Shown here one piece after another: positions 1-64,000 of a stretch of DNA of 64,000 bases; positions within the stretch are counted from its first letter, which is position 1; every line of letters begins with the position of its first letter. This DNA comes from Balanoglossus misakiensis (taxonomy: Eukaryota; Animalia; Hemichordata). Below the pieces are notes generated by a model. It did not search any database and had not been told where the DNA came from. It worked only from the letters and a program-made list of their open reading frames with translations. Made by a program: the position numbers and the translations under genes. The stretch is taken from assembly GCA_040954595.2 (NCBI GenBank), contig CM082590.2, forward strand, positions 5,084,001 to 5,148,000, in the 5' to 3' direction.

Positions 1-3000
1 AAAACCATTATCCAATCCGCTTTACAATAAATACATAGTAAGAAAATGAGAAAATGTTACCAAAAAGAAGAGAAAAATACGTATAACCTCAAATGAAAAT
101 ATACAAATAGTGTCCATACTACAAAGTGCTAACAGTTCAGCGTGAAACAGACCCAAACGGTGTTCATTTACTTGCTGCTAAAAATGGAAACAGACACCTA
201 GAATTTACCAAAAAGGTAAGTTTTTAGGTCTGCCTTGAACTGTTTGTATGTTTCTGCTTTTCTCAATCCTATTGGTAATCCATTCCACCTTTTAGGGCCC
301 TGAACACTGAATGCCCTATCTGCGAAGGTTTTACGAAATGTTCTTGGAATCTCGTATGAACTTTCAGAATTACAACTTGACCGAAGTCCTACACGCCTGA
401 CTGCAGATGGAGTTAACATAGATATTAAGTACTCTGGTGCTTCATTACGATTGCATTTAAACATTAAACAACATATTTTATAATCAATTTTGAGATGCAC
501 ATGTAGCCAATGTAGAATTTTCAAGCATTCGGTGGCACTGTCATATTTACTTTTGTCCAGAATTGTCTTAGCTGCCATGTTTTGAATCCGCTGTAGTTTC
601 TTTATGTCACATTCCGGAAGTCCTGCATAAAGAGAGTTAGCATAGTCCAGATGTGAAAAAATCATGCCTGATGCTATGATTTTCCTTGCATCAAGATTCA
701 AGTATTGTTTAATTAGCTTCAATCTTTGTATATTTCCTGCTGCAATTGCGCACTTCCTCGAGATGTTCTTCCTCATCGACAGATGTTCGTCGAGATCAAA
801 GCCAAGGTATTTTATCACCGGCGACCGTTCGATGTCACATTCATTGACCGTTAACGTCTTCGACACAACCTTCTGCAGATGTACTCTTGACCCAAAACAT
901 ATGAATTCTGTTTTACTGTCATTCATCTTCAACCGATTTTCATCCATCCAGATTTTAACCTCCTTTAAACAGTCCTCGAGATCGTTCATTGTTACAAATT
1001 CCAGACTCCTAGACTTAGCTGGAAATAGACGTTTCAAGGCATGGTCATCTGCATATCCATGTATGTCAATTGATGTTGGTATCACATTTCTCAGAGTACT
1101 CGCATACACACTGTATAATGTTGGCCCAGCACAACTGCCTTGTGGTACGGAGAAGTCTTTGTTCCTAATGTCAGAGTAGGCATTTCCTACACATACCTTG
1201 AAACCTCTAGGTCTCAGATAAGATGAAAACCATTCCAATACATGTCCGTCGATACCATACAGTTGCTTTAAAACATTTAACAATACTTCGTGATCCACTG
1301 TATCGAAGGCCGCGCTTAAATCGATCGCGGCAAGAGCTGTGATTTTTTGTTCCTCCATTCCCCACAAAATATCGTCAGTTAACTTGAGCAAGGCAGTTTC
1401 ACAACTGAAATTCACTGTATAAGCTGACTGGTATTCTGGAAAGAGTTGACACCGTTTACAGTGTTCGTTAAATTGTTGTAACGCTATTTTTTCTAACACC
1501 TTAGAGAGAAATGCCAAATTGCTGACCGGCCTATAGTTTGATGAAATCAAATCTAGTCCAGTCTTCTTAAGCAACGGCCTGACCACTGCGTACTTCCACG
1601 CTTTCACAAACACACCTTGTTGTAGTGATGCGTTAATCAACTGAGTAATGTGTGGAACCATTCCTTTTAGCACGTCTTTAAGGAATTTTGTTGGTATGAT
1701 GTCCAGCTCACAGGATTTTGTCGGCAATTCTTTGATGATTTTTTCTACAGTGTCCTCATCCACTAGTTCGAATTGGTGGAAAGATGGGACTTCTCTGTAT
1801 GGCGGGATGTATTTGTTATTATTTGCCAACGATTCTCTGATTTTGAGTATTTTTTTGCAGGAAGAAATCGGCAAAGTCATTTGCTAGTTCTTCGTTTGAT
1901 TTCCCTTCTGGCATTGGGTTGATGTCTTTTTTTCCAATTAGGTTGTTAACGATTTGGTATAATTTCTTAGTGTCTGATCTTGACTCCAAAATCTTAGAAC
2001 TTATCGATTTTCTTTTTTCGGCTTTGATCATATAGTGCAGAGTGTTTCTACATCGCTTATAGGCAATCCACTGGTGAGATTGGCGATACTTTCTCCAGAT
2101 GTTTTCTCTATTCCTAAGTAGTTTCTTCTGCTCTTTTATGTCATCGTTGTACCAGATGTGGTGATTCCGCTCAACAACAGTTTTTATACGTTTTGGAGCA
2201 TGTTGATTTACGACTGTCATCAATTCATTACGAAGCTGGTCAGATATAGAATCAGCATCTTTGTTTGTATCTAAGGTGATGCAGTGTAGATCGCTAATGA
2301 AATCGTCCTTTCTTAAAGTTTCTGCTCTCAACCTCCTTCTTCTTCTTAACCCCTTCACGATCTCTACTGAGAACACCTGTTACAACTCTATGATCAGAGA
2401 GGAATGGTCCGGCATTAACTGTATGGATGTTGGTACGACTCACATTCTCAGTGATTATCAAGTCAAGGTGATGACCCTCTTTGTGAGTTGCAAAATCCAC
2501 TCCGATTTTCAATCCAATCGCTTCCACACTGTCAATGAAACTACACGCACCTGGATCTTCTTTATTATCTACGTGGATATTAAAGTCTCCCGCAATAAGG
2601 ATGTTATCATTTGCTGGAAGCCAGGACTCCAGTAAGATTAGAAAATCATCTATGAAATCGCTGACCGTTGACTTATTCTGTTGACTATAAGGTGGTCGAT
2701 AGACACCCAGTACATTCAAGTCCAGATCTTTACCTTTCACCCGCCAGTGATGATATTCAAATGATCTTAAAGTGGCTGATGTTATCGATTCCGAAACCAG
2801 CGAGGCCATCGTGACCAAGCTCAATCCACCACCTCTTCTGTTATCCCCGCGAAAAGAAGACAGCATGCACAGGCCATTGTTATTCAAATCACAACATTCT
2901 ATCCAGATGTGGTCTTTTGGTTGAAGCCATGTTTCCGTTATTACACAGATGTCTATTGTATTGTTAAACAAATGATCTCGTAGAAGCTCATCTTTGTTTT

Positions 3001-3495
3001 TGATTGAGTGTGCATTCCAGGTGGATATTTTCACTTGGCAGGAATTATTCATGAGCAAGTTATTTGTTGCTTCTATCAATGGAAGATTTGAGAAGTTGAT
3101 TCCCTTTTTTTCTTTGGTCTTTTTCCCGCCAGGTCTACCCCTCTTACGTCTTTTATGAATTTTGAGTTCCTTCAAAAGCCTTACTTGTTCTGGTTGTAGA
3201 TATGTTCGGTTTTTCCGTAGATCCAATTACTCAAATCTAGACCATTGTATTCTCTCACCGGGAATACGTTCCTTCTGCTGCTCAGCCACCATGATTTTCA
3301 TTTCATTTCCTTTACATCTTCGTTCCAGTTCAATACCACAAACTTGGACCATTAAATACAAGAATATTATCAACCGCATATTCATAGTACCTTGAGTCTG
3401 GAAATGGTACCTGGTAGCCGTTGTTTAAAGCAAAAATCCAAGGAAATTGTTCACGTTGTGTTGTATGTTGCTCTCATGCGGCGCCATTACATCAT
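1..3495 (-). mobile_element. CR1/L2-group LINE, near full-length ORF2 (APE endonuclease + RT), frameshifted; 3' tip just outside the window
   Basis: ORF 2294..3226 has APE motifs (TWNAHS, ITETWL, GVYRPP, GDFNIH, LDLII, SDH). 1819..2376 is the linker. 198..1880 has RT motifs (NYRPVSNL, DLSAAFDTVDH, VPQGS, YADD, KYLG) and the L2-like tail FADRAFSVQGPKRWNGLP. There are two frameshifts and a stop near 3227. The 5' end abuts the tandem unit at ~3500. Confidence 0.93.
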
Positions 3496-3896
3496 TTTTA
3501 TGATTTATGATACGCGCGTGTGTTGTTTTCATTTGAAGATGCCCTCTGTACAATACCTCAAACTGACAATGATATAAATGTTATAAAAGCCTAGACATCA
3601 GTTTAATTACCCCTTAAAAGAGCATTGGAATTAGCCAATCGAAGAACATCAATTATGAATCAAAGTTAAGAAATATGCGGAACCAATATTGACATTCAAA
3701 TGATTATGGTGGACTTCAGCAAGACAACTTTTTTTAGTCTCGCCAGCCAGACCTCTCTCTCTGTCATTCGACGGCATAGCCACACGAATTGCGCCACAAA
3801 CAGCGAGGCCGGGAGAATTGAGCGCCAAAGACGGCCTCGCCGCTTGTGGCGCACTTCGTGTGCGTGGTCGCGCGTCGACGGATAGCGAGGTCTGGC

Positions 3897-5957
3897 CACA
3901 GGGGGCTGCAAACATGAACGTTATAAATGGCGGAGTACGTTCCGTTCTGCGTTTTCCCAATCTGTCTTATCATTTGCTAATCCAGAATAAAAGCTATCCA
4001 TTTCCCATTATTCACCTGCTAACGACTTAATCTGTGTGCCCCATCCACGGTTAAGTTGATAAAGTAAACATCGGTCAGCGAGTACTGGGTATAACAAGAG
4101 GAAGGGAGGAAACTCGCTCAAGGCATGTCCGCAGTATCGTACTTTTCAAGCCATGCCTGTCAATTAAACAGTCATCATCAGTTTTGTTATGCTTAAAAAT
4201 GTGTGCAGCTCGCGCTGGTCGCGTGGAAATTGCTTCGTTGTCTCAAAAAACGTGACTGTACGTTCACTTGGCGATGTCCAGAGGTCGCCCGTAAACCCGG
4301 ATACCACTTTTGACCTTTGACTGTTTATTTCAAGACCACGTGAGCATCAGGGGTAAACAAATTACCCATGCATAGCATGCAGCTGTGTTGTTTATGTTTG
4401 TTTCACCATGGACGTCCATGGTTTCACAAGTTGCTGACTAAAATCAAAGTGGCAAACTTTCCATATAGGCCTACAAAAATTGTTCTCCGAAGGCACAGAT
4501 ATAGATACGGGCGTCTGTTTCCGCAGAAATGGGCCTACAAACGCTCGTAGCAGCATAACATCTCAGCCTCGGACCCCAGACAAACGTCATTGATTCTCTA
4601 ACAACATGAACTGTGACGTTTTTCAAGGTCTATAAGTTACGATGACCGGTGGACGGTCATTGAAACCATTCCCGCAGGCAAACGATAAAATCAACAAATG
4701 TGCTGGCTCGCTTAGGACCGGTACACGTCCACGATCGTAACGTCGACTTTTCAAATCCACCTTTCTCGTATTGTCATTGATTTTACCCACCGATATTCTC
4801 ATGGGCCACCAGTACATGCACTTGTAATTTCGTTTTGCAAGAAAATAGTTCGGGTTGATGACATAGAACAAGGGTAAATTCGGTCAATTTTAATTCGACC
4901 TGTTCTACTTCACACAGGTGGCTATACGGGCCAGTTCATGTGATAACTCTATAAATATTGTAAAATCTGAATGTGCCGCCGAACAAAAACAGACGAGGCG
5001 CCAGGCAAAGCGGCTTTCGTGCATTAAACTTATACATATTCATGTATTTAGCTCCCTGTTGATTTATGAATATATGAATATTAAGTGGTATCCGGGTTTA
5101 CGGACATGCCTTGAGCGAGTTTCCTCTCTTCCTCTTCTTTTACATTCTCCACGCAGAGACTTGGAGTGGATAATTCTAGCCTAGCTAGGGGTTCTGACCA
5201 ATAGCCCCTAATAGTCTCTGCCACAAGCAAATTTAAATATTCCAAGCCGGACCTTCTTTCAGTCCTGCGCGAGCCCAGTTGGTTCAATAAATATGGCGGA
5301 CAGTTCCGGGTTTGAAGGGTCGTCAAGGGTGAACGATAGCACTTTCCAAACATGTCAATTTAGAGTCATAAGCTGCAATAACTTTCGCGATTGCGTCTGA
5401 AAAATCTATAGCAATGGGGGCAGCCATCTTGATTCGTCAATTCACATTTATGTAACCTAGGGCAGGATCTATGTTTTGCAAGTGTTCACGTATATATCAC
5501 GGATTCGAGGATCGACTTTGAAACTGGTTCATTTTTTAGTTCTCTTATTTTTTTGGGTACAAAATATTAAACTTAAAAAAGACAGGAAATGTATATTATA
5601 GAAAACGCGCAACACCCAAAAAGTAAAATGTCGCCTGTGGCAGAGACTAAATAGCGGCTATTGGTCGGACTCCCTAGCCAGGTTAGTCTCTGCGTGTTGA
5701 ATGCTTCTTTTACCGAGTGAGAACTGACCGATGTTTACTTTATCCACTAAATCGGTGGATGGGGCACACAGATTAAGTCGTTAGCAGCTGCTTTATGGGA
5801 AATGCGATAGCTTGTATTCTGGATTAGCAACTGATAAAATAGGTGGAGGTAACACAGAAAAATAAACAAGCACAAAGACTGTTCATCAAGTAATGTTTAT
5901 TGGGGGAAGATGCAGGAACTCTCCCATTTATAACTTTCATGTTTGCAGCTCCCTGTG
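3897..5957. mobile_element. Non-autonomous TIR DNA transposon inserted in the first tandem unit
   Basis: CACAGGGGGCTGCAAACATGAACGTTATAAATGG is inverted against CCATTTATAACTTTCATGTTTGCAGCTCCCTGTG. A subterminal IR pairs 3975-4080 with 5722-5830. Flanks GTCTGGC/GTCTGGT resemble a TSD. Empty sites occur in sister units near 10843 and 13785. A nested IR pair spans 5176-5686. Confidence 0.8.
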
Positions 5958-6447
5958 GTCTGGTCAGCGAGTAGTCTCGGTTACCCAGAGCCCTCTGCTT
6001 CTTCCGTTGGGCTCTCCAGAAAGAGGGTCTGGTGAAATACCAAAGACAAATCGATGGCCGACTTGAGACAAAAGGCGATGCCAAAGCCGTCCAGAAATAT
6101 CATGCAAGGGGTGGAGGGAACAGCGTTCAGCCGTCTCGATGGACTCTTGCACGCTCAAATGACGGATGCAACGTACCGAGTGTGTTGAAAACTGCATCTG
6201 TTCGCTCTGAACCTTTTGCGCAACCAAAGTCATCTAATTAATGCATCGGTACACAAAAACATACGACACAACCCAACACAGAACTCAGCACTCGGCATGA
6301 ACTGAAATCAGCAAATGCTTCAGCGAAGCCAGAGTTATGACCGTATGTACATGTATACCTATGTTCAGAAATGTGTGTTATTGATAATAAAACGTGTCAA
6401 CTGATGTGTGAGTGTAGAATAGAATTACTGTGATTACAGTAACTTAC

Positions 6448-6546
6448 TTTATCCTGCACATCGACGCTGGCATTGGATTGCAGTAGAAGTCTCACCAGGT
6501 CACCATGGCCATTCCGTGCTGCATGGTGTAACGGTGCCCAACCACC
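6448..6546 (-). CDS. Ankyrin-repeat gene, coding exon 6 (99 nt, phase 0-0): GGWAPLHHAARNGHGDLVRLLLQSNASVDVQDK
   Basis: ttgtattgccacag| acceptor and |gtaagt donor; 33 open codons matching the ankyrin consensus G-x-T/A-P-L-H-x-A-A-x-x-G-H. Confidence 0.92.
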
Positions 6547-9500
6547 CTGTGGCAATACAACAAAAAGGTGTCACTGAAAATCCCTGACTATAAGCGTAAA
6601 ATGGAACACGCAATGTTTCATAAAGCATGCAGTGTGAGACACATTCTGAACATTCATTTTTTGAGATGGCACAACATGCTTTGCCGAAACTTTGTTGTTG
6701 TTGTTGTTGTTGTTGTTTTGGGGGGATAAATTAATAGTAGGATACATCCCAGTCCCCCACGTAATGGACAAAAATGGATGATGTGGTGATATGGCTCTGT
6801 CCTTTGAGGGTACATTAACATCACAGCAATTCTTTTACTTGAGATTTATGATACGCGCGTGTGTTGTTTTCATTTGAAGATTCCCTCAGTACAATACCTC
6901 AAACTGACAATGATCTAAATATTATAAAAGCCTAGACAGCAGTTTCATTACCCCTTAAAAGAGCATTGGAATTAGCCAATCAAAGAACGCCAATTATGAA
7001 TCAAAGGTAAAAAATATGCGGAACCACTATTGACATTCAAATGATTATGGTGGACTTCAGCCAGACAACTTTTTTTAGTCTCGCCAGCCAGACCTCTCTC
7101 TCTGTCTCATTCGACGGCATTGCCACACGAAGTGCGCCACGAGCAGCGAGGCCGGGAGAATTGAGCGTCGAAGACGGCCTTCGCCGCTTGAGGCGCACTT
7201 CATGTGCCTGGTCGCGCCGTCGACGGAAAGCGATGTTTGGCCAGGGAGAAGAACATTTCTTTAGACTGAGTCAGTTTTGTAATGGTTCAGATGACAGTTT
7301 ATGAAGGAATCCAACTTTGTATCAGGGTTAAACGTTTACTTTCAATTTTAACAGCATGTGCTGAGTTGTCTGCTATCATCGTTATTACGTATCAGAAAAA
7401 TAGTGCAATTACGTGTAGTTTTGTAAGAACATCTAAATTCCCGCCGTGAGAGAGATGTGTCTGAGGGTTTGTTTACCTGCGAATTCATCAAAATGTTTTT
7501 TGGGTGTACATTCGGTTAATCTGATTTCCCGCGCTCTGTTGACGCATAAGCCTCACAAAAATTTTGCTATGTTTTATTCTCTTTTGTTCTAGTGAGTTTG
7601 AGACAATTTCTCTGTTATTCTTTGGTGAACCAGTGGTCTTCTTGGTGCTTGCCCATACGCGTTGTACTGTTGTTTATGTAGCAATTAGAGATGTAACTAG
7701 TCAAAACGGATTATGCTATACAAAGAATAGAACATATATTTCCATGGATAACGACCTAGTTATGTTTAATCTCTTCCATTGTGTTTGAAATATGTTTAAT
7801 GTTTCAACAACAGAGTTAAACCATGTTAGAGGAATTATCAGTTCGGACTTCATTGCTGAAAACCTAGTCTTTCTCAAACAGTAGGAATTATGCAGCACCT
7901 GATATGTGGGCGCAGAAGTCTTGATGGGTGAAACGTTTGAGGGATCTCAGCAAATATGGCATTCTATCAGAGACTGAATTTCTTTTTGGTTGGACGTTTT
8001 TTTTTTCTATTAACCCGCTGATGTACCTCAGCTTCCAAGTCGCCCAAAATGGTTGGGTTTGGTATGTAAAGTCGTTGTGTCCGTGTCAATTGAAATATCC
8101 AGAAATATCATGCAAGGGGTGAAGGAAACAGCGTTCAGCCGTCTCCATGGACTCTTGCACGCTCAAATGACGGATGCAACGCACCGAGTGTGTTGAAAGC
8201 TGCATCTGCTGGCTCTGAACCTTTAGCGCAACCAAAGTCATCTAAGTAATTAATGCATCGGTACACACAAACATACGACACAACCCAACACAGAACTCAG
8301 CACTCAACTGAACTGAAAGCAGCAAATGCTTCAGCGAAGCCAGAGTTATGACCGTATCTACATGTATACTCTTACACATCTGAATGTCAAGTTTGCATTG
8401 GTTTTCCGGCCGCCAAGCTGAAAGTTTTTGTTTCAGGGTTTTGACAAATATCTTTGGAGTAGGCAAGTGACAGGCAAAATCAGGAAACAGATAATGTCTC
8501 ATGACACGCGGCGACGGTGTGATTTTCAACATTACCTACACAGTCATAAATGGCGACAACAAGTAATGGGAAGGTATTTATAATAAAATTAGACATGACC
8601 ACAGCAACACGTGGCAAAGGCAAGCCAAATTCTAACAGGAACATTGCGATCGTACTGTTGAACTTGTAGGGCTTCCCAACAGCCAGTAATCTGGACTTAA
8701 TATCAACTGAAGACATAGCTGTGGAAACGCAGCTGTTCTGCTGGGGGGGGGGGAGAGATGCGGGGAATTAGTATATCCCCCCTTGGTGGAACAGCTGCAT
8801 TTCCACACTCAAAAACTCCGATTTTCAGAAATTTAATTCCACTTTGCTCGTGCAACGGAAGATCCAGAACGTGTTTTGCTTTCCAAAAATCTACGCTGGA
8901 CGCCCATTTGTGTAATACGCCCTTTACGGTAACAATAAACTGTACCCCGAAACGCCTAAACTAGATGATTTCATGTCTTCGTACCAACACAGAGAAATAA
9001 ACTGTCAGGTTTAATCCCCCTGAAATTTTTCCTTGCCTCAATGCAAAGTACAGAATGATTTTTCAAGACATTGACCAACCGCGGTATGGCAAGTGTCCAC
9101 GGCTGTTTACCCAACCTCGCGAAACTTTTTATAGGCTTATATTGAGCATTTGTGAACAGAGAAACAGTTAGGCGTAGGTCACACTATACATCGATATACT
9201 CGTGTCATCAATGGCGCGCGCGATTCAAGCGCCTGTACCACCTGTTGCAGTCGTCTCTACAACAAGCTGACTGACTAAATATACTTGGAATCGGACAACA
9301 GTGTGATAAGGTTTATCAGCGGAATCTAACCGACGTGCCAAGCTCAATGCAATGCAGGTCCGGGTTAATGCAGATTTGAGTCTTAGCAAGGCTGGCTTCT
9401 CTAGCTTGAGTGGTCGTCTAGTCGAGCGCTCTGCATGGATGATACACGTCCTCCTATACCAGCAAAATCCCCACTGCAGTCTACGCTACAGTGGGCTGCC

Positions 9501-10073
9501 TGGTTCATTAAAAAAATAATTCTAAAAACCGAATTTCAGGGATTTGTGAGCAATTTTTTTCCAACAAACAATGCACACAAGCGCAGCGCCACGAGAGCTT
9601 CCGTTTGAAGTTTTATAACTAGTTTGTATGATTTTATAATGTGGGACGGCATGCAGGCTATATATTTATTGATCATTACTGGAATAGAGGATTTCTTTCA
9701 TGCTGTTATCAGTAAGAGGGGTTCTCGTACATTGGTCCTATATTGCGATACACACAAACATTTACCTATAAATCTGCTGAACTTGATCTCACATTCAACA
9801 AAATCAACAACACTTCCTGCTCTGAATGATTGATTTCTTTTTGAAATCATCACAATTTGTGCCTTTGAAGAAAAAAATACATTGAAATATTAAATGTTGA
9901 AACAATCCATAATTTAACAAGGTTGTAAAGTCTGAGTCGTTGGGAACATGGCAGAGGGATAGTCGTCAACTATTTTATATTGACCTCAGTTCAAAAATGT
10001 GTGAGATTGATAATAAACCGTGTCAACTGATGTGTGAGTGTAGAATAGAATTTGTGTGATTACACTAACTTAC

Positions 10074-10172
10074 TTTATCCTGCACATCGACGCTGGCATT
10101 GGATTGCAGTAGAAGTCTCACCACGTCACCATGGCCATTCAATGCTGCATAGTGTAACGGTGCCCGACCATG
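10074..10172 (-). CDS. Ankyrin-repeat gene, coding exon 5 (99 nt, phase 0-0): HGRAPLHYAALNGHGDVVRLLLQSNASVDVQDK
   Basis: ttgtattcccacag| acceptor, |gtaagt donor, one full ankyrin repeat. Confidence 0.92.
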
Positions 10173-13007
10173 CTGTGGGAATACAACAAAAATGTGTCAC
10201 TGAAAATCCCTGATTATAAGCGTAAAATGGAACACACAATGGTTCATTAAGCATGCAGTGTTACACACTTTCTGAAACATTCATTTTTGAGATGGCACAA
10301 CATGTTTTGCCGAAACTTTTTTGGGGCGGGGGGGGGGGGGATAAATTGATAGTAGGATACATCCCAGTCCCCCAGTAATGGACATGAATGCATGATGAGG
10401 TGTTAGGGCAGTGTACTTTGAGGGTACATTGACATCACAGGTGTTCTTTTACTTGAGATTTATGATATGCACGTCTGTTATTTTCATTTGAAGATACCCT
10501 CTGTACAATACCTCCAACTGACAATGATCTAAATATTATAAAAGCCCAGACAGCAGTTTCATACCCCTTAAAAATGCATTGGAATTAGCCAATCGAAGAA
10601 AATCAATTATGAATCAAAGCTAAGAAATATGCGGAACCAATATTGACATTCAAATGATTATGGTAGACTTCAGCCAGACAACATTTTTTAGTCTCGCCAG
10701 CCAGACCTCTCTCTGTCATTCGATGGCATAGCCACACGAAGTGCGCCACGAGCGGTGAAGCCACAAGAATCGAGCATCGGAGACAACGTCGCCGCTTGTG
10801 GCGCCCTTTGTGTGTCTGGCCGCTACGTCGACGGGTGGCGAGGTCTGTCAGGCGAGTAGTCTCGGTTATCCAGAGCCCTCTGCTTCTTCCGTTGGGCACT
10901 GCAAACAGAATGTCTGGGGAAATACCATAGACAAATCCGCGCCGGGCAAAGATGGCCGACTTGAGACAAAAAGCGATGCAGAAGCGGTCCAGGAATATCA
11001 TGCAAGGGGTGAAGGGAACAGCATTCAGCCGTCTCGATAGACTCTTGCACGCTCAAATGACGGATGCAACGCACCGAGTGTGTTGAAAACTGCATCTGCT
11101 CGTTCTGAACCTTTAGCCCAACCAAAGTCATCTAAGTAATTAATGCATCGGTACACACAAACATACGACACAACCCAACACAGAACTCAGCACTCGGCAT
11201 GAACTGAAAGCAGCAAATGCTCGGGCGAAGCCAGAGTTATGACCGTATGTACATGTAGACTCATACACATCTGAATGTCAAGTTTGCATTGGCTTTTTTG
11301 GCTGCCAAACAGAAAGTTTGTTTCAGGGTTTTGACAAATATCTTTGGAGTAGGCAAGTGACAGGCGCGCATCAGGAAACAAATTATATCTCGTGAAACGC
11401 GGGGACAGTGGGATATTCACCATTACTTACACAGTCATCAACTTCGATAACATGTGGTGGGAAAGTATTTAAAATAAAATTAGACGTGACCATAGCAACA
11501 CGTGACAAAAGGCGAGCCAAGTTCTGACAGGAACATTGTGATCGTTCTGTTGAACTTGTAGGGCTTCCCAACAGCCAGCAATCTGGACTTATCAACTGAA
11601 GACATAGCTGTGGAAACGCAGCTGTTCTGCCGGGAGGGGGAGAGAGATGCGGGGAATTAGTATATCCCCTCCCCCGGTGGAACAGCTGCATTTCCACAGC
11701 TACTGAAGATCCGAAAAAGTTTTTTAATTCCACTTTGCTCGTGCAACGGAAGATCCGGAACGTGTTTTGCTTTCCAAAAATCTACACTGGACGCCCATTT
11801 GTGTAACACGCCCTTTACGGTAACAATAAACTTTACCAGGAAACGCCTACACTAGATGATTTCATGTCTTCGTACAAACACAGAGAAATAAACTGTCAGG
11901 TTTAATCCCCCTGAAATTTTTCCGTGCCTCAATGCAAAGTACAGACTATTTTTTCAAGACATCGACCTACCGTGTTATGGCAAGTGTCCACGGCTGTTTA
12001 GCCAACATCGCGAAACTTTTTATAGGCTTATATTGAGCATTTGTGAACAGAGAAACAGTTAGGCGTAGGTCACACTATACATCGATATACTCATGTCATC
12101 AATGGCGCGCGCGATTCAAGCGCCTGTACCACCTGTTGCAGTCGTCTCTACAACAAGCTGACTGACTAAATATACTTGGAATCGGACAACAGTGTGATAA
12201 GGTTTATCAGCGGAATCTAACCGATGCGCCAAGCTCAATGCAATGCAGGTCCGGGTTAATGCAGATTTGAGTCTTAGCAAGGCTGGCTTCTCTAGCTTGA
12301 GTGGTCGTCGCGTCGAGCGCTCTGCATGGATGATACACGTCCTCCTATACCAGCGCAAACCCCACTGCACTCGCTACGACCTAGTATGATGTTTAGATGC
12401 TGTCATGCCCAGTCTACGCTACAATGGGCTGTTTCCTTCATTCAAAAACTAATTCTAAAAATAGAATTTCAGGGATTTGTGGGCAATTTTTTTCCATAAA
12501 ACAATGCACACAAGCGCAACGCGACGAGAGCTTCCGTTTGAAGTTTTATAACCAGTGTGTACAATTTAATGTGGGGTGGCAGGCTATATATTGATTGATC
12601 ATTACTGGAATAGAGGATTTCTTTCATGCTGTTATCTATAAGAGGGGTTCTCGTTTATTGGTCCTATATTATAATACACACTAATATTTACATATAAATC
12701 TGCTGAACTTGATCTCTCATTCAACAAAACAAACAAATTAATTTCTCTTTTTAAATCATGACAAACTGTGCTTTTAAAGAAAAAAAACATTGAAATATTA
12801 ATTTTTTTAAGAATCCATAATTAACAAGACAGGCTGTCATTGGTAATATTATATTGTAACGTCTGGGTTGTTGGGAATAAGACAGAGGAATAGACGTTAA
12901 TTATTTATTTTTATTTACCTATGTTCAAAAATCTGTTATATTGATAATGAAACGTGTCAACTGATGTATGAGTGTAGAATAGAATTAGTGTCATTACAGT
13001 AACTTAC

Positions 13008-13100
13008 ATTATCCTTCACATCGACGCTGGCATTGGATTGCAGTAGAAGTCTCACAATGTCACCATGGCCATTTGCATTGTGTAACGGTGCCCAACCATT
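13008..13100 (-). CDS. Ankyrin-repeat gene, coding exon 4 (93 nt, phase 0-0, in-frame 6-nt deletion): NGWAPLHNA--NGHGDIVRLLLQSNASVDVKDN
   Basis: ttgtattccctcag| acceptor and |gtaagt donor; paralog of the 99-nt exons lacking two codons. Confidence 0.85.
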
Positions 13101-15062
13101 CTGAGGGAATACAACAAAAATGTGTCACTGAAAATCCCTGACTATAACCGTCTAAGGGAACACACAGTACGGTATTTCATTAAACATGCACTGTAACACA
13201 CATTCTGAAACATTCATTTTGAGATGGCACAACATGTTTTGCCGACACTTTTTTTTTCTTTTTTTTTTTGGGGGGGGGGGATAAATTTATAGTAGGATAC
13301 ATCCCAGTCGTCCACGTAATGGACATGAATGCATGATGTGATGATAGGGCATTGTACTTTGAGGGTACATTGACATCACAGGTATTCTTTTACTTGAGAT
13401 TTATGATACACGCGTGTGTTGTTTTCATTTGAAGATATTCTCTGTACAATACCTCAAACTGACAATGATCTAAATATTATAAAAGCCTAGACAGCAGTTT
13501 CATTACCCCTTAAAAGAGCTTTTGCATTAGCCAATCAAAGAACACCAATTATGAATGAAAGGTAAGAAATATGCGGAACCACTATTGACATTCAAATGAT
13601 TATGGTGGACTTCAGCCAGACAACTTTTTTTAGTCTCGCCAGCCAGACCTCTCTCTCTGTCATTAAACGGCATAGCCACACGAAGTGCGCCACGAGCGGT
13701 GAAGCCACAAGAATCGAGCATCGGAGATAACGTCGCCGCTTGTGACGCACTTCTTGGCCTGGCCGCGACGTCGACGGATTGTGAGGACTGGCAGGCGAGT
13801 AGTCTCGGTTATCCAGAGCCCTCTGCTTCTTCCGTTGGGCACTCCAGAAATAGGGTTTGGGGAAATACCATAGACAAATCGATGGCCGACTTGAGACAAA
13901 AGGCGATGCAGAAGCGGTCCAGAAATATCATGCAAGGGGTGGAGGGAACAGCGTTCAGCCGTCTCCATGGACTCTTGCACGCTCAAATGACGGATGCAAT
14001 GCACTGAGTGTGTTGAAAGCTGCATCTGCTGGCTCTGAACCTTTAGCCCAACCAAAGTCATCTAAGTAATTAATGCATCGGTACACACAAACATACGACA
14101 CAACCCAACACAGAACTCAGCACTCGGCATGAACTGAAAGCAGCAAATGCTCCAGCGAAGCCAGAGTTATGACCGTATGTACATGTAGACTCATACACAT
14201 CTGAATGTCAAGTTTGCATTGGCTTTTTGGCTGCCAAACAGAAAGTTTGTTTCAGGGTTTTGACAAATATCTTTGGAGTAGGCAAGTGACAGGCGCGCAT
14301 CAGGAAACACATTATATCTCATGAAACGCGGGGACAGTGGGATTTTCACCATTACCTACACAGTCATCAACTTTGATAACATGTGGTGGGAAAGTATATA
14401 AAATAAAATTAGACGTGACCATAGCAACACGTGACAAAAGGCGAGCCAAGTTCTGACAGGAACATTGCGATCGTTCTGTTGAACTTGTAGGGCTTCCCAA
14501 CAGCCAGCAATCTGGACTTATCAACTGAAGACATACAGCTGTGGAAACGCAGCTGTTCTGCCGGGAGGGGGAGAGAGAGATGCGGGGAATTAGTATATCC
14601 CCTCCCCCCGGTGGAACAGCTGCATTTCCACAGCTACTGAAGATCCGAAAAAGTGTTTTAATTCCACTTTGCTCGTGCAACGGAAGATCCGGAACGTGTT
14701 TTGCTTTCCAAAAATCTACGCTGGACGCCCATTTGTGTAATACGCCCTTTACGGTAATAATAAACTTTACCCGGAAACGCCTACACTAGATGATTTCATG
14801 TCTTCGTACCAACACAGAGAAATAAACTGTCAGGTTTAATCCCCCTGAAATTTTTCCTTGCCTCAATGCAAAGTACAGAATAATTTTTCAAGACATAAAC
14901 CTACCGTGTTATGGCAAGTGTCCACGGCTGTTTAGCCAACATCACGAAACTTATTATAGGCTTATATGAGCATTTGTGAACAGATAAACAGTTAGGCGTG
15001 GGTCACACTATATATGGCTCACTCGATATACTCAAAAGTGAATTCGTTCGTCTAAAAATATA

Positions 15063-17140
15063 TGTAACCCGGTTTACAAAATAAACCATGTGATAGTCAT
15101 GTGATATACTGTCCCAAGGGAGGATCATTTCCCTCCAAATAGGGTCACGTGATAAAAGTTTCAGTCACGTAATGACTTTTCCTATATAAAACAATGTGAG
15201 ACCGTCAAGTTTTAGCCCGCTGATGGTTAACACTTCTGTGGATAAAGTGTTTGAAATTTGCAGCGTTTCTTGTTAGGGAATGGCCCAGAGACGGTGTGGT
15301 TGGTCTTTCGAACAGTTTTATTTGAAACCTACAGGTACGTTAACTCATTCTTTGTGATGCAGAATCGAGCATCTCTCTCTCGCTGCCCTTTTCTTATTAA
15401 TTTTGTTTGATACAAGACACAGTTTACGTTAATGTACATGTGGATATACAGTGAATCAAAGTTCAACCACACACAACTTCCATCCGGTTTGTAGCATATG
15501 CGATTAAAAATCCAGCCCAAATGAAAAAATGGTAAACACTGATTATTCATTTTGGCGAGTTTTTCACTTTCGTGTCTACAAGTGGGATGGAAGTTGTGTG
15601 TGGTCGTATGTTGAATCACTATATATCCACATGTAGAATAACATAAACATTGTCTTGTATCAAACAAAATTATTGGAAAAAGGGCAGCGAGAGAGACTTT
15701 GTCCCTTTAAATGTTAAATGACTTGTAAGGTCAAAGCATTGTTATTGCTGTGGAGTGCCTTTGTCCTTTGCCGTGTTCGGAGCATATTTGAGAAAACAAC
15801 CTCGTGGTTTCAGTACCGTAGTTAGTATTGCGGCCGGACTAGGTTATTACCAGAATTTTAGAAAGAAAGTTTGAAGTTGTAGTTTGTTTACAGTGTTTAT
15901 ATTTGACCTTCAGTAAACAATCGGTGGCTTATGTAACGCCATTTTAGTTTTATCTTTGAACCACAGGCGCTTGTATAGATGCTATTTCAGTTTTCTATTA
16001 ATTGTAAAGTGACTAAAAACGATAAATCAGTTGCTTAGACGATCTCCCGAATTTGCGTCAAACGAGCGCTCTCGCTATGTTCGGGCCTAGGCCTATACCC
16101 CACTGACACATAAAGAGATTAAAGGTAGGAAAGCTCTCGCTGGTCACATTTCTGAAATCGACAAAATAAAGTGGTTGCTGGCAATTCCAGAGTCTCAAAC
16201 TTAACACCAAGCATTCACAGTGCTCACAAAATCGATCGACGCCTTTCTTTTACCTAACTCACCCAATCGATCCCTTAAAATGCGGAAAAAATCGCTATCT
16301 CTCTGTCCAGACAAACTCAGCTTGCCCAACCATTTTGAAAGGTCATTCACCTAGAAACTTGCGCAGGCGCATACATTCTGTCATAACCATGGCGTCATTT
16401 TAGAAACTTTAAAACGCCTGTGAAATCAAGGCGCATTTTGGAAAATGTATTAAAAATAGATTTCTCGAAGGTCACTAGAAATGCATGTTACGTGACCACT
16501 GTATAAAAAAGGTGGTTGGGCACAGTGACTGCGTGTACTTGTTCCATATGTAGTATGCGCATGTACACGTTTCTAAGTGAATGACCCATCATCTTTGTTT
16601 ACAAAATGAGATGTCTTTCGAACTAGTTTTATTTGAAACCTACAGAACTGTGCTGAGTGTTGAATTCGGAACTGTGGATTGTATACTATTGCAAGCCCGA
16701 GTGGGAAGCCCTAGATGCGTGCGTGTGTATAGGAAAATACCCGTTGCCGTGTGTGGAGGGATACTCGTCTGCAACGTAGATCGTGACAACACAGGCCAGG
16801 ACTCGCCGGTTGCCAGGGACCGATTTACGATGTTGACACAGCCAGATCCGTATCATCGCTTATTCGCGGTTTAGCAGAACAGCTAAGTTGAATAGACTGT
16901 AGGGTTTCTGTTTTGATGAACACTGGACTTATTTGGACTAGTGGATTTCTATGCCGGTCATTTATTCAGTGTTTCGATCATTGTAAAGCGACCCATATTT
17001 CTGTTAGATAGTTCTCTAGTTATCATAGCAATAAAATAGCAATACTGTTGACTGCTAACAATTTGTGCGATATCTGTTCTTGTTGTTGACCTTGAATGTT
17101 GACTTGTGTTGTGAATAACCAAATCAAACTCTGGGTTACA
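15063..17140. mobile_element. TG...CA element (solo-LTR-like, or Ginger-like) with nested insertions
   Basis: TGTAACCC...GGGTTACA inverted termini flanked by a perfect 4-bp TATA duplication; TATA-like CTATATAAAA at ~15183; no coding capacity. Confidence 0.6.
15371..15706. mobile_element. Kolobok-like MITE (family also at 30088-30401 and 61640-61920)
   Basis: Right end GAGACTTTGTCCCT|TTAA; the copy at 61640 starts TTAA|AGGGACAAAGTCTC; internal sequence is shared among the three copies. Confidence 0.65.
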
Positions 17141-17352
17141 TATATAAGAATTCCACATAGCCACGGACCAAAAACTAACCTCAAACTCTTTCATACTCTG
17201 CATAATATTAGTATATATGTGTGTCGGTTTATTGCAGTAACACTAGTTTCGTGATTGACATCCCGAATGTCGTCAACACTACAAAATATAAGTACAGTGT
17301 CACCTTTTTGGCCGTTTGGGCTTTTGGTGAGTGAGCATGTAAAGCCACTTAC

Positions 17353-17451
17353 CGCATCTTTAGCATTGACGTCAGCTCCATGGTCGATCAACACTTGTGC
17401 CACTTCCAGTTTATTTTCCCTGGCTGCAGCATGCAATGCTGTGGATTCATC
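17353..17451 (-). CDS. Ankyrin-repeat gene, coding exon 3 (99 nt, phase 0-0): DESTALHAAARENKLEVAQVLIDHGADVNAKDA
   Basis: tttaag| acceptor and |gtaagt donor; canonical TALH..A...GADVNAKD ankyrin repeat. Confidence 0.93.
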
Positions 17452-17787
17452 CTTAAATTGACAAATTCATTTGAATTAAAATAAACACAAGCTATGTTCC
17501 AATGTTGGACTTGTAAGGTGACATGGCTATAATTTCACTGGAATCGAATTGTAACTATAAGTGTTGACTGATATTATGAGTTAAATGTGTGTAGCATATA
17601 TAGTTGTTTCAGACCAAAACACACTATTGTTTCAGAGAACATTTATAACGTGTCCTATAGATTTTTCTAACAAGTGTAACACTATTAAATTCTAATATAA
17701 TGTAGCGCACTATACATGTTTATGCACACTCATAGGTGCAACAGGTCTTAATATCATTTCATAAATTACATTGATATGTTGAAATTT

Positions 17788-18190
17788 CCAATCACACCAA
17801 GTACTCTAACAGATAAACATTGCAGACGTGATACACCAGACACATACAATCCCTCGTGTTTCTCTGTTGATGTAAGTTGAAGTCTGGCCCGCTATGAACC
17901 CAACATTGGCATGGGACATCTTGAAATTTTCAATCACACTAAGTACTCTAACAGATAAACATGGCGGATATGATACACCAGACACATACAATCCTCGTGT
18001 TTCTCTGTTGATGTAAGTTTAGGCCAAGCCCTCTATGAACCCAACATTGGCATGGGACATCTTGAAATTTTCAATCTCACCAAGTACTCTAACAGATAAA
18101 CATGGCGGACGTGATACACCCGACACACACAATCCCGTTTCTCTGTTGATGTAAGTTAATATTTAGGTATAGCCTGCTATGAGCCCAACG
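17788..18190. repeat. ~140-bp tandem repeat, about 3 copies
   Basis: CAATC(A/T)CAC(C/T)AAGTACTCTAACAGATAAACAT recurs at ~17789, 17932 and 18072. Confidence 0.85.
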
Positions 18191-18562
18191 TTGGTACGTA
18201 CGGTACATCAATGTTATAATTATTTAATGTTGCCAGAAAACACCAGAAAAAGAATTGTCTAAACCAGTCTGGACATTTCTCTCAAATGTGTCTTTTTTTT
18301 AAAAAGCGTTTGTAGTATCCATTGAATGGAAGTGAAATTACCTATGTTTTTTTTTTAATTTTAAACTCTAAACGTTCACCGAATTTAACAAAAAACACAG
18401 AAGGAAAATTGTGGTCACGCAAATAAGTGTGAAAGTGGAGTTCAGTAAACAAATTGAATTCGCCCTTCTAATAAACATAAGAAAGTTCCTTGTTGAATTT
18501 ATGTGACCAATCTGATTAAAATCAGATGTAGAGTTAGGCGTTGTCTTTACCCGTGGTGATCA

Positions 18563-18611
18563 TTTTTAGCTCACGTGAAAATCACGTGAGCTTATGGTTT
18601 AGCGATGTCTG

Positions 18612-18652
<41 letters not shown>

Positions 18653-20690
18653 GTGTGTGTGTCTGTCTGTCTGTATACCCGATATCTCAAGAACCGCTGA
18701 ACCGATTTCAACCAAATTTAGTACACAGGTTCATATATCATATGACAAGAACTGAAAAGGTTTTGGTGGGTGTGGCTTTGATATTAATGAAGTTATTAAA
18801 GTTTTAATTTTTCTATTACATGGTTGTCTATGAGAGCTTTCGTTAATGCCGCATATATAACCAGTGGAAACGATAGTTTGAGGAGATCGACTGTTTGAGG
18901 GCGCTGTGAAATGAGACATTCCTGGCGATATTGCCGTGGTTCTGTCCATGCTCAGACGCTGTACCCGTCGTTACGAATAACTTCCCTACGTGAATCCACA
19001 AGGAAGCTAACGTTGTTTAGTTGCTTCATAGAGCTTAAATTGTTAATCTACAGGACCGTCAGACGAATACTCTTTTCAAATGAAGATTGAAACTACTTAC
19101 GAGTAAGTTAGTGGAGACAATATGGCGGATAGTTGGCGTGCAGCCGAATCCGCGTTATGACTATGACGTGACCCATTCATCAAGACAAACCGTAAATGAT
19201 TCACGCATATTGTGGTCCTCACGCAGTCAATCTCAAAATGTCACCAGGCTTTCTATTTGTCTATTGTTCAGAGAAAAATAACATGGTGGTTGATCACACT
19301 CAACAGTAAAATCCGTTTTGTGTGTTTATACTATTATAGACAGTCTGTTATCGCCAATACTATATAGCGATTGCTAGATGGCCTACCCAATATGTGATCG
19401 AGCGAGAATGATAACATTGAATGTCTGTTCAGATCTCATTCCGTACGTCATACGTCAACATTTCGATTTCGATTTAATCCATTCATAAAGAATTTAGAGA
19501 AAGTCGTCTTGAATTGTGACCCTGACTATCAATTTTACGATGATTTTTTGGCGACGGAATACACGAGACGCCATTGCATAACTACGTCAGCTGGACTTCC
19601 AAGGTTACCATTTTGTGTGTATGGAATCTTATCACAGAGACTACGTACTTTGACAATATGCCATGCTATATCAATGACGCCCCAGAAAATTTGTCGAAAA
19701 ATGAATTTGTCTTCTCATGGTGGTGCAATATATTTTAATGTCTATTTTGAGGTTGATTTTGGTTTTTGGCTTACATGTATATCAATGTCAGCTTATAGCA
19801 TAAGTTGGTGTCCGTCGTCTATGTATGTCTGTATGTGTGCCTCATACAAAATTATGTATTTTGTGAATGGATCAGTTTCGTCTAAATGTATTGTATGTAT
19901 GTGTATGTCCATCAACATCAAAAACTTGAAACTACTGATATTTAGTGTGTACATAGAAATTGTTATTGCAAAAAAATGCATACTGGTATTGACTGGAAAA
20001 ATGTTCAAATAGTCAAAATTGAAAAACTTAATAACAGCGGATCAGATTCAGTTAAAAATTGGCGTGCATTGGTGTGCAAGTACTTTGGGAAGACCTCGTA
20101 TGATTTTGTTCAGGTGGAGTCAGTATCTGGCGTTTGCTATTTTTTATGAATTTTTTGGGGAATTTTCTGCAGTTTTGTTAAAAAAAATTCTTCTCTGAAA
20201 TTACATGTCCAATTGATTGGAAACTTGGTATGGAGGTTCATAGGGCTTACCTGAATCACATTTGTGCAAACGGTGGTGAAATTTGCAAAAATGCATTTTT
20301 TGGCAATATTTCCTGTTTTTGTCAAAAAATCAAATCCTGTGAAACTGTAAGTGCAATTGTTTTGATACTTTGTATTTGGGTTTCTAGGGGTGATCTCAGT
20401 CAGATATGATCAAATTGTAAAGAAATTTGCATAATTGTATTTTTGGGAATTTCTGCAGGGTTTGGCCAAATAGTCTTCAGTAAAACCACAAGTCCAATTG
20501 ATTGGAAACTTTGAATGGGAATTCATATATGTGATATCAGTCAGATTTGTCTGAATTACCTGTTGTTTGCCAAAATGTCTTCCTTATTGAATTTTGTTCA
20601 AGAGGCATGAACAGAAATCAGATTTGTTGAAATCTGGTGAAATATTCATACTTTTTGGTATATTTCTTGCCATTTTTGATCAAAGAGTTT
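18563..20690 (+). mobile_element. Non-autonomous Helentron-type (HINE/DINE-1-like) element; right boundary approximate
   Basis: 5' TTTTTAGCTCACGTG..CACGTGAGCTT inverted repeat, then a (TG)n/(TGTA)n/(TGTC)n microsatellite and degenerate internal tandem repeats at ~20140-20660. Confidence 0.65.
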
Positions 20691-21993
20691 TAGAATTCCA
20701 TAGACTTATCTTTTTATGCAGTTCAGGATGGGATACATGACTCATAACCCCTTACAAAAATTGACAAGGCAACAATTCCACAAACATGTTTACATTTCAC
20801 AATGGTGCAACACACAACCCTTACACCATATACACTATAAACCAAAATGGTTTAACACTGGTTTTTCTAATCTTGTTATTCTGTCAACCAATCACAGTAC
20901 TGCACGTGAGCATATTCAGTTAATATCTGGTGGCTGTTCTGTTCTCTGTCTTGGCCGTTCTCGGGTGAACGGTCCCTTTCCGAACAGAAAAGCCAAGAAT
21001 CAGCAATAGTAAAGACACCGCCTAATTCCACATCCGATTTAATCAGATAGTTTTGTGACAATCAGAGACGGTCCCTAAGCTTACAATGGCACATAATGCA
21101 TGGGGCAAATGCAATCACTAGCTTCCTCCACAAATAAAGATTTCGTCCAAATGGCAACTCTCCAGCCTGCAATGACACAGATTCCACATATTCTTCGGGT
21201 GTCCGCAAATGAAACATTTCAGCCTGGCCTTGTCACGACTCTGATATTCTCCCTGTATTCCCCATAGACAAGCACTATGTCCTTACTCTGGCATTGTTCT
21301 ATGTCCATCGAGGTACAATAACATGTTCATCTCCACACATGTGTGTTTACTCAATCAAGTAATTTCTACATGTAACAAATCCATCGAATAGCCAGAAAAA
21401 ATAAATAGTACAATCAATCAACAGCTGCCCCACCTCAAAGATTGAAATCACGCCTGAAGAATACACTTGTAATACAAACACCACAGACTAAAGAAATCCG
21501 CACTTTTTGTTTATAAGGGCAATCAACGGCACTCTTTTCCATGATCATATTCACCTGAATTCCGGATTGGCTTACGACACAGGATTTTTAATCTATATTG
21601 TGTTGCTTTTGGGGTTTCAATTATTTGTAAACACTTTCATGTTTTATGACATTTGCAAACATCGATCTGGATTTGTCAATAACCTCGCCATAGACTGTTA
21701 TTGATCACAATATACGGATACCTGGACATTTCATTCAACACTATGTTCTTATTCGTTTGGGTTTCAAATTTCTCTTTCTAACCTCAAATTGCTATAAGAG
21801 AAACAAAGGAGGAAACAAGCTTTATTTCCTGACAAGTTTTCTATTTCAAATGCATTAAGCTTGTATATGAAACACAGGAAAGTTTTGTGTTCATCAATAA
21901 AGTCAAGGTCAAAACTGTTGTCGCTTCAGATTCGTTACCTGTGTGACTTTGTTGTACGTGTGAAATGTTGAGTGAGGCAGTGTAAATACTTAC

Positions 21994-22092
21994 CCAGCCA
22001 GAGTATACACCCTTTGCATTGACATCGTACCCATCAGCTATCAACGACTGAATCCTTGCAACATCACCATCCCCAGTGGCTTTAATGAGATC
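21994..22092 (-). CDS. Ankyrin-repeat gene, coding exon 2 (99 nt, phase 0-0), N-cap-like repeat: DLIKATGDGDVARIQSLIADGYDVNAKGVYSGW
   Basis: gttatag| acceptor and |gtaagt donor; L..A...GD...I..LI..G.DVNAK pattern. Confidence 0.9.
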
Positions 22093-22274
22093 CTATAACA
22101 TTCAGTGAAACATACAATTGTTATTTTTTAAATATTCCGTTAAAAATAAAATTCTTCAGTATTTGAACTGATCTTCGATAATGAATAAACAAAATCACAA
22201 ACACCAAGAAAGTGCACTGTTACATCACATTGTATAAACATTTTGCATCGATGATATGGTAACCCTTACGGAAA

Positions 22275-23482
22275 AAAAATAGCGTCAAGGACACTGTGGT
22301 CCCATTTGAGGATTATGCGGAAACAGTGACACACCAGAATATGAGATATGATCGTAGGATATAGAAATATGGAATGTAACAAAATTAACAAGGAACATGC
22401 CCAATAAACTGTCAAATTGCAAAGCAATCTGGCATGTGGTTTTAAAGAAAAAATATAGCTGCAAGCAGCAATAGCGGGCCCAAGCCAACATAGAACATAG
22501 CAACATAGCAAAAAGCATATCTGCTCTGGATGCCAAGATATGGAAAAGTAGGTCAAAGGTCACCTGAGGTCATGCAAAATTTGGGCAAGAAATGTTGACC
22601 CTATACTGGTCCATGTTCAACAAAAACCAAACCTATAGCCCTATTGGTTAGCCTGGAATTAGGTATGCACATAATTAATGAGATATGCAGGTGTCACAGG
22701 TGACCCATAATCTGGCTTCATAATTTTAGTCCCTACCCTCCAAACGCCAAGTCTGTACCTGCTCTGGATGCCGAGATATAGGAAAGTAGGTCAAAGGTCA
22801 CCTGAGGTCACCTAAAATTTGGGCAAAATTTTTTGATCCCATACTGGTCCATGTTCCACAAGAACGAAACCTCTAGCCCTATTAGTTAGCCCGGAATTAG
22901 GTATGCACATAATTAATGTGTTAAGCAGGTGTTAAAGGTGAGCTCAAAAATTCGCCTTTTATTTTGGCCGCATTGTGCTTACTTACCAATAGACAGTCAC
23001 TGTACAGGACTATTGCACAGACCAGAATTCCACAATAAGACGTGGACATAGCTTAACCATAGAGGTATAAGTAAAGGTATAAATTTAATAAAAAGACTAA
23101 AAAATTCATAAAAAATAAATGATATTAACTTAACACTTACAGGTCGATGTGAGGTTGACATAAGGTACATGCATACCAATTTTTAAAGCAATCTGACCAG
23201 TAGTTGTTGACTTTCAGAGTTTTGATAAATTTCACATTTTACGGGCTAATTTGCATATTTTTGGGCCTGGCAACTTCGTTTGAACAAACTCCCATCTACA
23301 GCCCAGCCTGCACCTACACACCAAATATTGAGGTGATACGCACAGCGGTTTTCAAGTTTTTGATGTGGACGGACATACAGACATACATACATCCATCCAT
23401 ACATACATACATACATACATACAGACGCAACCGATCCCATAAGGTCCCATGGTATATAGGCCTATACCAATGGGACCTAAAA
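22275..23482 (-). mobile_element. Second Helentron-type non-autonomous element; left boundary approximate
   Basis: The minus strand begins TTTTAGGTCCCAT...ATGGGACCTTAT followed by (TATG)n; internal ~240-bp tandem duplication at 22520-22940. Confidence 0.6.
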
Positions 23483-24437
23483 AGGGCCTGTTCCAAACTC
23501 CTCCCGCAAATCTGCAGCAGGATTCTGCAAACTCACTGCAAACTGTTGCTGCAAAGTGGCAAACAGTCCTGATTTTACCATGCAAATTAGGGGACTTGCA
23601 AATTTGCTGCAAACTTCCAGCAACAAGATTTTGAATACTGCAGTGAGTTCACAGCAATTTGAATACTGCAGTGAGTTCACAGCAATCAAGATTGCCACCT
23701 TGGAAATTTGAACATTGCAGGGAGTTTGCAGCAAAGCCAATTAACTAGGGGTACCATTGAACCCCCCCCCCCCCACACACACACAAACAAACACACTTTT
23801 TCTCTGCTTGAAAATAAATGAAGCAACATTAGATAAAAGGTTATTTTTACATCTTAAAAAACTTCCCACCTACACTATTGACGAAGGTGGTGCTCATGAT
23901 TTAAGATAGTTATTTTGTTTACAATTGCTTTAAGAATTTCCAATTAATGTTGATTTTGCAATGACAAAGCCTTTGCTTCAGACTCAGTGTACATTCCAGA
24001 TGTAGCACGATTGAGAAATTGCAGTTTTTACCATGAAATATCGTACCTCTACGAAAAACAACTGTCAAATAAATTATCATTGGCCATTCAATGCACATAC
24101 AAAGACGACCAGCTTCTATATTTAAACACGTTCACTCATGATTTAAACACAAGAAATGAATGCTTAGACACATGGCGATATCCTTGTAATAATGTCAGGA
24201 CGTTTATTAATAAATCAATCCCGGTTAAAGAATGCAAACATAGTTCATTTCGTTGCAATATCCAACAGTACAGACAACAAGTAACAGTAAATTTGCCTGG
24301 TGTTTAAAACTAAATGCGAGATGGTCATGAACGGAACTGAACTGACTCGCCGGCGCCCATTACAGCAACAATGAACAGTATGCCGTATGGACGGACGCGA
24401 CTGACAACATGCAGCAAAGTCTAGCTAAAAGATTTAC

Positions 24438-24650
24438 CTATCTTTTAACGATCAATTCATCAAAACGGCATCATCGCTGATGGTATAAAATCGCCCTTTC
24501 CGAATGGATGAGGATGATAAACATGTCTGACGAACACTGGGACCGCGACATAATCCTTAGAAGTGTTTACAACAAGAAAACCGTTAAAATATGGCGGGTG
24601 TACCTCGCGCATGCGCACAACGCTATTTTCGTGTCATAACCGGAAATACA
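24438..24650 (-). promoter_or_regulatory. Candidate intronic promoter and non-coding first exon
   Basis: YY1-like AAAATATGGCGG (~24586), NRF1 GCGCATGCGC (~24607) and ETS CCGGAA (~24640) cluster together, with a minus-strand AG|GTAAAT donor at ~24437. Confidence 0.4.
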
Positions 24651-24815
24651 GCTCAGAGCTATAATAGTGATCGACTGTGAGTTAGGATCGACTGACTATA
24701 TTTATAAAAGAAAAATATTGATGTAGGATTTGAGTAACCATGAAATATACTCATTTTTTGGGGGGAAAAGTATGCTTTATTAAATGTAGGGATCTTGTAC
24801 ACTATGCATGGGACC

Positions 24816-24875
24816 TAGCCTGGCCCCAGACCAGTGTTTAGAATTTATAAAACACACTGGTCTGGGGCCAGGCTA
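24816..24875. mobile_element. 60-bp hairpin mini-element, TAG...CTA ends, 9-bp TSD (Academ-like)
   Basis: TAGCCTGGCCCCAGACCAGTGT...ACACTGGTCTGGGGCCAGGCTA flanked by CATGGGACC on both sides. Confidence 0.85.
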
Positions 24876-26881
24876 CATGGGACCATGTACACTATGTATA
24901 CGGCATGGAACCAAAGTTTTTTTAGAACCTGCAGTCCTCAACTTTCAGCGTTTTGCAAGTTTGTTTAACACTTGTGGCAAGTGTGTATTATACAAGCTTG
25001 TCTGGGGCGGTTCACAAGCTGTATTCAAGCTTGTAATTTTAAGCCGTAATCTTATCCAAGCTTGTAAAACCTTTATACAAGCTAAAAGCTAGCATTTCAA
25101 AGTTGTGTCATCCTTGCAGCAAGCTTGTACAAGGTTGTGACATCTTGGTGACTTTCGTAACTAATCCACAAGTTCAATTTGAATAGTTATAAATATCAAA
25201 TAATTTGCTGGTCTATCCTGGAATCAGAGCCAAAAATCTAACCTGGTCAACATTTAATTTGTAAAAAACTACTATCCAATGTGCTTGTTTTGCTCACCCC
25301 TCATTGTCAGCAATGGTAGATTACATTTGCTGAATGTGTGGCTGGAGACCATAGGACAGCATAGCCATGTACCCGGTACTAACACTGGGCCCAGACAATC
25401 TCTTTGTACAGTGTAGTTGTGACCTTTAATCTATAGATTGCTTGCTTCATTCTGACCATTAACAAGTTGCAGTGACTTCACAGCAACAGTTTTTATTTGC
25501 TGTAAATTCACTGCACAAGTTTGATTTGCTGTGAATTCTCTGCACAACATGTTTGGGGATTGTTCACTTTGCATTGAGTTTGCAGAATCTTGCAAACTTC
25601 TGCAAACCCTCTTATCAGCCAATCTGCAAACTATATGCCTGCTGGGTATTGGCAGCAAACTCATAACCATCTCCCAGCAAAAATATTTTTTCGTAAGGGA
25701 AAGTATTCTAATTACACATAAACGTACACGGCTTACACCAAAATATAGATACATGTACTGGAAAATGCCCGGATGAGCCCATGGACTCATGATAAGGCAA
25801 CGGTCTCAAGAGAACGGTGAAGAAATGAAATGAGAGTATCACTGTGAATGTTTGTCCAAACTGTGAGGGCAAGTTATTGTGTAGCTGTAGTAGTGTGTGG
25901 GTCGTGCGACAGCTTTGTATACCTGGTCGCTGATGTGCTTCCCAAGAAGCATTTTTGACAGTTTGAAAGGGTTTGCATGATTTCCATAAAAGATTCACTG
26001 TCCAGCCACTCTATTGTTATAGTCTACAGATTAGGGATGTCGTCCTGTTGGTCAGAACATGGAATCCACAACCGACGGTCAGCAATGAACGTCACAGCAC
26101 GGCTGTCACAACACGGCCAAACGGATAACACTTGTTTCCGTTGGGATCATCCACAAAGTCACGGTTGACGTAGACAAGCTGCTTTCTATCGGTTAGAATG
26201 TCTCACTTTTTTAGTAGTTAACCGTATGCGCATAGGGACTGGTCAGTTTCTTCGGCCGGGGGTGGATTCTATTTTGTGCACCCTCGGTCATCAAAATACA
26301 CTGTTGCCCTCATTGTCAGTCATCATGTGTATACTGCCCCATATATAGACACATTGCTAGACATGGTTACAAAGTAACACAGACATGGATTTCAATGGGT
26401 GTTTTATCTAAAGCTAGAACTTGCTCATAAAATTGTGTTTACTTAGGACTTGCTCAACCGGTAAAATTATTTTTGAAATATCGTTCAATGGAGACTTTGA
26501 CTTGTGAATTGAAAACATTGTGATAAGTGTGACTATTTTGTCAACTAGGTAATTGTTTGATTATGAATGCACTATCTAGCAATACACACAGACACTAGAA
26601 GTTTCTATGTTTTCCGTGTGTCGGGCAAGCTGACCCGTTGAAAAATGATAAACCTATTAGGCACCAACTAGCGCCACAAGTCTTAACGAAACAGTCATTT
26701 GTTTAGTGACCAAAATGTCTGGTTAAATTTACGTGCATGGGGTTGACGGGAGAAATTTTGAACAACAGTCCTCAGTCCACAAAACAAACAAAATATAAAC
26801 CACTCATAAAAACAGTCGTCGTACGCGTCACTGCCAGACATCGTTGCCTTTGGTGTGAAATGTTAGTTGTTACAGTTAACA

Positions 26882-26960
26882 TAGCTCTGCGTGGCAGGGC
26901 TGTGTTGTTACGGCGAGCCCACGGGTCGCCGTAACAACACAGCCCTGCCACGCAGAGCTA
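26882..26960. mobile_element. 79-bp hairpin mini-element, TAG...CTA ends, 9-bp TSD (Academ-like)
   Basis: Perfect 35-bp arms around a 9-nt loop, flanked by CAGTTAACA on both sides. Confidence 0.88.
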
Positions 26961-26979
26961 CAGTTAACAGTTCACTTAC

Positions 26980-27009
26980 CTGTGGATCCTTATATTCTCC
27001 AGAAGCCAT
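26980..27009 (-). CDS. Ankyrin-repeat gene, first coding exon: MASGEYKDPQ
   Basis: Strong Kozak context AACC-ATG-G, 10 codons and CAG|GTAAGT donor in phase 0, matching exon 2; YY1-like motif ~100 bp upstream. Confidence 0.75.
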
Positions 27010-29523
27010 GGTTACGTTATAGACATTGTGTTGGAATACTTTAAAAATCTGGATCAGTAGCACCGCTTTAGAGTTGAACAAGTCAGCTTCGCAAATGTTC
27101 TATAATGGCGTCGTCGCCTACGTGGTCAGGTGATGTTGACAACAAGTTGGGGAAAACCCCGATAAATAAGGAAGTACACTACAAAGGAAAGTAATGACAA
27201 GAGTTGGGTCAAAGTTCATGACGCCATAACAGTGTGGCATATATACACTTCAATACTGTGGTGACGTCACAGCAGAATTCCTAGATTTCTGTTTAAATCA
27301 CTAAACTAGTTGGCACATTAAACAACGATTTGATTATTTATGTTTTATAACAGTACGAGCAGTGGAATGAAGTGGCCTATTCCCACTTCACAAGCTTCAG
27401 TACAAGACATAGTCTCGCTTTGCAGACTCTTGTCGCTTCACTATTTCGCCACTGGCGGTGTGAGAACGCGAGGAGCGAAGCCAAAAGTGTCTGGGGAGAA
27501 CACAGTCGCATAAGGATTGTGTTGTGTTTACATGGCGATCGACTATGACACTTTTCTGTGTCATAGGCGATCGACAGGCTATACAATTCAACCCCCATGC
27601 GACTGTTGGGGAGAATCACTGCATTCCATTGTGATGACATACACACAAGACAGGCAATGAATTCAACTATTACAAAGGACCCTTGACCTAGTTGACTTTC
27701 AGTCAATGCATGTTGTGCCAGACAGTATGTGACTGACCGACAGGCCCCGTCGAAGTTGACAGCCCAGTGCAGTATAAAATATCGTATACATGTACTGTGC
27801 TGTCAACTACAGCAGTGTCTGTAATCATGTGATTGTGAGTGAATATCACTGCACGTCTACGACTACATTTACAATCAAGGATTTTGTTTCGTTTGTCAGT
27901 TGTGGGTGATTTCCTGTTAGTGTTGAGAAATTTAGTACTTCCCGTCTTTGCAAATTGGCATATTTTTCCAATATGTAGCATTATAGCCAAATGCGGCATT
28001 CTTGCCAAATGTGTCTTAAAATTTTGAATTGTTGCATGAGAGATTGAAAATCAGAATATATTATATAAAAATGAATCCACTCTCATACAATCAATTTTAA
28101 GTGGTCAATGACCTTTAATGTACTGTGCATTAAAATAAAAGGTAAAATTCATAAGATATACAAGTAGTAAAACTTTCCTAAAATATAATTCAAGTGAAAA
28201 TCCAAAATAATCTATAAACTCAAAAATCTCTGGTAGAATGAAGCTGAAGCAAGTGCTGGCAATTAATGATTTATCTCAAACTTATATTTTTAATCATTTC
28301 ATCACCATGGTTTAGCTTAAATTCATTGTCTTCTACAGTAAAATTGGACCTCTATAGAAGGAAATGGGGTTGAAGGTTTAAGGTAGTCTTGTACCATGAA
28401 AAATAAAGTCTTAAATTTAGACCAAAAAATTGTGTCATGGTGCAAATTTTAAATGAGAGAACAAGTCAAATTTGAAATTCATAGTGGCCACCAATGTCTG
28501 TGTAAGCTCAATAGAGAATAGTTGAAGAAGTGATTTTTAGGAAAACATGCTTGATTTTTGATAGAGCTGTTTAGAGAATTACTGCTCTAACAATTTTTAA
28601 GTTGAGACTATGTTATCATGCAACTTTTACGGTGAATAATTAACTTTTTAAAACATTTTGAGTATTCAGGTAAATATGAACTCAATTTTCAGACTGATTT
28701 TGAAGGTGCATGTTAAAACCAAACATGAGAAGCAAGTGGGAATAGTTCATGTCTTGTATTGCATTAATTTGGCGGCCCATGTTCCACTCGGGGGGGGGGG
28801 GGGGGGAAATGCCAACAAAGGAGACACACATATACACAAAAGATTGCAAAAGTAAACGATTAATTTTAAAAATATCAAGGATTAAAAGACACAAAAATCC
28901 TTCTGGCAGTGAAGAAGCAGTAAAAGATTCAATTCTCAAGTCTTCATTAACAGATTTCTAAAATCTGCAGTTGATGAAACTGCATTGTAAAGGATTGGTA
29001 AAATTTGTAATAGTCATATCCAAGACGAGGTCATACATGGAAAAAAAACATTTAACCCTTCACCCCTTCAAAGGTTCAACCCCACATAGAAAACAACAGG
29101 TTTGGACTGAACCATTGTGGTGACAGGGTACAAAGCACCCCAGTTTCCACGAAACATAAGTTGTGATCTGTAAAAATCAACAAGATTTCATTGACAGGCT
29201 CCTGTAAGCTTCGCAGACGGTTACTTTAACATTCTCATTTATAAAAATGGACTTGCAGGGCAATCACACGCTGACCATCAAATTCAGTGTAACTTTCATA
29301 AAGGATGTACAACTGATAAAAGTGAAAGTATTGTCATTTTTATGGTGGATTTTAAGTTACCCAGCAAGTGTACCAAAAATCTGTAACAAAATATAGGGGT
29401 CACTGTGCTTGTTTTTGAAATACAAAGCTGTGAATTTAGTCAAACTTAAAAACAGCTGAGTAAGCATTTTTTACCAATGGGTGTCTATGGGCCAAAAAAA
29501 AGTTATTTCAAAATTGAGTGTGT

Positions 29524-29781
29524 GCATGGTGACCACAATATATTGTTTGAGTTCTGATTTTAATTTCCATGAAATGACGATAGTAGAAGCGCATTATCTG
29601 GGAATTCTCAATGAAATCCTCTGGGAGAGACATATTCCATGTGCTCCAAGTTTGCATGGTGACCACAATATATTGTTTGAGTTCTGATTTTAATTTCCAT
29701 GAAATGACGATAGTAAAAGCGCGTTATCTGGTAATTCTCAATGAAATCCTCTGGGAGAGACATATTCCTTGTGCTCCAAGT
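29524..29781. repeat. 130-bp tandem duplication
   Basis: TGCATGGTGACCACAATATATTGTTTGAG at ~29523 and ~29653. Confidence 0.85.
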
Positions 29782-30493
29782 GTGCGTATGTCCTTAACTG
29801 ACCACCAGCACCAATGCTGCAATAGAACAGAAATTTATGGTTCAAAATTGAAGCATTTCAGACCCTAATTGCTCTAGCCCTGGACTGGTCATTAATTCAA
29901 CAGATATTACAAACTATAAGTATATTGTCTATAAACACCGAGAAATTGACAACTACCAATGTTGTATAGACCAAAAATAGATTTAAGGGGACCACTTGCT
30001 TGCAAGACTGGTTCATTTAAAGTCCCAAATTGCTGCTATTTCTTGCAATATTTTCGATTTACTTCAAACTGTTAACAGGCCATCTAAAGGATCAAAGTCT
30101 CTCCCTCACTGCCGTTTTCCCATCAATTATGTTTGATATAAGACGCTGTTTATATTAAAGTAAATGTGTATATGTAGTGAATTAATGTTCGACCACACAC
30201 AACTTCCATCCCACTTGTATGATATGAGGGTAAAATTTGGCCCAAAATGAATAAATTTATGCATTTTTGACCAGATTTTACTCTCATATCATACAAGTGG
30301 GATGGAAGTTGTGTGTGGTTGAACGTTCATTCATTACATATACACATGTACATTAACATAAACAGTGTATTGTATCAAAAAAGGGCGGAGACTTTGTCCC
30401 TTTTATGTTCAGTCAATCTAGTCAAGAGGGACCCAAAGTTTAGGGACTTTATAGACGAGTGGCCTTTATAGACGGGTTGATTCGAATACACAC

Positions 30494-30621
30494 CTTGAAA
30501 TTGTTGGCTGCCTGTTTCAATCCAACATCAGTATCCAAGAATTGAACTTCAGCAATTTGGCTGTGAAGTGCAGCCATAATGAACAAGACACAGGCCTTCT
30601 CAAAAGAGGATGATGTCATAC
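30494..30621 (-). pseudogene. PDCD6IP: Isolated ALIX/PDCD6IP Bro1-domain exon (128 nt, phase 1-0): MTSSSFEKACVLFIMAALHSQIAEVQFLDTDVGLKQAANNFK
   Basis: gttttgtatag| acceptor and |gtgtgt donor; the peptide matches the recalled ALIX motif YEKSCVLFNCAALASQIAAEQNLDNDEGLKIAAKHYQ; no other ALIX exon was found. Confidence 0.8.
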
Positions 30622-31034
30622 CTATACAAAACAAGACAAATACAAGATTGAATCATTCATATGGATTACATTATGTTGTCATTAGGCCTGCAAAATTAAC
30701 ATGTGCTGTTCCGATTAGTACCATACTGTTAAAGAGTGACGAGGAATGATCAAATTAATTATTGTTGGATTTAATTTATATTTCTTGTGGTGGCTGGGAA
30801 CACAGTTTACACAGTAGAAAAACTTTACAGTGAAAGAGTTTTAAACTGCGCCCTGTCCAATTATACCATGGAAGTTTTTGAGTGAGGTGTGATGTACGAG
30901 TGGTTGGGTATACTTAGACAACAAGATTATCAAGTGAACAAAAAGCAATAAAAATCCTAGGTAGTGTTTCATATCTCTTAGAAATCCAGGAGAAGGAGGT
31001 CATGTAACCCATTTCTCACAATTGTTTGGTTTAA

Positions 31035-31119
31035 CCCTTTCACCCCCAGTTCCCTCTATAGACGTCCAACTTTATCATAGAAAACAATGGGTTTGGACTG
31101 AACCCTGGTGGTGAAAGGG
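31035..31119. mobile_element. piggyBac-like MITE (degenerate copy near 29055-29130)
   Basis: TTAA|CCCTTTCACC...GGTGAAAGGG|TTAA. Confidence 0.75.
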
Positions 31120-31563
31120 TTAAACCCGAATGGACAGACCTACAATGCACAAAATCAGGGTTGAAAGTGTTCAGAGTTTGATACATGTATTACATATACG
31201 AATTCTTTGCCATGATACATGTACGTGTGAAACATATATTGTATCATCTCCCTATTTACAATCAGTGTGCCCTCTAAACCCATATGACGCGCCACTGACT
31301 CAACAAACTCACTGGAGATTCAAGAAAAATTATCCACTATACATGTAATGGTATGGTGCTGACTCTGAGAAAGTGTTCAGAAATCTTGAATATCAATTTT
31401 GGAATATTTTGTTTGGCTCAGGCTGACATCTTTTACTTGTGGTATGAGGCAACAGCATAAGAATACCGTACAGCATGAAGTAAAAAGTGTCAAGGTACCC
31501 TACATTTGATTTGAATCAGATTGTGATAATAGATCATTTTTACTATTTGAGAAATTGACTTAC

Positions 31564-33528
31564 CCATGTTGCATCATCATTCTCTGTGTTCCTTCACCAC
31601 AGTTGATCAGATAACGGCAACTAGAACAACAAAATATACGTATCATGTGTCAAATCCCTTTTTTATAGTCTTTGAAAAACTATCACAAGGGAAGGATATG
31701 GTACAATTAGAGTTGCTACCTATAATTTTTTAGTTTGAAAATTGTTTTACAGTTGCACGATGAAGTAAATATCCACTTCACGGGAACATTGCATGATTTA
31801 ATTGAACTGTCATTTGCAGTACTTATTTTTGTGACTTTACTCTCTGAAAGTTGATTGTATCAGACATATTATCAGGTTCTCTCTTACTTTTTAGTATCTA
31901 GCCATGTTTTGTCCACTTTGCATCCAAAACTAATGTCTAGCCTTGTGGATGCCACTGGCCCAATAAAGCCTGATACACCCTTGCTGGGAATTGTGATGTA
32001 ATTAGTGTCCCTTTGAAGTCAATTAAAGACTTTGTTTTTCAAATGATTGGACAGAGGATATACATGTACACATGTGTAATTAAATTTCAATGTAATTAGC
32101 CCTGCCTTTACTACAATCTTAAACTCTATCAACAATGTTAAGTTAATGTGATTTTCCCACCTTTTCCTGCTTGATTCATTGTGGCTATATGTATCTATGA
32201 CAATATGACTGTCAGTGATCCCCAGTTTATACATCCTGACCTGACCTGACCAGGTTGATAAGTATAAGAAAAACTATGCATCGATAATCCATGTTTTTCT
32301 TAATGGCACGATCATCATGCAAATTAGTGAAAACTGTAAATAACCGTCAGAATAATCATGTTAATAGGTAATACAAAAAAATATTGTGTCAGTCGAGAAA
32401 TGCTAATAATCAATATGTTGATCACGTCGATAGGAACAGCCATTCAAGTTCCATTGATCACCCTCATTGCCATCGGCCACCCCCACTTCATAACTCTAAC
32501 CAAATAATGATGTAATGATAGTTCCAAATAAAGCCATCAACACCAATTTTGAGATGTTGGTGATATTCTCACGCTGTACCCAATGTGATAACAATGAATG
32601 CAATGTGGATAGCATTCTACCCACAGGGAGCTCTTCTTCCTTGTTTCTAATGTGTGTGTGTTAATATTGATTAATATAATAAAACAAATCTGTGAAAATA
32701 TATGTTCACCTTTGTTTGTTGACAAGTTTGGGGTACACATGTATTCAACAGTAAAGGGTTAGACTACACTAACCTGTCTACAAACAATCATGACCATATT
32801 TGCAAACATACATATTTTTTTCAAACATTTTTAAATTAATCAATCACAACACACACACTTTTACAAACAAGGACGAAGAGCTCTCTGTGTTCTACCCACA
32901 AACGTCGGAATCATACTGCAGTGGTCACCTGATTCAACCAGTAAAGGTCACATGAGGTCATCAATTGTTGTCGGTTTTCTGGTTGACATTTCTCTGAAAA
33001 CACACGTGTTTTTTTCACGGACTTAACGTTGATATTTTGGCAACTGGTGTGAGTAGTCATGAAGTGTAATGTTTGGAGCATTGCTTGACCCTAGTTACTG
33101 TTGTGCGATAGGGTGAAATCGTCAGCTGAAATTTATTGTCGATCGTCCATAGGCTCCAGCTTATTATTCGACGTCTGTGTTTCTACCCACATGCTAAGTC
33201 GTGAAAACTATCAGTGATATCTAAAAACCATGGAGGTATCCCCATGCTAAAAACACACAAAATACTGCAATGTTTCAATACTCACTCTGCCAAATCTGTA
33301 CAGTGATGGTGGAGAGTGTTAAGGGGGCCTGAACCCATGACTTGCTGAGAAAACAGATGCTCGCTCCTTGGCTCGGCATGTTTTGGAGAAACATGACACC
33401 ATTCTGGATGTATAACGAACACAGGTCAAGCACCGTCTTACCATAGAAAAGGCGACATTGGAGTTGATGACAGAAACACGTGCCATTAAAACAAATTGGC
33501 AGATTCGAGTTTCTAGCCTGCATGCCAT
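31564..33528 (-). pseudogene. ELAC2: Truncated 5' portion of an ELAC2/RNase Z-like gene: exons 33286-33528, 31888-32010 and 31564-31620
   Basis: Exons 2+3 splice (phase 2) to ...WLDTKNCRYLINCGEGTQRMMMQHG, matching the RNase ZL motif RYLFNCGEGTQR. Exon 1 (AAAC-ATG-G) encodes an Arg/Ser-rich presequence-like peptide and joins in phase only if one C is removed from a C5 run at ~33325. No later exons were seen. Confidence 0.72.
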
Positions 33529-33579
33529 GTTTACATCGAAGACGTTGTACGGTTCAAAGGCAAAGGGTCGAAGGTCAGC

Positions 33580-33597
33580 AACAGCGCCCTCTTGGGG
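33580..33597 (-). promoter_or_regulatory. CTCF-like motif just upstream of the ELAC2-like ATG
   Basis: The minus strand reads CCCCAAGAGGGCGCTGT, close to the CTCF consensus CCASYAGRKGGCRS. Confidence 0.35.
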
Positions 33598-33622
33598 TAT
33601 ATTCTGTGGAACTTTTGAAGGT

Positions 33623-34153
33623 ACGATACTGAAGTAAGACTCAGATTCGGTTTTGGATTCAGTTTCGGATTCGGTTTCGGATTCGGGTTAGAGAGACTGA
33701 AAGTAGTTTAGCATTTTCGGGCAACCATCGCGGTTAGGCATCTGCAGTACAAGAATGAAAATTACTTTACTAAAACACGAATAAATTTGATTTAATCTGT
33801 ACTTATTATGTATGACATTTTTCTCACCCCAAAAATGTTTATTCAAACCGAAAATTACAAAATATTATCTTTCTACCATTGAAGTATGTTTTTCGATAAT
33901 AAAATATGTATTTACAATTTCCGATGTGAAAAAAACAGTGTTTTGGTGCCAAAAATATCATACATAACATGTCGAGAGAGTTTGATCAAATATATTCATA
34001 TTTTTACAGAGTTATTTTCATACTCGTACTGCAGATGCCAAACCGCGATGGTCGCTTGAAAATGCTTAACTACTTTCAGTCTCTCGAACCCGAATCCGAA
34101 ACCGAATCCGAAACTGAATCCGAATCCGAAACCGACACTAACTTCAGCATCGT
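33623..34153. mobile_element. Foldback/MITE with ~170-bp TIRs containing 6-bp tandem repeats
   Basis: ACGATACTGAAGT...ACTTCAGCATCGT termini; (TTCGGA/TTCGGT)n arms; 8-bp TSD TTGAAGGT/TTGAAAGT with one mismatch. Confidence 0.8.
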
Positions 34154-35304
34154 TTGAAAGTTCCCGATCTCGTATCCTAAGGACGCCAGCAGAATTTCCC
34201 GCCGCATTTTAATTCTCATTCAAATATGAAAGAAATAAAACTCACCCGGTCTGAATTGGTTTGTTTAAAAGGGGAGTTAGGATAGGGTCTTCCTTCGGTA
34301 GTTTTGACCCGCAATTCGGCCTAAATCTACGAAACAAAGGCTTTAGAGAAGATATCTTATTTTTCCAATTTTCTAACGGAAGGCGTGTTTATGGCTAATC
34401 ATTTAAATCCTTTCCTAAACATAGGCCTAAAGAAAATAAACCTGGTGAAGACTGGTTGGTTTAAAGGGAGTTTGACTATGAATATGACTCGATCATTTGA
34501 AACTTCATACGACAGGTGAATTAAGTAACGCACTATATAGCGCGTATCAACTTTCAAAGGCCATCTCCGAAAATGCTCATTGTAATTTCACAAGAATTTC
34601 CGAAATAATTCTCAGAATTGCACTCAGAACAGCGGGCATAGCTGGCAAACATACTTATATCAATAACAATGTTTCAAGGACTATTTTGATTAGGCCTATA
34701 TAAGAAATCGTTTTGTAGATTCGGCGGTCAAAATTATAAAACGAAAACTAAGTTTAAGGTAGAGGTCTACTCAAAATCGAAAATACAATCTAATAGAAAG
34801 AAAAATACACGCCACTGATAAGTTAAACTGTCATTTTTCTAGAAGCGTCCGAAAGCTTTAATAATGTCAAATATACAAAATTTATAAAAATTGCGCGAAA
34901 TATGATGAAATCGCGCGCATCATGCAAGAACTATGACGTCATTCCACACTACAGCAGCCAGAGAAACAAAAAAATCACAATATTAATAAAATTGCCTACC
35001 TACCTACCCTCTTTTGAAAACCATGTAATTGGAACACATATATTATTTTTCTGTTGCCTAAGAGTGGAAGAGTGATGTTCAAACTTCTTCGACACGGTGA
35101 TGATTCTTGCTGCTGTGTTTTATGAGCGCTGAAGAAGATTTGTTGCAGATTGAGGAAGACCGAACAGTAACGAATTGCAGTAATCAAGTTTGTTTGAAAG
35201 AACTGCATGAATAAAAGTACAACAATCATTAGAAGACAGGTACTGACGTATTGATCTGATGCGTCGACGATGAAAAAACACAAGTTGTAGGGCCTACTCT
35301 CTTG

Positions 35305-35346
35305 AGTGAGGAGAAACCCTAACCCTAACCCTAGCCCTAACCCTAA
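35305..35346. repeat. Short telomere-like tract (left flank of YR element A)
   Basis: AGTGAGGAGAAACCCTAACCCTAACCCTAGCCCTAACCCTAA, the same unit as 48516-49116. Confidence 0.9.
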
Positions 35347-36589
35347 TTAGGGTCCAACGGGCATTAGGGGACCTGAGATTTCGGGCTCTAACCCTACTGC
35401 CTTGCCAATGTTTTTTTTACCCCTCCTTTTGATACAATGTAGGTAAACATGTAAACAACAACAACAAAAAATATCAACAAAAACAAGTCAACCCTTCCAT
35501 GTTTTTTAAGGTCGAGTCCCCCAATGCCCCACTTATGTCTTGTTTGGCCAAAAAAAGAGGGTTAGAGAAAATTGTTTGGATTTATTTTGTTATCTTTTAG
35601 GTTGTTGTTATTGATTTTGGTCCCCTGTCTAACCCCAGCCTTTAAAAAAAAACATTTTTAGAAAGGCCTAAAAAATGCCTTGGTGGGTATATGCAAGTTG
35701 CTCCAGACGGCAAGTCTAAATTGTGCATGGACGGATTTCTTGGTAGGTACTTTTAAATTTTACATAAACCATAACAAACTATCATTTTCCGAAAGGTCTC
35801 GGCGAGTTCTATAACATACTAAAATTTGACAAACTTTGAACCTGACCTTGAAAAGTTATTGCGGAAAAACCTATTGAAAAAAACATACTTTTTAAGGTAC
35901 GCGGTGTCACCCCCTTAATATAGTTGGAAACCACTGAAAATTACAGGATAGATTGATAATAAGTTGTTTTAATGTGGTGTGGTGAAAACATTTTGAAATT
36001 CGAAGGTCAAGGTCAACTTCGCCATTGCTTATAGTTGTTGGTTTACCTATGTCGGATTTCATTATCCTTTGACCTTTGACCTTGATATTTGGTACACAAG
36101 TAGAGTGTCTATCTATAAACTCTTGACAAAAGTTATATTGAAATATTTTAACATAAAAGCACTTTTTTGACCAAAAAGCAAACTTCTGTAAATTAGCTGT
36201 AAATAAGCTTTTTTTTAATATACACTTTGCTTTTTTAAGATTATTTTTTTATTTAAAGCATTTCAAGAATGAAACTTTCCAGAAACCATCATGAGATGTT
36301 TTAGAATATAAAAAAGTTTACACTTTTGAGATTGGACGCCATTAAGTATTCCAAATGTTGTTGCAAAATAGACTGAAATAATGCCCATAGACTTAACATG
36401 TATAAAAACAAAAGAATACATTTTTTGAACACTTGGTAATTTTTTTTAATGTATTTGTTTTGTCTTTTATATTATGATATAGAGTAGTAATTGCTCTATT
36501 CAAAACACTATTTGGTTTAAAGATCTGATTTCATTTAGTCTTTTATTTTAATTTATTCTACTGTAATAATGCATGTTCAAGTATAGGGA

Positions 36590-38130
36590 AAATATTCAGT
36601 TTTGAGGTTAAGTTTGCATTACTTTTAACACACTTAGGGTTGGCCGATCTTCAAACTGTAACCGGTTTTGAGACCACCAATAACTGCTCTAAAACATATT
36701 GAAGACCGGATGTAAAATCATTAAGAATAAATTTATAGGTGGGGCCACAATAAAGGGATGTAAAAGTAATTATTTCGCTTTAATTGCATGTTAAAGAATA
36801 GGAAAAAATGATAACATTAGAGAACCTATCATAAAATGTAAAATAAAGGAGCTTAAGAGCTGATTTTTCCAGGAATGATAGACATTTAAATTCTCTATTC
36901 TGGGGTACCTTAATATCTAAGAAATGTAGACAAGAAGTTATAAAAATATAATTATGAAACAAAATGGTTGTGCCCCATAGGCTTTACACTGTAGAAAACA
37001 GGGTGTCATAGGTAAAAAATTAGGAAAGTAAGAAAACATGTCATTTAAAGCTTGTAATTTTCAGAGACTGTTAAGAACATGTTGGGATACTACCTACATT
37101 ATTTTAAAGTTGTTACATGTACAGCAATGCCAGTAACTATGAATACAAACTAGGTAATTCATAAACCTCATATAGAAATTTTCGCTATATTGCTGCCTTA
37201 TTTTTGCCACACCTGTTTATTTATTATTAAAGATTTAACATTGGGTCTTCAATATGTTTTAGAGTAATAGTTGGCCATCTCAAAACAGGTTACACTTTAA
37301 AGATTGACCCACTATAAGTGTTACAGTAGTGTTGCAAACATTAGCTAAAACTTACATTTTCCCCTATACCTTAACATAGAAAACATCACTTTACTTTTGG
37401 CACACCTATTAATGTATTCTTAAAGATTTCACATCGGGTCTTCAATATGTTTTAGAGTAATAGTTGGAGATCTCAAAACAGTTTACACTTTAAAGATTGA
37501 CCCACTATAAGTGTTACAGTAGTGTTGCAAACATTAGCTAAAACTTACATTTTCCCCTATACCTGAACATAGAAAACATCACTTTACTTTTGCCACACCT
37601 GTTTATTTATTATTAAAGATTTAACATCGGGTCTTCAATATGTTTTAGAGGAATAGTTGGAGATCTCAAAACAGGTTACACTTTAAAGATGGACCCACTC
37701 TAAGTGTTACAGTAGTGTTGCAAACATTGGCTAAAACTTACATATTTTCTGTGTGAAATTTATGAATTACCTAGTTTGTATCAATAGTTTATGGCATTAC
37801 AGTACAGGTAACAACTTAAAAATAATGTAGGTAGTATCCCAGCATGTTCTTAACAGTCTCTGAAAATAACAAGCTTTAAACAACATGTTTTCGTACTTTC
37901 CTAATTGTTTACCTATGACACTTTTTTCTACAGTGTTAACCCAATGGGGCACAAACATTTTGTTTCATAATTATATTTTTTATGACTTCTTGTTTGAATT
38001 TGAAAAACAACAATTCCCCTACAGCATAGAGAATAAAAAGGTTTATCTATTCTGAAAAAATTAGAACTTAAGCTTCTTTTGAAAAGATTTTACAGCAATT
38101 TCTAAACTTGGCCCATAGGAATACATGCAT
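36590..38130. repeat. Large imperfect inverted repeat with a central ~190-bp x3 tandem; homologous to 50740-53330
   Basis: 36780-37180 is inverted at 37750-38130; 37200-37745 holds three inverted copies of 36590-36790. Confidence 0.8.
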
Positions 38131-38555
38131 TAAAATAAGCTAGAAGATAGGCAATTTTTAACTTGGCGACATTTTTTCAAAAAGGTTTCGTTTTATGCTT
38201 ATTGAAACAAATATCTTACAATCCGATACATGGTTTTGAAGCTTAGATTCTGCTCTCGCTAACCGCTGAAACCGTTTTTCAAGAATCGTAAGAATGAAAT
38301 CAGAGAGCCAACGATTAGGATTAGTTACAATCGTAATTTGCACACACTTCTGGGTTTCGGCTAATTGTACGCACATACTTTTTAAAAAAGGCTTCGTTTA
38401 TTGCTTATTCTAATAAATATCTAACAATCCAATATATGGTTTTAAAGCTAAGAATCTTGGCTTTCTAACCGCTGAAATCGTTTTTAAAAAATCGTAGAAA
38501 ATGAAATCAGAGAGCCGTCGATTACGATTTGTAATGGTTGTATTAGGGTTATAGT

Positions 38556-39972
38556 CAGGTGGAAATTTCAGAAAATGAGCATTTTAAAAGCATGTCAGGC
38601 ATTTTTTGGTACAAGCTGGGAACAAGTTGTTTTTGGATATTTCGAATACGCTGATTTCGAATTTGCCTGTTCCCAAAAATTCTTTTCACGTTTTCATGTC
38701 GAAAATGGCAAATTAATTGGTGACGTCATAATTTCAAAATACCTAAAAGAAAACGCTGTTTGTAGCCATTATGGTGCAATATCACAGGTCAACACCATAA
38801 TAGTCTATTGAAATCATATTCTTATATTCATTTAAATATTTTTAAACAATTTTTTTAATTTAGAAACATTTTGTGAATTGGTAAAATGCTAATTTATGTT
38901 AATTAGGTCCAGGTGGAAATTTCAGAAAATGAGCATTTTAAAAGCATGTCAGGCATTTGTGGTACAAGCTGGGAACAAGTTGTTTTTGGATATTTCGAAT
39001 ACGCTGATTTCGAATTTGCCTGTTCCCAAAAATTCTTTTCACGTTTTCATGTCGAAAATGGCAAATTAATTGGTGACGTCATAATTTCAAAATACCTAAA
39101 AGAAAACGCTGTTTGTAGCCATTATGGTGCAATATCACAGGTCAACACCATAATAGTCTATTGAAATCATATTCTTATATTCATTTAAATATTTTTAAAC
39201 AATTTTTTTAATTTAGAAACATTTTGTGAATTGGTAAAATGCTAATTTATGTTAATTAGGTCCAGGTGGAAATTTCAGAAAATGAGCATTTTAAAAGCAT
39301 GTCATTCATTTTTTTGGTACAAGCTGGGAACAAGTTGTTTTTGGATATTTCGAATACGCTGATTTCGAATTTGCCTGTTCCCAAAAATTCTTTTCACGTT
39401 TTCATGTCGAAAATGGCAAATTAATTGGTGACGTCATAATTTCAAAATACCTAAAAGAAAACGCTGTTTGTAGCCATTATGGTGCAATATCACAGGTCAA
39501 CACCATAATAGTCTATTGAAATCATATTCTTATATTCATTTAAATATTTTTAAACATTTTTTTTAATTTAGAAACATTTTGTGAATTGGTAAAATGCTAA
39601 TTTATGTTAATTAGGTCCAGGTGGAAATTTCAGAAAATGAGCATTTTAAAAGCATGTCATTCATTTTTTTGGTACAAGCTGGGAACAAGTTGTTTTTGGA
39701 TATTTCGAATACGCTGATTTCGAATTTGCCTGTTCCCAAAAATTCTTTTCACGTTTTCATGTCGAAAATGGCAAATTAATTGGTGACGTCATAATTTCAA
39801 AATACCTAAAAGAAAACGCTGTTTGTAGCCATTATGGTGCAATATCACAGGTCAACACCATAATAGTCTATTGAAATCATATTCTTATATTCATTTAAAT
39901 GTTTTTAAGCATTTTTTTAAATTTAGAAACGTTTGGTGAATTGGTAAAAATGCTAATTTATGTTAATTAGGT
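38556..39972. repeat. Satellite-like tandem array, 4 x 353-355 bp, near-identical
   Basis: CAGGTGGAAATTTCAGAAAATGAGC at 38556, 38910, 39263 and 39618. Confidence 0.97.
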
Positions 39973-40784
39973 GACACGCCCATCTAAAATCAATGGTCTA
40001 CAAAAGAGAGCCAACAGTGTTAAGTGAGGTGTCTATTGCAATGTTTTCAGGGTCAAGGAATTCAAATATGCAATCGATTACCTTGTCAAACAAGGTACAG
40101 CATGGAAAATATGCAAAATTAACTTAATTACTCACGATGTCATGCTAAAATTGACAATTGAAAGCTAATGATACGACTATGGCCTGTGAGGTGTCTATTC
40201 ACATGTTTTTTGGCAAATGTTTGCATTTTAATGAATAACTGAAATGAAACTTTTCATATTTGTATGTAATAGCATGTAAAAAACAACAAAAAACAAACAA
40301 AGAAACATACACAACGAGGATTTAGTTTAGACTGTACATGCTCGTTGGTAACATCGTGACCGATCGCTCCGTTAAAAAAACACCAGAACATTGAACGTAT
40401 GAACGTTTAGGTCCACAATTCACAAGTTATTGAACTATGAATGTATGTTCAATGTTGTGAAAAGCCAAAAACATACTTTTTGCCAACAAAACTGGCATTT
40501 GTTAACGTACAAGTTGTTCATTAATAGCGAAAGCATCGTATGGCCACACTCACATTATGCCAGCACCGTATATTCATGCTTAGTTATAAGACGTTGAATG
40601 CACACTGATGGCCCGACGTCCTCGGTGTTTTATTGAAACCCGGTCTCTAACAACAATATCTCTTCATAAGTAAAGAGTAATGTGTATTTTTATTACGTTT
40701 TTATATATGATACTGTGTGCAAAGTGAAGATTGTGTCAGTGAGGCAACATATATACATGTATGTTTAATCCACTTGGGTGTCGT

Positions 40785-42980
40785 ACTTGGCTCAGATGTG
40801 TGTACTAAACAAATTCAGATAGCGAGCCACAATATCTGTTGATGAGTTTTCATGGCAATCATTTTTTTAATTTTTTCGAAATGGCCGCCAATACAGATAA
40901 TCTCACCCGCAAAATAACAATTATAAAACACCACAATAAATTCATATTACAATATTTGAAACAAGAAACTGCTCAAATTTTCAAAAAATATATCATCACT
41001 AAACTAGTTATAGGGGTAAATACAGGATCGAGATTCAGTCGCTAAAGAAATTCAAGTTTGGTAATAACCCCGGTTACAACAAACTTAGTTAAAACACTGT
41101 ATAACCATATATATATTATAATAGTGGCCTGGCATAAACACAATTTTCGTAACATTTGGGCATTTTGTGATAAAAGTTTAACAAGTAAAGCTCAGTTGAT
41201 TCGTTATTTTCCCCATAAAAATATCTTTGATGAACAAAATTCCAAATTTAGTCAACCCAGGAAAAAACGGCATCTTGTTTCTCAACCTTATAAATTGATC
41301 TGACCAGTTTGAATTAGTGCAGAATCCAGCTTTTCTATTTTATCTTCATCAAATGATTCATGCAGATAAAGAATCACTTCCCCATAAAATGATGGCAGAA
41401 ATCCAGTATCATGACAGTCGATTGGTTTGTTAAAGTTACTATAGAAACTAACTATATGTCTAGGGTGCATGTACATAGATAGATGTTAGGAATCAAAATC
41501 AAAATCTGTTTCAAACTTTTCATCCAATACTTGTCCTTCGGAAAGCGTTTTGATGAAGTCGCTTGAAGTGCTTTGTATCATGTTATCGATAATTTTAATC
41601 ACACCTTGATGATAGTCAGCAGTTCTATTTTGACATGTTATTTTGTGTATTTGTGAACACCCAAAAGAATAAAATGATAAAGTGAAAATAAGCTTCAAAA
41701 CACCAAAAGTCTTCAGGATCACAGCTTTTCTGTAAAGAGTAAGATTTCGCTTACTTCATGCTATTAAATGAAATGAAGTTTTCCGTAATATCTCTTGCAA
41801 AGTCAGATCTTTACACATTGAGATATTAGAATGGAAGTACATTCCAAGTGACTTGTTGGGAGCCTTGGGGCACCTAATCCCAGAAAATTGCAATAAGACC
41901 TGTTTTTCCATTTACCAATCTAAAGGCCAACTGCTTGTATATTTAGTTGGGTTTCTATAATTAACACACATTTTTGACAATATTTATGGCATGATGGACA
42001 CTATTCTCGACAAATAAAATAATGTTGTGTCCTCCGGTGTAATTTTTATGAGTTTGGAATCATAGACACCATTTATCTTTTGGTCAACTCTGTTAACAGT
42101 CGCCAAAATTGCTGGAGTGGAACTGATACATGATCTAAAGTATCAAGACATATGGTCGATTATTAACGTTTCAGCAATTTGACTTAAGTTTCTTTAATTT
42201 CCTATGGCATTTTGACAAACATTAACGCCCCGAAAAAACGTTGTCAACGCTGCGGTGGCGATTGTGGTCGAAACAAAGCCGCTTGGTTCGTTACCCGGGG
42301 TCCATTTAGATTGCATTGCGTTTGAGGCCCTATGTCTGTCGACCAATAAACGTGACGACCGCGGACTCAGTTTGGATCAACGTCTATTTCGGGCAGTGGA
42401 CTCTCCTATCAAGTTGATAAGGAAATTTTACCAGTCACGAGTAAGCCAAGCCCACATCCGTGTGCAATTCGAATAAATCGGTGATCTGTTTATATGATTA
42501 TCATTAGCTAAGGTGGTAAAGTGTTGTGATTCATATGTGTAATTTACGTACTGCAAGTTAAATATCGCAATTAGCCTAATGTTTGACCATAGACAGTATG
42601 GTTTGACTTCTAGAGGAGCACCTATTAATCTGAAAGGGATTAAAAGTTGTGCCTTTAAATTGTGTTTTGATAACTTACTTACCCCTATAAGTAGTTTAGT
42701 AACCATAATATCTTTGCAAATCATTCATTCCACAGTTCCTTGTATCAAATATAGTAATCTAAATTTATTTTGGTGTTTGCAGATGTTATTTGGTGGGTGA
42801 AATTATCTGTATTGGTGGCCATTTTGAAAAATTGGTTGCCATGGAAACTCATCAACAGATATTTAGTGGCTCCCTATCTGAATTTATTTAGTACACATTA
42901 ACACACATCTGAGCCAAGTTTGGTGCTTTTATCACAAAATGCACAATCGCTATGAAAATTAGGGTTTGGCCGCTCCACTA
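40785..42980. mobile_element. Academ-like non-autonomous element with long TIRs (left tip missing), carrying a LINE remnant
   Basis: 40785-40905 is inverted at 42800-42920; right terminus ...GGTGCTTTTATCACAAAATGCACAAT...GCCGCTCCACTA. Confidence 0.6.
41150..42200 (-). pseudogene. Highly decayed L1/Tx1-type LINE RT C-terminal fragment
   Basis: Reading through stops gives KSLGMYF...IA*SKRNLTLYRKAVILKTFGVLKLIF, resembling KYLGI...W..R.LSL.GK..I.K.L..SKL.Y. Confidence 0.55.
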
Positions 42981-43845
42981 CGGGGCTTTAGACGGCCATA
43001 TGGAATTGCCACATCGAGGCTCTTGTCTCAAAATGAACTTCACACTTGAAGTATTGTTTTGAACAAGGTTTAAGTCCTTTATTAAAATAAAGAAAAGGTA
43101 ATTTTTTCCAATGCTTGTGAGTTTTCAGTACATGTACTGTTACACCTAGCTTTATTATTATTTGGTAGCCAAAAATCAACGAATTATTCATACAATATGC
43201 AAATTTTGCATAATTATTGTTGCTATTTTGTGTTTATACAACCAAAAAAAGTTGTTGATGTAAACATGTAGTTTAGTTTCATTGTTTAAGGAGGTACGTG
43301 AACATTTCTTTGATGCTATTCATGTGAGAATTGCGATCCTTGGCGGCCATTTTGATTTGCCAAAACGAGGCTCTTATCTTACAACCATTTTCGGGTTTCG
43401 GCGACAGGCTGACGAATATGCTATTTTTAAGAGTTTGCTTTAATTATTTCACGAATCCAACATATCATGAGAAAGAGCGGATCTTGTGCTTCCCAACGAT
43501 ATACATGATTTTCTTATTTGTTTTTATTTTCAATACATAATTCATTGATTTTGTAGCACACTGTCAAGCACGATGCTTGCTATTGCATTTAAAATACGAC
43601 TCCCTAACTTACTCTTAATCTTACTTCCCACGAAACCTCGGTTTTCTCGTCGACGAAAACATTAAATCTACGTTATAATGCATTAGAGATACAGTTTAAA
43701 CCGCTAGCAAAAGGTACTCTATTTACTTAAGAGTCCATCTAAGGTTTTTCCCGAGTTTGTGCGCTACTCCAGTCACTCATTTGCTCAAAGTATTTCGTCC
43801 GTCAACCGCTATTCAAGGCACTCATTCAAGGCACTCATTTCTTAA

Positions 43846-44641
43846 GATGGGTCCCTGGGATCTTTTTGCTCGTTGCTATGGGCCTTTATAGGACACTACA
43901 CTCAATTTTGATCGAAACCGTTATGAACGTCCGACAAGGGGCTTGTAACTAGTTAAAAATACGCATGATTGTGTGCACACCCCCTGTCTGAGTATGTTTA
44001 CGGCAGCTACCGCCCGGCCATAGGCCGCCACGCTAATACGGCAAAGCCGCGGTCAGAGATAGCGTGCGCGTCCTGTAACCACAGTAACTGGATCGAACGC
44101 TAAAAATCCAATGTTTTGTACACAGAGATTTTGTACCGTTCACGAAAATCCCTAAGGCTTTTTTTCACAGGCGACGTAGGCCAGCCAAATTTGACCTGCT
44201 TGTTGAGAACGCACTTCCGCATAGTGTGACGGATCGTTTTTTCGGTTTTCGTCGTGCTAAGAAGCGATACCAGTGGAAGAGTGCGTCCAAAAACACCCAA
44301 AATCGATGACTTTTTCAGGTGTGGTACGGGTATGCTGAAATCGTAGGATACAACGATAATATTCGAAAACAAAATCCGTCACGATCTTCCCTGGTTCAAG
44401 CAACTAATGAATACGTATCAAGTTCGTTTTTGAGGTCACGGAATAAAAAGCCTTAGGCTTTTGAAATTTGACCTAACTAATCTGCATATCAATGGCGTCA
44501 GGGGGCGCGCGCTCACAATCGTGCAGATTTTCAACTAGTTACCAGCCCCTTGGTAGACTCTGAAAACGGCTTAGTCCAAATCGGGGTGTAATGTCCTATA
44601 AAGGCCCATAGCAACGGGCAAAAAGATCCCAGGGACCCATC
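43846..44641. mobile_element. Kolobok-like MITE inserted into the repeat array upstream of the YR gene
   Basis: TTAA|GATGGGTCCCTGGGATCTTTTTGC...GCAAAAAGATCCCAGGGACCCATC|TTAA; ~55-bp TIR, TTAA TSD, RR...YY ends. Confidence 0.85.
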
Positions 44642-44675
44642 TTAAAGGTCATCATTGATTATTTTGTTCTTAGGT

Positions 44676-44853
44676 TCGTCAAGAGTAAACCGCTATTCAA
44701 GGCACTCTTTTTCTGTAAGGTCACCATTTATTATAAGGTTCTTTCGTCCGTCAAGAGTAAACCGCTATTCAAGGCACTCTTTTTCTGTAAGGTCACCATT
44801 TATTATAAGGTTCTTTCGTCCGTCAAGAGTAAACCGTTATTCAAGGCACTCTA
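44676..44853. repeat. 72-bp tandem repeat carrying a 29-bp dyad motif; further copies at 47051-47079 and (partial) ~43800
   Basis: AAGAGTAAACCGCTATTCAAGGCACTCTT at 44681, 44753 and 44825 (variant). Confidence 0.92.
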
Positions 44854-44859
44854 TTCACT

Positions 44860-47052
44860 ATGTCTAAGAGAGTATTTGGTAGTTCATATTGTGATATTTC
44901 TGATTCTGGTTCACACTTGTCAGGTGTTGAAGCTCTTCCAGTTGAATCATCTGACACAGAAAGCATAGAAATTCCACCAGCTCGCAGTGCAGGTAGGCCT
45001 AAGCGACTCTTTCCGGCTAAATATTTCTATGGGTCTAATAAGAAAAAGCAGAGGAAATCAAAACAGCCAAATAAACAGGATTTGAGGAAAAAAATTGACT
45101 GTCCAGTAGATGACTGCTCTGCCAAAGTGTTCAAGCTTAAAAGGCACCTAATGCAGATGCATGATGTCCCTGAAATGAGGGCGTTATTGATGACATCAAA
45201 GCACGCAACAACAAAAAGAATGGAAAGAGGGGCAAATCGAGACAGACCTTACCATCAATGTCCCCTCGATTGTGGTGCTACGGTTAAAAGACTGGACAAG
45301 CACCTGATGAATACTCACCGGTACGAGAGGGGGGATCCTCGTCTGGCGAATATTTTAGCCGACGCAAAAAAAAAATCTTACAAAAAGGCCGCGTTAGAAA
45401 GGAAGGCTCGTAAACAATCAACCGTATCAAACGCATCTAAACAAAACGAGCACAGGCCCAGAAGCCGAACAAGACGGGACCGGCAGGGCATAACGGAAAA
45501 AAGAAACCGCTCTCCCAGAAGCCCCCAGCAGGCCCCAGTTAGGGAAATAATCCCTGTAGTCAGAGAATCATCTGACGAGGAGTACATAGTACCACCTAAA
45601 CGTTACCGGCGTATCATTCCCCCCGCTAATAGTGATGAGGGTGAGGTCGAAGATGTGAGCGAAATATTAAATTCGTTTGAGGCCCACCTTTTGACTGCAG
45701 ATGGAGGGCGCCGATCACAAACTTCGGCCAAACAGAATAGGTCTCAGGTAGGCCGCCTTTTCCAGTCATTGGGGTCCCTTGAAGCAGTGGGAGATAGACA
45801 AAAAGTTCTTAATTTCATTGAAAACACACCCAATCTTAAAGTAAGTTCCGTAAGGAGCTATCTATTTTCATTTGGTATGTTTTATAACTTTTGTTCATGC
45901 AGCACCCCACCTCTCCTCCCAGGCAAAGCAGATCTGATGCACAGATTAGTTTTAAAATGGGCTACTAGCTACAGGAAAGAGGTAAATCAAAGGTCTGCCG
46001 AATTCCAATCCGAAGTGGTGCACCAGCTGATAACACATGCCAAATTTAGATCCTTTGAAAATAGCAAAACGGCAAGAGATGCCTACAAAATTATTGCATC
46101 TGCTGGGAAGAAAACCAAAGTTAGCGAACAGGAATATAAAACTGCTAATGGGTATATACTGGTCTGCATAGCCCTGGATTCTGCCTAAAGATCTGGAGCG
46201 CTGCGCAATGTAACAATCCGCGACTTCAATAAAGCGGTTGAAACCGACAACGGTCATGTTGTTTTAGTCGCAGAACATAAAACGGCCAGCTCCCATGGCG
46301 TGGCACGTTTGGTATTTACCAGGCCTCTATATAGAATAACATCACTTATGATTAGAGACTTGTTGCCTAAAACACCAGGTGGAAAAAAACCCACAAGGAG
46401 ACTTTTCTCAAGTTTTTGTGGAGAGCAGCTAAGTAGCTCTACTTTCGCCAAATTCTTGGCTGATTCCTGGCGGAAATCAGGAGTTTCAAAAAAGAAACTG
46501 ACAAGTACTATTTGTCGAAAGAGTATGGTCACCATGGTTTTAGACACCCAGCCCGAACTATCGAAGAAATTGGCTAGCCATATGAGTCACAGGGAGACGA
46601 CCCAGGCATCCTATTATAGGATTGCTGGAGCTGTGCAGGAAAGTTCTAATGTCATGCAGGAAACAAGAAAAATTAGAGATGGATTAACATCAAAAAGTAA
46701 TGCAAAAGTTGAAATTGGTCAAACAGAACCAAAGGAGGAGGAGAAAGTAGAGCCAATGGACACTGGGGAGGATGATACAGCTGTAGATCCTCTGGAAATT
46801 GTGGATTCTGAATCCATACATGCACCCTCCACTACCGAGCAGTCGCACGTCTTCTCTGGAAGACGAAGCTTTTCAATAGACCAAGTTGAACTGATAGAAG
46901 GAAGATTTAGAAAAAACATCTTGGAAAAATGTGTCACTGCTGCCCAGGTTAGGCAAGTAATGGAGGAAGACCCTGATTTTAAGGGCAGGTTCCATGGATA
47001 TACGGTGAAGCAAATTGTAGACAGAATCCGGTGTAGTTTCAGAAAAAGATAA
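44860..47052 (+). pseudogene. C2H2 zinc-finger + tyrosine recombinase + C-terminal Myb/HTH-like protein, 730 codons with one in-frame TAA (46186-46188)
   Basis: ORFs 44860..46188 and 46300..47052 are in the same frame. Two C-x2-4-C...H-x4-H fingers are present. YR motifs: DSA*RSGALRN (R), EHKT (K), TICRKS (R), ASHMSH (H), QASYY (Y). The sister copy reads DNAQR at the stop. Confidence 0.88.
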
Positions 47053-47509
47053 GAGTAAACGGCTCTTCAAGGCACTCTTTTCCCGGTGTAGTTTAAGAAA
47101 AAAGTAAAGTTAGTTGTATACCAGAAAGCAAAAAAAAAAAAAAAAAAAAAACACTGGCATGACACATGCAAAAATACATTAACAAACATACTGAACACAC
47201 ATTCATATGCACCAAACATACTTACACACACTGACATTACACATGCATGCACAAACATGTTCTTTGTTACTGTTTTTGTTTTGTTATTAATGTTTAAAAA
47301 GGAAGACAAGAAGACTGTTGAAGATAAGAAGAAAAAGAAGAAGAAAAAGAATGTTATTTGTTGTAAAAAAAGGCACAGAGAAATAAAATAAGTGTGTCCA
47401 ATTGGTGTCTCAAATGCTATGTCTGATATATTAAAAATAGAGACATGCATTTGATATCCCAGTTGAAACACACAAAACCTCAGCTACGGAGAGTACAAGG
47501 GCATATTGG

Positions 47510-47800
47510 AACCCTCAAAAGGTAGACATTCAAGAAGGAATAGGTAAAAAACAACAACAATAAGGCGAGTAAAATGTGTGCTTTATTAGTGTAAACATTG
47601 CTTTATTTAATCCCTCAAAAGGTTGAAATTCAAGAAGGGAGAGGTAAAGAACAACAGCAATAAGGTAAGTAAAATGTTTGCTTTATTTGTGTAAAACATT
47701 GCTTTATTTTATCCCTCAAAAGGTGGAAATACAAGAAGGAAGATGTAAAGAACAACAGCAAATGGGTGAGTTAAATGTTTGTTTTATTATTGTAAATATT
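47510..47800. repeat. ~100-bp tandem repeat x3 downstream of the YR gene
   Basis: CCCTCAAAAGGT at ~47512, 47612 and 47713. Confidence 0.8.
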
Positions 47801-48307
47801 GTTTGAATAACAATGGTAAATGAAGTTAATTATGTGTGACCTTGAAACTAACGTTGCATTCAAAGACATTCAAACACATTTGAAAACTGTTAACACTTAA
47901 AATCCTAAAGAATTTTATGTTTTTCAATGTTAAATACAAGATGAGGTGTGAAATAAACAATTTTTAAAAAAGGTCATTTTCAACAAATTATATGTTTTGT
48001 TTGATAGCCTATAAAAAAATAAGTTGAGTGTGGTTGAGTATGGTTTTTTATTTGTTGTAAAAGGAGAAGATTTGCTCTCTAAAACTGTTTTCAGAATGAA
48101 AATCGGACATCATTAAGTAGTCAAAAAAATTATTGAAAAAGTATGGAAAATAAATATTTTCAAATAAAGTTTTTTGTATCAAAAAAAAATAATAAACTAA
48201 AGTTAACTAGCTAAAGGTATGTATTAATGAAAGATGTATGAATTGAAACCAAAAAAGGGACTAACCCTCTTGACCTTGACCTAACCACGCCTAAAAAAAA
48301 AAATTCG

Positions 48308-48512
48308 GGTCCCCTAATGCCCAACTTATGACGTAAGTTGGGCATTGTGAGACTTGATGTTGGGCATTCGGGGACTTGAAGTTGGGCATTCGGGGACTTG
48401 AAGTTCGGCATTAGGGGACTCAGGTCCCTCAATGCCCAACTTCAAGTCCCCCAATGCCCAACTTCAGGTCCCTCAATGCCCAACTTCAGGTCCCCGAATG
48501 CCCACCGGACCC
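48308..48512. repeat. Palindromic array of ~nine 22-bp subterminal motifs (GAAGTTGGGCATTCGGGGACTT)
   Basis: One reverse, four forward and four reverse copies; single copies at the left end (35359 forward, 35514 reverse). Confidence 0.9.
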
Positions 48513-48515
48513 TTA

Positions 48516-49116
48516 CCCTAGCAGTGAGGAGAAACCCTAACTCTAGCCCTAAAACTAACCCTAGGAGTGGGAGAAACCCTAACCCTAGCCCTAACCCTAG
48601 CAGTGAGGAGAAACCCTAACCCTAGCCCTAAAAATAACCCTAGGGGTGGGAGAAACCCAAACCCTAACCCTAGCCCTAACCCTAGGAGTGGGGAGAAACC
48701 CTAGCCCTAACCCTAGCAGTGATGAGGAACCCTAACCCTAATCCTAGCCCTAACCCTAGCTGTGAGGAGAAACCCTAACCCTAGCCCTAAAACTAACCCT
48801 AGGAGTGGGGAGAAACCCAAACCCTAACCCAAGCCCTAACCCTAGCAGTGAGGAGAAACCCTAACCCTAGCCCTAAAACTAACCCTAGAAGTGGGGAGAA
48901 ACCCAAACCCTAACCCTAGCCCTAACCGTAGGAATGGGGAGAAACCCTAGCCCTAACCCTAGCAGTGATGAGGAACCATAATCCTAACCCTAGCCCTAAC
49001 CCTAGCAGTGAGGAGAAACCCTAACCCTAGCCCTAAAACTAACCCTAGGAGTGGGGAGAAACCCAAACCCTAACCCTAGCCCTAACCCTAGCAGTGATGA
49101 GGAACCCTAACCCTAA
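48516..49116. repeat. Interstitial telomere-like satellite: CCCTAA/CCCTAG runs punctuated by (GC/GG)AGTG(A/G)GGAGAAA spacers
   Basis: About 600 bp of CCCTAA, CCCTAG and CCCAAA hexamers in a higher-order repeat. Confidence 0.95.
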
Positions 49117-50739
49117 TTAGGGTCAAAGTGGTCCTCCGTGTAACCCGAATTCAAAGGTCTACCAAAAAAATCATTATGTTTTTCTAAGGTTATAAACACT
49201 GTAAGTGATAGATTACAATAAATTATTTATTTTAAGTTATTGGAGCTCTAACCCTTGTATATTTCAGGGTGAAAACAACTCAGGTAACATAGAGGACCAG
49301 TTTATCGGTTAAGGTACCATAATGGAATTGGTTAAAAGCATTTTGGTTGACCCTAATAAGTAATCCAGGTGTTATTCAATTGTATAAGTGTCCCCTTCTA
49401 CCCCCCTGCAGGAAAACAAAGTGAAAAAATGTTGGTCCAAAAAAATGTAGTAAAATTCTTATACTTACTGTGAACTGGCTGCATCAGAAAAAAACGAAAT
49501 CTTCACAAGCATGATTTTTGGCATAAAAATCGTTATTTCACCGAATTTTGAAAAACCTTTGGCACGTTTGTAATATTTTTGATGCTAATTTTATTATACC
49601 AAAATTTTAAAAATTCATCAAGATTTAGGAAAATTATTCAAATAACCAGTGTTGGGGACCACTTTGATGTTACCTGTGTATTGTCTATGGGCGAAAATGC
49701 GACTTTTTTAAATTGTTGCAATTTCATTGTTATTAAACATACAGCTGTCAAACTCACATATTTATTAACGTTGACATAACAGATTTCAAAACTAGTTTCA
49801 GTTTTAAAATCGAAGGTCGCTAATGTGAGTTGTAGGTTACAAAAAACATACCAAAGGTAAATTTTAAAATTTTCATGCTTGTTTTGTTCGGAGCACTCCA
49901 GTTTGTTTATTTCTAAAGCTTTCACTTTGATTGTTCAATATGTTGTAGATATGAAAATGTTCTTTTAAAAACAGGTTACACTTTTGAAATCGGTGGATGG
50001 GAAGTTGACCAATTAATGCCATGTATGAGGTGCACCCGAAATTAACTGTATCCTGATTTTTTTTTTTAAATATACACTTTGCTTTGTTAAGATTATTTTT
50101 TTTATTTTATGCATTTCAAAGATGAAACTTTTGGTAAACCATTATGAGATGTTATAGAATATTGAAAAGTTTACACTATTAAGATTTGACACCATTAATT
50201 ATTTCAAATAATGCTGCAAAATAGACTGAAATAACTCCCATTGACTTAACATGTATAAAAACAAAAGAATAAGTTTTTGGGGACACTTGGAGATTTGTTT
50301 TTATGTTGAAAACTCGGCGAAAAATGGTTTGTTTTATGCTTATTCTAACGAATATCTTACAATCCAATATATGGTTTTTAAGCTCAGATTCTGGGCTCTC
50401 TAATCCTGAAAACCGTTTTCCAAAAATCATAGAAATAAAATCAGAGAGCCAACGATTACAATTTGTTACGATCGTATTTTGCACTCACTTCCGCGTTTCG
50501 GCCAATTGCAGACAAATACTTTTTATAAAAGGCTTTGTTTTATGCTTATTCTAACAGTTATCTAACAATCCAATATATGGTTTTAAAGCTTAGAATCTTG
50601 GCTCTCTAACCACTGAAACCGTTTGTCAAAAATCGTAGAATCGAAATCAGGGAGCCAACGATTATAATTTGTTATGGTCTTTTTTCGTGTGTAGGGTTAG
50701 GTACTTAGGGATTTGGGCGACAGGCAAAATCCTCAGTTT

Positions 50740-53330
50740 TTTTAGGTTAAGTTTACATCACTTCTGACTCACTTAGAGTGGGCCAATCTTTAAAGTGTAA
50801 AGTGTTTTGAAATCGTCAATTACTGCTCTAAAACATGTTAAAGACCGGAGTTGGTATCTTTTAGAATAAATTAATAGGTTTGCTACAAAATAAAGTGATG
50901 TTTAAGTGATTCTTTTGTTTTTATGCATGTTAAAGAATAGGATAAATTATAATATTTGTGACCCTATCCTGATTTGTACAATGAAAGTAGCTTGAGTACT
51001 GTTTTTTTCAGGATGTATAGACATTTGAATTCCCCATGCTATAGTACATTATTTTTTTGAAATGTAGACAAGAAGTTATAAAACTGTAATTATGAAAAAT
51101 AATGTCAGTGCCCCATAGGCTTTACACTGTAGACAACAGGGTGTCATAGGTTAAAATTTTGGAAAGTAAGAAAACATGTTGTTTAAAGCTTGTTATTTTC
51201 AGAGACTGTTAAGAACATGATGGGATACTCCATACATTTTTTTAATGTTGTTACATGTACAGCAATGCCATTAGCTATTGGGTCAAAATAGGTAATTCAT
51301 ATATCTCACAATGACATTTTTGTTATATTGCCATGTGTTTGCAAAGTTGCTTTAAACACTTAGCATCGTCCAATTTTAAAACAGTTTTCTGTTTTGAAAA
51401 GGGTATAAAAAACTACATAACAGATTGAAGAATCAAATATTAGGAATAAGGAAACTGCATTGTTCCAAGAAAGGTGCTGTCAATCGACAAAGTAGACAAT
51501 ACTGTTTGACCCCTTTAACAGCATATATTATCACACAAAATTGACATTGTTGTACCACTCTGGTTTCTTTATTTATTCAGCAATGAAGTTCACACTTTAA
51601 CAATATATTAAAAACATATTGTTCTTTATAATACATATGAAACAGTTTTAAAATCGGATAATGCTAAGTGTTTAAACCAACTTTGCAAACATATATTGCA
51701 ATATAACAAAAATGTCATTGTCAGATTTATGAATTGCGTATTTTGACTCAATACCTATTGGCATTACTCTACATGTAACAACTTTTAAAAAATGTATGGA
51801 GTATCCAATCATGTTCTTAACACATTCTGAAAATAACAAGCATTAAACAACATGTTTTCTTACTTTCCAAAATTTTAACCTATGACACCCTGTTGTCTAC
51901 AGTGTAAAGCCTATGGGGCACTGACATTATTTTTCATAATTACAGTTTTATAACTTCTTGTCTACATTGTCTCATTTAGAGTGGGCCGATCTTTAAAGTA
52001 TAACCTGTTTTGAAATCGTCAACTACTGCTCTAAATCATATTGAAGACCTGATGTGGTATCCTTAAGAATAAATTAATATTTGTGCCAACCAAAAAGTGA
52101 TGTTAAAGTGATTCCTTTGTTTTTATGCATGTTAAAGAATAGAACAAATGATAAAACTTAAGACCCTACCCTAAGATGTACAATAAAGGAGATTTAGTAC
52201 TGATTTTTTCAGGAAGAATAGACATATACATTCTCTATTCTGGAGTACAATAATATTAAATAAATAAAGACAAAAGTTATAAAAATATAATTATGAAACA
52301 AAATGTTTGTGCCCCATAGGCTTAACACTGTAGAAAACCAGGTGTCATAGGTAAAAATTTAGGAAAGTAAGAAAACATGTCGTTTAAAGCTTGTTATTTT
52401 CAGAGACTGTTAAGAACATGATGGGATACATACATTTTTTTAAAGTTGTTACCTGTACAGTAATGCCAGTAGCTATTGATACAAACTAGGTAATTCGTAA
52501 ATCTCACATGGACATTTTCGTTATATTGCCACTTTATTTGGCACACCAGTTGATTTATTCTTGAAGATTTCACATCGGATCTTCAATATGTTTTAGAGTA
52601 ATGATTGGCGATCTCCAAACAGGGTACACTTGTCTACATTGTCTCATTTAGAGTGGGCCGATCTTTAAAGTATAACCTGTTTTGAAATCGTCAACTACTG
52701 TTCTAAAACATATTGAAGACCTGATGTGGTATCCTTAAGAATAAATTAATATTTGTGCCAACAAAAAAGTGATGTTTAAGTGATTCTTTTGTTTTTATGC
52801 ATGTTAAAGAATAGAACAAATGATAAAACTTAAGACCCTACCCTAAGATGTACAATAAAGGAGATTTAGTACTGATATTTTCAGGAAGAATAGACATATA
52901 AATTCTCTATTCTGGAGTACATTAATATTAAATAAATAAAGTCAAATGTTAGAAAAATAAAATTATGAAACAAAATGTTTGTGCCCCATAGGCTTAACAC
53001 TGTAGAAAACCAGGTGTCATAGGTAAAAATTTAGGTAAGTAAGAAAACATGTTTAAAGCTTGTTATTTTCAGAGACTGTTAAGAACATGATGGGATACTA
53101 CATACATTTGTTTTAAAGTTGTTACCTGTACAGTAATGCTAGTAGCTATTGATACAAACTAGGTAATTCATAAATCTCACCTGGACATTTTCGTTATATT
53201 GCCACTTTATTTTTGGCACACCAGTTGATTTATTCTTGAAGATTACACATTGGGTCTTGAATATGTTTTAGAGTAATGATTGGCGATCTCCAAACAGGGT
53301 ACACTTTTAAGATCGACCTACTCCAAGTGT
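50740..53330. repeat. Inverted repeat (51070-51400 vs 51640-51965) plus ~670-bp tandem duplication (51960-53330)
   Basis: TGTCTACATTGTCTCATTTAGAGTGGGCCG at ~51959 and ~52631; reverse-complement arms surround 51420-51620. Confidence 0.85.
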
Positions 53331-53639
53331 GTAAAATCTGATTTAATAACATGCATCCACTGTTCATGTAATACATGGGCAAGTTTAAATTAGGGACCAG
53401 AGTTTATCACTTACCCTTAGCTTCATTTCTCTTCATGATTGCATTGGTTCATTTCGTGTAGATTATTGTGCATGTTAAAACAGATTGACTTCAAAAGTGC
53501 TGCATTTTAAAGTCGCCAGTACTTAGGAAGTACACCTATTAGGAAGCACGTTAAACCACTGCATCTTCTTCAAAACATGTATGTATTTATTGAGTGCATG
53601 TGAGTGTGTGTCAGTGTTATGATAATATTAATAATAATT

Positions 53640-54020
53640 ATAATGTTACAGAGACGTTATAAATAAATAAGTACATTGAAAGTGATCTGTTGAAAAGTAT
53701 ACGTATTACATTACAACATTACAAATATTAAATAAGCAACTTAATAATAATGCTTTTCAAAAAGATATGTTACAGAGACATTATAAATAAATAAGTACAT
53801 TGAAAATGATCTGTTGAAAAGTATACATATTACATTACAACATATTACAAATATTAAATAAGCAATTTAATAATAAATCTTTTCAAAAAGATATGTTACA
53901 GAGACATTATAAATAAATAAGTACATTGAAAATGATCTGTTGAAAAGTATAAATTCTACAATACAACATATTACAAATATTAAATAAGTTCAAAAAGATA
54001 TATTACAAAGACATTTAATA
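53640..54020. repeat. ~125-bp AT-rich tandem repeat x3
   Basis: ATGTTACAGAGAC(G/A)TTATAAATAAATAAGTACATTGAAA at ~53643, 53767 and 53893. Confidence 0.88.
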
Positions 54021-54055
54021 TGTAAGAATAATGTGTGTATATGTGTGTTTGTCTT

Positions 54056-56014
54056 TTAAGTTGCTTTTTCTCTCTTATCCACCCTATTAATTCTGTCCTT
54101 TCTTATTCTTAATTGACGTACGGACACAGTTTCGAATTTGTTTGGTTGAGAATTCCGCCATTTCATCAGCCAAAGTTGGGTTGTCTTCTTGTACTTTTCA
54201 ACATCTTTGCTGCTAACTTTACCAACTGCTATCTCTTCTGCAAACATTTCTTTAATGGCTTGCTAAAAGTGTGACGGCCGTGTTCAATTCCATGGCCTGA
54301 AGTTTGACTTATATTGTCCCCCACCCTATACCAGGGCTGCCAGTCATCTCCACACCACCCTCATCTGTATTGTCAACAAAAGGCCTTTTGGATATGGCCA
54401 GTTTTGAAAACAACTGATTTGGGTGGTGGTCAATGCTGGGTGGTGCTATGCTTCCAACTGAACTCTCATCATTTCATATTACTCAGTTGCACTCACTTTC
54501 ATTTTTTCTCTTCCATTTTTTATTCGCAACTATCTTGGAACACAATTCACGCGTTGAATAGGTAACACTCGCAGATTCCTGCACACCTTTTGTCATGGCA
54601 TAAAAAGATGTCTGTGAGCGGGAACTTTGTGCCATGTGTGATGCGAGGGGCACTGCAAGATCAGGATCGTTCAGCAAAACATATGTAACGGTGGATTTGC
54701 ATAAAATTGTTGTGGTCAGTTCTTTTGAAATGACATCCGCGAAGCGCCAGGCAGCTTTCAGCGTCTTCGCAAACGTACTCGAGTTAAAATCCCTGCCATG
54801 ATACATCCTGAACAATCTGGTAGAGTTATCATTCTCCCCCCCCCCCACCCCTCACAAAAGGGTAATACGTGTTCAATCTACATCATAGCCTGTTTATACA
54901 GTGTAGACGAGAAAACAATTCTCGCGGGCCCTGATGCTGCTGAAGTTTTATGTGCCGCAACAGTCACAACAAACCCCTTGTCAGTCTCTTTTGGCTGCTC
55001 TAACATCCCCAACTGTTATATTTTTATAGGCACAATTTCTTTGTGCATTGTCTAGGACTAGTTGCACCATAATGTGGCCTGACATTAAGCAAAAATCTTC
55101 TCGTGAAACCCCTTGTCAGTCTCTTTGGCTGCTCTAACATCCCCAACTGTTATGTTTTATAGACACAATTTCTTTGCGCATTGTCTAGGACTAGTTGCAC
55201 CATAATGTGGCCAGACATTAAGTAAAAATCTTCTCATCAAACGTGTGGTCTGCCCTCCCCCACATAGCTAAACTCCACAAAAGCCCTGTTGGCGTGGATC
55301 GCCATTTCGCACGTCTCATAGGATGCAATCTCCTCAGGAGTTAAGAACTTCTCCTGTTCTGCATCCTGAAAAACACTTCTCCTTAATTTTACTTCTTTTG
55401 TCAGACTCTGAGCCCAACGTCTACTATGATTTATCATCTGGCGTGCATTTTTAATAAAACCATTATGTTCTGAATCGAGAAAATGATAAAAAAAAGTCTC
55501 AAAGAAAAAATATATGACCGAACTGTTGAAGCTTCATAAGGCTTGAGCATGGCTTCAAGACATTCCCTGACTTTTCCCTTTTCACTCAAACCTTCCCCCC
55601 CCCCACCCCACCCAAACAGACTCAACCAGTGTTTCATCCTGAGCTGGATGCTGGATGGCTGCTTTCCCAAATTTTCTCCCCCCATCCATTCCCTGTATCC
55701 ACTTTTTACAATCAGTTATAATAATATTTTCTGTGCTTTCCATCACCCCTACCCTCTTTCTCTCTAATTTCTGCCTCCAATTCTCTGTCTGTTTCAATAA
55801 CCCCCACCCCTCTCTCGCCTTCTGAATCACTTCTATTTACTGATTCGAAATCTCTTTCTCTTTCACTAACCCTCTCCCCCATCTCACCATCACTTTTATT
55901 ATTTCTGACTTCTAAAGATCTTTTCTCCCCTTCCCTACAACTTCTTTTGCGATCTTCCTGCCCTACATTGCCCTTTTCCCTCTGCTGTGTAATGTATTCC
56001 CTTTTGAGTCGCAA
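54056..56014 (-). pseudogene. Second tyrosine recombinase gene of the same family, multiply frameshifted
   Basis: Fragments align in order with the 44860-47052 protein: GMDGGRK/TADGGRR, STVRSYIFS/SSVRSYLFS, RWAQSLTKEV/KWATSYRKEV, AHKTSAASGPARIVF/EHKTASSHGVARLVF, SSTFAKTL/SSTFAKFL, LASHMAQ/LASHMSH, GVQESA/AVQESS. A ~135-bp duplication lies at 54972-55235. Confidence 0.88.
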
Positions 56015-56069
56015 TGCAACTCTAGCAGTTTGGGCCAGTTAGTATTTTGTATTTGGGGTGTCTGGTACT

Positions 56070-59053
56070 AATTACCCTTCGGCTCCCAAGAAAAGGACAA
56101 GGACAACTCTTTGGCAGGAAATATAGGAAGTACTTTTTATTTGCAAGACTCCACCTTACAGAAATTAAATAAACAATAAACTCAAGTACAGGGAAAATAA
56201 ACTCATGTAATAATGTTCTGAAGGCGTAAATGCCTAAACTAAACACTTCGCCGAATAGAAAGGCTGCTAAGGTATTACAAAAGCAGAGAGCTCCCAAAAC
56301 ACGCACGCAGCATCTCGGGAAAGAGCTGTGTGTGAACTGCGCATATGCAAACTGGCCGATAGAGGGCTCACTAACCCGATGAGTAATTAGACAGAATGAC
56401 ACATTATTAAACAAATTACCATTCGGCTGCCAAGAAAAGGACAATGACAACTCTTTGGCAGGAATTATAGGAAGTACTTTTTATTTGCAAGACTCCACCA
56501 AACGGAAGTACCGGCCAGAGAGTTGTCCAAATTTAAGTTAAAGCAATATATAAATTAAATAAATAGAAAAATTCTAAAATTGACACGCTAACAAGACCTG
56601 CTGATTTGAAACTAACAACTCTGAAACTGTGACTACAAGTCATAACATGTGAAATACAGGCGGGTGGACAAGGGAATTTTAACATAACGCTCATAGGCGT
56701 CTGAGCGCCAATCCCCGTGGAGTTTGATCAGGTCTGGGGGAACCCCTGCTGCATGGGCCAGGGAGGCTCCACCCCTACGCAAACTGTGAGCAGAATAAAG
56801 TTTGCTGTCTTTGCTAATGGCTTCCAGTAGTTTGCCAAGAGCCGATGAAAACGATGAAAATGTCAGACTGACAAGCTTCCCGTTCTGAGGGTAAATGGCT
56901 GATCTCTCGCGGCCGGCACCGAGGAGAGCATGAGTTTAACTGCCGACACAGGGCAAAGGGGGCTGCCAGGCAACGCTGCTAGCGGAATAAAGAGAGTGCG
57001 CTCATGACACTGCAGTGTCTTGGACCAACGCACTGCAAGCATAACGTGCTTATCACTAAATGCAATATCGCGCCTGGTGAGGTGGCGATTGCGATCAAAT
57101 GAGTGCTTGGAGGGAGGAACCAAGTTCGATTTCCTCAAAAAGGCAAAGAAGCCAATTAAAACAGCGCACCAAACTGTTAAATGAAACTTGCTGGAAAGAT
57201 CAATAAATGTTGCCATTTCCTCCAACATGGGAACTGTCAAAGGCAACTTCTGAGAAGGTGTGTGGACACTGCTTTTTCTGATGCCTGTGAGCGCCAATTT
57301 GAAATCCAGGCATTCGAAAGGTTCCAGGCTGTGGCCGGTCAGTATATGAAGTGTCTTGACACCTGCAATATAATTGGTAACGGATGCAGGACTACTAAAC
57401 GACTTGCTAAGAAACTGGGCATAAAGCGCCAAAACTGTGGACGTTGTAGGCACCGCTTGCAAACCGTAGTGAAGTGCAAAACTGATATAGGAGCGGAACT
57501 GAATATTCAGGTTCCTGAGCGTACCGGGACGAAAGGCTGCTAGCCGGGAGTTCTTGACCTCTTGTTTTAATAACTCCAGATCTTGCTGCACAGCTGCAAA
57601 TAAATTAAAATAAGACGTTTAGTGAAAACAATGCTTCTGAAGGACGAGTTTCTTCAAGAAGTTTATCTCCTGTGAGTGAGGCAAAGGTGTCGCGGTACTT
57701 GCGGTCGAAATGCCAGCGTGACAAGCAATCGGCAATGCTGTTCTGAGCGCCAGGAAGATAGCGCGCTTTCAGCTCGGAGTTCTCGCGCGGCTGACATGAG
57801 AAAGGGGTCGCGACCGCGGCCGGTGTTAAGAACCTGTACCGTGCTGCTGTTGTCACTGTAGACTAGAATGCGCAGGCCTGTCCATTTGTCACCACAAAGT
57901 CTGGCCGCCAATACGATGGTGAGCATTTCAAGGCAGTGGATAGGCTGTTGCTGCTGCAAGACAAAATCTGGGAATGGGGCATGGAAATACTGTGAGGCTG
58001 AGATTCCACCACATCCTTAAAGGCAAGCATCTGTACAAATAACGCTGTTGGGTGTGGACCAGACCAGTTCCGGAATAATCGAAACGCCAATATATTGCCT
58101 AAGAAAAGAGATCCACCAACTGATATCTTGCTGGAACTGCACGTTTAAGTAAATGTGATGCTGCGCCGACTGGACACAACGTAGCGTGTCAAGCATGCGG
58201 CTAATAAAAAGACGGCCTGCACGAACACAGCTAGAGACAAATGAAAGCTTGCCGATAAGGACCTGCAACTGACGTCTAGTGGCCTTTTTCCTGCCTGACC
58301 AATGAGCAAGAAGCTCTGAAAGCTCAGTGAGCCTGTCCTCTGTGACTAAAAACGAGAGACAAGTTGTGTGGGTTACAGCTTTACCAAAGGCTTCCTGTAG
58401 ACCTAATTCAGAGAGAAGAGACCGCAAAGCTGAAAAGGCGGACTGGGCCCGTATAAGGGTGTCTGAGTCGCAAAAGTCATCCAAAAAATTGACTGCGCTA
58501 GGCTTAACTGGTTGATCCACACTAATTTGGGGAGGGTTTCTGACGAATCTGGTATGCAGGTTGTCAAAATCGTCGCCCCACTCCAACAACGCCTGCTCAA
58601 GGTATTGTAAAATTATTGAGTGGTATTTACGGACCCTCTCCGAAGAATACAACTGAGCGTCAGTGACAATGTTTTGCAAGTGTGCTAAACGATTCACAGT
58701 TGAAGCATTATCTAAACTCATCCCTAATATGATCTCCAGTTCACTCGATACCAGCTGTGGTAAAGTCAATTCATCATAATTGCCTCTGGTTTGCGCGGGT
58801 TGGGGTCTCGGATGTATTCGTGTGGCCATGGTATGTACATGAGAATCCTGTCTGTTGGTTTCCTCTTGGCGCCGCTTTTTATTCTTTTACCTTTTGTCCT
58901 GGTGGTAGTCGATGGCTGGAGAAGCCTGTTCCTCGTCCTCGTGCGCGGAGCGTTCCGTTTCTCTTCTTGTTTCTTCCCGTCGCCATGTCTGCTGTCTGCA
59001 TCGTCGCTGGAGAAGGTTTCACCGGATGATTCTGAAGAACTGATAGAAATGTC
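56070..59053 (-). mobile_element. DIRS-order retrotransposon, Ngaro-like (split direct repeats), internally deleted
   Basis: Gag-like region 58500-59050 fused to an RT remnant (FLDDF, LIGKLSF), RNase H (TDACL, LEMLTI, SDN, NSIADCLSR) and YR 56685-57591 (FFAFLRKSNLV, WSKT, HSLRRGGAS, GDWRSDAY). ~85-bp direct repeats lie at 56070-56155 and 56414-56499. Confidence 0.9.
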
Positions 59054-60170
59054 TGTAATATTCAGGCTACTACAGTGATGGCGGAGAGAACACACTTTAT
59101 TACTAAGTGTACTACGCATGCGTATAGATGACGTCATGCACATAAACAACATCCCATTATGTTACATCTCCCTTTTTTTCAGCGGAAAGTCATCAACAAC
59201 AATAACAACAAAACAAGTGAACAGATCATCATAGTCCTTGTCCTTCAAATATCTGGCAGACTTCTTCAATACTTCAACAACAAATCTGTTCAGAGTTCGA
59301 ATGTTCATCGAATGTTCAAGTGTTCAGAATGTTCAATTCAAAACTGTTTTTTTTTCTTAATAAACATGTTTCGTTTGGTGTGTGCATATGTATTTCAACA
59401 AACTCCGAAATCAGTTCTTTCCACATTAAGTGTGTACATAGTCCTGGAATCTTACTGGTCTTCTCACAACGCGTCCTCTGGAAGTGGTTTTCACTGACTG
59501 GTTGCCTGTGGCATCTGCTTGCGTCATACTGCTACAAACCGAGTTAGGATTGGTTACCGTCATCTCTTTGTTAGGTTTTACATCTGGTGTAGTTTCTTCA
59601 ACAGCAGGTGGTTGACAATACTTTACAAGCAGGTGGTCATCAGCGACATCTGGAACAACTGGCATTTCTTTTGTTTTCCTGGTCACGGCGGTTTCTACGG
59701 TAGATGTGTCCATTTGACTCGACAATATATAATCGTGGTGTACTTGCTCTGGACTGTACAACTGCTGGTTTCCATCATTTGGTTGTCTTCATCCTCACAA
59801 ACTCATCGTTTGATAAACTGGGCAGATCTTTGGCATGCTGGTCATGATAGTATTTCTGTCTTTGTTTCAATGTTTCCAGGCTTGGCTTTACATTCTCAAC
59901 ATGTTTGGGCTTCAGCAAAATCTCGCTGGTTGGAAAGAGTGTTTTTTGTTCTCCTACCCATGAGTCTCTGCACAGGTGATCCCAGCTGGCTGTCACGTGG
60001 TGTGTTTCTGTGATCCAACAAAGCTAAATATGGATCCTTGTTATTCCGCTTGGCTTTCTTCATAAGCGATTTAGCACTTTTGACTGCATTTTCTGCCATT
60101 CCATTAGATTTGGGGTATCTTGGACTTGATGTGACGTGTTCAAATCCATAGGCAGCTGCAAACTTGACAT
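59054..60170 (-). mobile_element. Gypsy LTR retrotransposon 3' remnant: integrase fragments, PPT and 113-bp 3' LTR (59054-59166)
   Basis: TSSPRYPKSNGMAENAVK, ALLDHRNTP, SPVQRLMGRR and TSRGRVVRRPVRFQDYV motifs; PPT AAAAAAAGGGAG; LTR TGTAA...TTACA abutting the Ngaro gag. Confidence 0.9.
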
Positions 60171-63100
60171 GTATATTTTTGAGCTGAACAATAAACATGT
60201 TTAATACTTTACTTGCCAAAATAAAACAACTCGTGAGTGACTTGGTCAGTTGTCATGGTTCAGTATGTAAAAAAAATGAAATAATACATTTTATGGGTAC
60301 GTACCCACATACAATGTGACGTCACTTGCGCAGTTAGTTGTTGTTAGAGTAAACAAAAGATCACGTGATTGTGACGTTACAGTTTCCGTGTAGTAGCGGC
60401 GGTTCATTCAAACATGTTCCTTACCATCGGACTGTTATATCGGCAATTCTTTTCATGTTAAAGATTTGTTTATCGATATTTATTTCACAAAGAAAAAATA
60501 TACCCAAAATGGTATTTGTCATCAACTGGGCAAGTAATCTAAAAACATATATAAAGCGAAGATATCTCCATTTGAATTTCAATTTTACATGGCAACATCT
60601 CCCGAAAAATGCCGACCTCACTTCAGGTATTTTTGGATGCAGCGTTATTTTCATTGTATGTATTACCCTTGTTTGAAAAGTTCCCTTTTATGAGATCTGA
60701 CTATCACTATAATTCAGGGCTCGAAATTCGCGGTAGCCCCGCGTCCACAGACTACCAATGACTATCACTACAATAGACACAAGGAATTCAACATGGCGGT
60801 GCTACCTCATTTCATTCGTTGAACAAAAAACCTTGGATCCGCAGGCAGCCCGTTGATATCTGTGAATAAGGAGGGTAGAAATTGTGCAAATTATTTCAGA
60901 CATCAAAAATGAGTTAAGATGGTGCTGTATATCATGTATATTACTTTGCATGTTTTTGATACGTTGTGCGTTATTTTGAACGCCTTAAAGGGAAAGTTAG
61001 GTGGAACCGATTTAGTATTATGTGTTAGCTTTGCGTTCAGTTATTCAGGGGAATAAACATTTCGCCTTCCCAAACTCATGGGATTTTGCACATAAAGGGA
61101 AAGAGATTCTTCGATATCAAATGTCGTCAGACGCGCTCAGGCGGCAGTTACGTTGGCATTCAAATTTCCAGATGATGGGCAACTTCAACAACGTGGTGCA
61201 GACAAAGACTGTGCAGACGAAATGCAATGAGGTTGATGATGCACCATACCTGATACATGTTACGTGTCTAGCGGTTCTAAAGTAAAAACATACTCGTAAA
61301 ATTGTTTACTAGATGCCAAAATATTGCTTGCCCGTCATCTGAAAATGACAACGCCGTGGCTCACATGGCCAGATCACGTGATTGATAGTAAAGAATTGAC
61401 AGAAGATACATTCTGGGGCTACATCAAATTAAACTATTTTGAATCCTTTGCATATAAGTCTTCATATAAGCCTTCATGATTTCTATGATAAAAAGATGTG
61501 AATAGTATTATTTGTTAACAAATCTCTCCTCACAAAAGAATAGAAAGGTTTGGAGCATTATCATTTTGTCAAATCTGTCCAGAGGCGCATACTGCCTTAT
61601 GATGATTACATAGGCCTAATTAATTAATGTTTTACTTAAAGGGACAAAGTCTCTCTCTTGCTGCCCCCTTTCCATTGATTATGTTTGATTCAACACACCA
61701 TGTGTATATATAGTGAAACAACGTTCGACCACACATGTTTGTAGGATATGAGAGTCAAAATCTCGCCCAAATGAATAAACAGTAGAGACCGATTATTCAT
61801 TTTGGCGAGTTTTTCACTCTCGTGTCTGCAAGTGGGATGAAAGGTGTGTGTGGTCGAACGTTGATTCACTATATATCCACATGTAGAATAACATAAACGG
61901 TGTCTTATATCAAACATAAAGGGCTTATAGGGCACACTGACAGTGACAAAACTATACCACAAACCGTTGCATAATGGTCCCAAGCAGACATACATTTCCA
62001 CAACTTCGCCTCCATAGGCGTAGGAACCAGGAGGGGGAGGGGTGGTCACTTGCCCCCCTCCAATTCTGAAATGTGTGTGTGGGGGGGGGGGGGGGGCAAA
62101 GAAATACTTTTGCCCCCCCCCCCCAACTTTAGGGACAAAAAATTGCGGTTTCGAGATTGTTATATTACAAAATTTTCCAATGTCACGGGGGGACACCCCT
62201 TCCCACACCCACCACTTTCATTCTTTCACACCTTTCATGTATTGCCTGGTGTACCTGCGCAGAGTACTTGCCCCCCCCCCCCCACCAATGGTAACTTTGA
62301 GCGGCGAAGGCTAAATTTGACCTCCCCAACATAGTTGAGTTAATTTACTTTTGAGTTCATTAAAATGCAGCTTTGAGCTCTGTATTTAATAAAATTTTCT
62401 AACGTGGGAAGGGGGCACCAACTCCCTAACCCACCGTTATCAATTCTACTAACTATTGTAATGACTTGTCGATTTAATTTGTTCATATATTAATTTAATT
62501 ATTTTAATTTATTCATGTATGCAAATTTCCATTGTAAGTCATTCACCACCAGAATGTTGGTTACATTTTACCCCCCCCCCCCCAAACCATGAATTGCTCC
62601 CTAAGCCCCTGGCCTCGCAAATTATTCGTACAATGTGCACTCTCATCCATTTGGGCTTAGATTATTCCTCAAATAATTTAGCGAAAACATATAAAGAAAA
62701 TCATTTCAAACAAATGCTACACAATTTGAATGACGTCCAATGGGCTTTTCATTGTCCTATCATAGAACATTGAAAGGGTATATGAATAAGGCTTTCCAAC
62801 AAAAGGTACTACATAATTAGATTTAAAAATTATTTTTCGCTTATAATGAATAAAGTACAAAGAAATTCTGAAAATATTGTGTCAATTTTATTCAAACAAA
62901 ATTGCCAATATTGAAATGAATTCTTCAAATACATGTAATCAATAATTGAAATATCAACCTGTCTTCTTTATTAGTATATGTAGACATCTTAAAACACTAT
63001 CATTCTTATTAACATGCCCATAACATCATTGATGTAGTTTTTTTTTCAAACCAGTTGATGTTAATTTGTGTGTTTGTTTTTGTGTGGCATCTGTCTCTGC

Positions 63101-64000
63101 AATTTACATATTGTTTGAAAGACTCATAAACAGAGAGTTCAAATTAAATGAGGGGTAAATTCAGTATGTTCTAAAATAATTCAATACAAACAAAGTTGTC
63201 TTATTCATGACAGCTGTCCCTGACACAGATGTACACATGGCCAATACGGGCACTGGCTAAACACATCTGTTTGACCCACGTCTATTCACTTTACAAGTTT
63301 ATCTTCACACTGATAAACTAGGGATTGACCAACCAGGTTAACATATTCGGGGGAAAATGTGCTTAAAGCAGAGAAGGGATGCTTTTACAGGAACAACATC
63401 CAAAACAAAAGAATCAGATCAGACTGAATAATCCAAGCTGGCCAGTTTCTGTGTGGGGGGATATTTGTGAGGTGAATTTACAAGCTGGATACTTCACATA
63501 TTCTTTAAAACACAATGTAGAAAACGTACATACAAAAGGATTTTAAAAGGAAACATGACATTAACTGTGACTTGGGAGTATAACCAATTTGTGTGTATTG
63601 AACATACCTGTAGTGATAACAATAAGCTGTGGTTTAAGTATTTTATCGACAAAATTATCAGATTGTACAGATGGTCTTAGAACAACCTTGGTTATTGAGC
63701 TGTCTTAAACACAGAAACTCGTGAAGCTTTTTGTCCTATTACTAAATATTCAAGCAGATATTGTCATTGCAATTAACCTTGTCCCTGCTGGATCAATTGA
63801 TAAAGAGAACACTGAGTTAACATGAAATAAAGTCTGTCCCCACATGTCTGAGTAATGGTTCCATACAAAATGATTCACTGACAAATGAAATGTTATATTT
63901 AAGACAGCTGGTTTGGATCCAAGGGAAATGAAATGAAATCACTGTCATTTCTGACAAGATTGTTAGTACTTAGTACATCAATTAAATTTTGCATATATCA

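Follow-up and report, generated by a model that had tools for sequence, protein, structure and literature searches.

A spliced ankyrin gene family with one-repeat exons and variation concentrated on the putative binding face

Six exons on the minus strand of the 64,000-nucleotide stretch of DNA analysed here (the window) are predicted to form the beginning of one gene: one with the ATG, one resembling an N-cap, a single ordinary ankyrin exon, and three phase-0 ankyrin exons that are nearly identical to one another. In the account that we consider probable, the gene is spliced, probably belongs to an animal and carries phase-0 exons of one repeat each that have been copied along with their introns; the codons of its predicted binding face outpace those introns, a pattern that would reflect selection for new binding in a probably immune cytosolic sensor.

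Layout of the predicted gene and its tandem units

Table 1. Predicted exons, duplicated units and insertions in the window
Feature	Coordinates	Strand	Remarks
E1, predicted start of the coding region (10 codons with the ATG, donor in phase 0)	26980..27009	-	ACCATGG context; CAG|GTAAGT donor
E2, 99-nt exon, N-cap-like ankyrin repeat	21994..22092	-	AG/GTAAGT, phase 0
E3, 99-nt exon, first full ankyrin repeat, outside the duplicated units	17353..17451	-	Pfam Ank 41.1 bits
E4, 93-nt variable ankyrin exon lacking two codons of helix 1 (frame kept)	13008..13100	-	
E5, variable ankyrin exon, 99 nt	10074..10172	-	
E6, 99-nt variable ankyrin exon, the one against which sample contigs were compared	6448..6546	-	
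Tandem duplication with E5, E4 and their introns	8098..15034	.	8098-12093 matches 10988-15034, 89% over 4104 nt
E6 unit, exon-bearing part	6356..7239	.	87-88% to 9983-10847 and 12916-13778
Fourth unit, start only (5954-6358 and 3502-3898)	3502..6358	.	interrupted at 3896-5958 by a 2-kb insert that has inverted ends
Dead, frameshifted LINE in the intron after E6, ~3.5 kb	198..3500	-	endonuclease and reverse transcriptase spread over three frames

All six exons are open and have intact splice sites, although the use of E1 is a prediction, as it is not covered by the sample contigs described below. E4, E5 and E6 are bordered by AG and GTAAGT with phase 0 on both sides, and E3 to E6 all pass the Pfam Ank profile (PF00023; 39.9, 41.3 and 31.4 bits for E6, E5 and E4 against a cut-off of 21.1). 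Over 33 columns, E5 and E4 are 85% and 84% identical to E6. E2 had no match in the Pfam profile search, and its best stretches in the PDB, with a top E of 1e-7, all come from the N-terminal repeats of designed ankyrin proteins. Neither tblastn nor motif scans found a further ankyrin or C-cap exon in the window, and the gene continues past its left end.

The predicted N terminus lacks a signal peptide, a feature more in keeping with a cytosolic sensor than with an allorecognition receptor at the cell surface. No exons or open reading frames for a STAND ATPase, a NACHT or an effector domain were seen upstream of E2 within the window. If E1 is the true first exon, the gene departs from the effector-NACHT-ankyrin layout of NLRs, because the ankyrin stack then begins about 10 residues after the predicted ATG.

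The window holds three exon-bearing duplicated units of 2.9-3.6 kb, spaced by 2934 and 3626 nt, and in the E6 unit the exon-bearing part is followed by an extra stretch (~7240-8097). Judging from this spacing, the exon of the fourth unit would lie about 0.3 kb past the LINE, outside the window. The open reading frames of the LINE (2294-3226, 1819-2379 and 198-1883) match Pfam Exo_endo_phos and RVT_1, and its 3' tail reaches base 1. Transposons crowd the region, stray gene fragments lie upstream of the array, and TTAGGG-like repeats and long GT-AG introns were also seen in the window; it is these repeats and introns, together with the kinds of transposon, that suggest an animal source.

An earlier note on this DNA had described E4, E5 and E6 as phase-0 ankyrin exons, one to each ~3-kb unit, and as symmetric exons duplicated in tandem. 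The three exons lie where it placed them, on the minus strand, with AG/GTAAGT borders and above the Pfam cut-off, and the unit alignments bear out the tandem duplication, which takes in the introns as well. The rule of one exon per unit holds for three units, but not for E2 and E3, which lie outside the duplicated units, nor for the fourth unit, which is broken before its exon.

Variation at the putative binding face

Between E6 and E5, 7 nucleotides differ in 5 codons (GGT/CAT, TGG/CGG, CAT/TAT, CGG/TTG and CTG/GTG), every one of them residue-changing, and E4 adds N, N, I, K and N plus a 6-nt in-frame deletion; the changes fall on ankyrin positions 2, 3, 5, 10, 13, 19 and 33, all as the earlier note had recorded and numbered them. 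Taking positions 2, 3, 5, 10, 13, 14 and 33 as surface codons, a surface exposure suggested by homology to solved ankyrin proteins, the comparison of E4, E5 and E6 gave changes in 10 of 21 surface columns, 3 of 78 framework columns and 92 of 614 columns of the flanking introns. On these three copies only, the surface exceeds the intron rate (P 0.002) and the framework falls below it (P 0.009); the surface rate is about three times that of the introns, with pairwise P values of 0.035, 0.024 and 0.008 that are not independent. As the whole-exon pN/pS of the two full copies, E5 and E6 (0.088/0.020), comes from about 25 synonymous sites and is too thin to serve as proof, it is the site pattern and the comparison with introns that carry the case for selection.

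A much larger set of copies came from three runs (X1, X2 and X3) of one public sample, from one study and of the same or a very close species, in which 140, 62 and 8 contigs, respectively, cover the E6-type exon and which contains dozens of further exon variants. Contig depth, about 70 on the LINE in X1, runs to thousands on exons and upstream introns, a hint of tens of copies, but depth is no measure of copy number and is left out of the evidence. We analysed 40 listed alleles of 47; these are single letters on short contigs rather than phased exons, which rules out a tree-based dN/dS, and they are not independent events. The intron flanks of the sample contigs were dropped as a control, since known differences in the outermost ~30 bases at either end of the stretch are missing there.

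Half of the listed alleles (20/40) lie on positions 2, 3, 5, 13, 14 and 33 (P 0.002), the set that Binz et al. in 2003 reportedly randomised in the original DARPins. Positions 2, 3, 5, 10, 13 and 14, which parts of PMC3308923 give as the set randomised in a designed ankyrin library, hold 24/40 against 7.3 expected (codon permutation P 7e-5), and the same six-position test confined to the 5' half of the exon gave P 4e-4. Position 14 is invariant in the window copies yet variable in the sample. Among the alleles listed, residue-changing ones make up 23 of the 48 possible at surface codons, compared with 5 of 63 for silent framework alleles (Fisher P 2e-6, rising to 0.002 if all 7 unlisted alleles are silent), while residue-changing framework alleles number 10 of 167 and are mostly conservative (L/V/M, V/I). 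Silent alleles overall account for 7/40 listed against 26% expected, a depletion that is not significant (P 0.16); the framework silent sites are less variable than the introns and may be a lowered neutral yardstick. Again among the alleles listed, codons 8, 11 and 12 carry 5 to 7 alternative letters each, in contrast to their neighbours: 5 and 6 have none, and at 7 and 9 there is a single silent allele apiece.

That exons of this family are used is indicated by X3, which is recorded as 'DNA?' and behaves as RNA: it covers the exon, has zero depth in both intron flanks and contains exact joins. One contig runs from the 3' end of E3 (where 29/30 letters match 17355-17384) straight into the beginning of an E6-type exon, and another joins two E6-type exons with a 99-nt period, each join being on one contig at a depth of about 3-11. 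Two contigs continue into further ankyrin-type exons absent from the window, and a C-cap-like exon follows the variable exons, with 30 of the ~170 letters past the last variable exon visible. Two different downstream exons follow E6-type exons, which the contigs cannot assign to paralogues or isoforms. Splicing of the family's transcripts is thus supported; as the X3 contigs differ from the window exons, this is evidence for the family and not for this locus.

The earlier note had proposed diversifying selection on a recognition surface, as expected of a candidate innate-immune or allorecognition receptor, to be abandoned if the exons proved unspliced or if, with more copies, the substitutions were spread evenly with dN/dS <= 1. 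Neither outcome was seen: with copies now far beyond three, the sample alleles pile up on the binding-face codons, exact exon-exon joins occur in the family, and the selection that the note proposed is well supported. We infer selection as the cause of this pattern, in preference to explanations that do without it. One holds that this is an ordinary ankyrin gene with tandem duplication, a conserved framework and a surface that merely drifts, and it draws on the established fact that ankyrin domains as a rule vary most at their surface, on the non-significant depletion of silent alleles over the whole exon and on an intron control of three copies only. Drift would, however, cap the surface at the intron rate, which it exceeds about threefold, and would not set highly variable codons 8, 11 and 12 beside the near-invariant 5, 6, 7 and 9, so that we regard this account as very doubtful. 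Mutational hot spots through CpG decay, or patchy gene conversion, seem more improbable still: codon 11 (CGG) is a CpG, as is codon 3 in E5, and silent sites hardly vary across the 3' half of the exon, which suggests conversion tracts, but codons 3, 8, 11 and 12 show many transversions, E6 has no CpG at codons 1, 8 and 12, the CpGs in the framework (codons 5 and 27-29) have a single allele between them, and a conversion tract cannot pass over individual codons that alternate with invariant ones.

Other explanations accept the gene family and differ on its partner or on the state of this copy. The same diversifying selection could come from a non-microbial arms race, with a fast-evolving selfish element, a transposon protein, a drive, a toxin-antidote partner or a gamete protein. 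A signature of selection leaves the partner's identity undecided, transposons are dense in the region and no signalling domain was seen in the window; against this, no result points to germline or gamete expression, and the known near-identical-repeat systems with hypervariable faces are, in parts of PMC4986451 and PMC13449251, sensors of non-self, and we judge such a partner rather unlikely. It is likewise unlikely, if less so, that the copy in the window is a decaying pseudogene or null allele of a real family. E4 lacks two helix-1 residues, the intron after E6 has taken up both the 3.5-kb LINE and the 2-kb insert, stray gene fragments lie upstream and the X3 contigs are not identical to the window exons; yet six exons are open with intact splice sites, the framework is more conserved than the introns (P 0.009), and intronic insertions need not block splicing. 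Decay of this one copy would be compatible with the account that we favour for the family at large.

Relatives and comparable systems

No close protein relative was found; the best of 341 proteins compared has 21/33 identities. Searches of protein databases returned generic ankyrin proteins only, or nothing; the best 150 matches in a search of representative proteins are long many-repeat proteins at 36-56% identity, an Atlas search gave generic ankyrin clusters only, and an exact 30-base exon pattern had 0 matches in metagenome contigs. Introns between repeats are common in vertebrate ankyrin genes, and one repeat per exon is therefore not new in itself. A literature search, with subscription journals and supplements outside its scope so that absence from print is not established, found no animal array of hypervariable one-repeat ankyrin exons.

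Fungal NLRs with high-internal-conservation (HIC) ankyrin repeats, such as Podospora anserina Pa_3_8560, as described in parts of PMC4986451 (Dyrka et al. 2014) and PMC13449251 (Ament-Velasquez and Saupe 2026), share near-identical repeats (84-85% here), a hypervariable inner helix and hairpin loop, and an association with transposons. Within-gene repeat identity here reaches the level of about 85% used for HIC repeat sensors of the fungal HNWD/ANK type; the three repeats total 97 residues, just under the 100-residue rule of PMC4986451, with more repeats outside the window, and the hypervariable, positively selected binding-face sites are found by count tests against introns and silent sites rather than by a codon model. 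In contrast to the fungal genes, each repeat here is its own exon, duplicated with a 3-kb intron, and the stack appears to sit at the N terminus, preceded by neither a NACHT nor an effector domain. The host, too, is probably different, namely an animal, and HIC repeats are rare in animals (0.8% of repeats, according to PMC4986451).

The brown-algal ROCO (LRR) and NB-ARC-TPR genes, in sections of PMC3341825 (Zambounis et al. 2012) and PMC11378527 (Teng et al. 2024), also encode one repeat per symmetric exon, grow in exon number by duplication, have positively selected sites on the concave face and are proposed immune receptors. The array shares with them one repeat per same-phase, tandemly duplicated exon, but its exons are ankyrin, phase 0 and 99 nt, whereas those sections describe 72-nt phase-2 LRR or 126-nt TPR exons; no inverted spare exons were seen in this window, and the part of the gene inside the window shows no ROC-COR or NB-ARC. 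The Tuber melanosporum nank (NACHT-ankyrin) family (Iotti et al. 2012, cited in PMC4986451) is likewise an expanded ankyrin family diversified through exon structure, although a passage of PMC4986451 attributes this to codon-sized microexons and alternative splicing rather than whole-repeat exons. The top PDB matches of the array are DARPins, which with related libraries (PMC3308923 and PMC8683736, in part) combine an N-cap, near-identical internal repeats varied at positions 2, 3, 5, 10, 13, 14 (33) and a C-cap-like repeat. In contrast to these, the array is natural and germline-encoded, may continue into signalling domains and is a putative binder.

A possible source of receptor diversity

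The predicted protein would consist of a 10-residue leader, the N-cap (E2), E3 as a fixed repeat, interchangeable repeats whose number varies (E4, E5, E6 and more), a C-cap-like repeat and a remainder. Unequal crossing-over between 3-kb units could add, remove or swap whole repeats while keeping the frame, gene conversion could keep the framework alike, and selection would hold diversity at positions 3, 5, 10, 13 and 14, and less so at 2 and 33. The array possibly has an immune role. Near-identical repeats with hypervariable binding faces are the hallmark of fungal non-self sensors and candidate algal immune receptors. A bolder version, which we put forward tentatively as unlikely, is an invertebrate multigene family of free-standing natural DARPins, in which short cytosolic proteins made of an N-cap, interchangeable exon-encoded repeats and a C-cap, with faces diversified by selection and recombined through exon duplication, exchange and skipping, would form an antibody-like intracellular repertoire that differs between individuals.

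With its known variable codons, the array is a compact and testable system. Its variation at the same positions that engineers chose for DARPin libraries would make it a test case from nature for the ankyrin positions on which evolution builds specificity, and an animal ankyrin version of such sensors with one repeat per swappable exon, if true, would give invertebrate immunity a new way to diversify its receptors.

The ankyrin exons and their surroundings

The three ankyrin exons that an earlier note had read from the sequence (E4–E6, the variable exons) lie on the minus strand at the positions it described, each preceded by AG and followed by GTAAGT, in phase 0 on both sides and above the Pfam ankyrin cut-off. 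Its account of their differences is confirmed: between the full copies E5 and E6 there are 7 base differences, spread over 5 codons that are all residue-changing, E4 has five additional changes and an in-frame two-codon loss, and the varied residues occupy ankyrin positions 2, 3, 5, 10, 13, 19 and 33. Its tandem units of about 3 kb, one exon each, are likewise present (spacings 2934 and 3626 bases); they share 87-89% identity including the intron, and the proposed growth of symmetric exons by tandem duplication is borne out by one-repeat phase-0 exons copied together with their introns. In each, use of an in-frame, donor-like GTGAGA at the codon 17/18 boundary would remove half a repeat.

Features of the locus and its flanks
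Feature	Position	Strand	Remarks
E6	6448-6546	-	variable ankyrin exon
E5	10074-10172	-	variable ankyrin exon
E4	13008-13100	-	variable ankyrin exon
Internal GTGAGA	6496, 10122, 13056	-	one per variable exon
Near-invariant 3' half	6454-6497	-	part of E6
E3	17353-17451	-	further ankyrin exon, upstream of the variable ones; Pfam 41.1 bits; phase 0
E2	21994-22092	-	best PDB stretches, first repeats of designed ankyrin proteins; phase 0
E1	26980-27009	-	predicted 10-codon ATG exon; phase 0
Open stretch after AG	27010-27048	-	in frame with E1
Isolated single exon	30494-30619	-	splice sites
Isolated single exon	31564-31620	-	splice sites
Decayed mobile elements	44833-47052	+	
	54483-55700	-	
	56633-59161	-	
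	59426-60252	-	
Degenerate TTAGGG/CCCTAA repeats	35317-35352, 48510-49122		
355-nt tandem repeat	38556-39972		4 copies, 98%

E2, for which a Pfam search gave no match, is read as a putative N-cap. The E1 leader contains no signal peptide, and given the in-frame AG 39 bases 5' of its ATG, E1 might double as an internal exon. Downstream of E6 a fourth unit starts, interrupted first by an insert of 2 kb with inverted ends, further on by a frameshifted LINE reaching base 1; its exon would be expected about 0.3 kb past the LINE, outside the window. In X1, one of three public sequencing runs of one sample (X1–X3), contig depth on the introns around E2 and E3 (15000-22300) is 10-60x that on the LINE, a hint, depth being an unreliable copy number, that the whole gene is multicopy, beyond the variable exon alone.

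One of the two isolated exons just upstream, on the same strand as the array, encodes part of an ALIX-like BRO1 domain (Pfam E 2.6e-10), the other part of a tRNase Z (E 1.6e-5, below cut-off). The housekeeping genes they represent are unrelated to each other, and both exons have the look of gene fragments that were captured or duplicated. The BRO1 exon has a phase-0 end, and splicing to E2 is possible in principle. By eye, the decayed-element ORFs look like pieces of tyrosine recombinases (Crypton/DIRS-like) and LTR integrases, with no Pfam match in those scanned.

Variation on the binding face

Ankyrin surfaces always vary more than scaffolds, and the neutral rate is therefore the required yardstick. 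Across the three copies, we compared seven positions from published randomised sets (2, 3, 5, 10, 13, 14 and 33) with the other 26 codons and the aligned intron flanks. Changed columns numbered 10/21, 3/78 and 92/614, respectively; relative to the introns, the surface changes faster (P 0.002) and the framework more slowly (P 0.009). Whole-exon pN/pS was 0.088/0.020, with silent sites too few for independent weight.

Runs X1–X3, found in one study, have word shares of 0.37, 0.34 and 0.00, and none is recorded as RNA. On long contigs, fixed differences of about 2% from the window point to a second individual, either conspecific or from a very closely related species. At 80% likeness, 140, 62 and 8 contigs, respectively, match E6; position 6525 carries a non-reference letter in 30 contigs of X1, and the sample thus holds dozens of exon versions, be they paralogues, alleles or pooled individuals.

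Of 47 alternative letters against E6, we analysed 40, which are single letters, neither phased codons nor independent events; one of them would give a stop, a reading explained by its probable pairing with a second change. Among these 40 the alleles pile up on codons 11 (7 alleles), 8 (5), 12 (5) and 3 (4), which correspond to ankyrin positions 13, 10, 14 and 5, and position 14, constant in the window, is hypervariable here. The original DARPin set, reportedly positions 2, 3, 5, 13, 14 and 33 (Binz et al. 2003), takes 20 of the 40 (P 0.002). The set of PMC3308923, where 2, 3, 5, 10, 13 and 14 are randomised as binding surface and 26 and 33 kept constant, takes 24 (expected 7.3; codon permutation P 7e-5), and 23/34 in the 5' half alone (P 4e-4).

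Within the same 40, residue-changing alleles fill 23/48 possibilities on surface codons, against 5/63 for silent alleles in the framework (P 2e-6; were the remaining 7 all silent, P 0.002), a comparison in which intron flanks provide no control; framework residue-changing alleles fill 10/167. Silent alleles make up 7/40, a scarcity that is not significant (P 0.16). In the window and X1–X3 alike, the exon's 3' half shows almost no variation, silent sites included, and less than the introns do, which would fit a conversion tract or a splicing constraint; with these silent sites nearly frozen, conversion may lower the silent-site yardstick. The concentration of variation on the binding surface, first noted from three exons, thus extends to further copies.

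Splicing of the exon family

Depth on both intron flanks is zero in X3 and in the thousands in X1 and X2. One X3 contig joins an E6-type exon start directly to sequence like the end of E3 (29/30 letters); another passes from one E6-type exon into a second, repeating after 91 + 8 = 99 bases, without any intron sequence between them. A further two continue in frame beyond the exon end, by hand translation into GKTPLDVA, a C-cap-like motif, and GDTPIHL, another ankyrin start, neither present in the window. Because of this exon-only depth and these joins, and with no exon-exon joints listed for X1 or X2, we read X3 as RNA, though it is not recorded as such. The joins, on single contigs at low depth, show splicing as predicted at the level of the ankyrin exon family rather than of the window's particular allele, bearing out the splicing into mRNA on which the earlier note had staked its reading.

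Mechanism and relation to known systems

Beside what is directly established (symmetric exons of one repeat each, copied along with their introns; an all but fixed scaffold; a surface that outpaces the introns; and spliced transcripts of the family), a mechanism can be proposed: unequal crossing-over would change repeat number in frame, conversion would homogenise the scaffold, and selection for recognising a partner that keeps changing would maintain diversity on the binding face.

Fungal NLRs carry ankyrin repeats that are almost identical to one another and have five positively selected sites, most of them located in the inner helix and the hairpin loop; among metazoan repeats, this near-identical type accounts for 0.8% (PMC4986451). 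Exchange of the fungal repeats between genes is documented in PMC13449251. In brown algae, ROCO and NB-ARC genes devote a separate exon to each LRR or TPR, and their concave faces are under selection (PMC3341825, PMC11378527). The array unites the repeat type of the former with the exon layout of the latter. It would work like both, but we claim membership of neither: no ATPase precedes the repeats within the window, and any ROC-COR C-terminal to them would lie past the window's left end. Protein database searches found no close relative, and our limited literature coverage no animal one-repeat-per-exon hypervariable ankyrin array.

That a hypervariable ankyrin exon array exists here is well supported. 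Diversifying selection on its predicted recognition surface, as the earlier note had it, is probable, and we hold it with considerable confidence, given a surface above the intron rate and X1–X3 alleles on binding-face positions. As to what drives it, the main alternative to microbes or viruses pits the protein against selfish elements or gamete proteins; by analogy with the fungal and algal systems, we take, with moderate confidence, a partner of microbial or viral origin as the most likely, for which the protein would serve as a cytosolic sensor.

Follow-up and report, generated by a model that had tools for sequence, protein, structure and literature searches.

Within a window of 64,000 nucleotides from Balanoglossus misakiensis (contig CM082590.2, positions 5,084,001 to 5,148,000, the whole stretch analysed here) lies element 1 (35347..48515, + strand), a broken and dead copy of a transposon whose sole transposition enzyme is a tyrosine recombinase (YR), with neither RT nor DDE. 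The reading that we favour, at a probability of roughly 0.6, is a YR-only DNA transposon of about 7.5 kb before other repeats became nested in it, which likely moved as a circle and likely integrated at CCCTA(A/G) of telomere-like repeats. Such homing is likely, as a prediction from the sequence of one locus. A preliminary description of this DNA had proposed that a DNA element bounded by these ends, with a YR as its only enzyme, sits in telomere-like repeats, and to that extent it is supported.

As found, element 1 measures 13,169 bp, or about 7.5 kb minus the nested repeats. Its terminal inverted repeats (35347..35376 and 48486..48515, both given on the + strand) match at 24/28 positions, while the best of 200 pairs of random 100-bp pieces of the window reached 19/28; the inverted termini described earlier are thus borne out, with the start at 35347 and the end at 48515. 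The left repeat is made up of a 9-bp arm and a single copy of a 22-bp subterminal motif. This motif has ten matches in the window, two at the left and eight at the right, none of them more than about 200 bp from an end of element 1, and those at the right form a cluster of mixed orientations (48301..48504). A 6-bp direct repeat, ACCCTA, is present at 35340-35345 and again at 48515..48520 (+), and so the Crypton-like short terminal direct repeat that had been suggested finds support for element 1. Further inside is an internally repetitive non-coding block (36209..38538), which a second element shares (50061-53330) at about 80-85%.

Nested repeats account for 5.6 kb of the interior. The larger part is an insertion, or several, of 4.8 kb (38552..43378), which includes a 355-bp tandem of four units (38556-39972) and a piece bounded by inverted repeats (40785-42919); contigs from two runs of a single sample lack it, and its contig depth is far above that of the YR. 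The smaller is a MITE of about 800 bp (43846..44641) that has inverted ends of 143 bp, is flanked by TTAA on either side and is missing in one contig; it is putatively Kolobok-like. One contig of the sample lacks both the 4.8 kb and the 0.8 kb, so that about 7.5 kb remain, with a single gene. The element had been called large and cargo-tolerant, but the excess length is that of nested repeats missing from the sample contig, and gene cargo was rejected when the interior peptides gave none. Of the 95 interior peptides of at least 45 aa, 70 were searched for DDE families and none matched, which bears out the reported absence of a DDE transposase ORF; the other 25 comprise the two YR frames (scanned separately), 16 more that overlap the YR gene and seven of the 355-bp tandem. 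RT and RNase H, the hallmark of DIRS, VIPER and TATE, were not found inside 35347-48515.

The single gene of element 1, YR1 (44860..47052, +), encodes two C2H2-like fingers, a SAM-like domain, the YR catalytic domain, an acidic linker and a three-helix homeodomain/Myb-like tail. The ZnF-YR gene reported earlier is therefore present as a frame at 44860-47052, but in the window sequence it is interrupted by an in-frame TAA (46186-46188) one codon ahead of the catalytic R444. A sample contig that crosses this TAA has one difference from the window somewhere along its length. The remaining catalytic residues are K474, R553, H577 and Y586, and the set of R, K, R, H and Y is kept in 156/157, 156/158, 141/145, 144/145 and 137/140 aligned relatives, respectively. 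The modelled structure has a pLDDT of 95, its best matches among solved structures are XerA, Cre and Tn1549 integrase, and the predicted fold is Cre/Xer-type with conserved catalytic residues.

The family to which YR1 belongs counts 987 clusters (E<=0.001), with members from hemichordate, cnidarians and eel. The nearest named relative is Ptychodera flava XP_070576810, and Hydractinia and Clytia also have relatives. A word-seeded protein search returned only two relatives, and a PDB search with the single sequence gave no match. The C2H2 pattern occurs in 75 of the 97 family proteins of at least 500 aa, the SAM-like domain has weak matches in one or two of 19 relatives, and a conserved C-terminal domain, its structure predicted, is present in 139 family proteins. 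DUF3504 matched neither the frames of the window (E<=1) nor the 19 relatives (E<=0.01). A telobox-specific tail was considered and rejected: the telomere-binding domains TRF1 (Z 4.5) and 4j19 (Z 4.8) score no better than ordinary homeodomains, the best of which reached Z 5.4 (rmsd 2.5, 60 aligned), and a Foldseek search with the tail had no match at E<=0.001. No relatives of 1956-5000 aa were found, a size range which limits what the search can say. Viral contigs and prokaryote genomes held no related loci, while metagenomes yielded two, of 3.0 and 5.7 kb, neither of which extends to an element end.

Element 1 sits in a telomere-like minisatellite. The first unit lies to its left (35305..35346, +), and the direct repeat has its left copy in the hexamer that ends this unit; the array resumes at the right (48516..49116, +) with 14 complete units, eleven of 42-43 bp, one of 36 and two of 31, before a final unit is cut by element 2. 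The units are composed of CCCTAA/CCCTAG hexamers and a 13-bp linker. Of the telomeric CCCTAA target proposed earlier, the telomere-like hexamers stand, but within the window they form a minisatellite with its linker and no pure telomeric array. The 11-mer CCCTAACCCTA occurs 21 times in the window, always inside the array, and precedes both left junctions.

The empty site was inferred from the array units. Removal of 35347-48515, as first suggested, does recover the quoted 25-mer, but it leaves a unit of six hexamers, and the 26-mer across the join has no match in the array. When one extra hexamer is removed as well, the resulting unit is 41/43 identical to 49049-49091, in register and followed by the correct next unit; joins that assume no repeat or a TTA duplication have no array matches. 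The empty site would thus fit the array only if the 6-bp direct repeat ACCCTA is also removed. No empty allele was seen among the sample contig joints listed (15/42, with rows 35308-35350 left out) or in a second contig comparison, and no circle junction was seen in those same joints or in the loose ends of sample contigs, which drop rare forms. The junction motif has no matches in viral contigs or in prokaryote genomes.

A second junction of the same form (49111-49124) marks the left part of element 2 (49117..53330, +), which has 8 bp of terminal identity to element 1 as well as the shared interior block; its right end was not found in the window. A degenerate second YR of the YR1 family, YR2 (54543..55707, - strand), with stops and frameshifts, is 36% identical to YR1 over 190 aa; it may belong to element 2, but has the opposite orientation relative to what would then be its left end. 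A candidate third terminus at 53390 has TTTAAA rather than a hexamer as its outer flank. In the sample, a contig of run X2 follows the array to 49029 and then enters a variant of the element-2 end in a different unit type, a junction that may come from this locus on the other allele. A contig of run X1, with a depth of 270 or about 2.5 times that of the element 1 body, differs from the element 2 of the window, and its computed start is 14 bp inside the hexamer flank. Run X3, at 0.09 of words, was left out of the evidence. Two hexamer junctions have therefore been seen in the window and one or two in contigs, at a single locus and in a single sample, with detection in contigs limited to junctions alignable to the array. 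That another, related element lies at a like site strengthens the predicted targeting. The computed depths of the left flank-array contig (154) and the right-junction contig (147) stand beside a median of 110 for the element 1 body. As the flank contigs are as deep as the body, element 1 may exist at one locus only, and the shared flank is not independent evidence; the argument that all copies share the right flank was rejected for this reason.

These observations suggest a route of integration. Joined end to end, the element would present a standard YR site, with the 9-bp arm GGACCCTTA, the 6-bp spacer CCCTAA and the inverted 9-bp arm TTAGGGTCC. Because the 6-bp direct repeat is needed for the empty site, the circle is predicted to close with a telomeric hexamer between the two arms. 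Recombination of the spacer CCCTAA with a host hexamer would leave the left junction with the element's spacer and the right one with CCCTAG from the host, and the hexamers observed at the junctions, an element-type spacer and CCCTAG, agree. Since the arm resembles the telomeric repeat, the upstream hexamer would serve as one half-site; the downstream half-site is a poor match. The 22-bp subterminal motifs are putative accessory sites for the fingers or for the C-terminal helix-turn-helix domain. A precedent exists in arms of 11-13 bp that flank a spacer of 6-8 bp, and a circular intermediate has been proposed for Cryptons (PMC3212892).

The preliminary description had envisaged a YR transposon without a duplicated hexamer and with a near-palindromic, spacerless circle junction. 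The array contains three copies of the 25-mer over the join, CCCTAG copies are two hexamers apart in one unit type, and the first unit may be irregular, all of which suits that version. It nevertheless demands the six-hexamer unit, seen in 0/14, and offers no 6-8-bp spacer between the 9-bp arms; array arithmetic favours the retained hexamer, and we hold the spacerless form to be improbable. The ends might instead belong to a non-autonomous PIF/Harbinger-type element with GGG inverted ends and a TTA duplication, in which the YR gene is a passenger. TTA is formally present on both sides of GGGTCC...GGACCC, and subterminal repeats such as those seen here are common in DDE elements. However, the implied empty site CCCTAATTACCCTAG has no array matches, element 2 would require an identical unusual target, the interior peptides searched gave no DDE match, and the only gene of the short form is the YR, so that we regard this origin as very unlikely.

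Two further explanations concern the array rather than the ends. The minisatellite could be part of the end of element 2, or of a carrier repeat, with element 1 inserted into a relative. On this view the hexamers beside element 2 would be element sequence and no target. All element-2 junctions seen have an array-type flank, related array units seemingly occur at few loci only, and the DNA leftward of the array is itself repetitive. Set against this, element 2 breaks off a unit behind its second hexamer, as expected of an insertion, array-type sequence enters unrelated DNA in other contigs (loose ends 48986 and 49018), and element 1 would in any case still lie at a hexamer. We consider this arrangement rather unlikely. 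There may also be no sequence-specific targeting at all, the shared array reflecting local hopping or insertions tolerated in repeats. The single locus and the terminus at 53390 without a hexamer flank would fit, and a like caveat has been voiced for nimaviruses (PMC7016691). Yet the hexamer phase is identical at both junctions, the 11-mer precedes 21 of 128,000 strand positions, and the element's arm is similar to the repeat; an absence of targeting strikes us as highly improbable.

Several known systems resemble the dead YR-only transposon favoured here. Starships are likewise eukaryotic DNA elements mobilised by a YR, but they are fungal and giant, with gene cargo and a DUF3435 captain, none of which is seen in element 1. 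Cryptons A, F, I and S share the YR as only enzyme, and the 4-6-bp terminal direct repeats described for Crypton groups of fungi and oomycetes are comparable to ACCCTA (PMC3212892). According to the same source, these four groups have no terminal inverted repeats, unlike the 24/28 match of element 1, and the animal CryptonA and CryptonI lack terminal repeats as well as a C-terminal domain (PMC3212892), whereas element 1 has both, together with C2H2 fingers, and gives no DUF3504 match. CryptonV has been entered in classification tables (PMC4455052, PMC5753468), and some of its families insert specifically in microsatellites (PMC8869645, citing Kapitonov and Jurka, 2012, Repbase Reports 12:2034). 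Compared by description only, it is likewise an animal YR DNA transposon, described from cnidarians, the source of most named YR1 relatives; that description does not mention telomeric hexamers as a target. TATE of Leishmania braziliensis is a YR element as well, and its position within telomeric hexamer repeats is fixed, but it is a kinetoplastid retrotransposon with RT and RNase H, while element 1 is without RT (PMC6681497). Endogenous nimaviruses, 280-400-kb viruses of crustaceans, carry YRs with a C2H2 finger and a SAM-like domain and insert in host telomeric (TAACC)n, with no obvious target duplication reported in these accounts (PMC10871703, PMC7016691). The likeness to the YR1 family is one of architecture only (C2H2, SAM-like, YR), and no named nimavirus protein was among the 50 viral fold matches listed, some of which are unnamed.

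Few DNA transposons of animals are target-specific, and most of what is known of CryptonV comes from database notes. Novelty is nonetheless lower than first proposed, since CryptonV, nimaviruses and TATE are already reported to integrate by a YR at telomeres or microsatellites; among the papers listed by searches outside Repbase Reports and subscription journals, none described a YR DNA transposon of animals, other than viral, in TTAGGG repeats. With a dead copy, no cargo and a behaviour that has precedents, the gain is one of mechanism and family definition and not a new kind of element. The locus offers a readable and testable rule, arm, telomeric hexamer, arm, which, if true, would explain how YR elements can locate telomere-like repeats with no need of homologous recombination; how nimaviruses reach telomeric repeats is a question left open in PMC7016691. 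More tentatively, and with less than even odds, a large animal YR transposon family of about a thousand clusters, essentially undescribed outside Repbase, may include a lineage that has the telomeric hexamer as its own spacer and integrates site-specifically in TTAGGG-type repeats. The telomere-specific integrases of nimaviruses could have their non-viral counterpart, or their source, in this lineage, which could also be a natural repeat-targeting integrase for animal genomes. The rule of arm, hexamer and arm, if right, would point to a recombinase family able to place DNA in telomeric repeats.

Element 1 (35347-48515) is a real tyrosine recombinase (YR) element, and its preliminary description is corrected in part. 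The proposed termini stand: the left end (from 35347, TTAGGGTCC) and the right end (to 48515, GGACCCTTA) form an inverted repeat identical at 24/28 positions, compared with a maximum of 19/28 when 200 pairs of pieces were drawn at random from the window. All 10 window matches to a 22-bp motif fall within ~200 bp of these ends. The sole long gene inside, at 44860-47052, is the zinc finger-YR gene already described; overlooked at that stage was an in-frame TAA at 46186-46188 (codon 443), and, barring an error in the assembly, this copy could not encode the complete enzyme. The reported lack of a DDE transposase also holds, as none was found among the 70 of 95 interior peptides of at least 45 aa that were scanned against Pfam; five of the 70 gave weak matches below the cut-offs, none of them DDE. 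A motif of 17-26 bp, possibly a regulatory or binding site, is repeated upstream of the YR start (44640-44855 and 43801-43840) and occurs once just past the stop (47055-47081).

The read-through YR region matched 987 clusters at E<=0.001 and 384 at 1e-10. Residues R444, K474, R553, H577 and Y586 are nearly invariant among aligned relatives and intact in the element-1 YR. The predicted structure (pLDDT 95) resembles XerA, Cre and the Tn1549 integrase, as well as many phage and giant-virus integrases. A species name was found on 8 of the 30 relative clusters looked up, all eight animals; named relatives come from Ptychodera flava, Clytia, Hydractinia, Desmophyllum and Paramuricea, plus one eel protein. 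In a FastTree phylogeny of 96 sequences, built without outside references, the element-1 YR pairs with the Ptychodera protein (support 0.95) within a five-member clade (support 1.0). Of 97 family proteins at least 500 aa long, 75 carry a C2H2 pattern. A 60-aa C-terminal tail is common to 139 proteins and is predicted as three to five homeodomain/Myb-like helices; its modeled scores against such domains are middling and do not favor telomere binders.

Removal of 35347-48515 had been thought to restore an exact unit of the flanking array, a telomere-like minisatellite (48516-49116). Instead it leaves six hexamers, whereas all 14 complete units to the right of element 1 hold five at most. ACCCTA stands directly at both junctions, and removing the element with one ACCCTA copy gives a unit 41/43 identical to that at 49049-49091, which then leads into the usual next unit. 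TTA at the ends could alternatively be a Harbinger target duplication, but this model implies a site with no match in the array. Our preferred reading, with a probability of roughly 0.6, is that a YR tetramer would bind the arms and excise a circle keeping one hexamer as spacer, which would recombine with a host CCCTA(A/G) hexamer, the preceding hexamer mimicking an element arm. We infer excision, circle and integration from the anatomy of the element and the known Cre/Xer/Tn916-type recombination chemistry. The predicted joined ends would read arm GGACCCTTA, spacer CCCTAA, arm TTAGGGTCC, the arm-spacer-arm layout of YR sites in PMC3212892. Neither joined ends nor an empty allele was seen in the sample's contigs.

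The junction is repeated at 49111-49124, followed by a 2.3-kb block common to element 1 (~80-85%) that belongs to a related element, element 2; its right end was not found in the window. Another YR of this family, YR2, is present in degenerate form at 54543-55707 (minus strand). Summed contig depth at the start of element 2 is 7-12x that of the element-1 body. One sequencing run (X2) has a contig that leaves the array in another unit and continues into a variant element-2 end, and a deeper contig of another run (X1), with a variant base, starts inside the hexamer flank. No non-hexamer flank was found at loose contig ends among the matches listed (11 of 13), a weak absence because two further rows were discarded for lying at repeats and contigs resembling human DNA were filtered out. 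Contigs matching the hexamer tract at 48731-48767 sum to ~620x element-body depth (X1), and telomere-like hexamers are therefore abundant in the genome.

Against hexamer targeting, the array may belong to element 2 rather than being a target. The left-flank-to-array and right-junction contigs are as deep as the element-1 body, and element 1 may therefore be a single locus. A terminus-like sequence at 53390-53430 (TTAGGGACC), with a 9-mer at 53390, is ~1.1 kb beyond the stretch where the 3' part of YR2 was matched and has an outer flank that is not a hexamer, which counts against such targeting; it is either a third element or chance. A 126-bp tandem lies between it and YR2, and element 1 has a comparable 101-bp tandem. 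No element ends were obtained from other species (two metagenome relatives, 3.0 and 5.7 kb).

Element-1 DNA is present in three runs of one sample, where a single contig joins 38551 to 43379 (seen in two runs) and 43839 to 44640. The skipped segments, a patchwork of tandem and inverted-repeat pieces (38552-43378) and a MITE flanked on both sides by TTAA (43846-44641), are repeats of much greater depth. The suggestion of cargo tolerance is unsupported because the repeat-free form comes, by arithmetic, to 7,547 bp; the extra length is nested repeats absent from this contig. The 4.8-kb insertion sits at a TTAGGGTTA motif (38543-38551), where the uninterrupted contig has a short two-unit telomeric tract with five bases replaced; this motif may be favored by another repeat as well.

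Elsewhere in the window, a degenerate retroelement at 56400-59160 (minus) has RT-, RNase H- and YR-like frames, DIRS/Ngaro-like by eye, and fragments at 59400-60250 (minus) resemble an LTR-retrotransposon integrase by eye; Pfam gave no match for either. A broken LINE at 198-3226 (minus) retains an endonuclease and a reverse transcriptase domain. Local duplications lie within 3500-15034; among them are two 4-kb copies matching at 89% (8098-12093 and 10988-15034) and a 400-bp piece present four times. Palindromic MITE-like repeats of 300-530 bp lie at 15372-15710, 30085-30386, 61637-61924 and 33623-34153.

Element 1 works in a Crypton-like manner, yet departs from Crypton groups A, F, I and S in having inverted repeats, and in having a C-terminal domain and no DUF3504 match. 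Its likely home, compared by description only, is CryptonV, microsatellite-specific elements from cnidarians (PMC8869645). That the hexamer-spacer rule is general across a lineage seems doubtful. Telomere-repeat-specific YR integration itself is already published, both for TATE (PMC6681497) and for nimaviruses, in which the YRs carry C2H2 and SAM-like domains (PMC10871703).

Follow-up and report, generated by a model that had tools for sequence, protein, structure and literature searches.

The window analysed here, a whole stretch of 64,000 nt, contains a tyrosine recombinase (YR) gene that has been inactivated by a stop codon and that appears to belong to a CryptonV-like transposon integrated site-specifically into a degenerate TTAGGG-type repeat; a probability of about 0.6 is given to this reading. 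The gene is an intronless frame of 730 codons at 44860-47052 on the forward strand, with a single internal stop and no frameshift. The element around it likely spans 35347-48515, i.e., about 13 kb including later insertions (Table 1). There is good reason to believe that it works like CryptonV, a likeness drawn from the descriptions in citing papers and not from Repbase sequences, and the TTAGGG-type target repeat is probably new for CryptonV-like elements. Targeting of the telomeric repeat itself is plausible, somewhat better than an even chance, and is based on one site.

Table 1. Features of the element and of related sequences in the window (positions counted from the first letter of the window).
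Feature	Position	Strand	Details
Left flank, one unit of degenerate CCCTAA/CCCTAG array	35304-35346	+	95% identical to 49049-49090
Predicted left terminus	35347-35376	+	A single subterminal motif, reversed, 12 nt from the end; another at about 35515
Repeat-rich segment, left arm or independent repeat	36209-38550		Also at 50061-53330; 80-85% self matches
355-bp tandem array and high-copy repeats	38556-43378		Likely later left-arm insertions
Non-autonomous TIR element with TTAA duplication	43846-44641		143-nt inverted arms; TTAA on both sides
72-bp repeat, 2.9 copies	44645-44852	+	Bears 12-nt motif; GTGCC core on reverse strand
Two short C2H2-type fingers	45100-45318	+	aa 81-101 and 134-153; conservation; pLDDT 86-97 in finger blocks
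Core-binding and catalytic tyrosine-recombinase domains	45655-46701	+	aa ~266-614; R444, K474, R553, H577, Y586
Nonsense codon TAA	46186-46188	+	Codon 443, directly upstream of Arg444
C-terminal helix-turn-helix (HTH) domain, homeodomain/Myb class	46867-47046	+	aa 670-729; model pLDDT 91.7
22-bp subterminal repeat array, both orientations	48308-48504		ATGCCC core; candidate arm-type binding sites
Predicted right terminus	48486-48515	+	25/30 inverted match to left terminus
Right flank, degenerate telomere-type array, interstitial	48516-49116	+	601 bp; 28 CCCTAA, 25 CCCTAG
Second terminus-like sequence after CCCTAACCCTAA	49117-49135	+	13/19 to left terminus by eye
Decayed sister recombinase, same family	54030-56040 (about)	-	Core and tail remnants

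The case for the element ends rests on position and register together. When 35347-48515 is removed, the flanks rejoin in the register of the array at two equivalent offsets (40/42 and 41/42), while 15 other offsets gave 24-32 of 42. The two termini are imperfectly inverted copies of each other, and their match at 25/30 was the sole one of at least 19/30 on either strand of the window. A longer local alignment of both ends was marginal (score 42, compared with a 95th percentile of 37 and a maximum of 90 for random window pairs), and for this reason the ends are not argued from that alignment. The left junction reads CCCTAA and the right one CCCTTA (5/6), and both are inseparable from the target repeat. 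CCCTAA/CCCTAG hexamers make up 53% of the bases in the 601-bp array on the right; each unit has a non-telomeric interruption of 12-13 nt, and a single unit (43 bp) is present on the left. Within the 64-kb window, tandem CCCTA[AG] hexamers were found only in kb 35, 48, and 49 (294 bp, 0.46%). The array is interstitial and degenerate and is not a chromosome end. An earlier note on this DNA (44860-47052), made from the letters alone, had missed the element but connected the recombinase with TTAGGG; that the element appears to sit in a TTAGGG-type array supports the connection with evidence that the note did not cite. A preference for TTAGGG is not thereby established, since one insertion site and one doubtful second end were seen. 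The second end is the sequence that follows the array at 49117, which from its letters is possibly the terminus of another element. The 12-nt palindrome at the junction has two copies in the window, with 0 expected; homology between 35347-36200 and 49117-50050 was not above that of shuffled sequences (38, with a median of 35 and a maximum of 45 for shuffles). The segments 36209-38550 and 50061-53330 are paralogous; each is a block of nested tandem repeats and long inverted repeats that begins about 0.9 kb past a CCCTAA-TTAGGG junction, and the two may mark a second element from 49117.

Comparable ends were seen in relatives. One subgroup of the family, which comprises 14 of 152 proteins and is not the clade closest to the window protein, was aligned and used in a scan of metagenomes; this yielded 61 related loci, most of which are too short to include element ends. 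The loci contain eight dinucleotide tracts of at least 10 units, seven of the tracts being AG/CT. An end-type motif borders the tract in L001, L009, L013/L014, L032, and L050, and L044 has such a motif beside an imperfect tract. Seven related loci, representing six distinct elements, have their end at (AG)n/(TC)n; that of the window copy is at a CCCTAA array. The tract of L059 lies away from any element end. Over the 10.4 kb that lead up to the (AG)n, L013 and L014 are 100% identical, and past it they differ. In L044, L032, and L050, judged by eye, the layout is that of the window, with the C-rich strand on top: the left end has a C-rich repeat and, 13-14 nt in, a single reversed motif, the gene is on the forward strand, and on the right a forward motif array stops 8-10 nt short of the C-rich repeat. 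The corresponding distances in the window are 12 and 12 nt. The orientation of the gene relative to the ends is the opposite in L001, L009, and L013/L014. No telomeric-repeat end was found among the 61 loci. At L044:380-660 and at L013:11570-11826 a single (TC)n/(AG)n tract has an element end on either side, which means that one microsatellite received more than one insertion.

A different explanation of the site is that the CCCTAA array is part of the element, or a small co-located repeat family, and that the element has no preference for telomeric repeats and reached its position through another target or by chance. The array units with their 12-13-nt interruptions, and the single unit on the left, would be consistent with this, as would the short CCCTAA tracts that occur inside small insertions in such animals. 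The sole perfect telomeric tract among the 61 loci is of this kind; it lies in L024, within a 320-bp insertion (L024:4147-4467) that is missing from the otherwise near-identical L010 and L017. Moreover, the end of L013 beside (AG)n likewise begins with TTAGGG, and therefore the terminal hexamer may be a trait of the family. On the other hand, the array runs on in register from one flank to the other once the element is removed and is absent elsewhere within 64 kb, and the relatives use simple repeats with the same polarity, which makes this explanation unlikely in comparison with insertion into a pre-existing array.

The recombinase family is large. In a phmmer search at E <= 0.001, 1,024 clusters among 1.84 billion representatives matched the protein, and the best 150 of these together with one further protein were aligned (151 homologs). 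The five catalytic candidates R-K-R-H-Y named in the earlier note are all present and near-invariant in the rows with a residue at the respective column, namely R444 in 148/149, K474 in 148/150, R553 in 141/143, H577 in 140/141, and Y586 in 131/135. The His of HxxR is replaced by Thr550 in the window protein and by Thr in 112/141 homologs, in the column of the XerA His. The proposed recombinase core was also supported by structure comparison: with the AlphaFold model (mean pLDDT 78 for the whole recombinase, low confidence in the charged linker at aa ~190-260), Foldseek placed XerA at the top (E 1.7e-5), followed by Cre, lambda Int, and Tn1549 Int, and a profile of 114 homologs matched XerA at E 3.2e-5. 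The Pfam match to PF00589 (E 0.001) was below Pfam's cut-off, and phmmer of the whole protein against the PDB gave 0 matches. As modelled, the core folds as a tyrosine recombinase, and the protein is a putative enzyme.

Both of the C2H2 fingers that had been proposed are conserved among the homologs. In finger 1 (C81-x4-C-x9-H-x4-H101) the four Cys/His positions are kept in 60/63, 65/66, 67/69, and 81/86, and in finger 2 (C134-x3-C-x9-H-x4-H153) in 85/87, 85/89, 88/97, and 86/92. The spacing from Cys to His is 9 in both and is thus shorter than the 12 of classical C2H2 fingers. By a simple pattern, two fingers were counted in 58 of 152 proteins, one in 21, more in 4, and none in 69, many of the last being fragments. 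The tail was found in 101 of 114 testable homologs (102/115 with the query), with two tail copies in 41, and therefore the order of fingers, recombinase, and tail, which had been called unusual, is the norm in this family. The tail is absent from the predicted proteins of the four closest homologs (P0003, which is XP_070576810, P0004, P0005, and P0007 among the best 150 of the 1,024). Among 20 representatives that were looked up, the best match was from the hemichordate Ptychodera flava (34%), and the named coral homologs were from Dendronephthya, Desmophyllum, and Paramuricea.

The internal TAA is, as had been stated, the only interruption of the frame, and judged from the sequence the copy is inactivated by it, with a predicted product truncated ahead of the catalytic residues. 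Since 4.7% of single changes in the frame create a stop, one lesion in 2,190 nt would fit a decay of about 1%, with a wide error. A ciliate-type code, in which TAA is read as Gln, is rejected: the frame has 30 CAA/CAG codons and no TAG, and its terminal TAA coincides with the place where the homologs end. A stop-skipping intron is similarly rejected, the homologs being colinear across N-A-x-R-S-G. The sister copy does have the CAA (Gln) that was attributed to it at the matching codon (55176-55174, and again at 55043-55041 in a 133-bp duplicated segment), but it is not a close copy, with 36% identity to the window protein over 190 aa and many stops and frameshifts. Its Gln is weak evidence of the ancestral state, because the column is variable among homologs (n = 149; Asn 51, Ser 31, Gln 20, His 19) and because the sister is so distant and decayed. 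No left end of the sister element was found. In two runs of one sample, at least two variants of the recombinase gene span the stop position, one with 1 difference and the other with 25 differences and 14 gap letters. Inactivation may be recent, as the earlier note suggested, though the left arm of the present copy probably bears later insertions, and active copies of the family may exist.

The tail had been expected to be a Myb/HTH-like helical bundle, and it was modelled on its own (30-row alignment) as a confident three-helix HTH that carries D-R-x-R in its third helix and a basic arm at the N terminus. Foldseek gave no significant match for it, the best being the MATalpha2 homeodomain (E 0.95). 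In VIA-align, homeodomains ranked first (Z 5.6, rmsd 2.3, 53 aligned), followed by ARR1 (Z 5.2), the telomere-binding homeodomain 4j19 (Z 5.0, rmsd 2.7, 61 aligned), and hTRF1 1w0t (Z 4.7, rmsd 2.7, 52 aligned); all Z values were below 8, and homeodomains and hTRF1 are to be regarded as tied. By sequence, nothing relevant was matched in Pfam or the PDB and no Myb/TRF entry was hit. On the model, the tail is thus an HTH of the homeodomain/Myb class and not specifically TRF-like. The telobox motif in helix 3 of TRF-type Myb domains is KD[RK]WR. Neither this motif nor a Trp at the column, the equivalence of which was set by eye, was seen in any of 133 tail copies (0/133), and xD[RK]xR was seen in 58/133, including (AG)n-ending relatives. 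The tail shares the three-helix HTH and the basic N-terminal arm with the TRF1/TRF2 Myb (telobox) domains and with homeodomains, but it differs from TRF1/TRF2 in having no sequence similarity, no conserved Trp core (a core described for TRF-type Myb domains in the excerpted text of PMC2377444), and an extra short helix.

These results bear on the suggestion, made in the earlier note, that the tail is a TRF-like reader delivering the recombinase to TTAGGG. This would leave the element itself unchanged, and the position inside a CCCTAA array, the basic arm, the D-R-x-R of helix 3, and the scores of hTRF1 and 4j19 within 1 Z of the top would all be in accordance with it. The structural ranking gives TRF1 no advantage, however, as ordinary homeodomains are top-ranked and no Myb/TRF sequence match exists, and each of the seven related loci (six distinct elements) that end at (TC)n/(AG)n encodes this tail too. 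The TRF-type role is therefore doubtful, and a tail with diverged specificity is hardly more than a slim possibility. Since relatives that end at (TC)n have the tail as well, its binding site is more likely to be the conserved subterminal motif than the target, which varies.

It is far less probable still that the gene is a relic of a nimavirus-type endogenous virus or a domesticated host gene. The nimaviral recombinases that insert into telomeres also have C2H2 fingers and 5/7 key residues, according to the partial text of PMC10871703. But the 13-kb element has no other long frame, the relatives are single-gene elements with ends, and three scans of viral contigs returned 0 relatives; the junction pattern had 0 matches in viral contigs as well. 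Foldseek against viral models found generic integrases only (9-18% identity), and word-index homolog searches gave one protein each, with no named viral or Repbase-like homolog. The stop codon and the decayed sister speak against conservation as a host gene.

Among known systems, the preferred reading of a CryptonV-like transposon in a TTAGGG-type array is compared mainly with Cryptons. CryptonV (Kapitonov and Jurka 2012, Repbase Reports) is listed in the parts seen of PMC5753468 and PMC13465017, and its families are described in an excerpt of PMC8869645 as inserting specifically in microsatellites, the same source calling target-specific DNA transposons rare in eukaryotes. A single tyrosine recombinase gene without a reverse transcriptase (RT), microsatellite-specific insertion, and cnidarian relatives are common to both; the target differs, (TC)n being replaced by a degenerate array of the TTAGGG type, in so far as CryptonV is known from citing descriptions. 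In the portion consulted of PMC3212892, Cryptons are YR-only DNA transposons without terminal inverted repeats, presumed to move via a circle, with short (4-6-bp) terminal direct repeats as the recombination substrate, and the animal CryptonA/I have a DUF3504-type YR, no C-terminal domain, and no terminal repeats. The element resembles Cryptons A/F/I/S in having no other enzyme between its ends but differs in its tail, its inverted ends (25/30), and its subterminal arrays; the protein had no match to DUF3504 at E up to 10 and none to GCR1_C. Nimaviral recombinases with C2H2 insert in the arthropod telomere motif, and their hosts are endogenous viruses of 280-580 kb at (TAACC)n (excerpts of PMC10871703 and PMC7016691). 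They have in common with the present protein the C2H2 and YR domains and insertion in a telomere motif of the host, with 5/7 key residues on the nimaviral side, and differ as large viruses at (TAACC)n from a one-gene element at a CCCTAA array. The nimaviral YR tree took in CryA, F, I, and S and left out CryptonV, as far as the seen part of PMC10871703 goes. In the literature searched, insertion into telomere repeats through a tyrosine recombinase was described for giant crustacean viruses only, and among animals no account of a one-gene YR transposon that targets TTAGGG was found, Repbase being outside the scope.

By analogy with the Crypton model (PMC3212892, in the part available), an intact enzyme would cut the element out in circular form, in which both ends would be joined into a near-palindromic core site and the 22-bp subterminal repeats would serve as arm-type sites. 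A simple repeat rich in C would be the partner with which the circle then recombines: (TC)n for relatives, (CCCTAA)n at the window site. The fingers and the HTH tail would most likely read the subterminal repeats, and the choice of target may more likely lie with the core-binding and catalytic domains and the terminal 9 bp, which resemble the hexamer. More tentatively, and at appreciably less than even odds, a family of one-gene animal transposons could be retargeting a Cre-like recombinase between simple repeats, the lineage in the window having changed from (TC)n to TTAGGG; this would be a small, non-viral element homing to telomeric repeats, possibly the stock of the nimaviral telomere integrases, with tail and fingers as swappable readers. 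With its single gene, defined ends, and arm-like repeats, and with naturally intact relatives at another repeat, among which L013/L014 have an 803-aa frame and L032 an 875-aa one, such an element makes the choice of a simple repeat by a recombinase, and the domain responsible for it, testable. If the TTAGGG preference fails, the copy is an ordinary dead member of a large, thinly documented family.

Within 35347-48515 the recombinase is the only frame longer than 138 aa, and no RT, DDE transposase, or viral frame, nor an RT-RNase H of the DIRS/Ngaro type, was found there. A motif matrix trained only on 47 units from the terminal arrays of seven relatives had its densest bin at 48250-48500, with 11 of the top 150 matches (4 in the next bin); it also matched 35373 and 35515, and the best single match ranked 10th. 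The make-up of the left arm is uncertain, since the repeat-rich segment at 36209-38550 recurs at 50061-53330. Read depth at 42500-43300 was in the thousands to tens of thousands, with a joint at 43379. A contig of run X1 joins 43379 to sequence resembling 50355-50403, which has its paralog at 38.2-38.5 kb, and this suggests that 38.5-43.4 kb consists of later insertions. The same contig skips the high-copy TIR element upstream of the recombinase frame, which we take to resemble Kolobok. The 12-nt motif of the 72-bp repeat also occurs at 43812, 43825, and 47066, thus flanking the frame, five times before it (43812-44852) and once after it; it has a GTGCC core in common with the terminal motif of the family, and these could be autoregulatory sites.

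The rest of the window looks like animal DNA and contains LINE and other repeats. A retroelement remnant at 56100-59160 (reverse strand), which was labelled DIRS-like by eye, lies immediately 5' of the sister recombinase; it has an RT-like frame at 58017-58886 and YR-like frames at 56633-57618, and Pfam gave no family for it. A fragment at 59896-60252 on the reverse strand, without a match in Pfam, presumably resembles a Gypsy-type integrase. A frameshifted LINE (198-3226, reverse strand) has an AP endonuclease and an RT by Pfam, and 3500-15000 contains several kb-scale segment copies, dispersed or tandem, about 2.9-3.6 kb apart and 70-98% alike. A probable MITE with 169-nt inverted arms and a 6-bp tandem repeat is present at 33623-34153.

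Follow-up and report, generated by a model that had tools for sequence, protein, structure and literature searches.

The stretch from 49117 to 56066 of the window (the whole 64-kb stretch of Balanoglossus misakiensis DNA analyzed) is probably the decayed left arm and recombinase gene of a second, divergent tyrosine recombinase (YR) DNA element, here called B. It was likely inserted independently beside a first element, A, in the same telomere-like tract by site-specific recombination at CCCTAA-CCCTA(A/G). For B, the junctions, the blocks in common with A, the homology and decay of the YR gene, and the truncation at 56067 were seen directly.

Element A (35347–48515, plus strand) was used as the reference. 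It is 13 kb long and mostly non-coding, with inverted ends alike at 25 of 32 positions. Its YR ORF (44860–47052, plus strand) encodes two C2H2-type fingers and is interrupted by one premature stop at codon 443; no other long ORF was seen. A 30-bp direct repeat brackets this ORF, with copies at 44681, 44753, 44825, and 47051 (26–28 of 30 positions matching), and is compatible with cassette or operator sites. No copy of this repeat was found in B.

Junctions with the telomere-like tract

The tract lies in two pieces on the plus strand. The left piece (35303–35346, 44 bp) ends with CCCTAA CCCTAA ahead of A, and the main piece (48516–49116, 601 bp), the probable target, consists of CCCTAA/CCCTAG hexamers with a higher-order period of 246 bp. 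The window contains 21 CCCTAACCCTA sites, every one of them inside these 645 bp. The junction 15-mer ACCCTAATTAGGGTC was found at 35340–35354 and 49110–49124 and nowhere else in the 64 kb, with no match in 100 shuffles and a chance expectation of 0. The claim of the sequence-only reading that an identical junction recurs at the second element was thus borne out.

At the left junction of A, CCCTAA CCCTAA is followed by TTAGGGTCC; at the right junction, GGACCCTTA is followed by CCCTAG CAGTG. Element A splits a single repeat unit cleanly, and the tract resumes in register beyond it. The parallel unit of the tract, at 48724, reads as a pair of hexamers plus xCCTAG, CCCTAA, and CCCTAG, each once; compared with it, the A site has one additional hexamer. 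The hexamers flanking A are CCCTAA on the left and CCCTAG on the right, alike at 5 of 6 positions; the right end of B is absent from the window. In the simplest reading, the junctions of A would form a YR site with 9-bp inverted arms flanking a 6-bp spacer, CCCTA(A/G), a model drawn from one complete insertion (A) whose right arm differs from the left arm by one mismatch. The target would therefore be CCCTAA-CCCTA(A/G). Element B also sits at a CCCTAACCCTA-type site of the tract. A reading of the ends as PIF/Harbinger type (TTA duplication and GGGTCC ends) was rejected, because TTA follows CCCTAA in both junctions but nowhere in the tract.

The terminal arm of B, TTAGGGTC (49117–49124, plus strand), is identical to the left end of A and is preceded by CCCTAA CCCTAA. 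It is followed by a B-specific subterminal motif, AAAGTGGTCCTC (49125–49136, plus strand), with inverted copies on the minus strand at 49292–49303 and 49654–49665. The first inverted copy is approximately 175 bp from the end of B, and in A the motif of that element likewise recurs inverted (35523–35529) at an equal distance, approximately 175 bp, from the left end. Allowing up to one mismatch, AAAGTGGTCCTC occurred 3 times in the 64 kb (49125, plus; 49292 and 49654, minus), against 0.28 expected by chance, and none of 100 shuffles reached 3. Two of the inverted echoes described previously were therefore confirmed, but the one at 53393 matched at 7 of 12 positions only; allowing for a 2-base insertion, it is similar to the 49294 copy, a match noticed post hoc. 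A weak end-like motif at 53390–53408, with the blocks on one side and the 3′ region of the YR on the other, is a candidate rearrangement breakpoint. The terminal motif of B had also been described as unlike that of A, and this pattern is real, the ends diverging beyond 8 bp. Such subfamily-specific motifs may serve as binding sites. The divergence of the ends past 8 bp, together with a YR identity of 33%, supports the proposal of two independent insertions.

A mechanism can be outlined on this basis. The element would excise as a circle, in which the joined ends would present two 9-bp inverted arms flanking a 6-bp telomeric hexamer. The recombinase would pair this circle site with two tandem chromosomal hexamers, the first mimicking half an arm and the second being the exchanged spacer; the asymmetry of the spacer would fix the orientation of insertion. 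Subterminal motifs may be bound by accessory domains, either the C2H2 fingers or a C-terminal helix-turn-helix.

Further copies were sought in contigs from three sequencing runs of one sample (X1 to X3; word coverage 0.38, 0.35, and 0.00, respectively). In one X2 contig the tract continues up to 49029 and is followed by ATTAGGGTCCAAGTGGTCC, a variant B-type end where the window reads CCCTAACCCTAG; this contig may come from an allele of the B insertion seen here. A variant at 49138 in six X2 contigs indicates that several B-type ends exist. An X1 contig joins 49945 to 50060, showing that the B arm and block a (see below) travel together in another copy. The target specificity put forward previously is therefore supported by two junctions in one tract plus one further contig from a single sample, that is, by few sites. 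Another contig joins the left flank (35273–35302) to tract sequence; it was not callable as an empty site because 35303–35346 lay outside the compared stretch. Summed contig depth was higher for the blocks than for the YR, and in X2 the contigs of the B end and of the YR were similar in depth (212 and 205), but such depth does not measure copy number and has no value as evidence.

The junction 20-mer, which alone is not diagnostic, matched 7 metagenome loci, no viral contigs, and no prokaryote genomes. Four of the loci (L003, L004, L005, and L007) were rejected as members of one hAT-like family (DUF659 match, E = 1.6e-18), whose CCCTAATTAGGG arrays are palindromic, and two (L001 and L006) as degenerate repeat mosaics. 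In the remaining contig (L002), the sole locus of the 7 to resemble such an end, pure CCCTAA repeats lead into TTAGGGTCC and an AT-rich interior. No YR match was found in any of the 7 loci, L002 included.

Recombinase pseudogene of element B and its truncation

A profile built from 82 homologues, with A left out, matched the minus strand of B from 55743 to 54318 in pieces (E = 4e-21, 2e-19, and 7e-10), confirming the divergent homologous YR gene that had been proposed. The gene (54085–55743, minus strand) comprises core-binding, catalytic, and C-terminal domains. The C-terminal domain (54212–54108) matched the profile weakly (E = 0.62), with a pairwise score reached by none of 500 shuffles. 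Its earlier reading as a gene has to be corrected, since it is a pseudogene with several frameshifts and stops, an internal duplication, and two catalytic residues lost (R553 to C and H577 to Q, in A numbering). The duplication is a 133-bp tandem one (54970–55242, minus strand) and spans the first catalytic arginine. At the protein level, identity to the YR of A is 33% over 324 positions; the best piece reaches 49% at the DNA level. Upstream, 55744–56066 (minus strand) is a probable low-complexity linker, its homology being not significant. Zinc fingers were not found in B in six frames, and the finger region is also absent from 56067–64000.

Element B had been taken to run to approximately 56060; instead, it is cut there by a retrotransposon remnant (56067–59054, minus strand) that is no part of B and has RT-, RNase H-, and YR-like motifs. 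From these motifs and from its repeat layout, we take it to be of DIRS/Ngaro type. It contains a split direct repeat (56067–56163 matching 56411–56507). In turn, an LTR and integrase-like fragment cuts it at 59055. Pfam did not confirm the DIRS/Ngaro and Gypsy pieces, and a PDB sequence search gave nothing; the PHROGs matches were an integrase (DIRS/Ngaro remnant, E = 5e-4) and a transposase (E = 0.007). Beyond 56067, the RT-like piece comes with a YR and repeats of its own, and neither RT nor RNase H was detected within A or 49117–56066, so that A and B do not belong to DIRS/Ngaro. No other end of B, tract, or B-type end was found from 56067 to 64000. This copy of B is thus dead and incomplete.

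The YR family of A comprised 1024 clusters at E 0.001. Named members among the 20 clusters looked up were from Ptychodera flava (best match), Paramuricea, Mizuhopecten, Desmophyllum, and Hydractinia. Across 83 aligned sequences the catalytic residues were conserved (R444 and K474 in 82, R553 and H577 in all 83, and Y586 in 80); the family keeps R, K, R, H, and Y, with the first H of H-X-X-R being T or N. Among 60 members tested for Pfam-type domains, 28 matched Phage_integrase and 7 matched Phage_int_SAM_1; at E 0.01 none of the 60 matched DUF3504, GCR1_C, or DUF3435. The predicted structure of the A YR (mean pLDDT 76.9) matched XerA, Cre, and Tn1549 Int. A YR with conserved residues is the only enzyme encoded, a statement that rests on A, B being incomplete. 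The architecture of C2H2, SAM-like, and YR domains is present in A and its homologues; B is without the finger region. No related loci were recovered with the YR homologues in the viral contigs or genomes searched.

In a FastTree phylogeny of 84 sequences, A, B, and four homologues (P0055–P0058) formed one clade (support 0.997), inside which the placement of B had a support of 0.108. The term sister element, used for B previously, holds in so far as both are of the same clade, but it is loose: A is 34% identical to a Ptychodera flava protein and 33% to B.

In a single-sequence prediction (pLDDT 67), the C-terminal domain resembled homeodomain/Myb folds at Z scores no higher than 4.7. The best match was TEBP-1 MCD2 (Z = 4.7, rmsd 3.0, 56 residues aligned), tied with generic homeodomains, and in these models telomere binding by the domain is not supported past the fold class. 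A homologue search with the C-terminal ORF gave 0 of 1696 candidates.

Common blocks, orientation, and alternative explanations

Between 49894 and 53336, 2994 bases of B matched A, in long blocks 80–85% identical and mostly on the same strand, so the AT-rich blocks reported as homologous to A are real. Block a (50039–50306, plus strand) is 84% identical to A 36190–36452 and starts 922 bp from the end of B, compared with 843 bp from the left end of A. Block d, present in two copies (50320–50702, plus strand), is 83% identical to A 38179–38560 (match 50321–50702). Block b is approximately 670 bp long with degenerate inverted ends, and its copies in B, three direct and one inverted and partial, span 50722–53336 (plus strand; 81–84% to A 36585–37321): 50722–51331 matches A 36585–37193 (81%), and 51973–52655 and 52645–53330 match A 36631–37321 (83–84%). 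The order is a-b-d in A and a-d-b-b(inverted)-b-b in B. At E 0.01 the three blocks had no match elsewhere in the window outside A and B. The following stretch of B, 53336–54085, had no match to A; it contains a 126-bp tandem array (53643–53988) downstream of the YR. Tandem arrays of 100–126 bp are found downstream of the YR in both elements, with unrelated units, and homology between the 3′ UTRs of A and B was no higher than in a wrong-strand control.

The YR is on the plus strand in A and on the minus strand in B, and its reversal relative to the shared blocks, pointed out in the sequence-only reading, is real with respect to both the B end and the blocks. The end layout is alike in the two elements (inverted motif at approximately +175; block a at +843 in A and +922 in B). 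Because an asymmetric spacer would fix the orientation, 49117 is likely the same end as the left end of A (35347), and the YR is then truly reversed in B. As to the internal inversion that had been suggested, the reversal stands, but neither breakpoints nor an invertible pair was found and the block order differs too (a-b-d versus a-d-b), which leaves a single clean inversion unproven. The blocks are 80–85% identical and the YRs 33% (49% for the DNA of the best piece); the histories of backbone and gene therefore differ, which favors modular exchange over one inversion. From these comparisons, modular shuffling appears likelier than programmed inversion, and the non-coding blocks were likely swapped between subfamilies long after the YRs had diverged.

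It is also conceivable, although rather unlikely, that 49117 to approximately 53400 is a separate non-autonomous element and the YR remnant belongs to a neighboring element, the flip being an accident of adjacency. The same contrast between blocks and YRs would fit such an arrangement, as would the end-like TTAGGGACC at 53390 and the fact that no listed contig spans the B arm and gene (53336–54085). However, position 53390 is preceded by TTTAAA rather than CCCTAA, its agreement with the A end (18 of 32) is at background level, and the segment has no closing right arm. Moreover, a B motif unlike that of A calls for another recombinase, and one of the same clade adjoins.

If insertion were free of orientation, B could lie opposite to A, with 49117 being the YR-downstream end and the blocks acquired separately, and no inversion would be needed. 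A carries the same arm at both ends, the tandem arrays follow the YR in both elements, and the B end aligned weakly better to the right end of A (z = 2.7, reached by 2 of 60 shuffles) than to the left (z = 0.6). We consider this improbable, since an asymmetric spacer follows from the additional hexamer of the A site, the motif spacing and the distance to block a agree with the left end of A, and the tandem units of A and B are unrelated. Very improbable is that the tract is no target, but belongs to the elements or was left behind by repair, with palindromic junctions that formed without any targeting by the recombinase, as might happen if the host recombined telomere-like repeats by homology: unrelated hAT-like elements do have CCCTAATTAGGG arrays near their ends, homology-based telomere integration has been discussed for herpesviruses (PMC7016691), and run X1 has tract-like sequence with other flanks, but A splits one repeat unit cleanly with the tract in register after it, and the junctions are base-exact in two divergent elements. 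Site-specific insertion of B beside A is thus the preferred reading.

Comparison with known systems and meaning

Tn1549/Tn916-type integrases act through a circle intermediate, in which inverted arms are joined to a target with a partial arm match. Their fold (6emy, 6en0, and 6en2) is the same as here; they differ in being bacterial, with AT-rich targets and without zinc fingers. Starships, defined by a DUF3435 captain and cargo genes, are not a match, as DUF3435 was absent from the 60 members and no cargo ORFs were seen.

Cryptons F, S, A, and I (Kojima and Jurka 2011) are driven by a YR, with a proposed circular intermediate and direct repeats of 4–6 bp that represent microhomology to the target (PMC3212892; PMC13465315). 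PMC3212892 describes a 6–8 bp spacer and terminal direct repeats; the 6-bp spacer model for A is in line with this. These groups are described there without terminal inverted repeats, whereas A has inverted ends, and for this reason the elements are not filed under Crypton F, S, A, or I. Further differences are the two C2H2-type fingers, the SAM-like domain, the C-terminal helical domain, and the mostly non-coding 13 kb of A. The family of B is Crypton-like in its working and may have its home in CryptonV.

CryptonV (Kapitonov and Jurka 2012) is a DNA transposon group, described from cnidarians, with YR as its only enzyme and some microsatellite-specific families, as summarized in PMC8869645. 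By description, the likeness lies in the lone YR, in microsatellite insertion (here at CCCTAACCCTA in two junctions of the window and one of a contig, few sites), and in cnidarian members (Desmophyllum, Paramuricea, and Hydractinia). In contrast, no TTAGGG-type target, arm-spacer site, or reversed YR modules were found in the accessible portions of the literature searched.

The YRs of endogenous nimaviruses have C2H2 and SAM-like domains and insert at the host telomere motif (Kawato et al. 2023, PMC10871703; Bao et al. 2020, PMC7016691). Comparable to their 5 of 7 key residues is the altered H-X-X-R of the family here. Nimaviral YRs reside in viral genomes of 280–400 kb and target TAACC/GGTTA; the elements here are stand-alone, A having neither a large viral genome nor core genes around its one long ORF. 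No named nimavirus was among the top 50 viral Foldseek rows, 11 of which were unnamed. In the literature searched, the nearest known systems are microsatellite-specific CryptonV and telomere-specific nimaviral YRs with C2H2 and SAM-like domains.

Few eukaryotic DNA transposons are target-specific (PMC8869645), and no experiment has so far demonstrated Crypton transposition (PMC13565253). A stand-alone YR transposon of animals with TTAGGG as its target was not described in the portions of literature searched (including PMC11162782); inverted ends or telomeric targets may already be on record in Repbase, its 2012 CryptonV report, and Kojima 2020.

With two divergent elements in a single tract, a recombination site becomes readable in its arms, spacer, and target. 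The results suggest that site-specific recombination likely directs a family of animal transposons to telomere-type repeats. It is possible, though doubtful at this stage, that a widespread animal family of stand-alone YR transposons inserts in fixed orientation at two tandem TTAGGG-type hexamers, uses a telomeric hexamer as its own spacer, and has a Myb/homeodomain-like reader of the repeats; its subfamilies, 33% alike, would have a common core arm and private motifs, with a recombinase cassette swapped or inverted in a common backbone. If homing to TTAGGG repeats is true, the behavior of nimaviral YRs would extend to stand-alone animal transposons, and intact members could act as repeat-directed or natural telomere-directed integrases.

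Repeats of the left part and palindromic elements

Near its left end, the window carries a minus-strand non-LTR retrotransposon (198-3226) that encodes endonuclease and RT domains, followed by nested duplications (3502-15034) that include a 4.1-kb near-tandem pair (8098-12093 vs 10988-15034, 89%). An imperfect palindrome of 530 bp (33623-34153, 78%) was observed, the arms of which contain arrays of the hexamer GATTCG/CGAATC. A 300-bp palindromic MITE was present in three copies (15372-15710, 30081-30386, and 61636-61924), and its abundance in the sequencing runs was very high.

Nested remnants to the right of element B

Element B, the divergent tyrosine recombinase (YR) element, is cut at 56067, where remnants nested in one another begin (56067-59054 and 59055-60252). 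From its motifs and repeat layout, we take the remnant at 56067-59054 to be a DIRS/Ngaro-type retrotransposon. It is interrupted by an LTR (59055-59165) with a purine tract and pieces of an integrase-like ORF in the region to 60252. A contig of sequencing run X2 linked 59015 to 59393 through 49 other letters.

Metagenome loci matching the tract/element junction

Among the seven metagenome loci matching the junction 20-mer, L005 (678-3846), L003, L004, and L007 contained a hAT-like family with a DUF659 ORF of 779 aa and the palindrome CCCTAATTAGGG arrayed subterminally. In L002 (1-5562), pure CCCTAA repeats passed into TTAGGGTCC and then AT-rich DNA; telomere-like arrays formed an inverted pair in the interior (3143-3490 and 4273-4696), and no YR was found in this locus.

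Repeats and insertions inside element A

Within element A, a 355-bp unit was repeated in four tandem copies (38556-39972, 98%); this unit was absent from B. The YR ORF of A was flanked on both sides by a 30-bp direct repeat (43797-44854 and 47051-47080), with three copies in a 72-bp array directly 5′ of the ATG, a weaker copy at 43797, and a downstream copy (47051-47080) overlapping the stop codon. Inserted within this repeat array was an element of approximately 800 bp (43842-44645) with inverted ends of 143 bp (82%) and TTAA on both sides, presumably Kolobok-like by the pattern of its ends. The arrangement of the 30-bp repeat is compatible with a candidate cassette boundary or operator.
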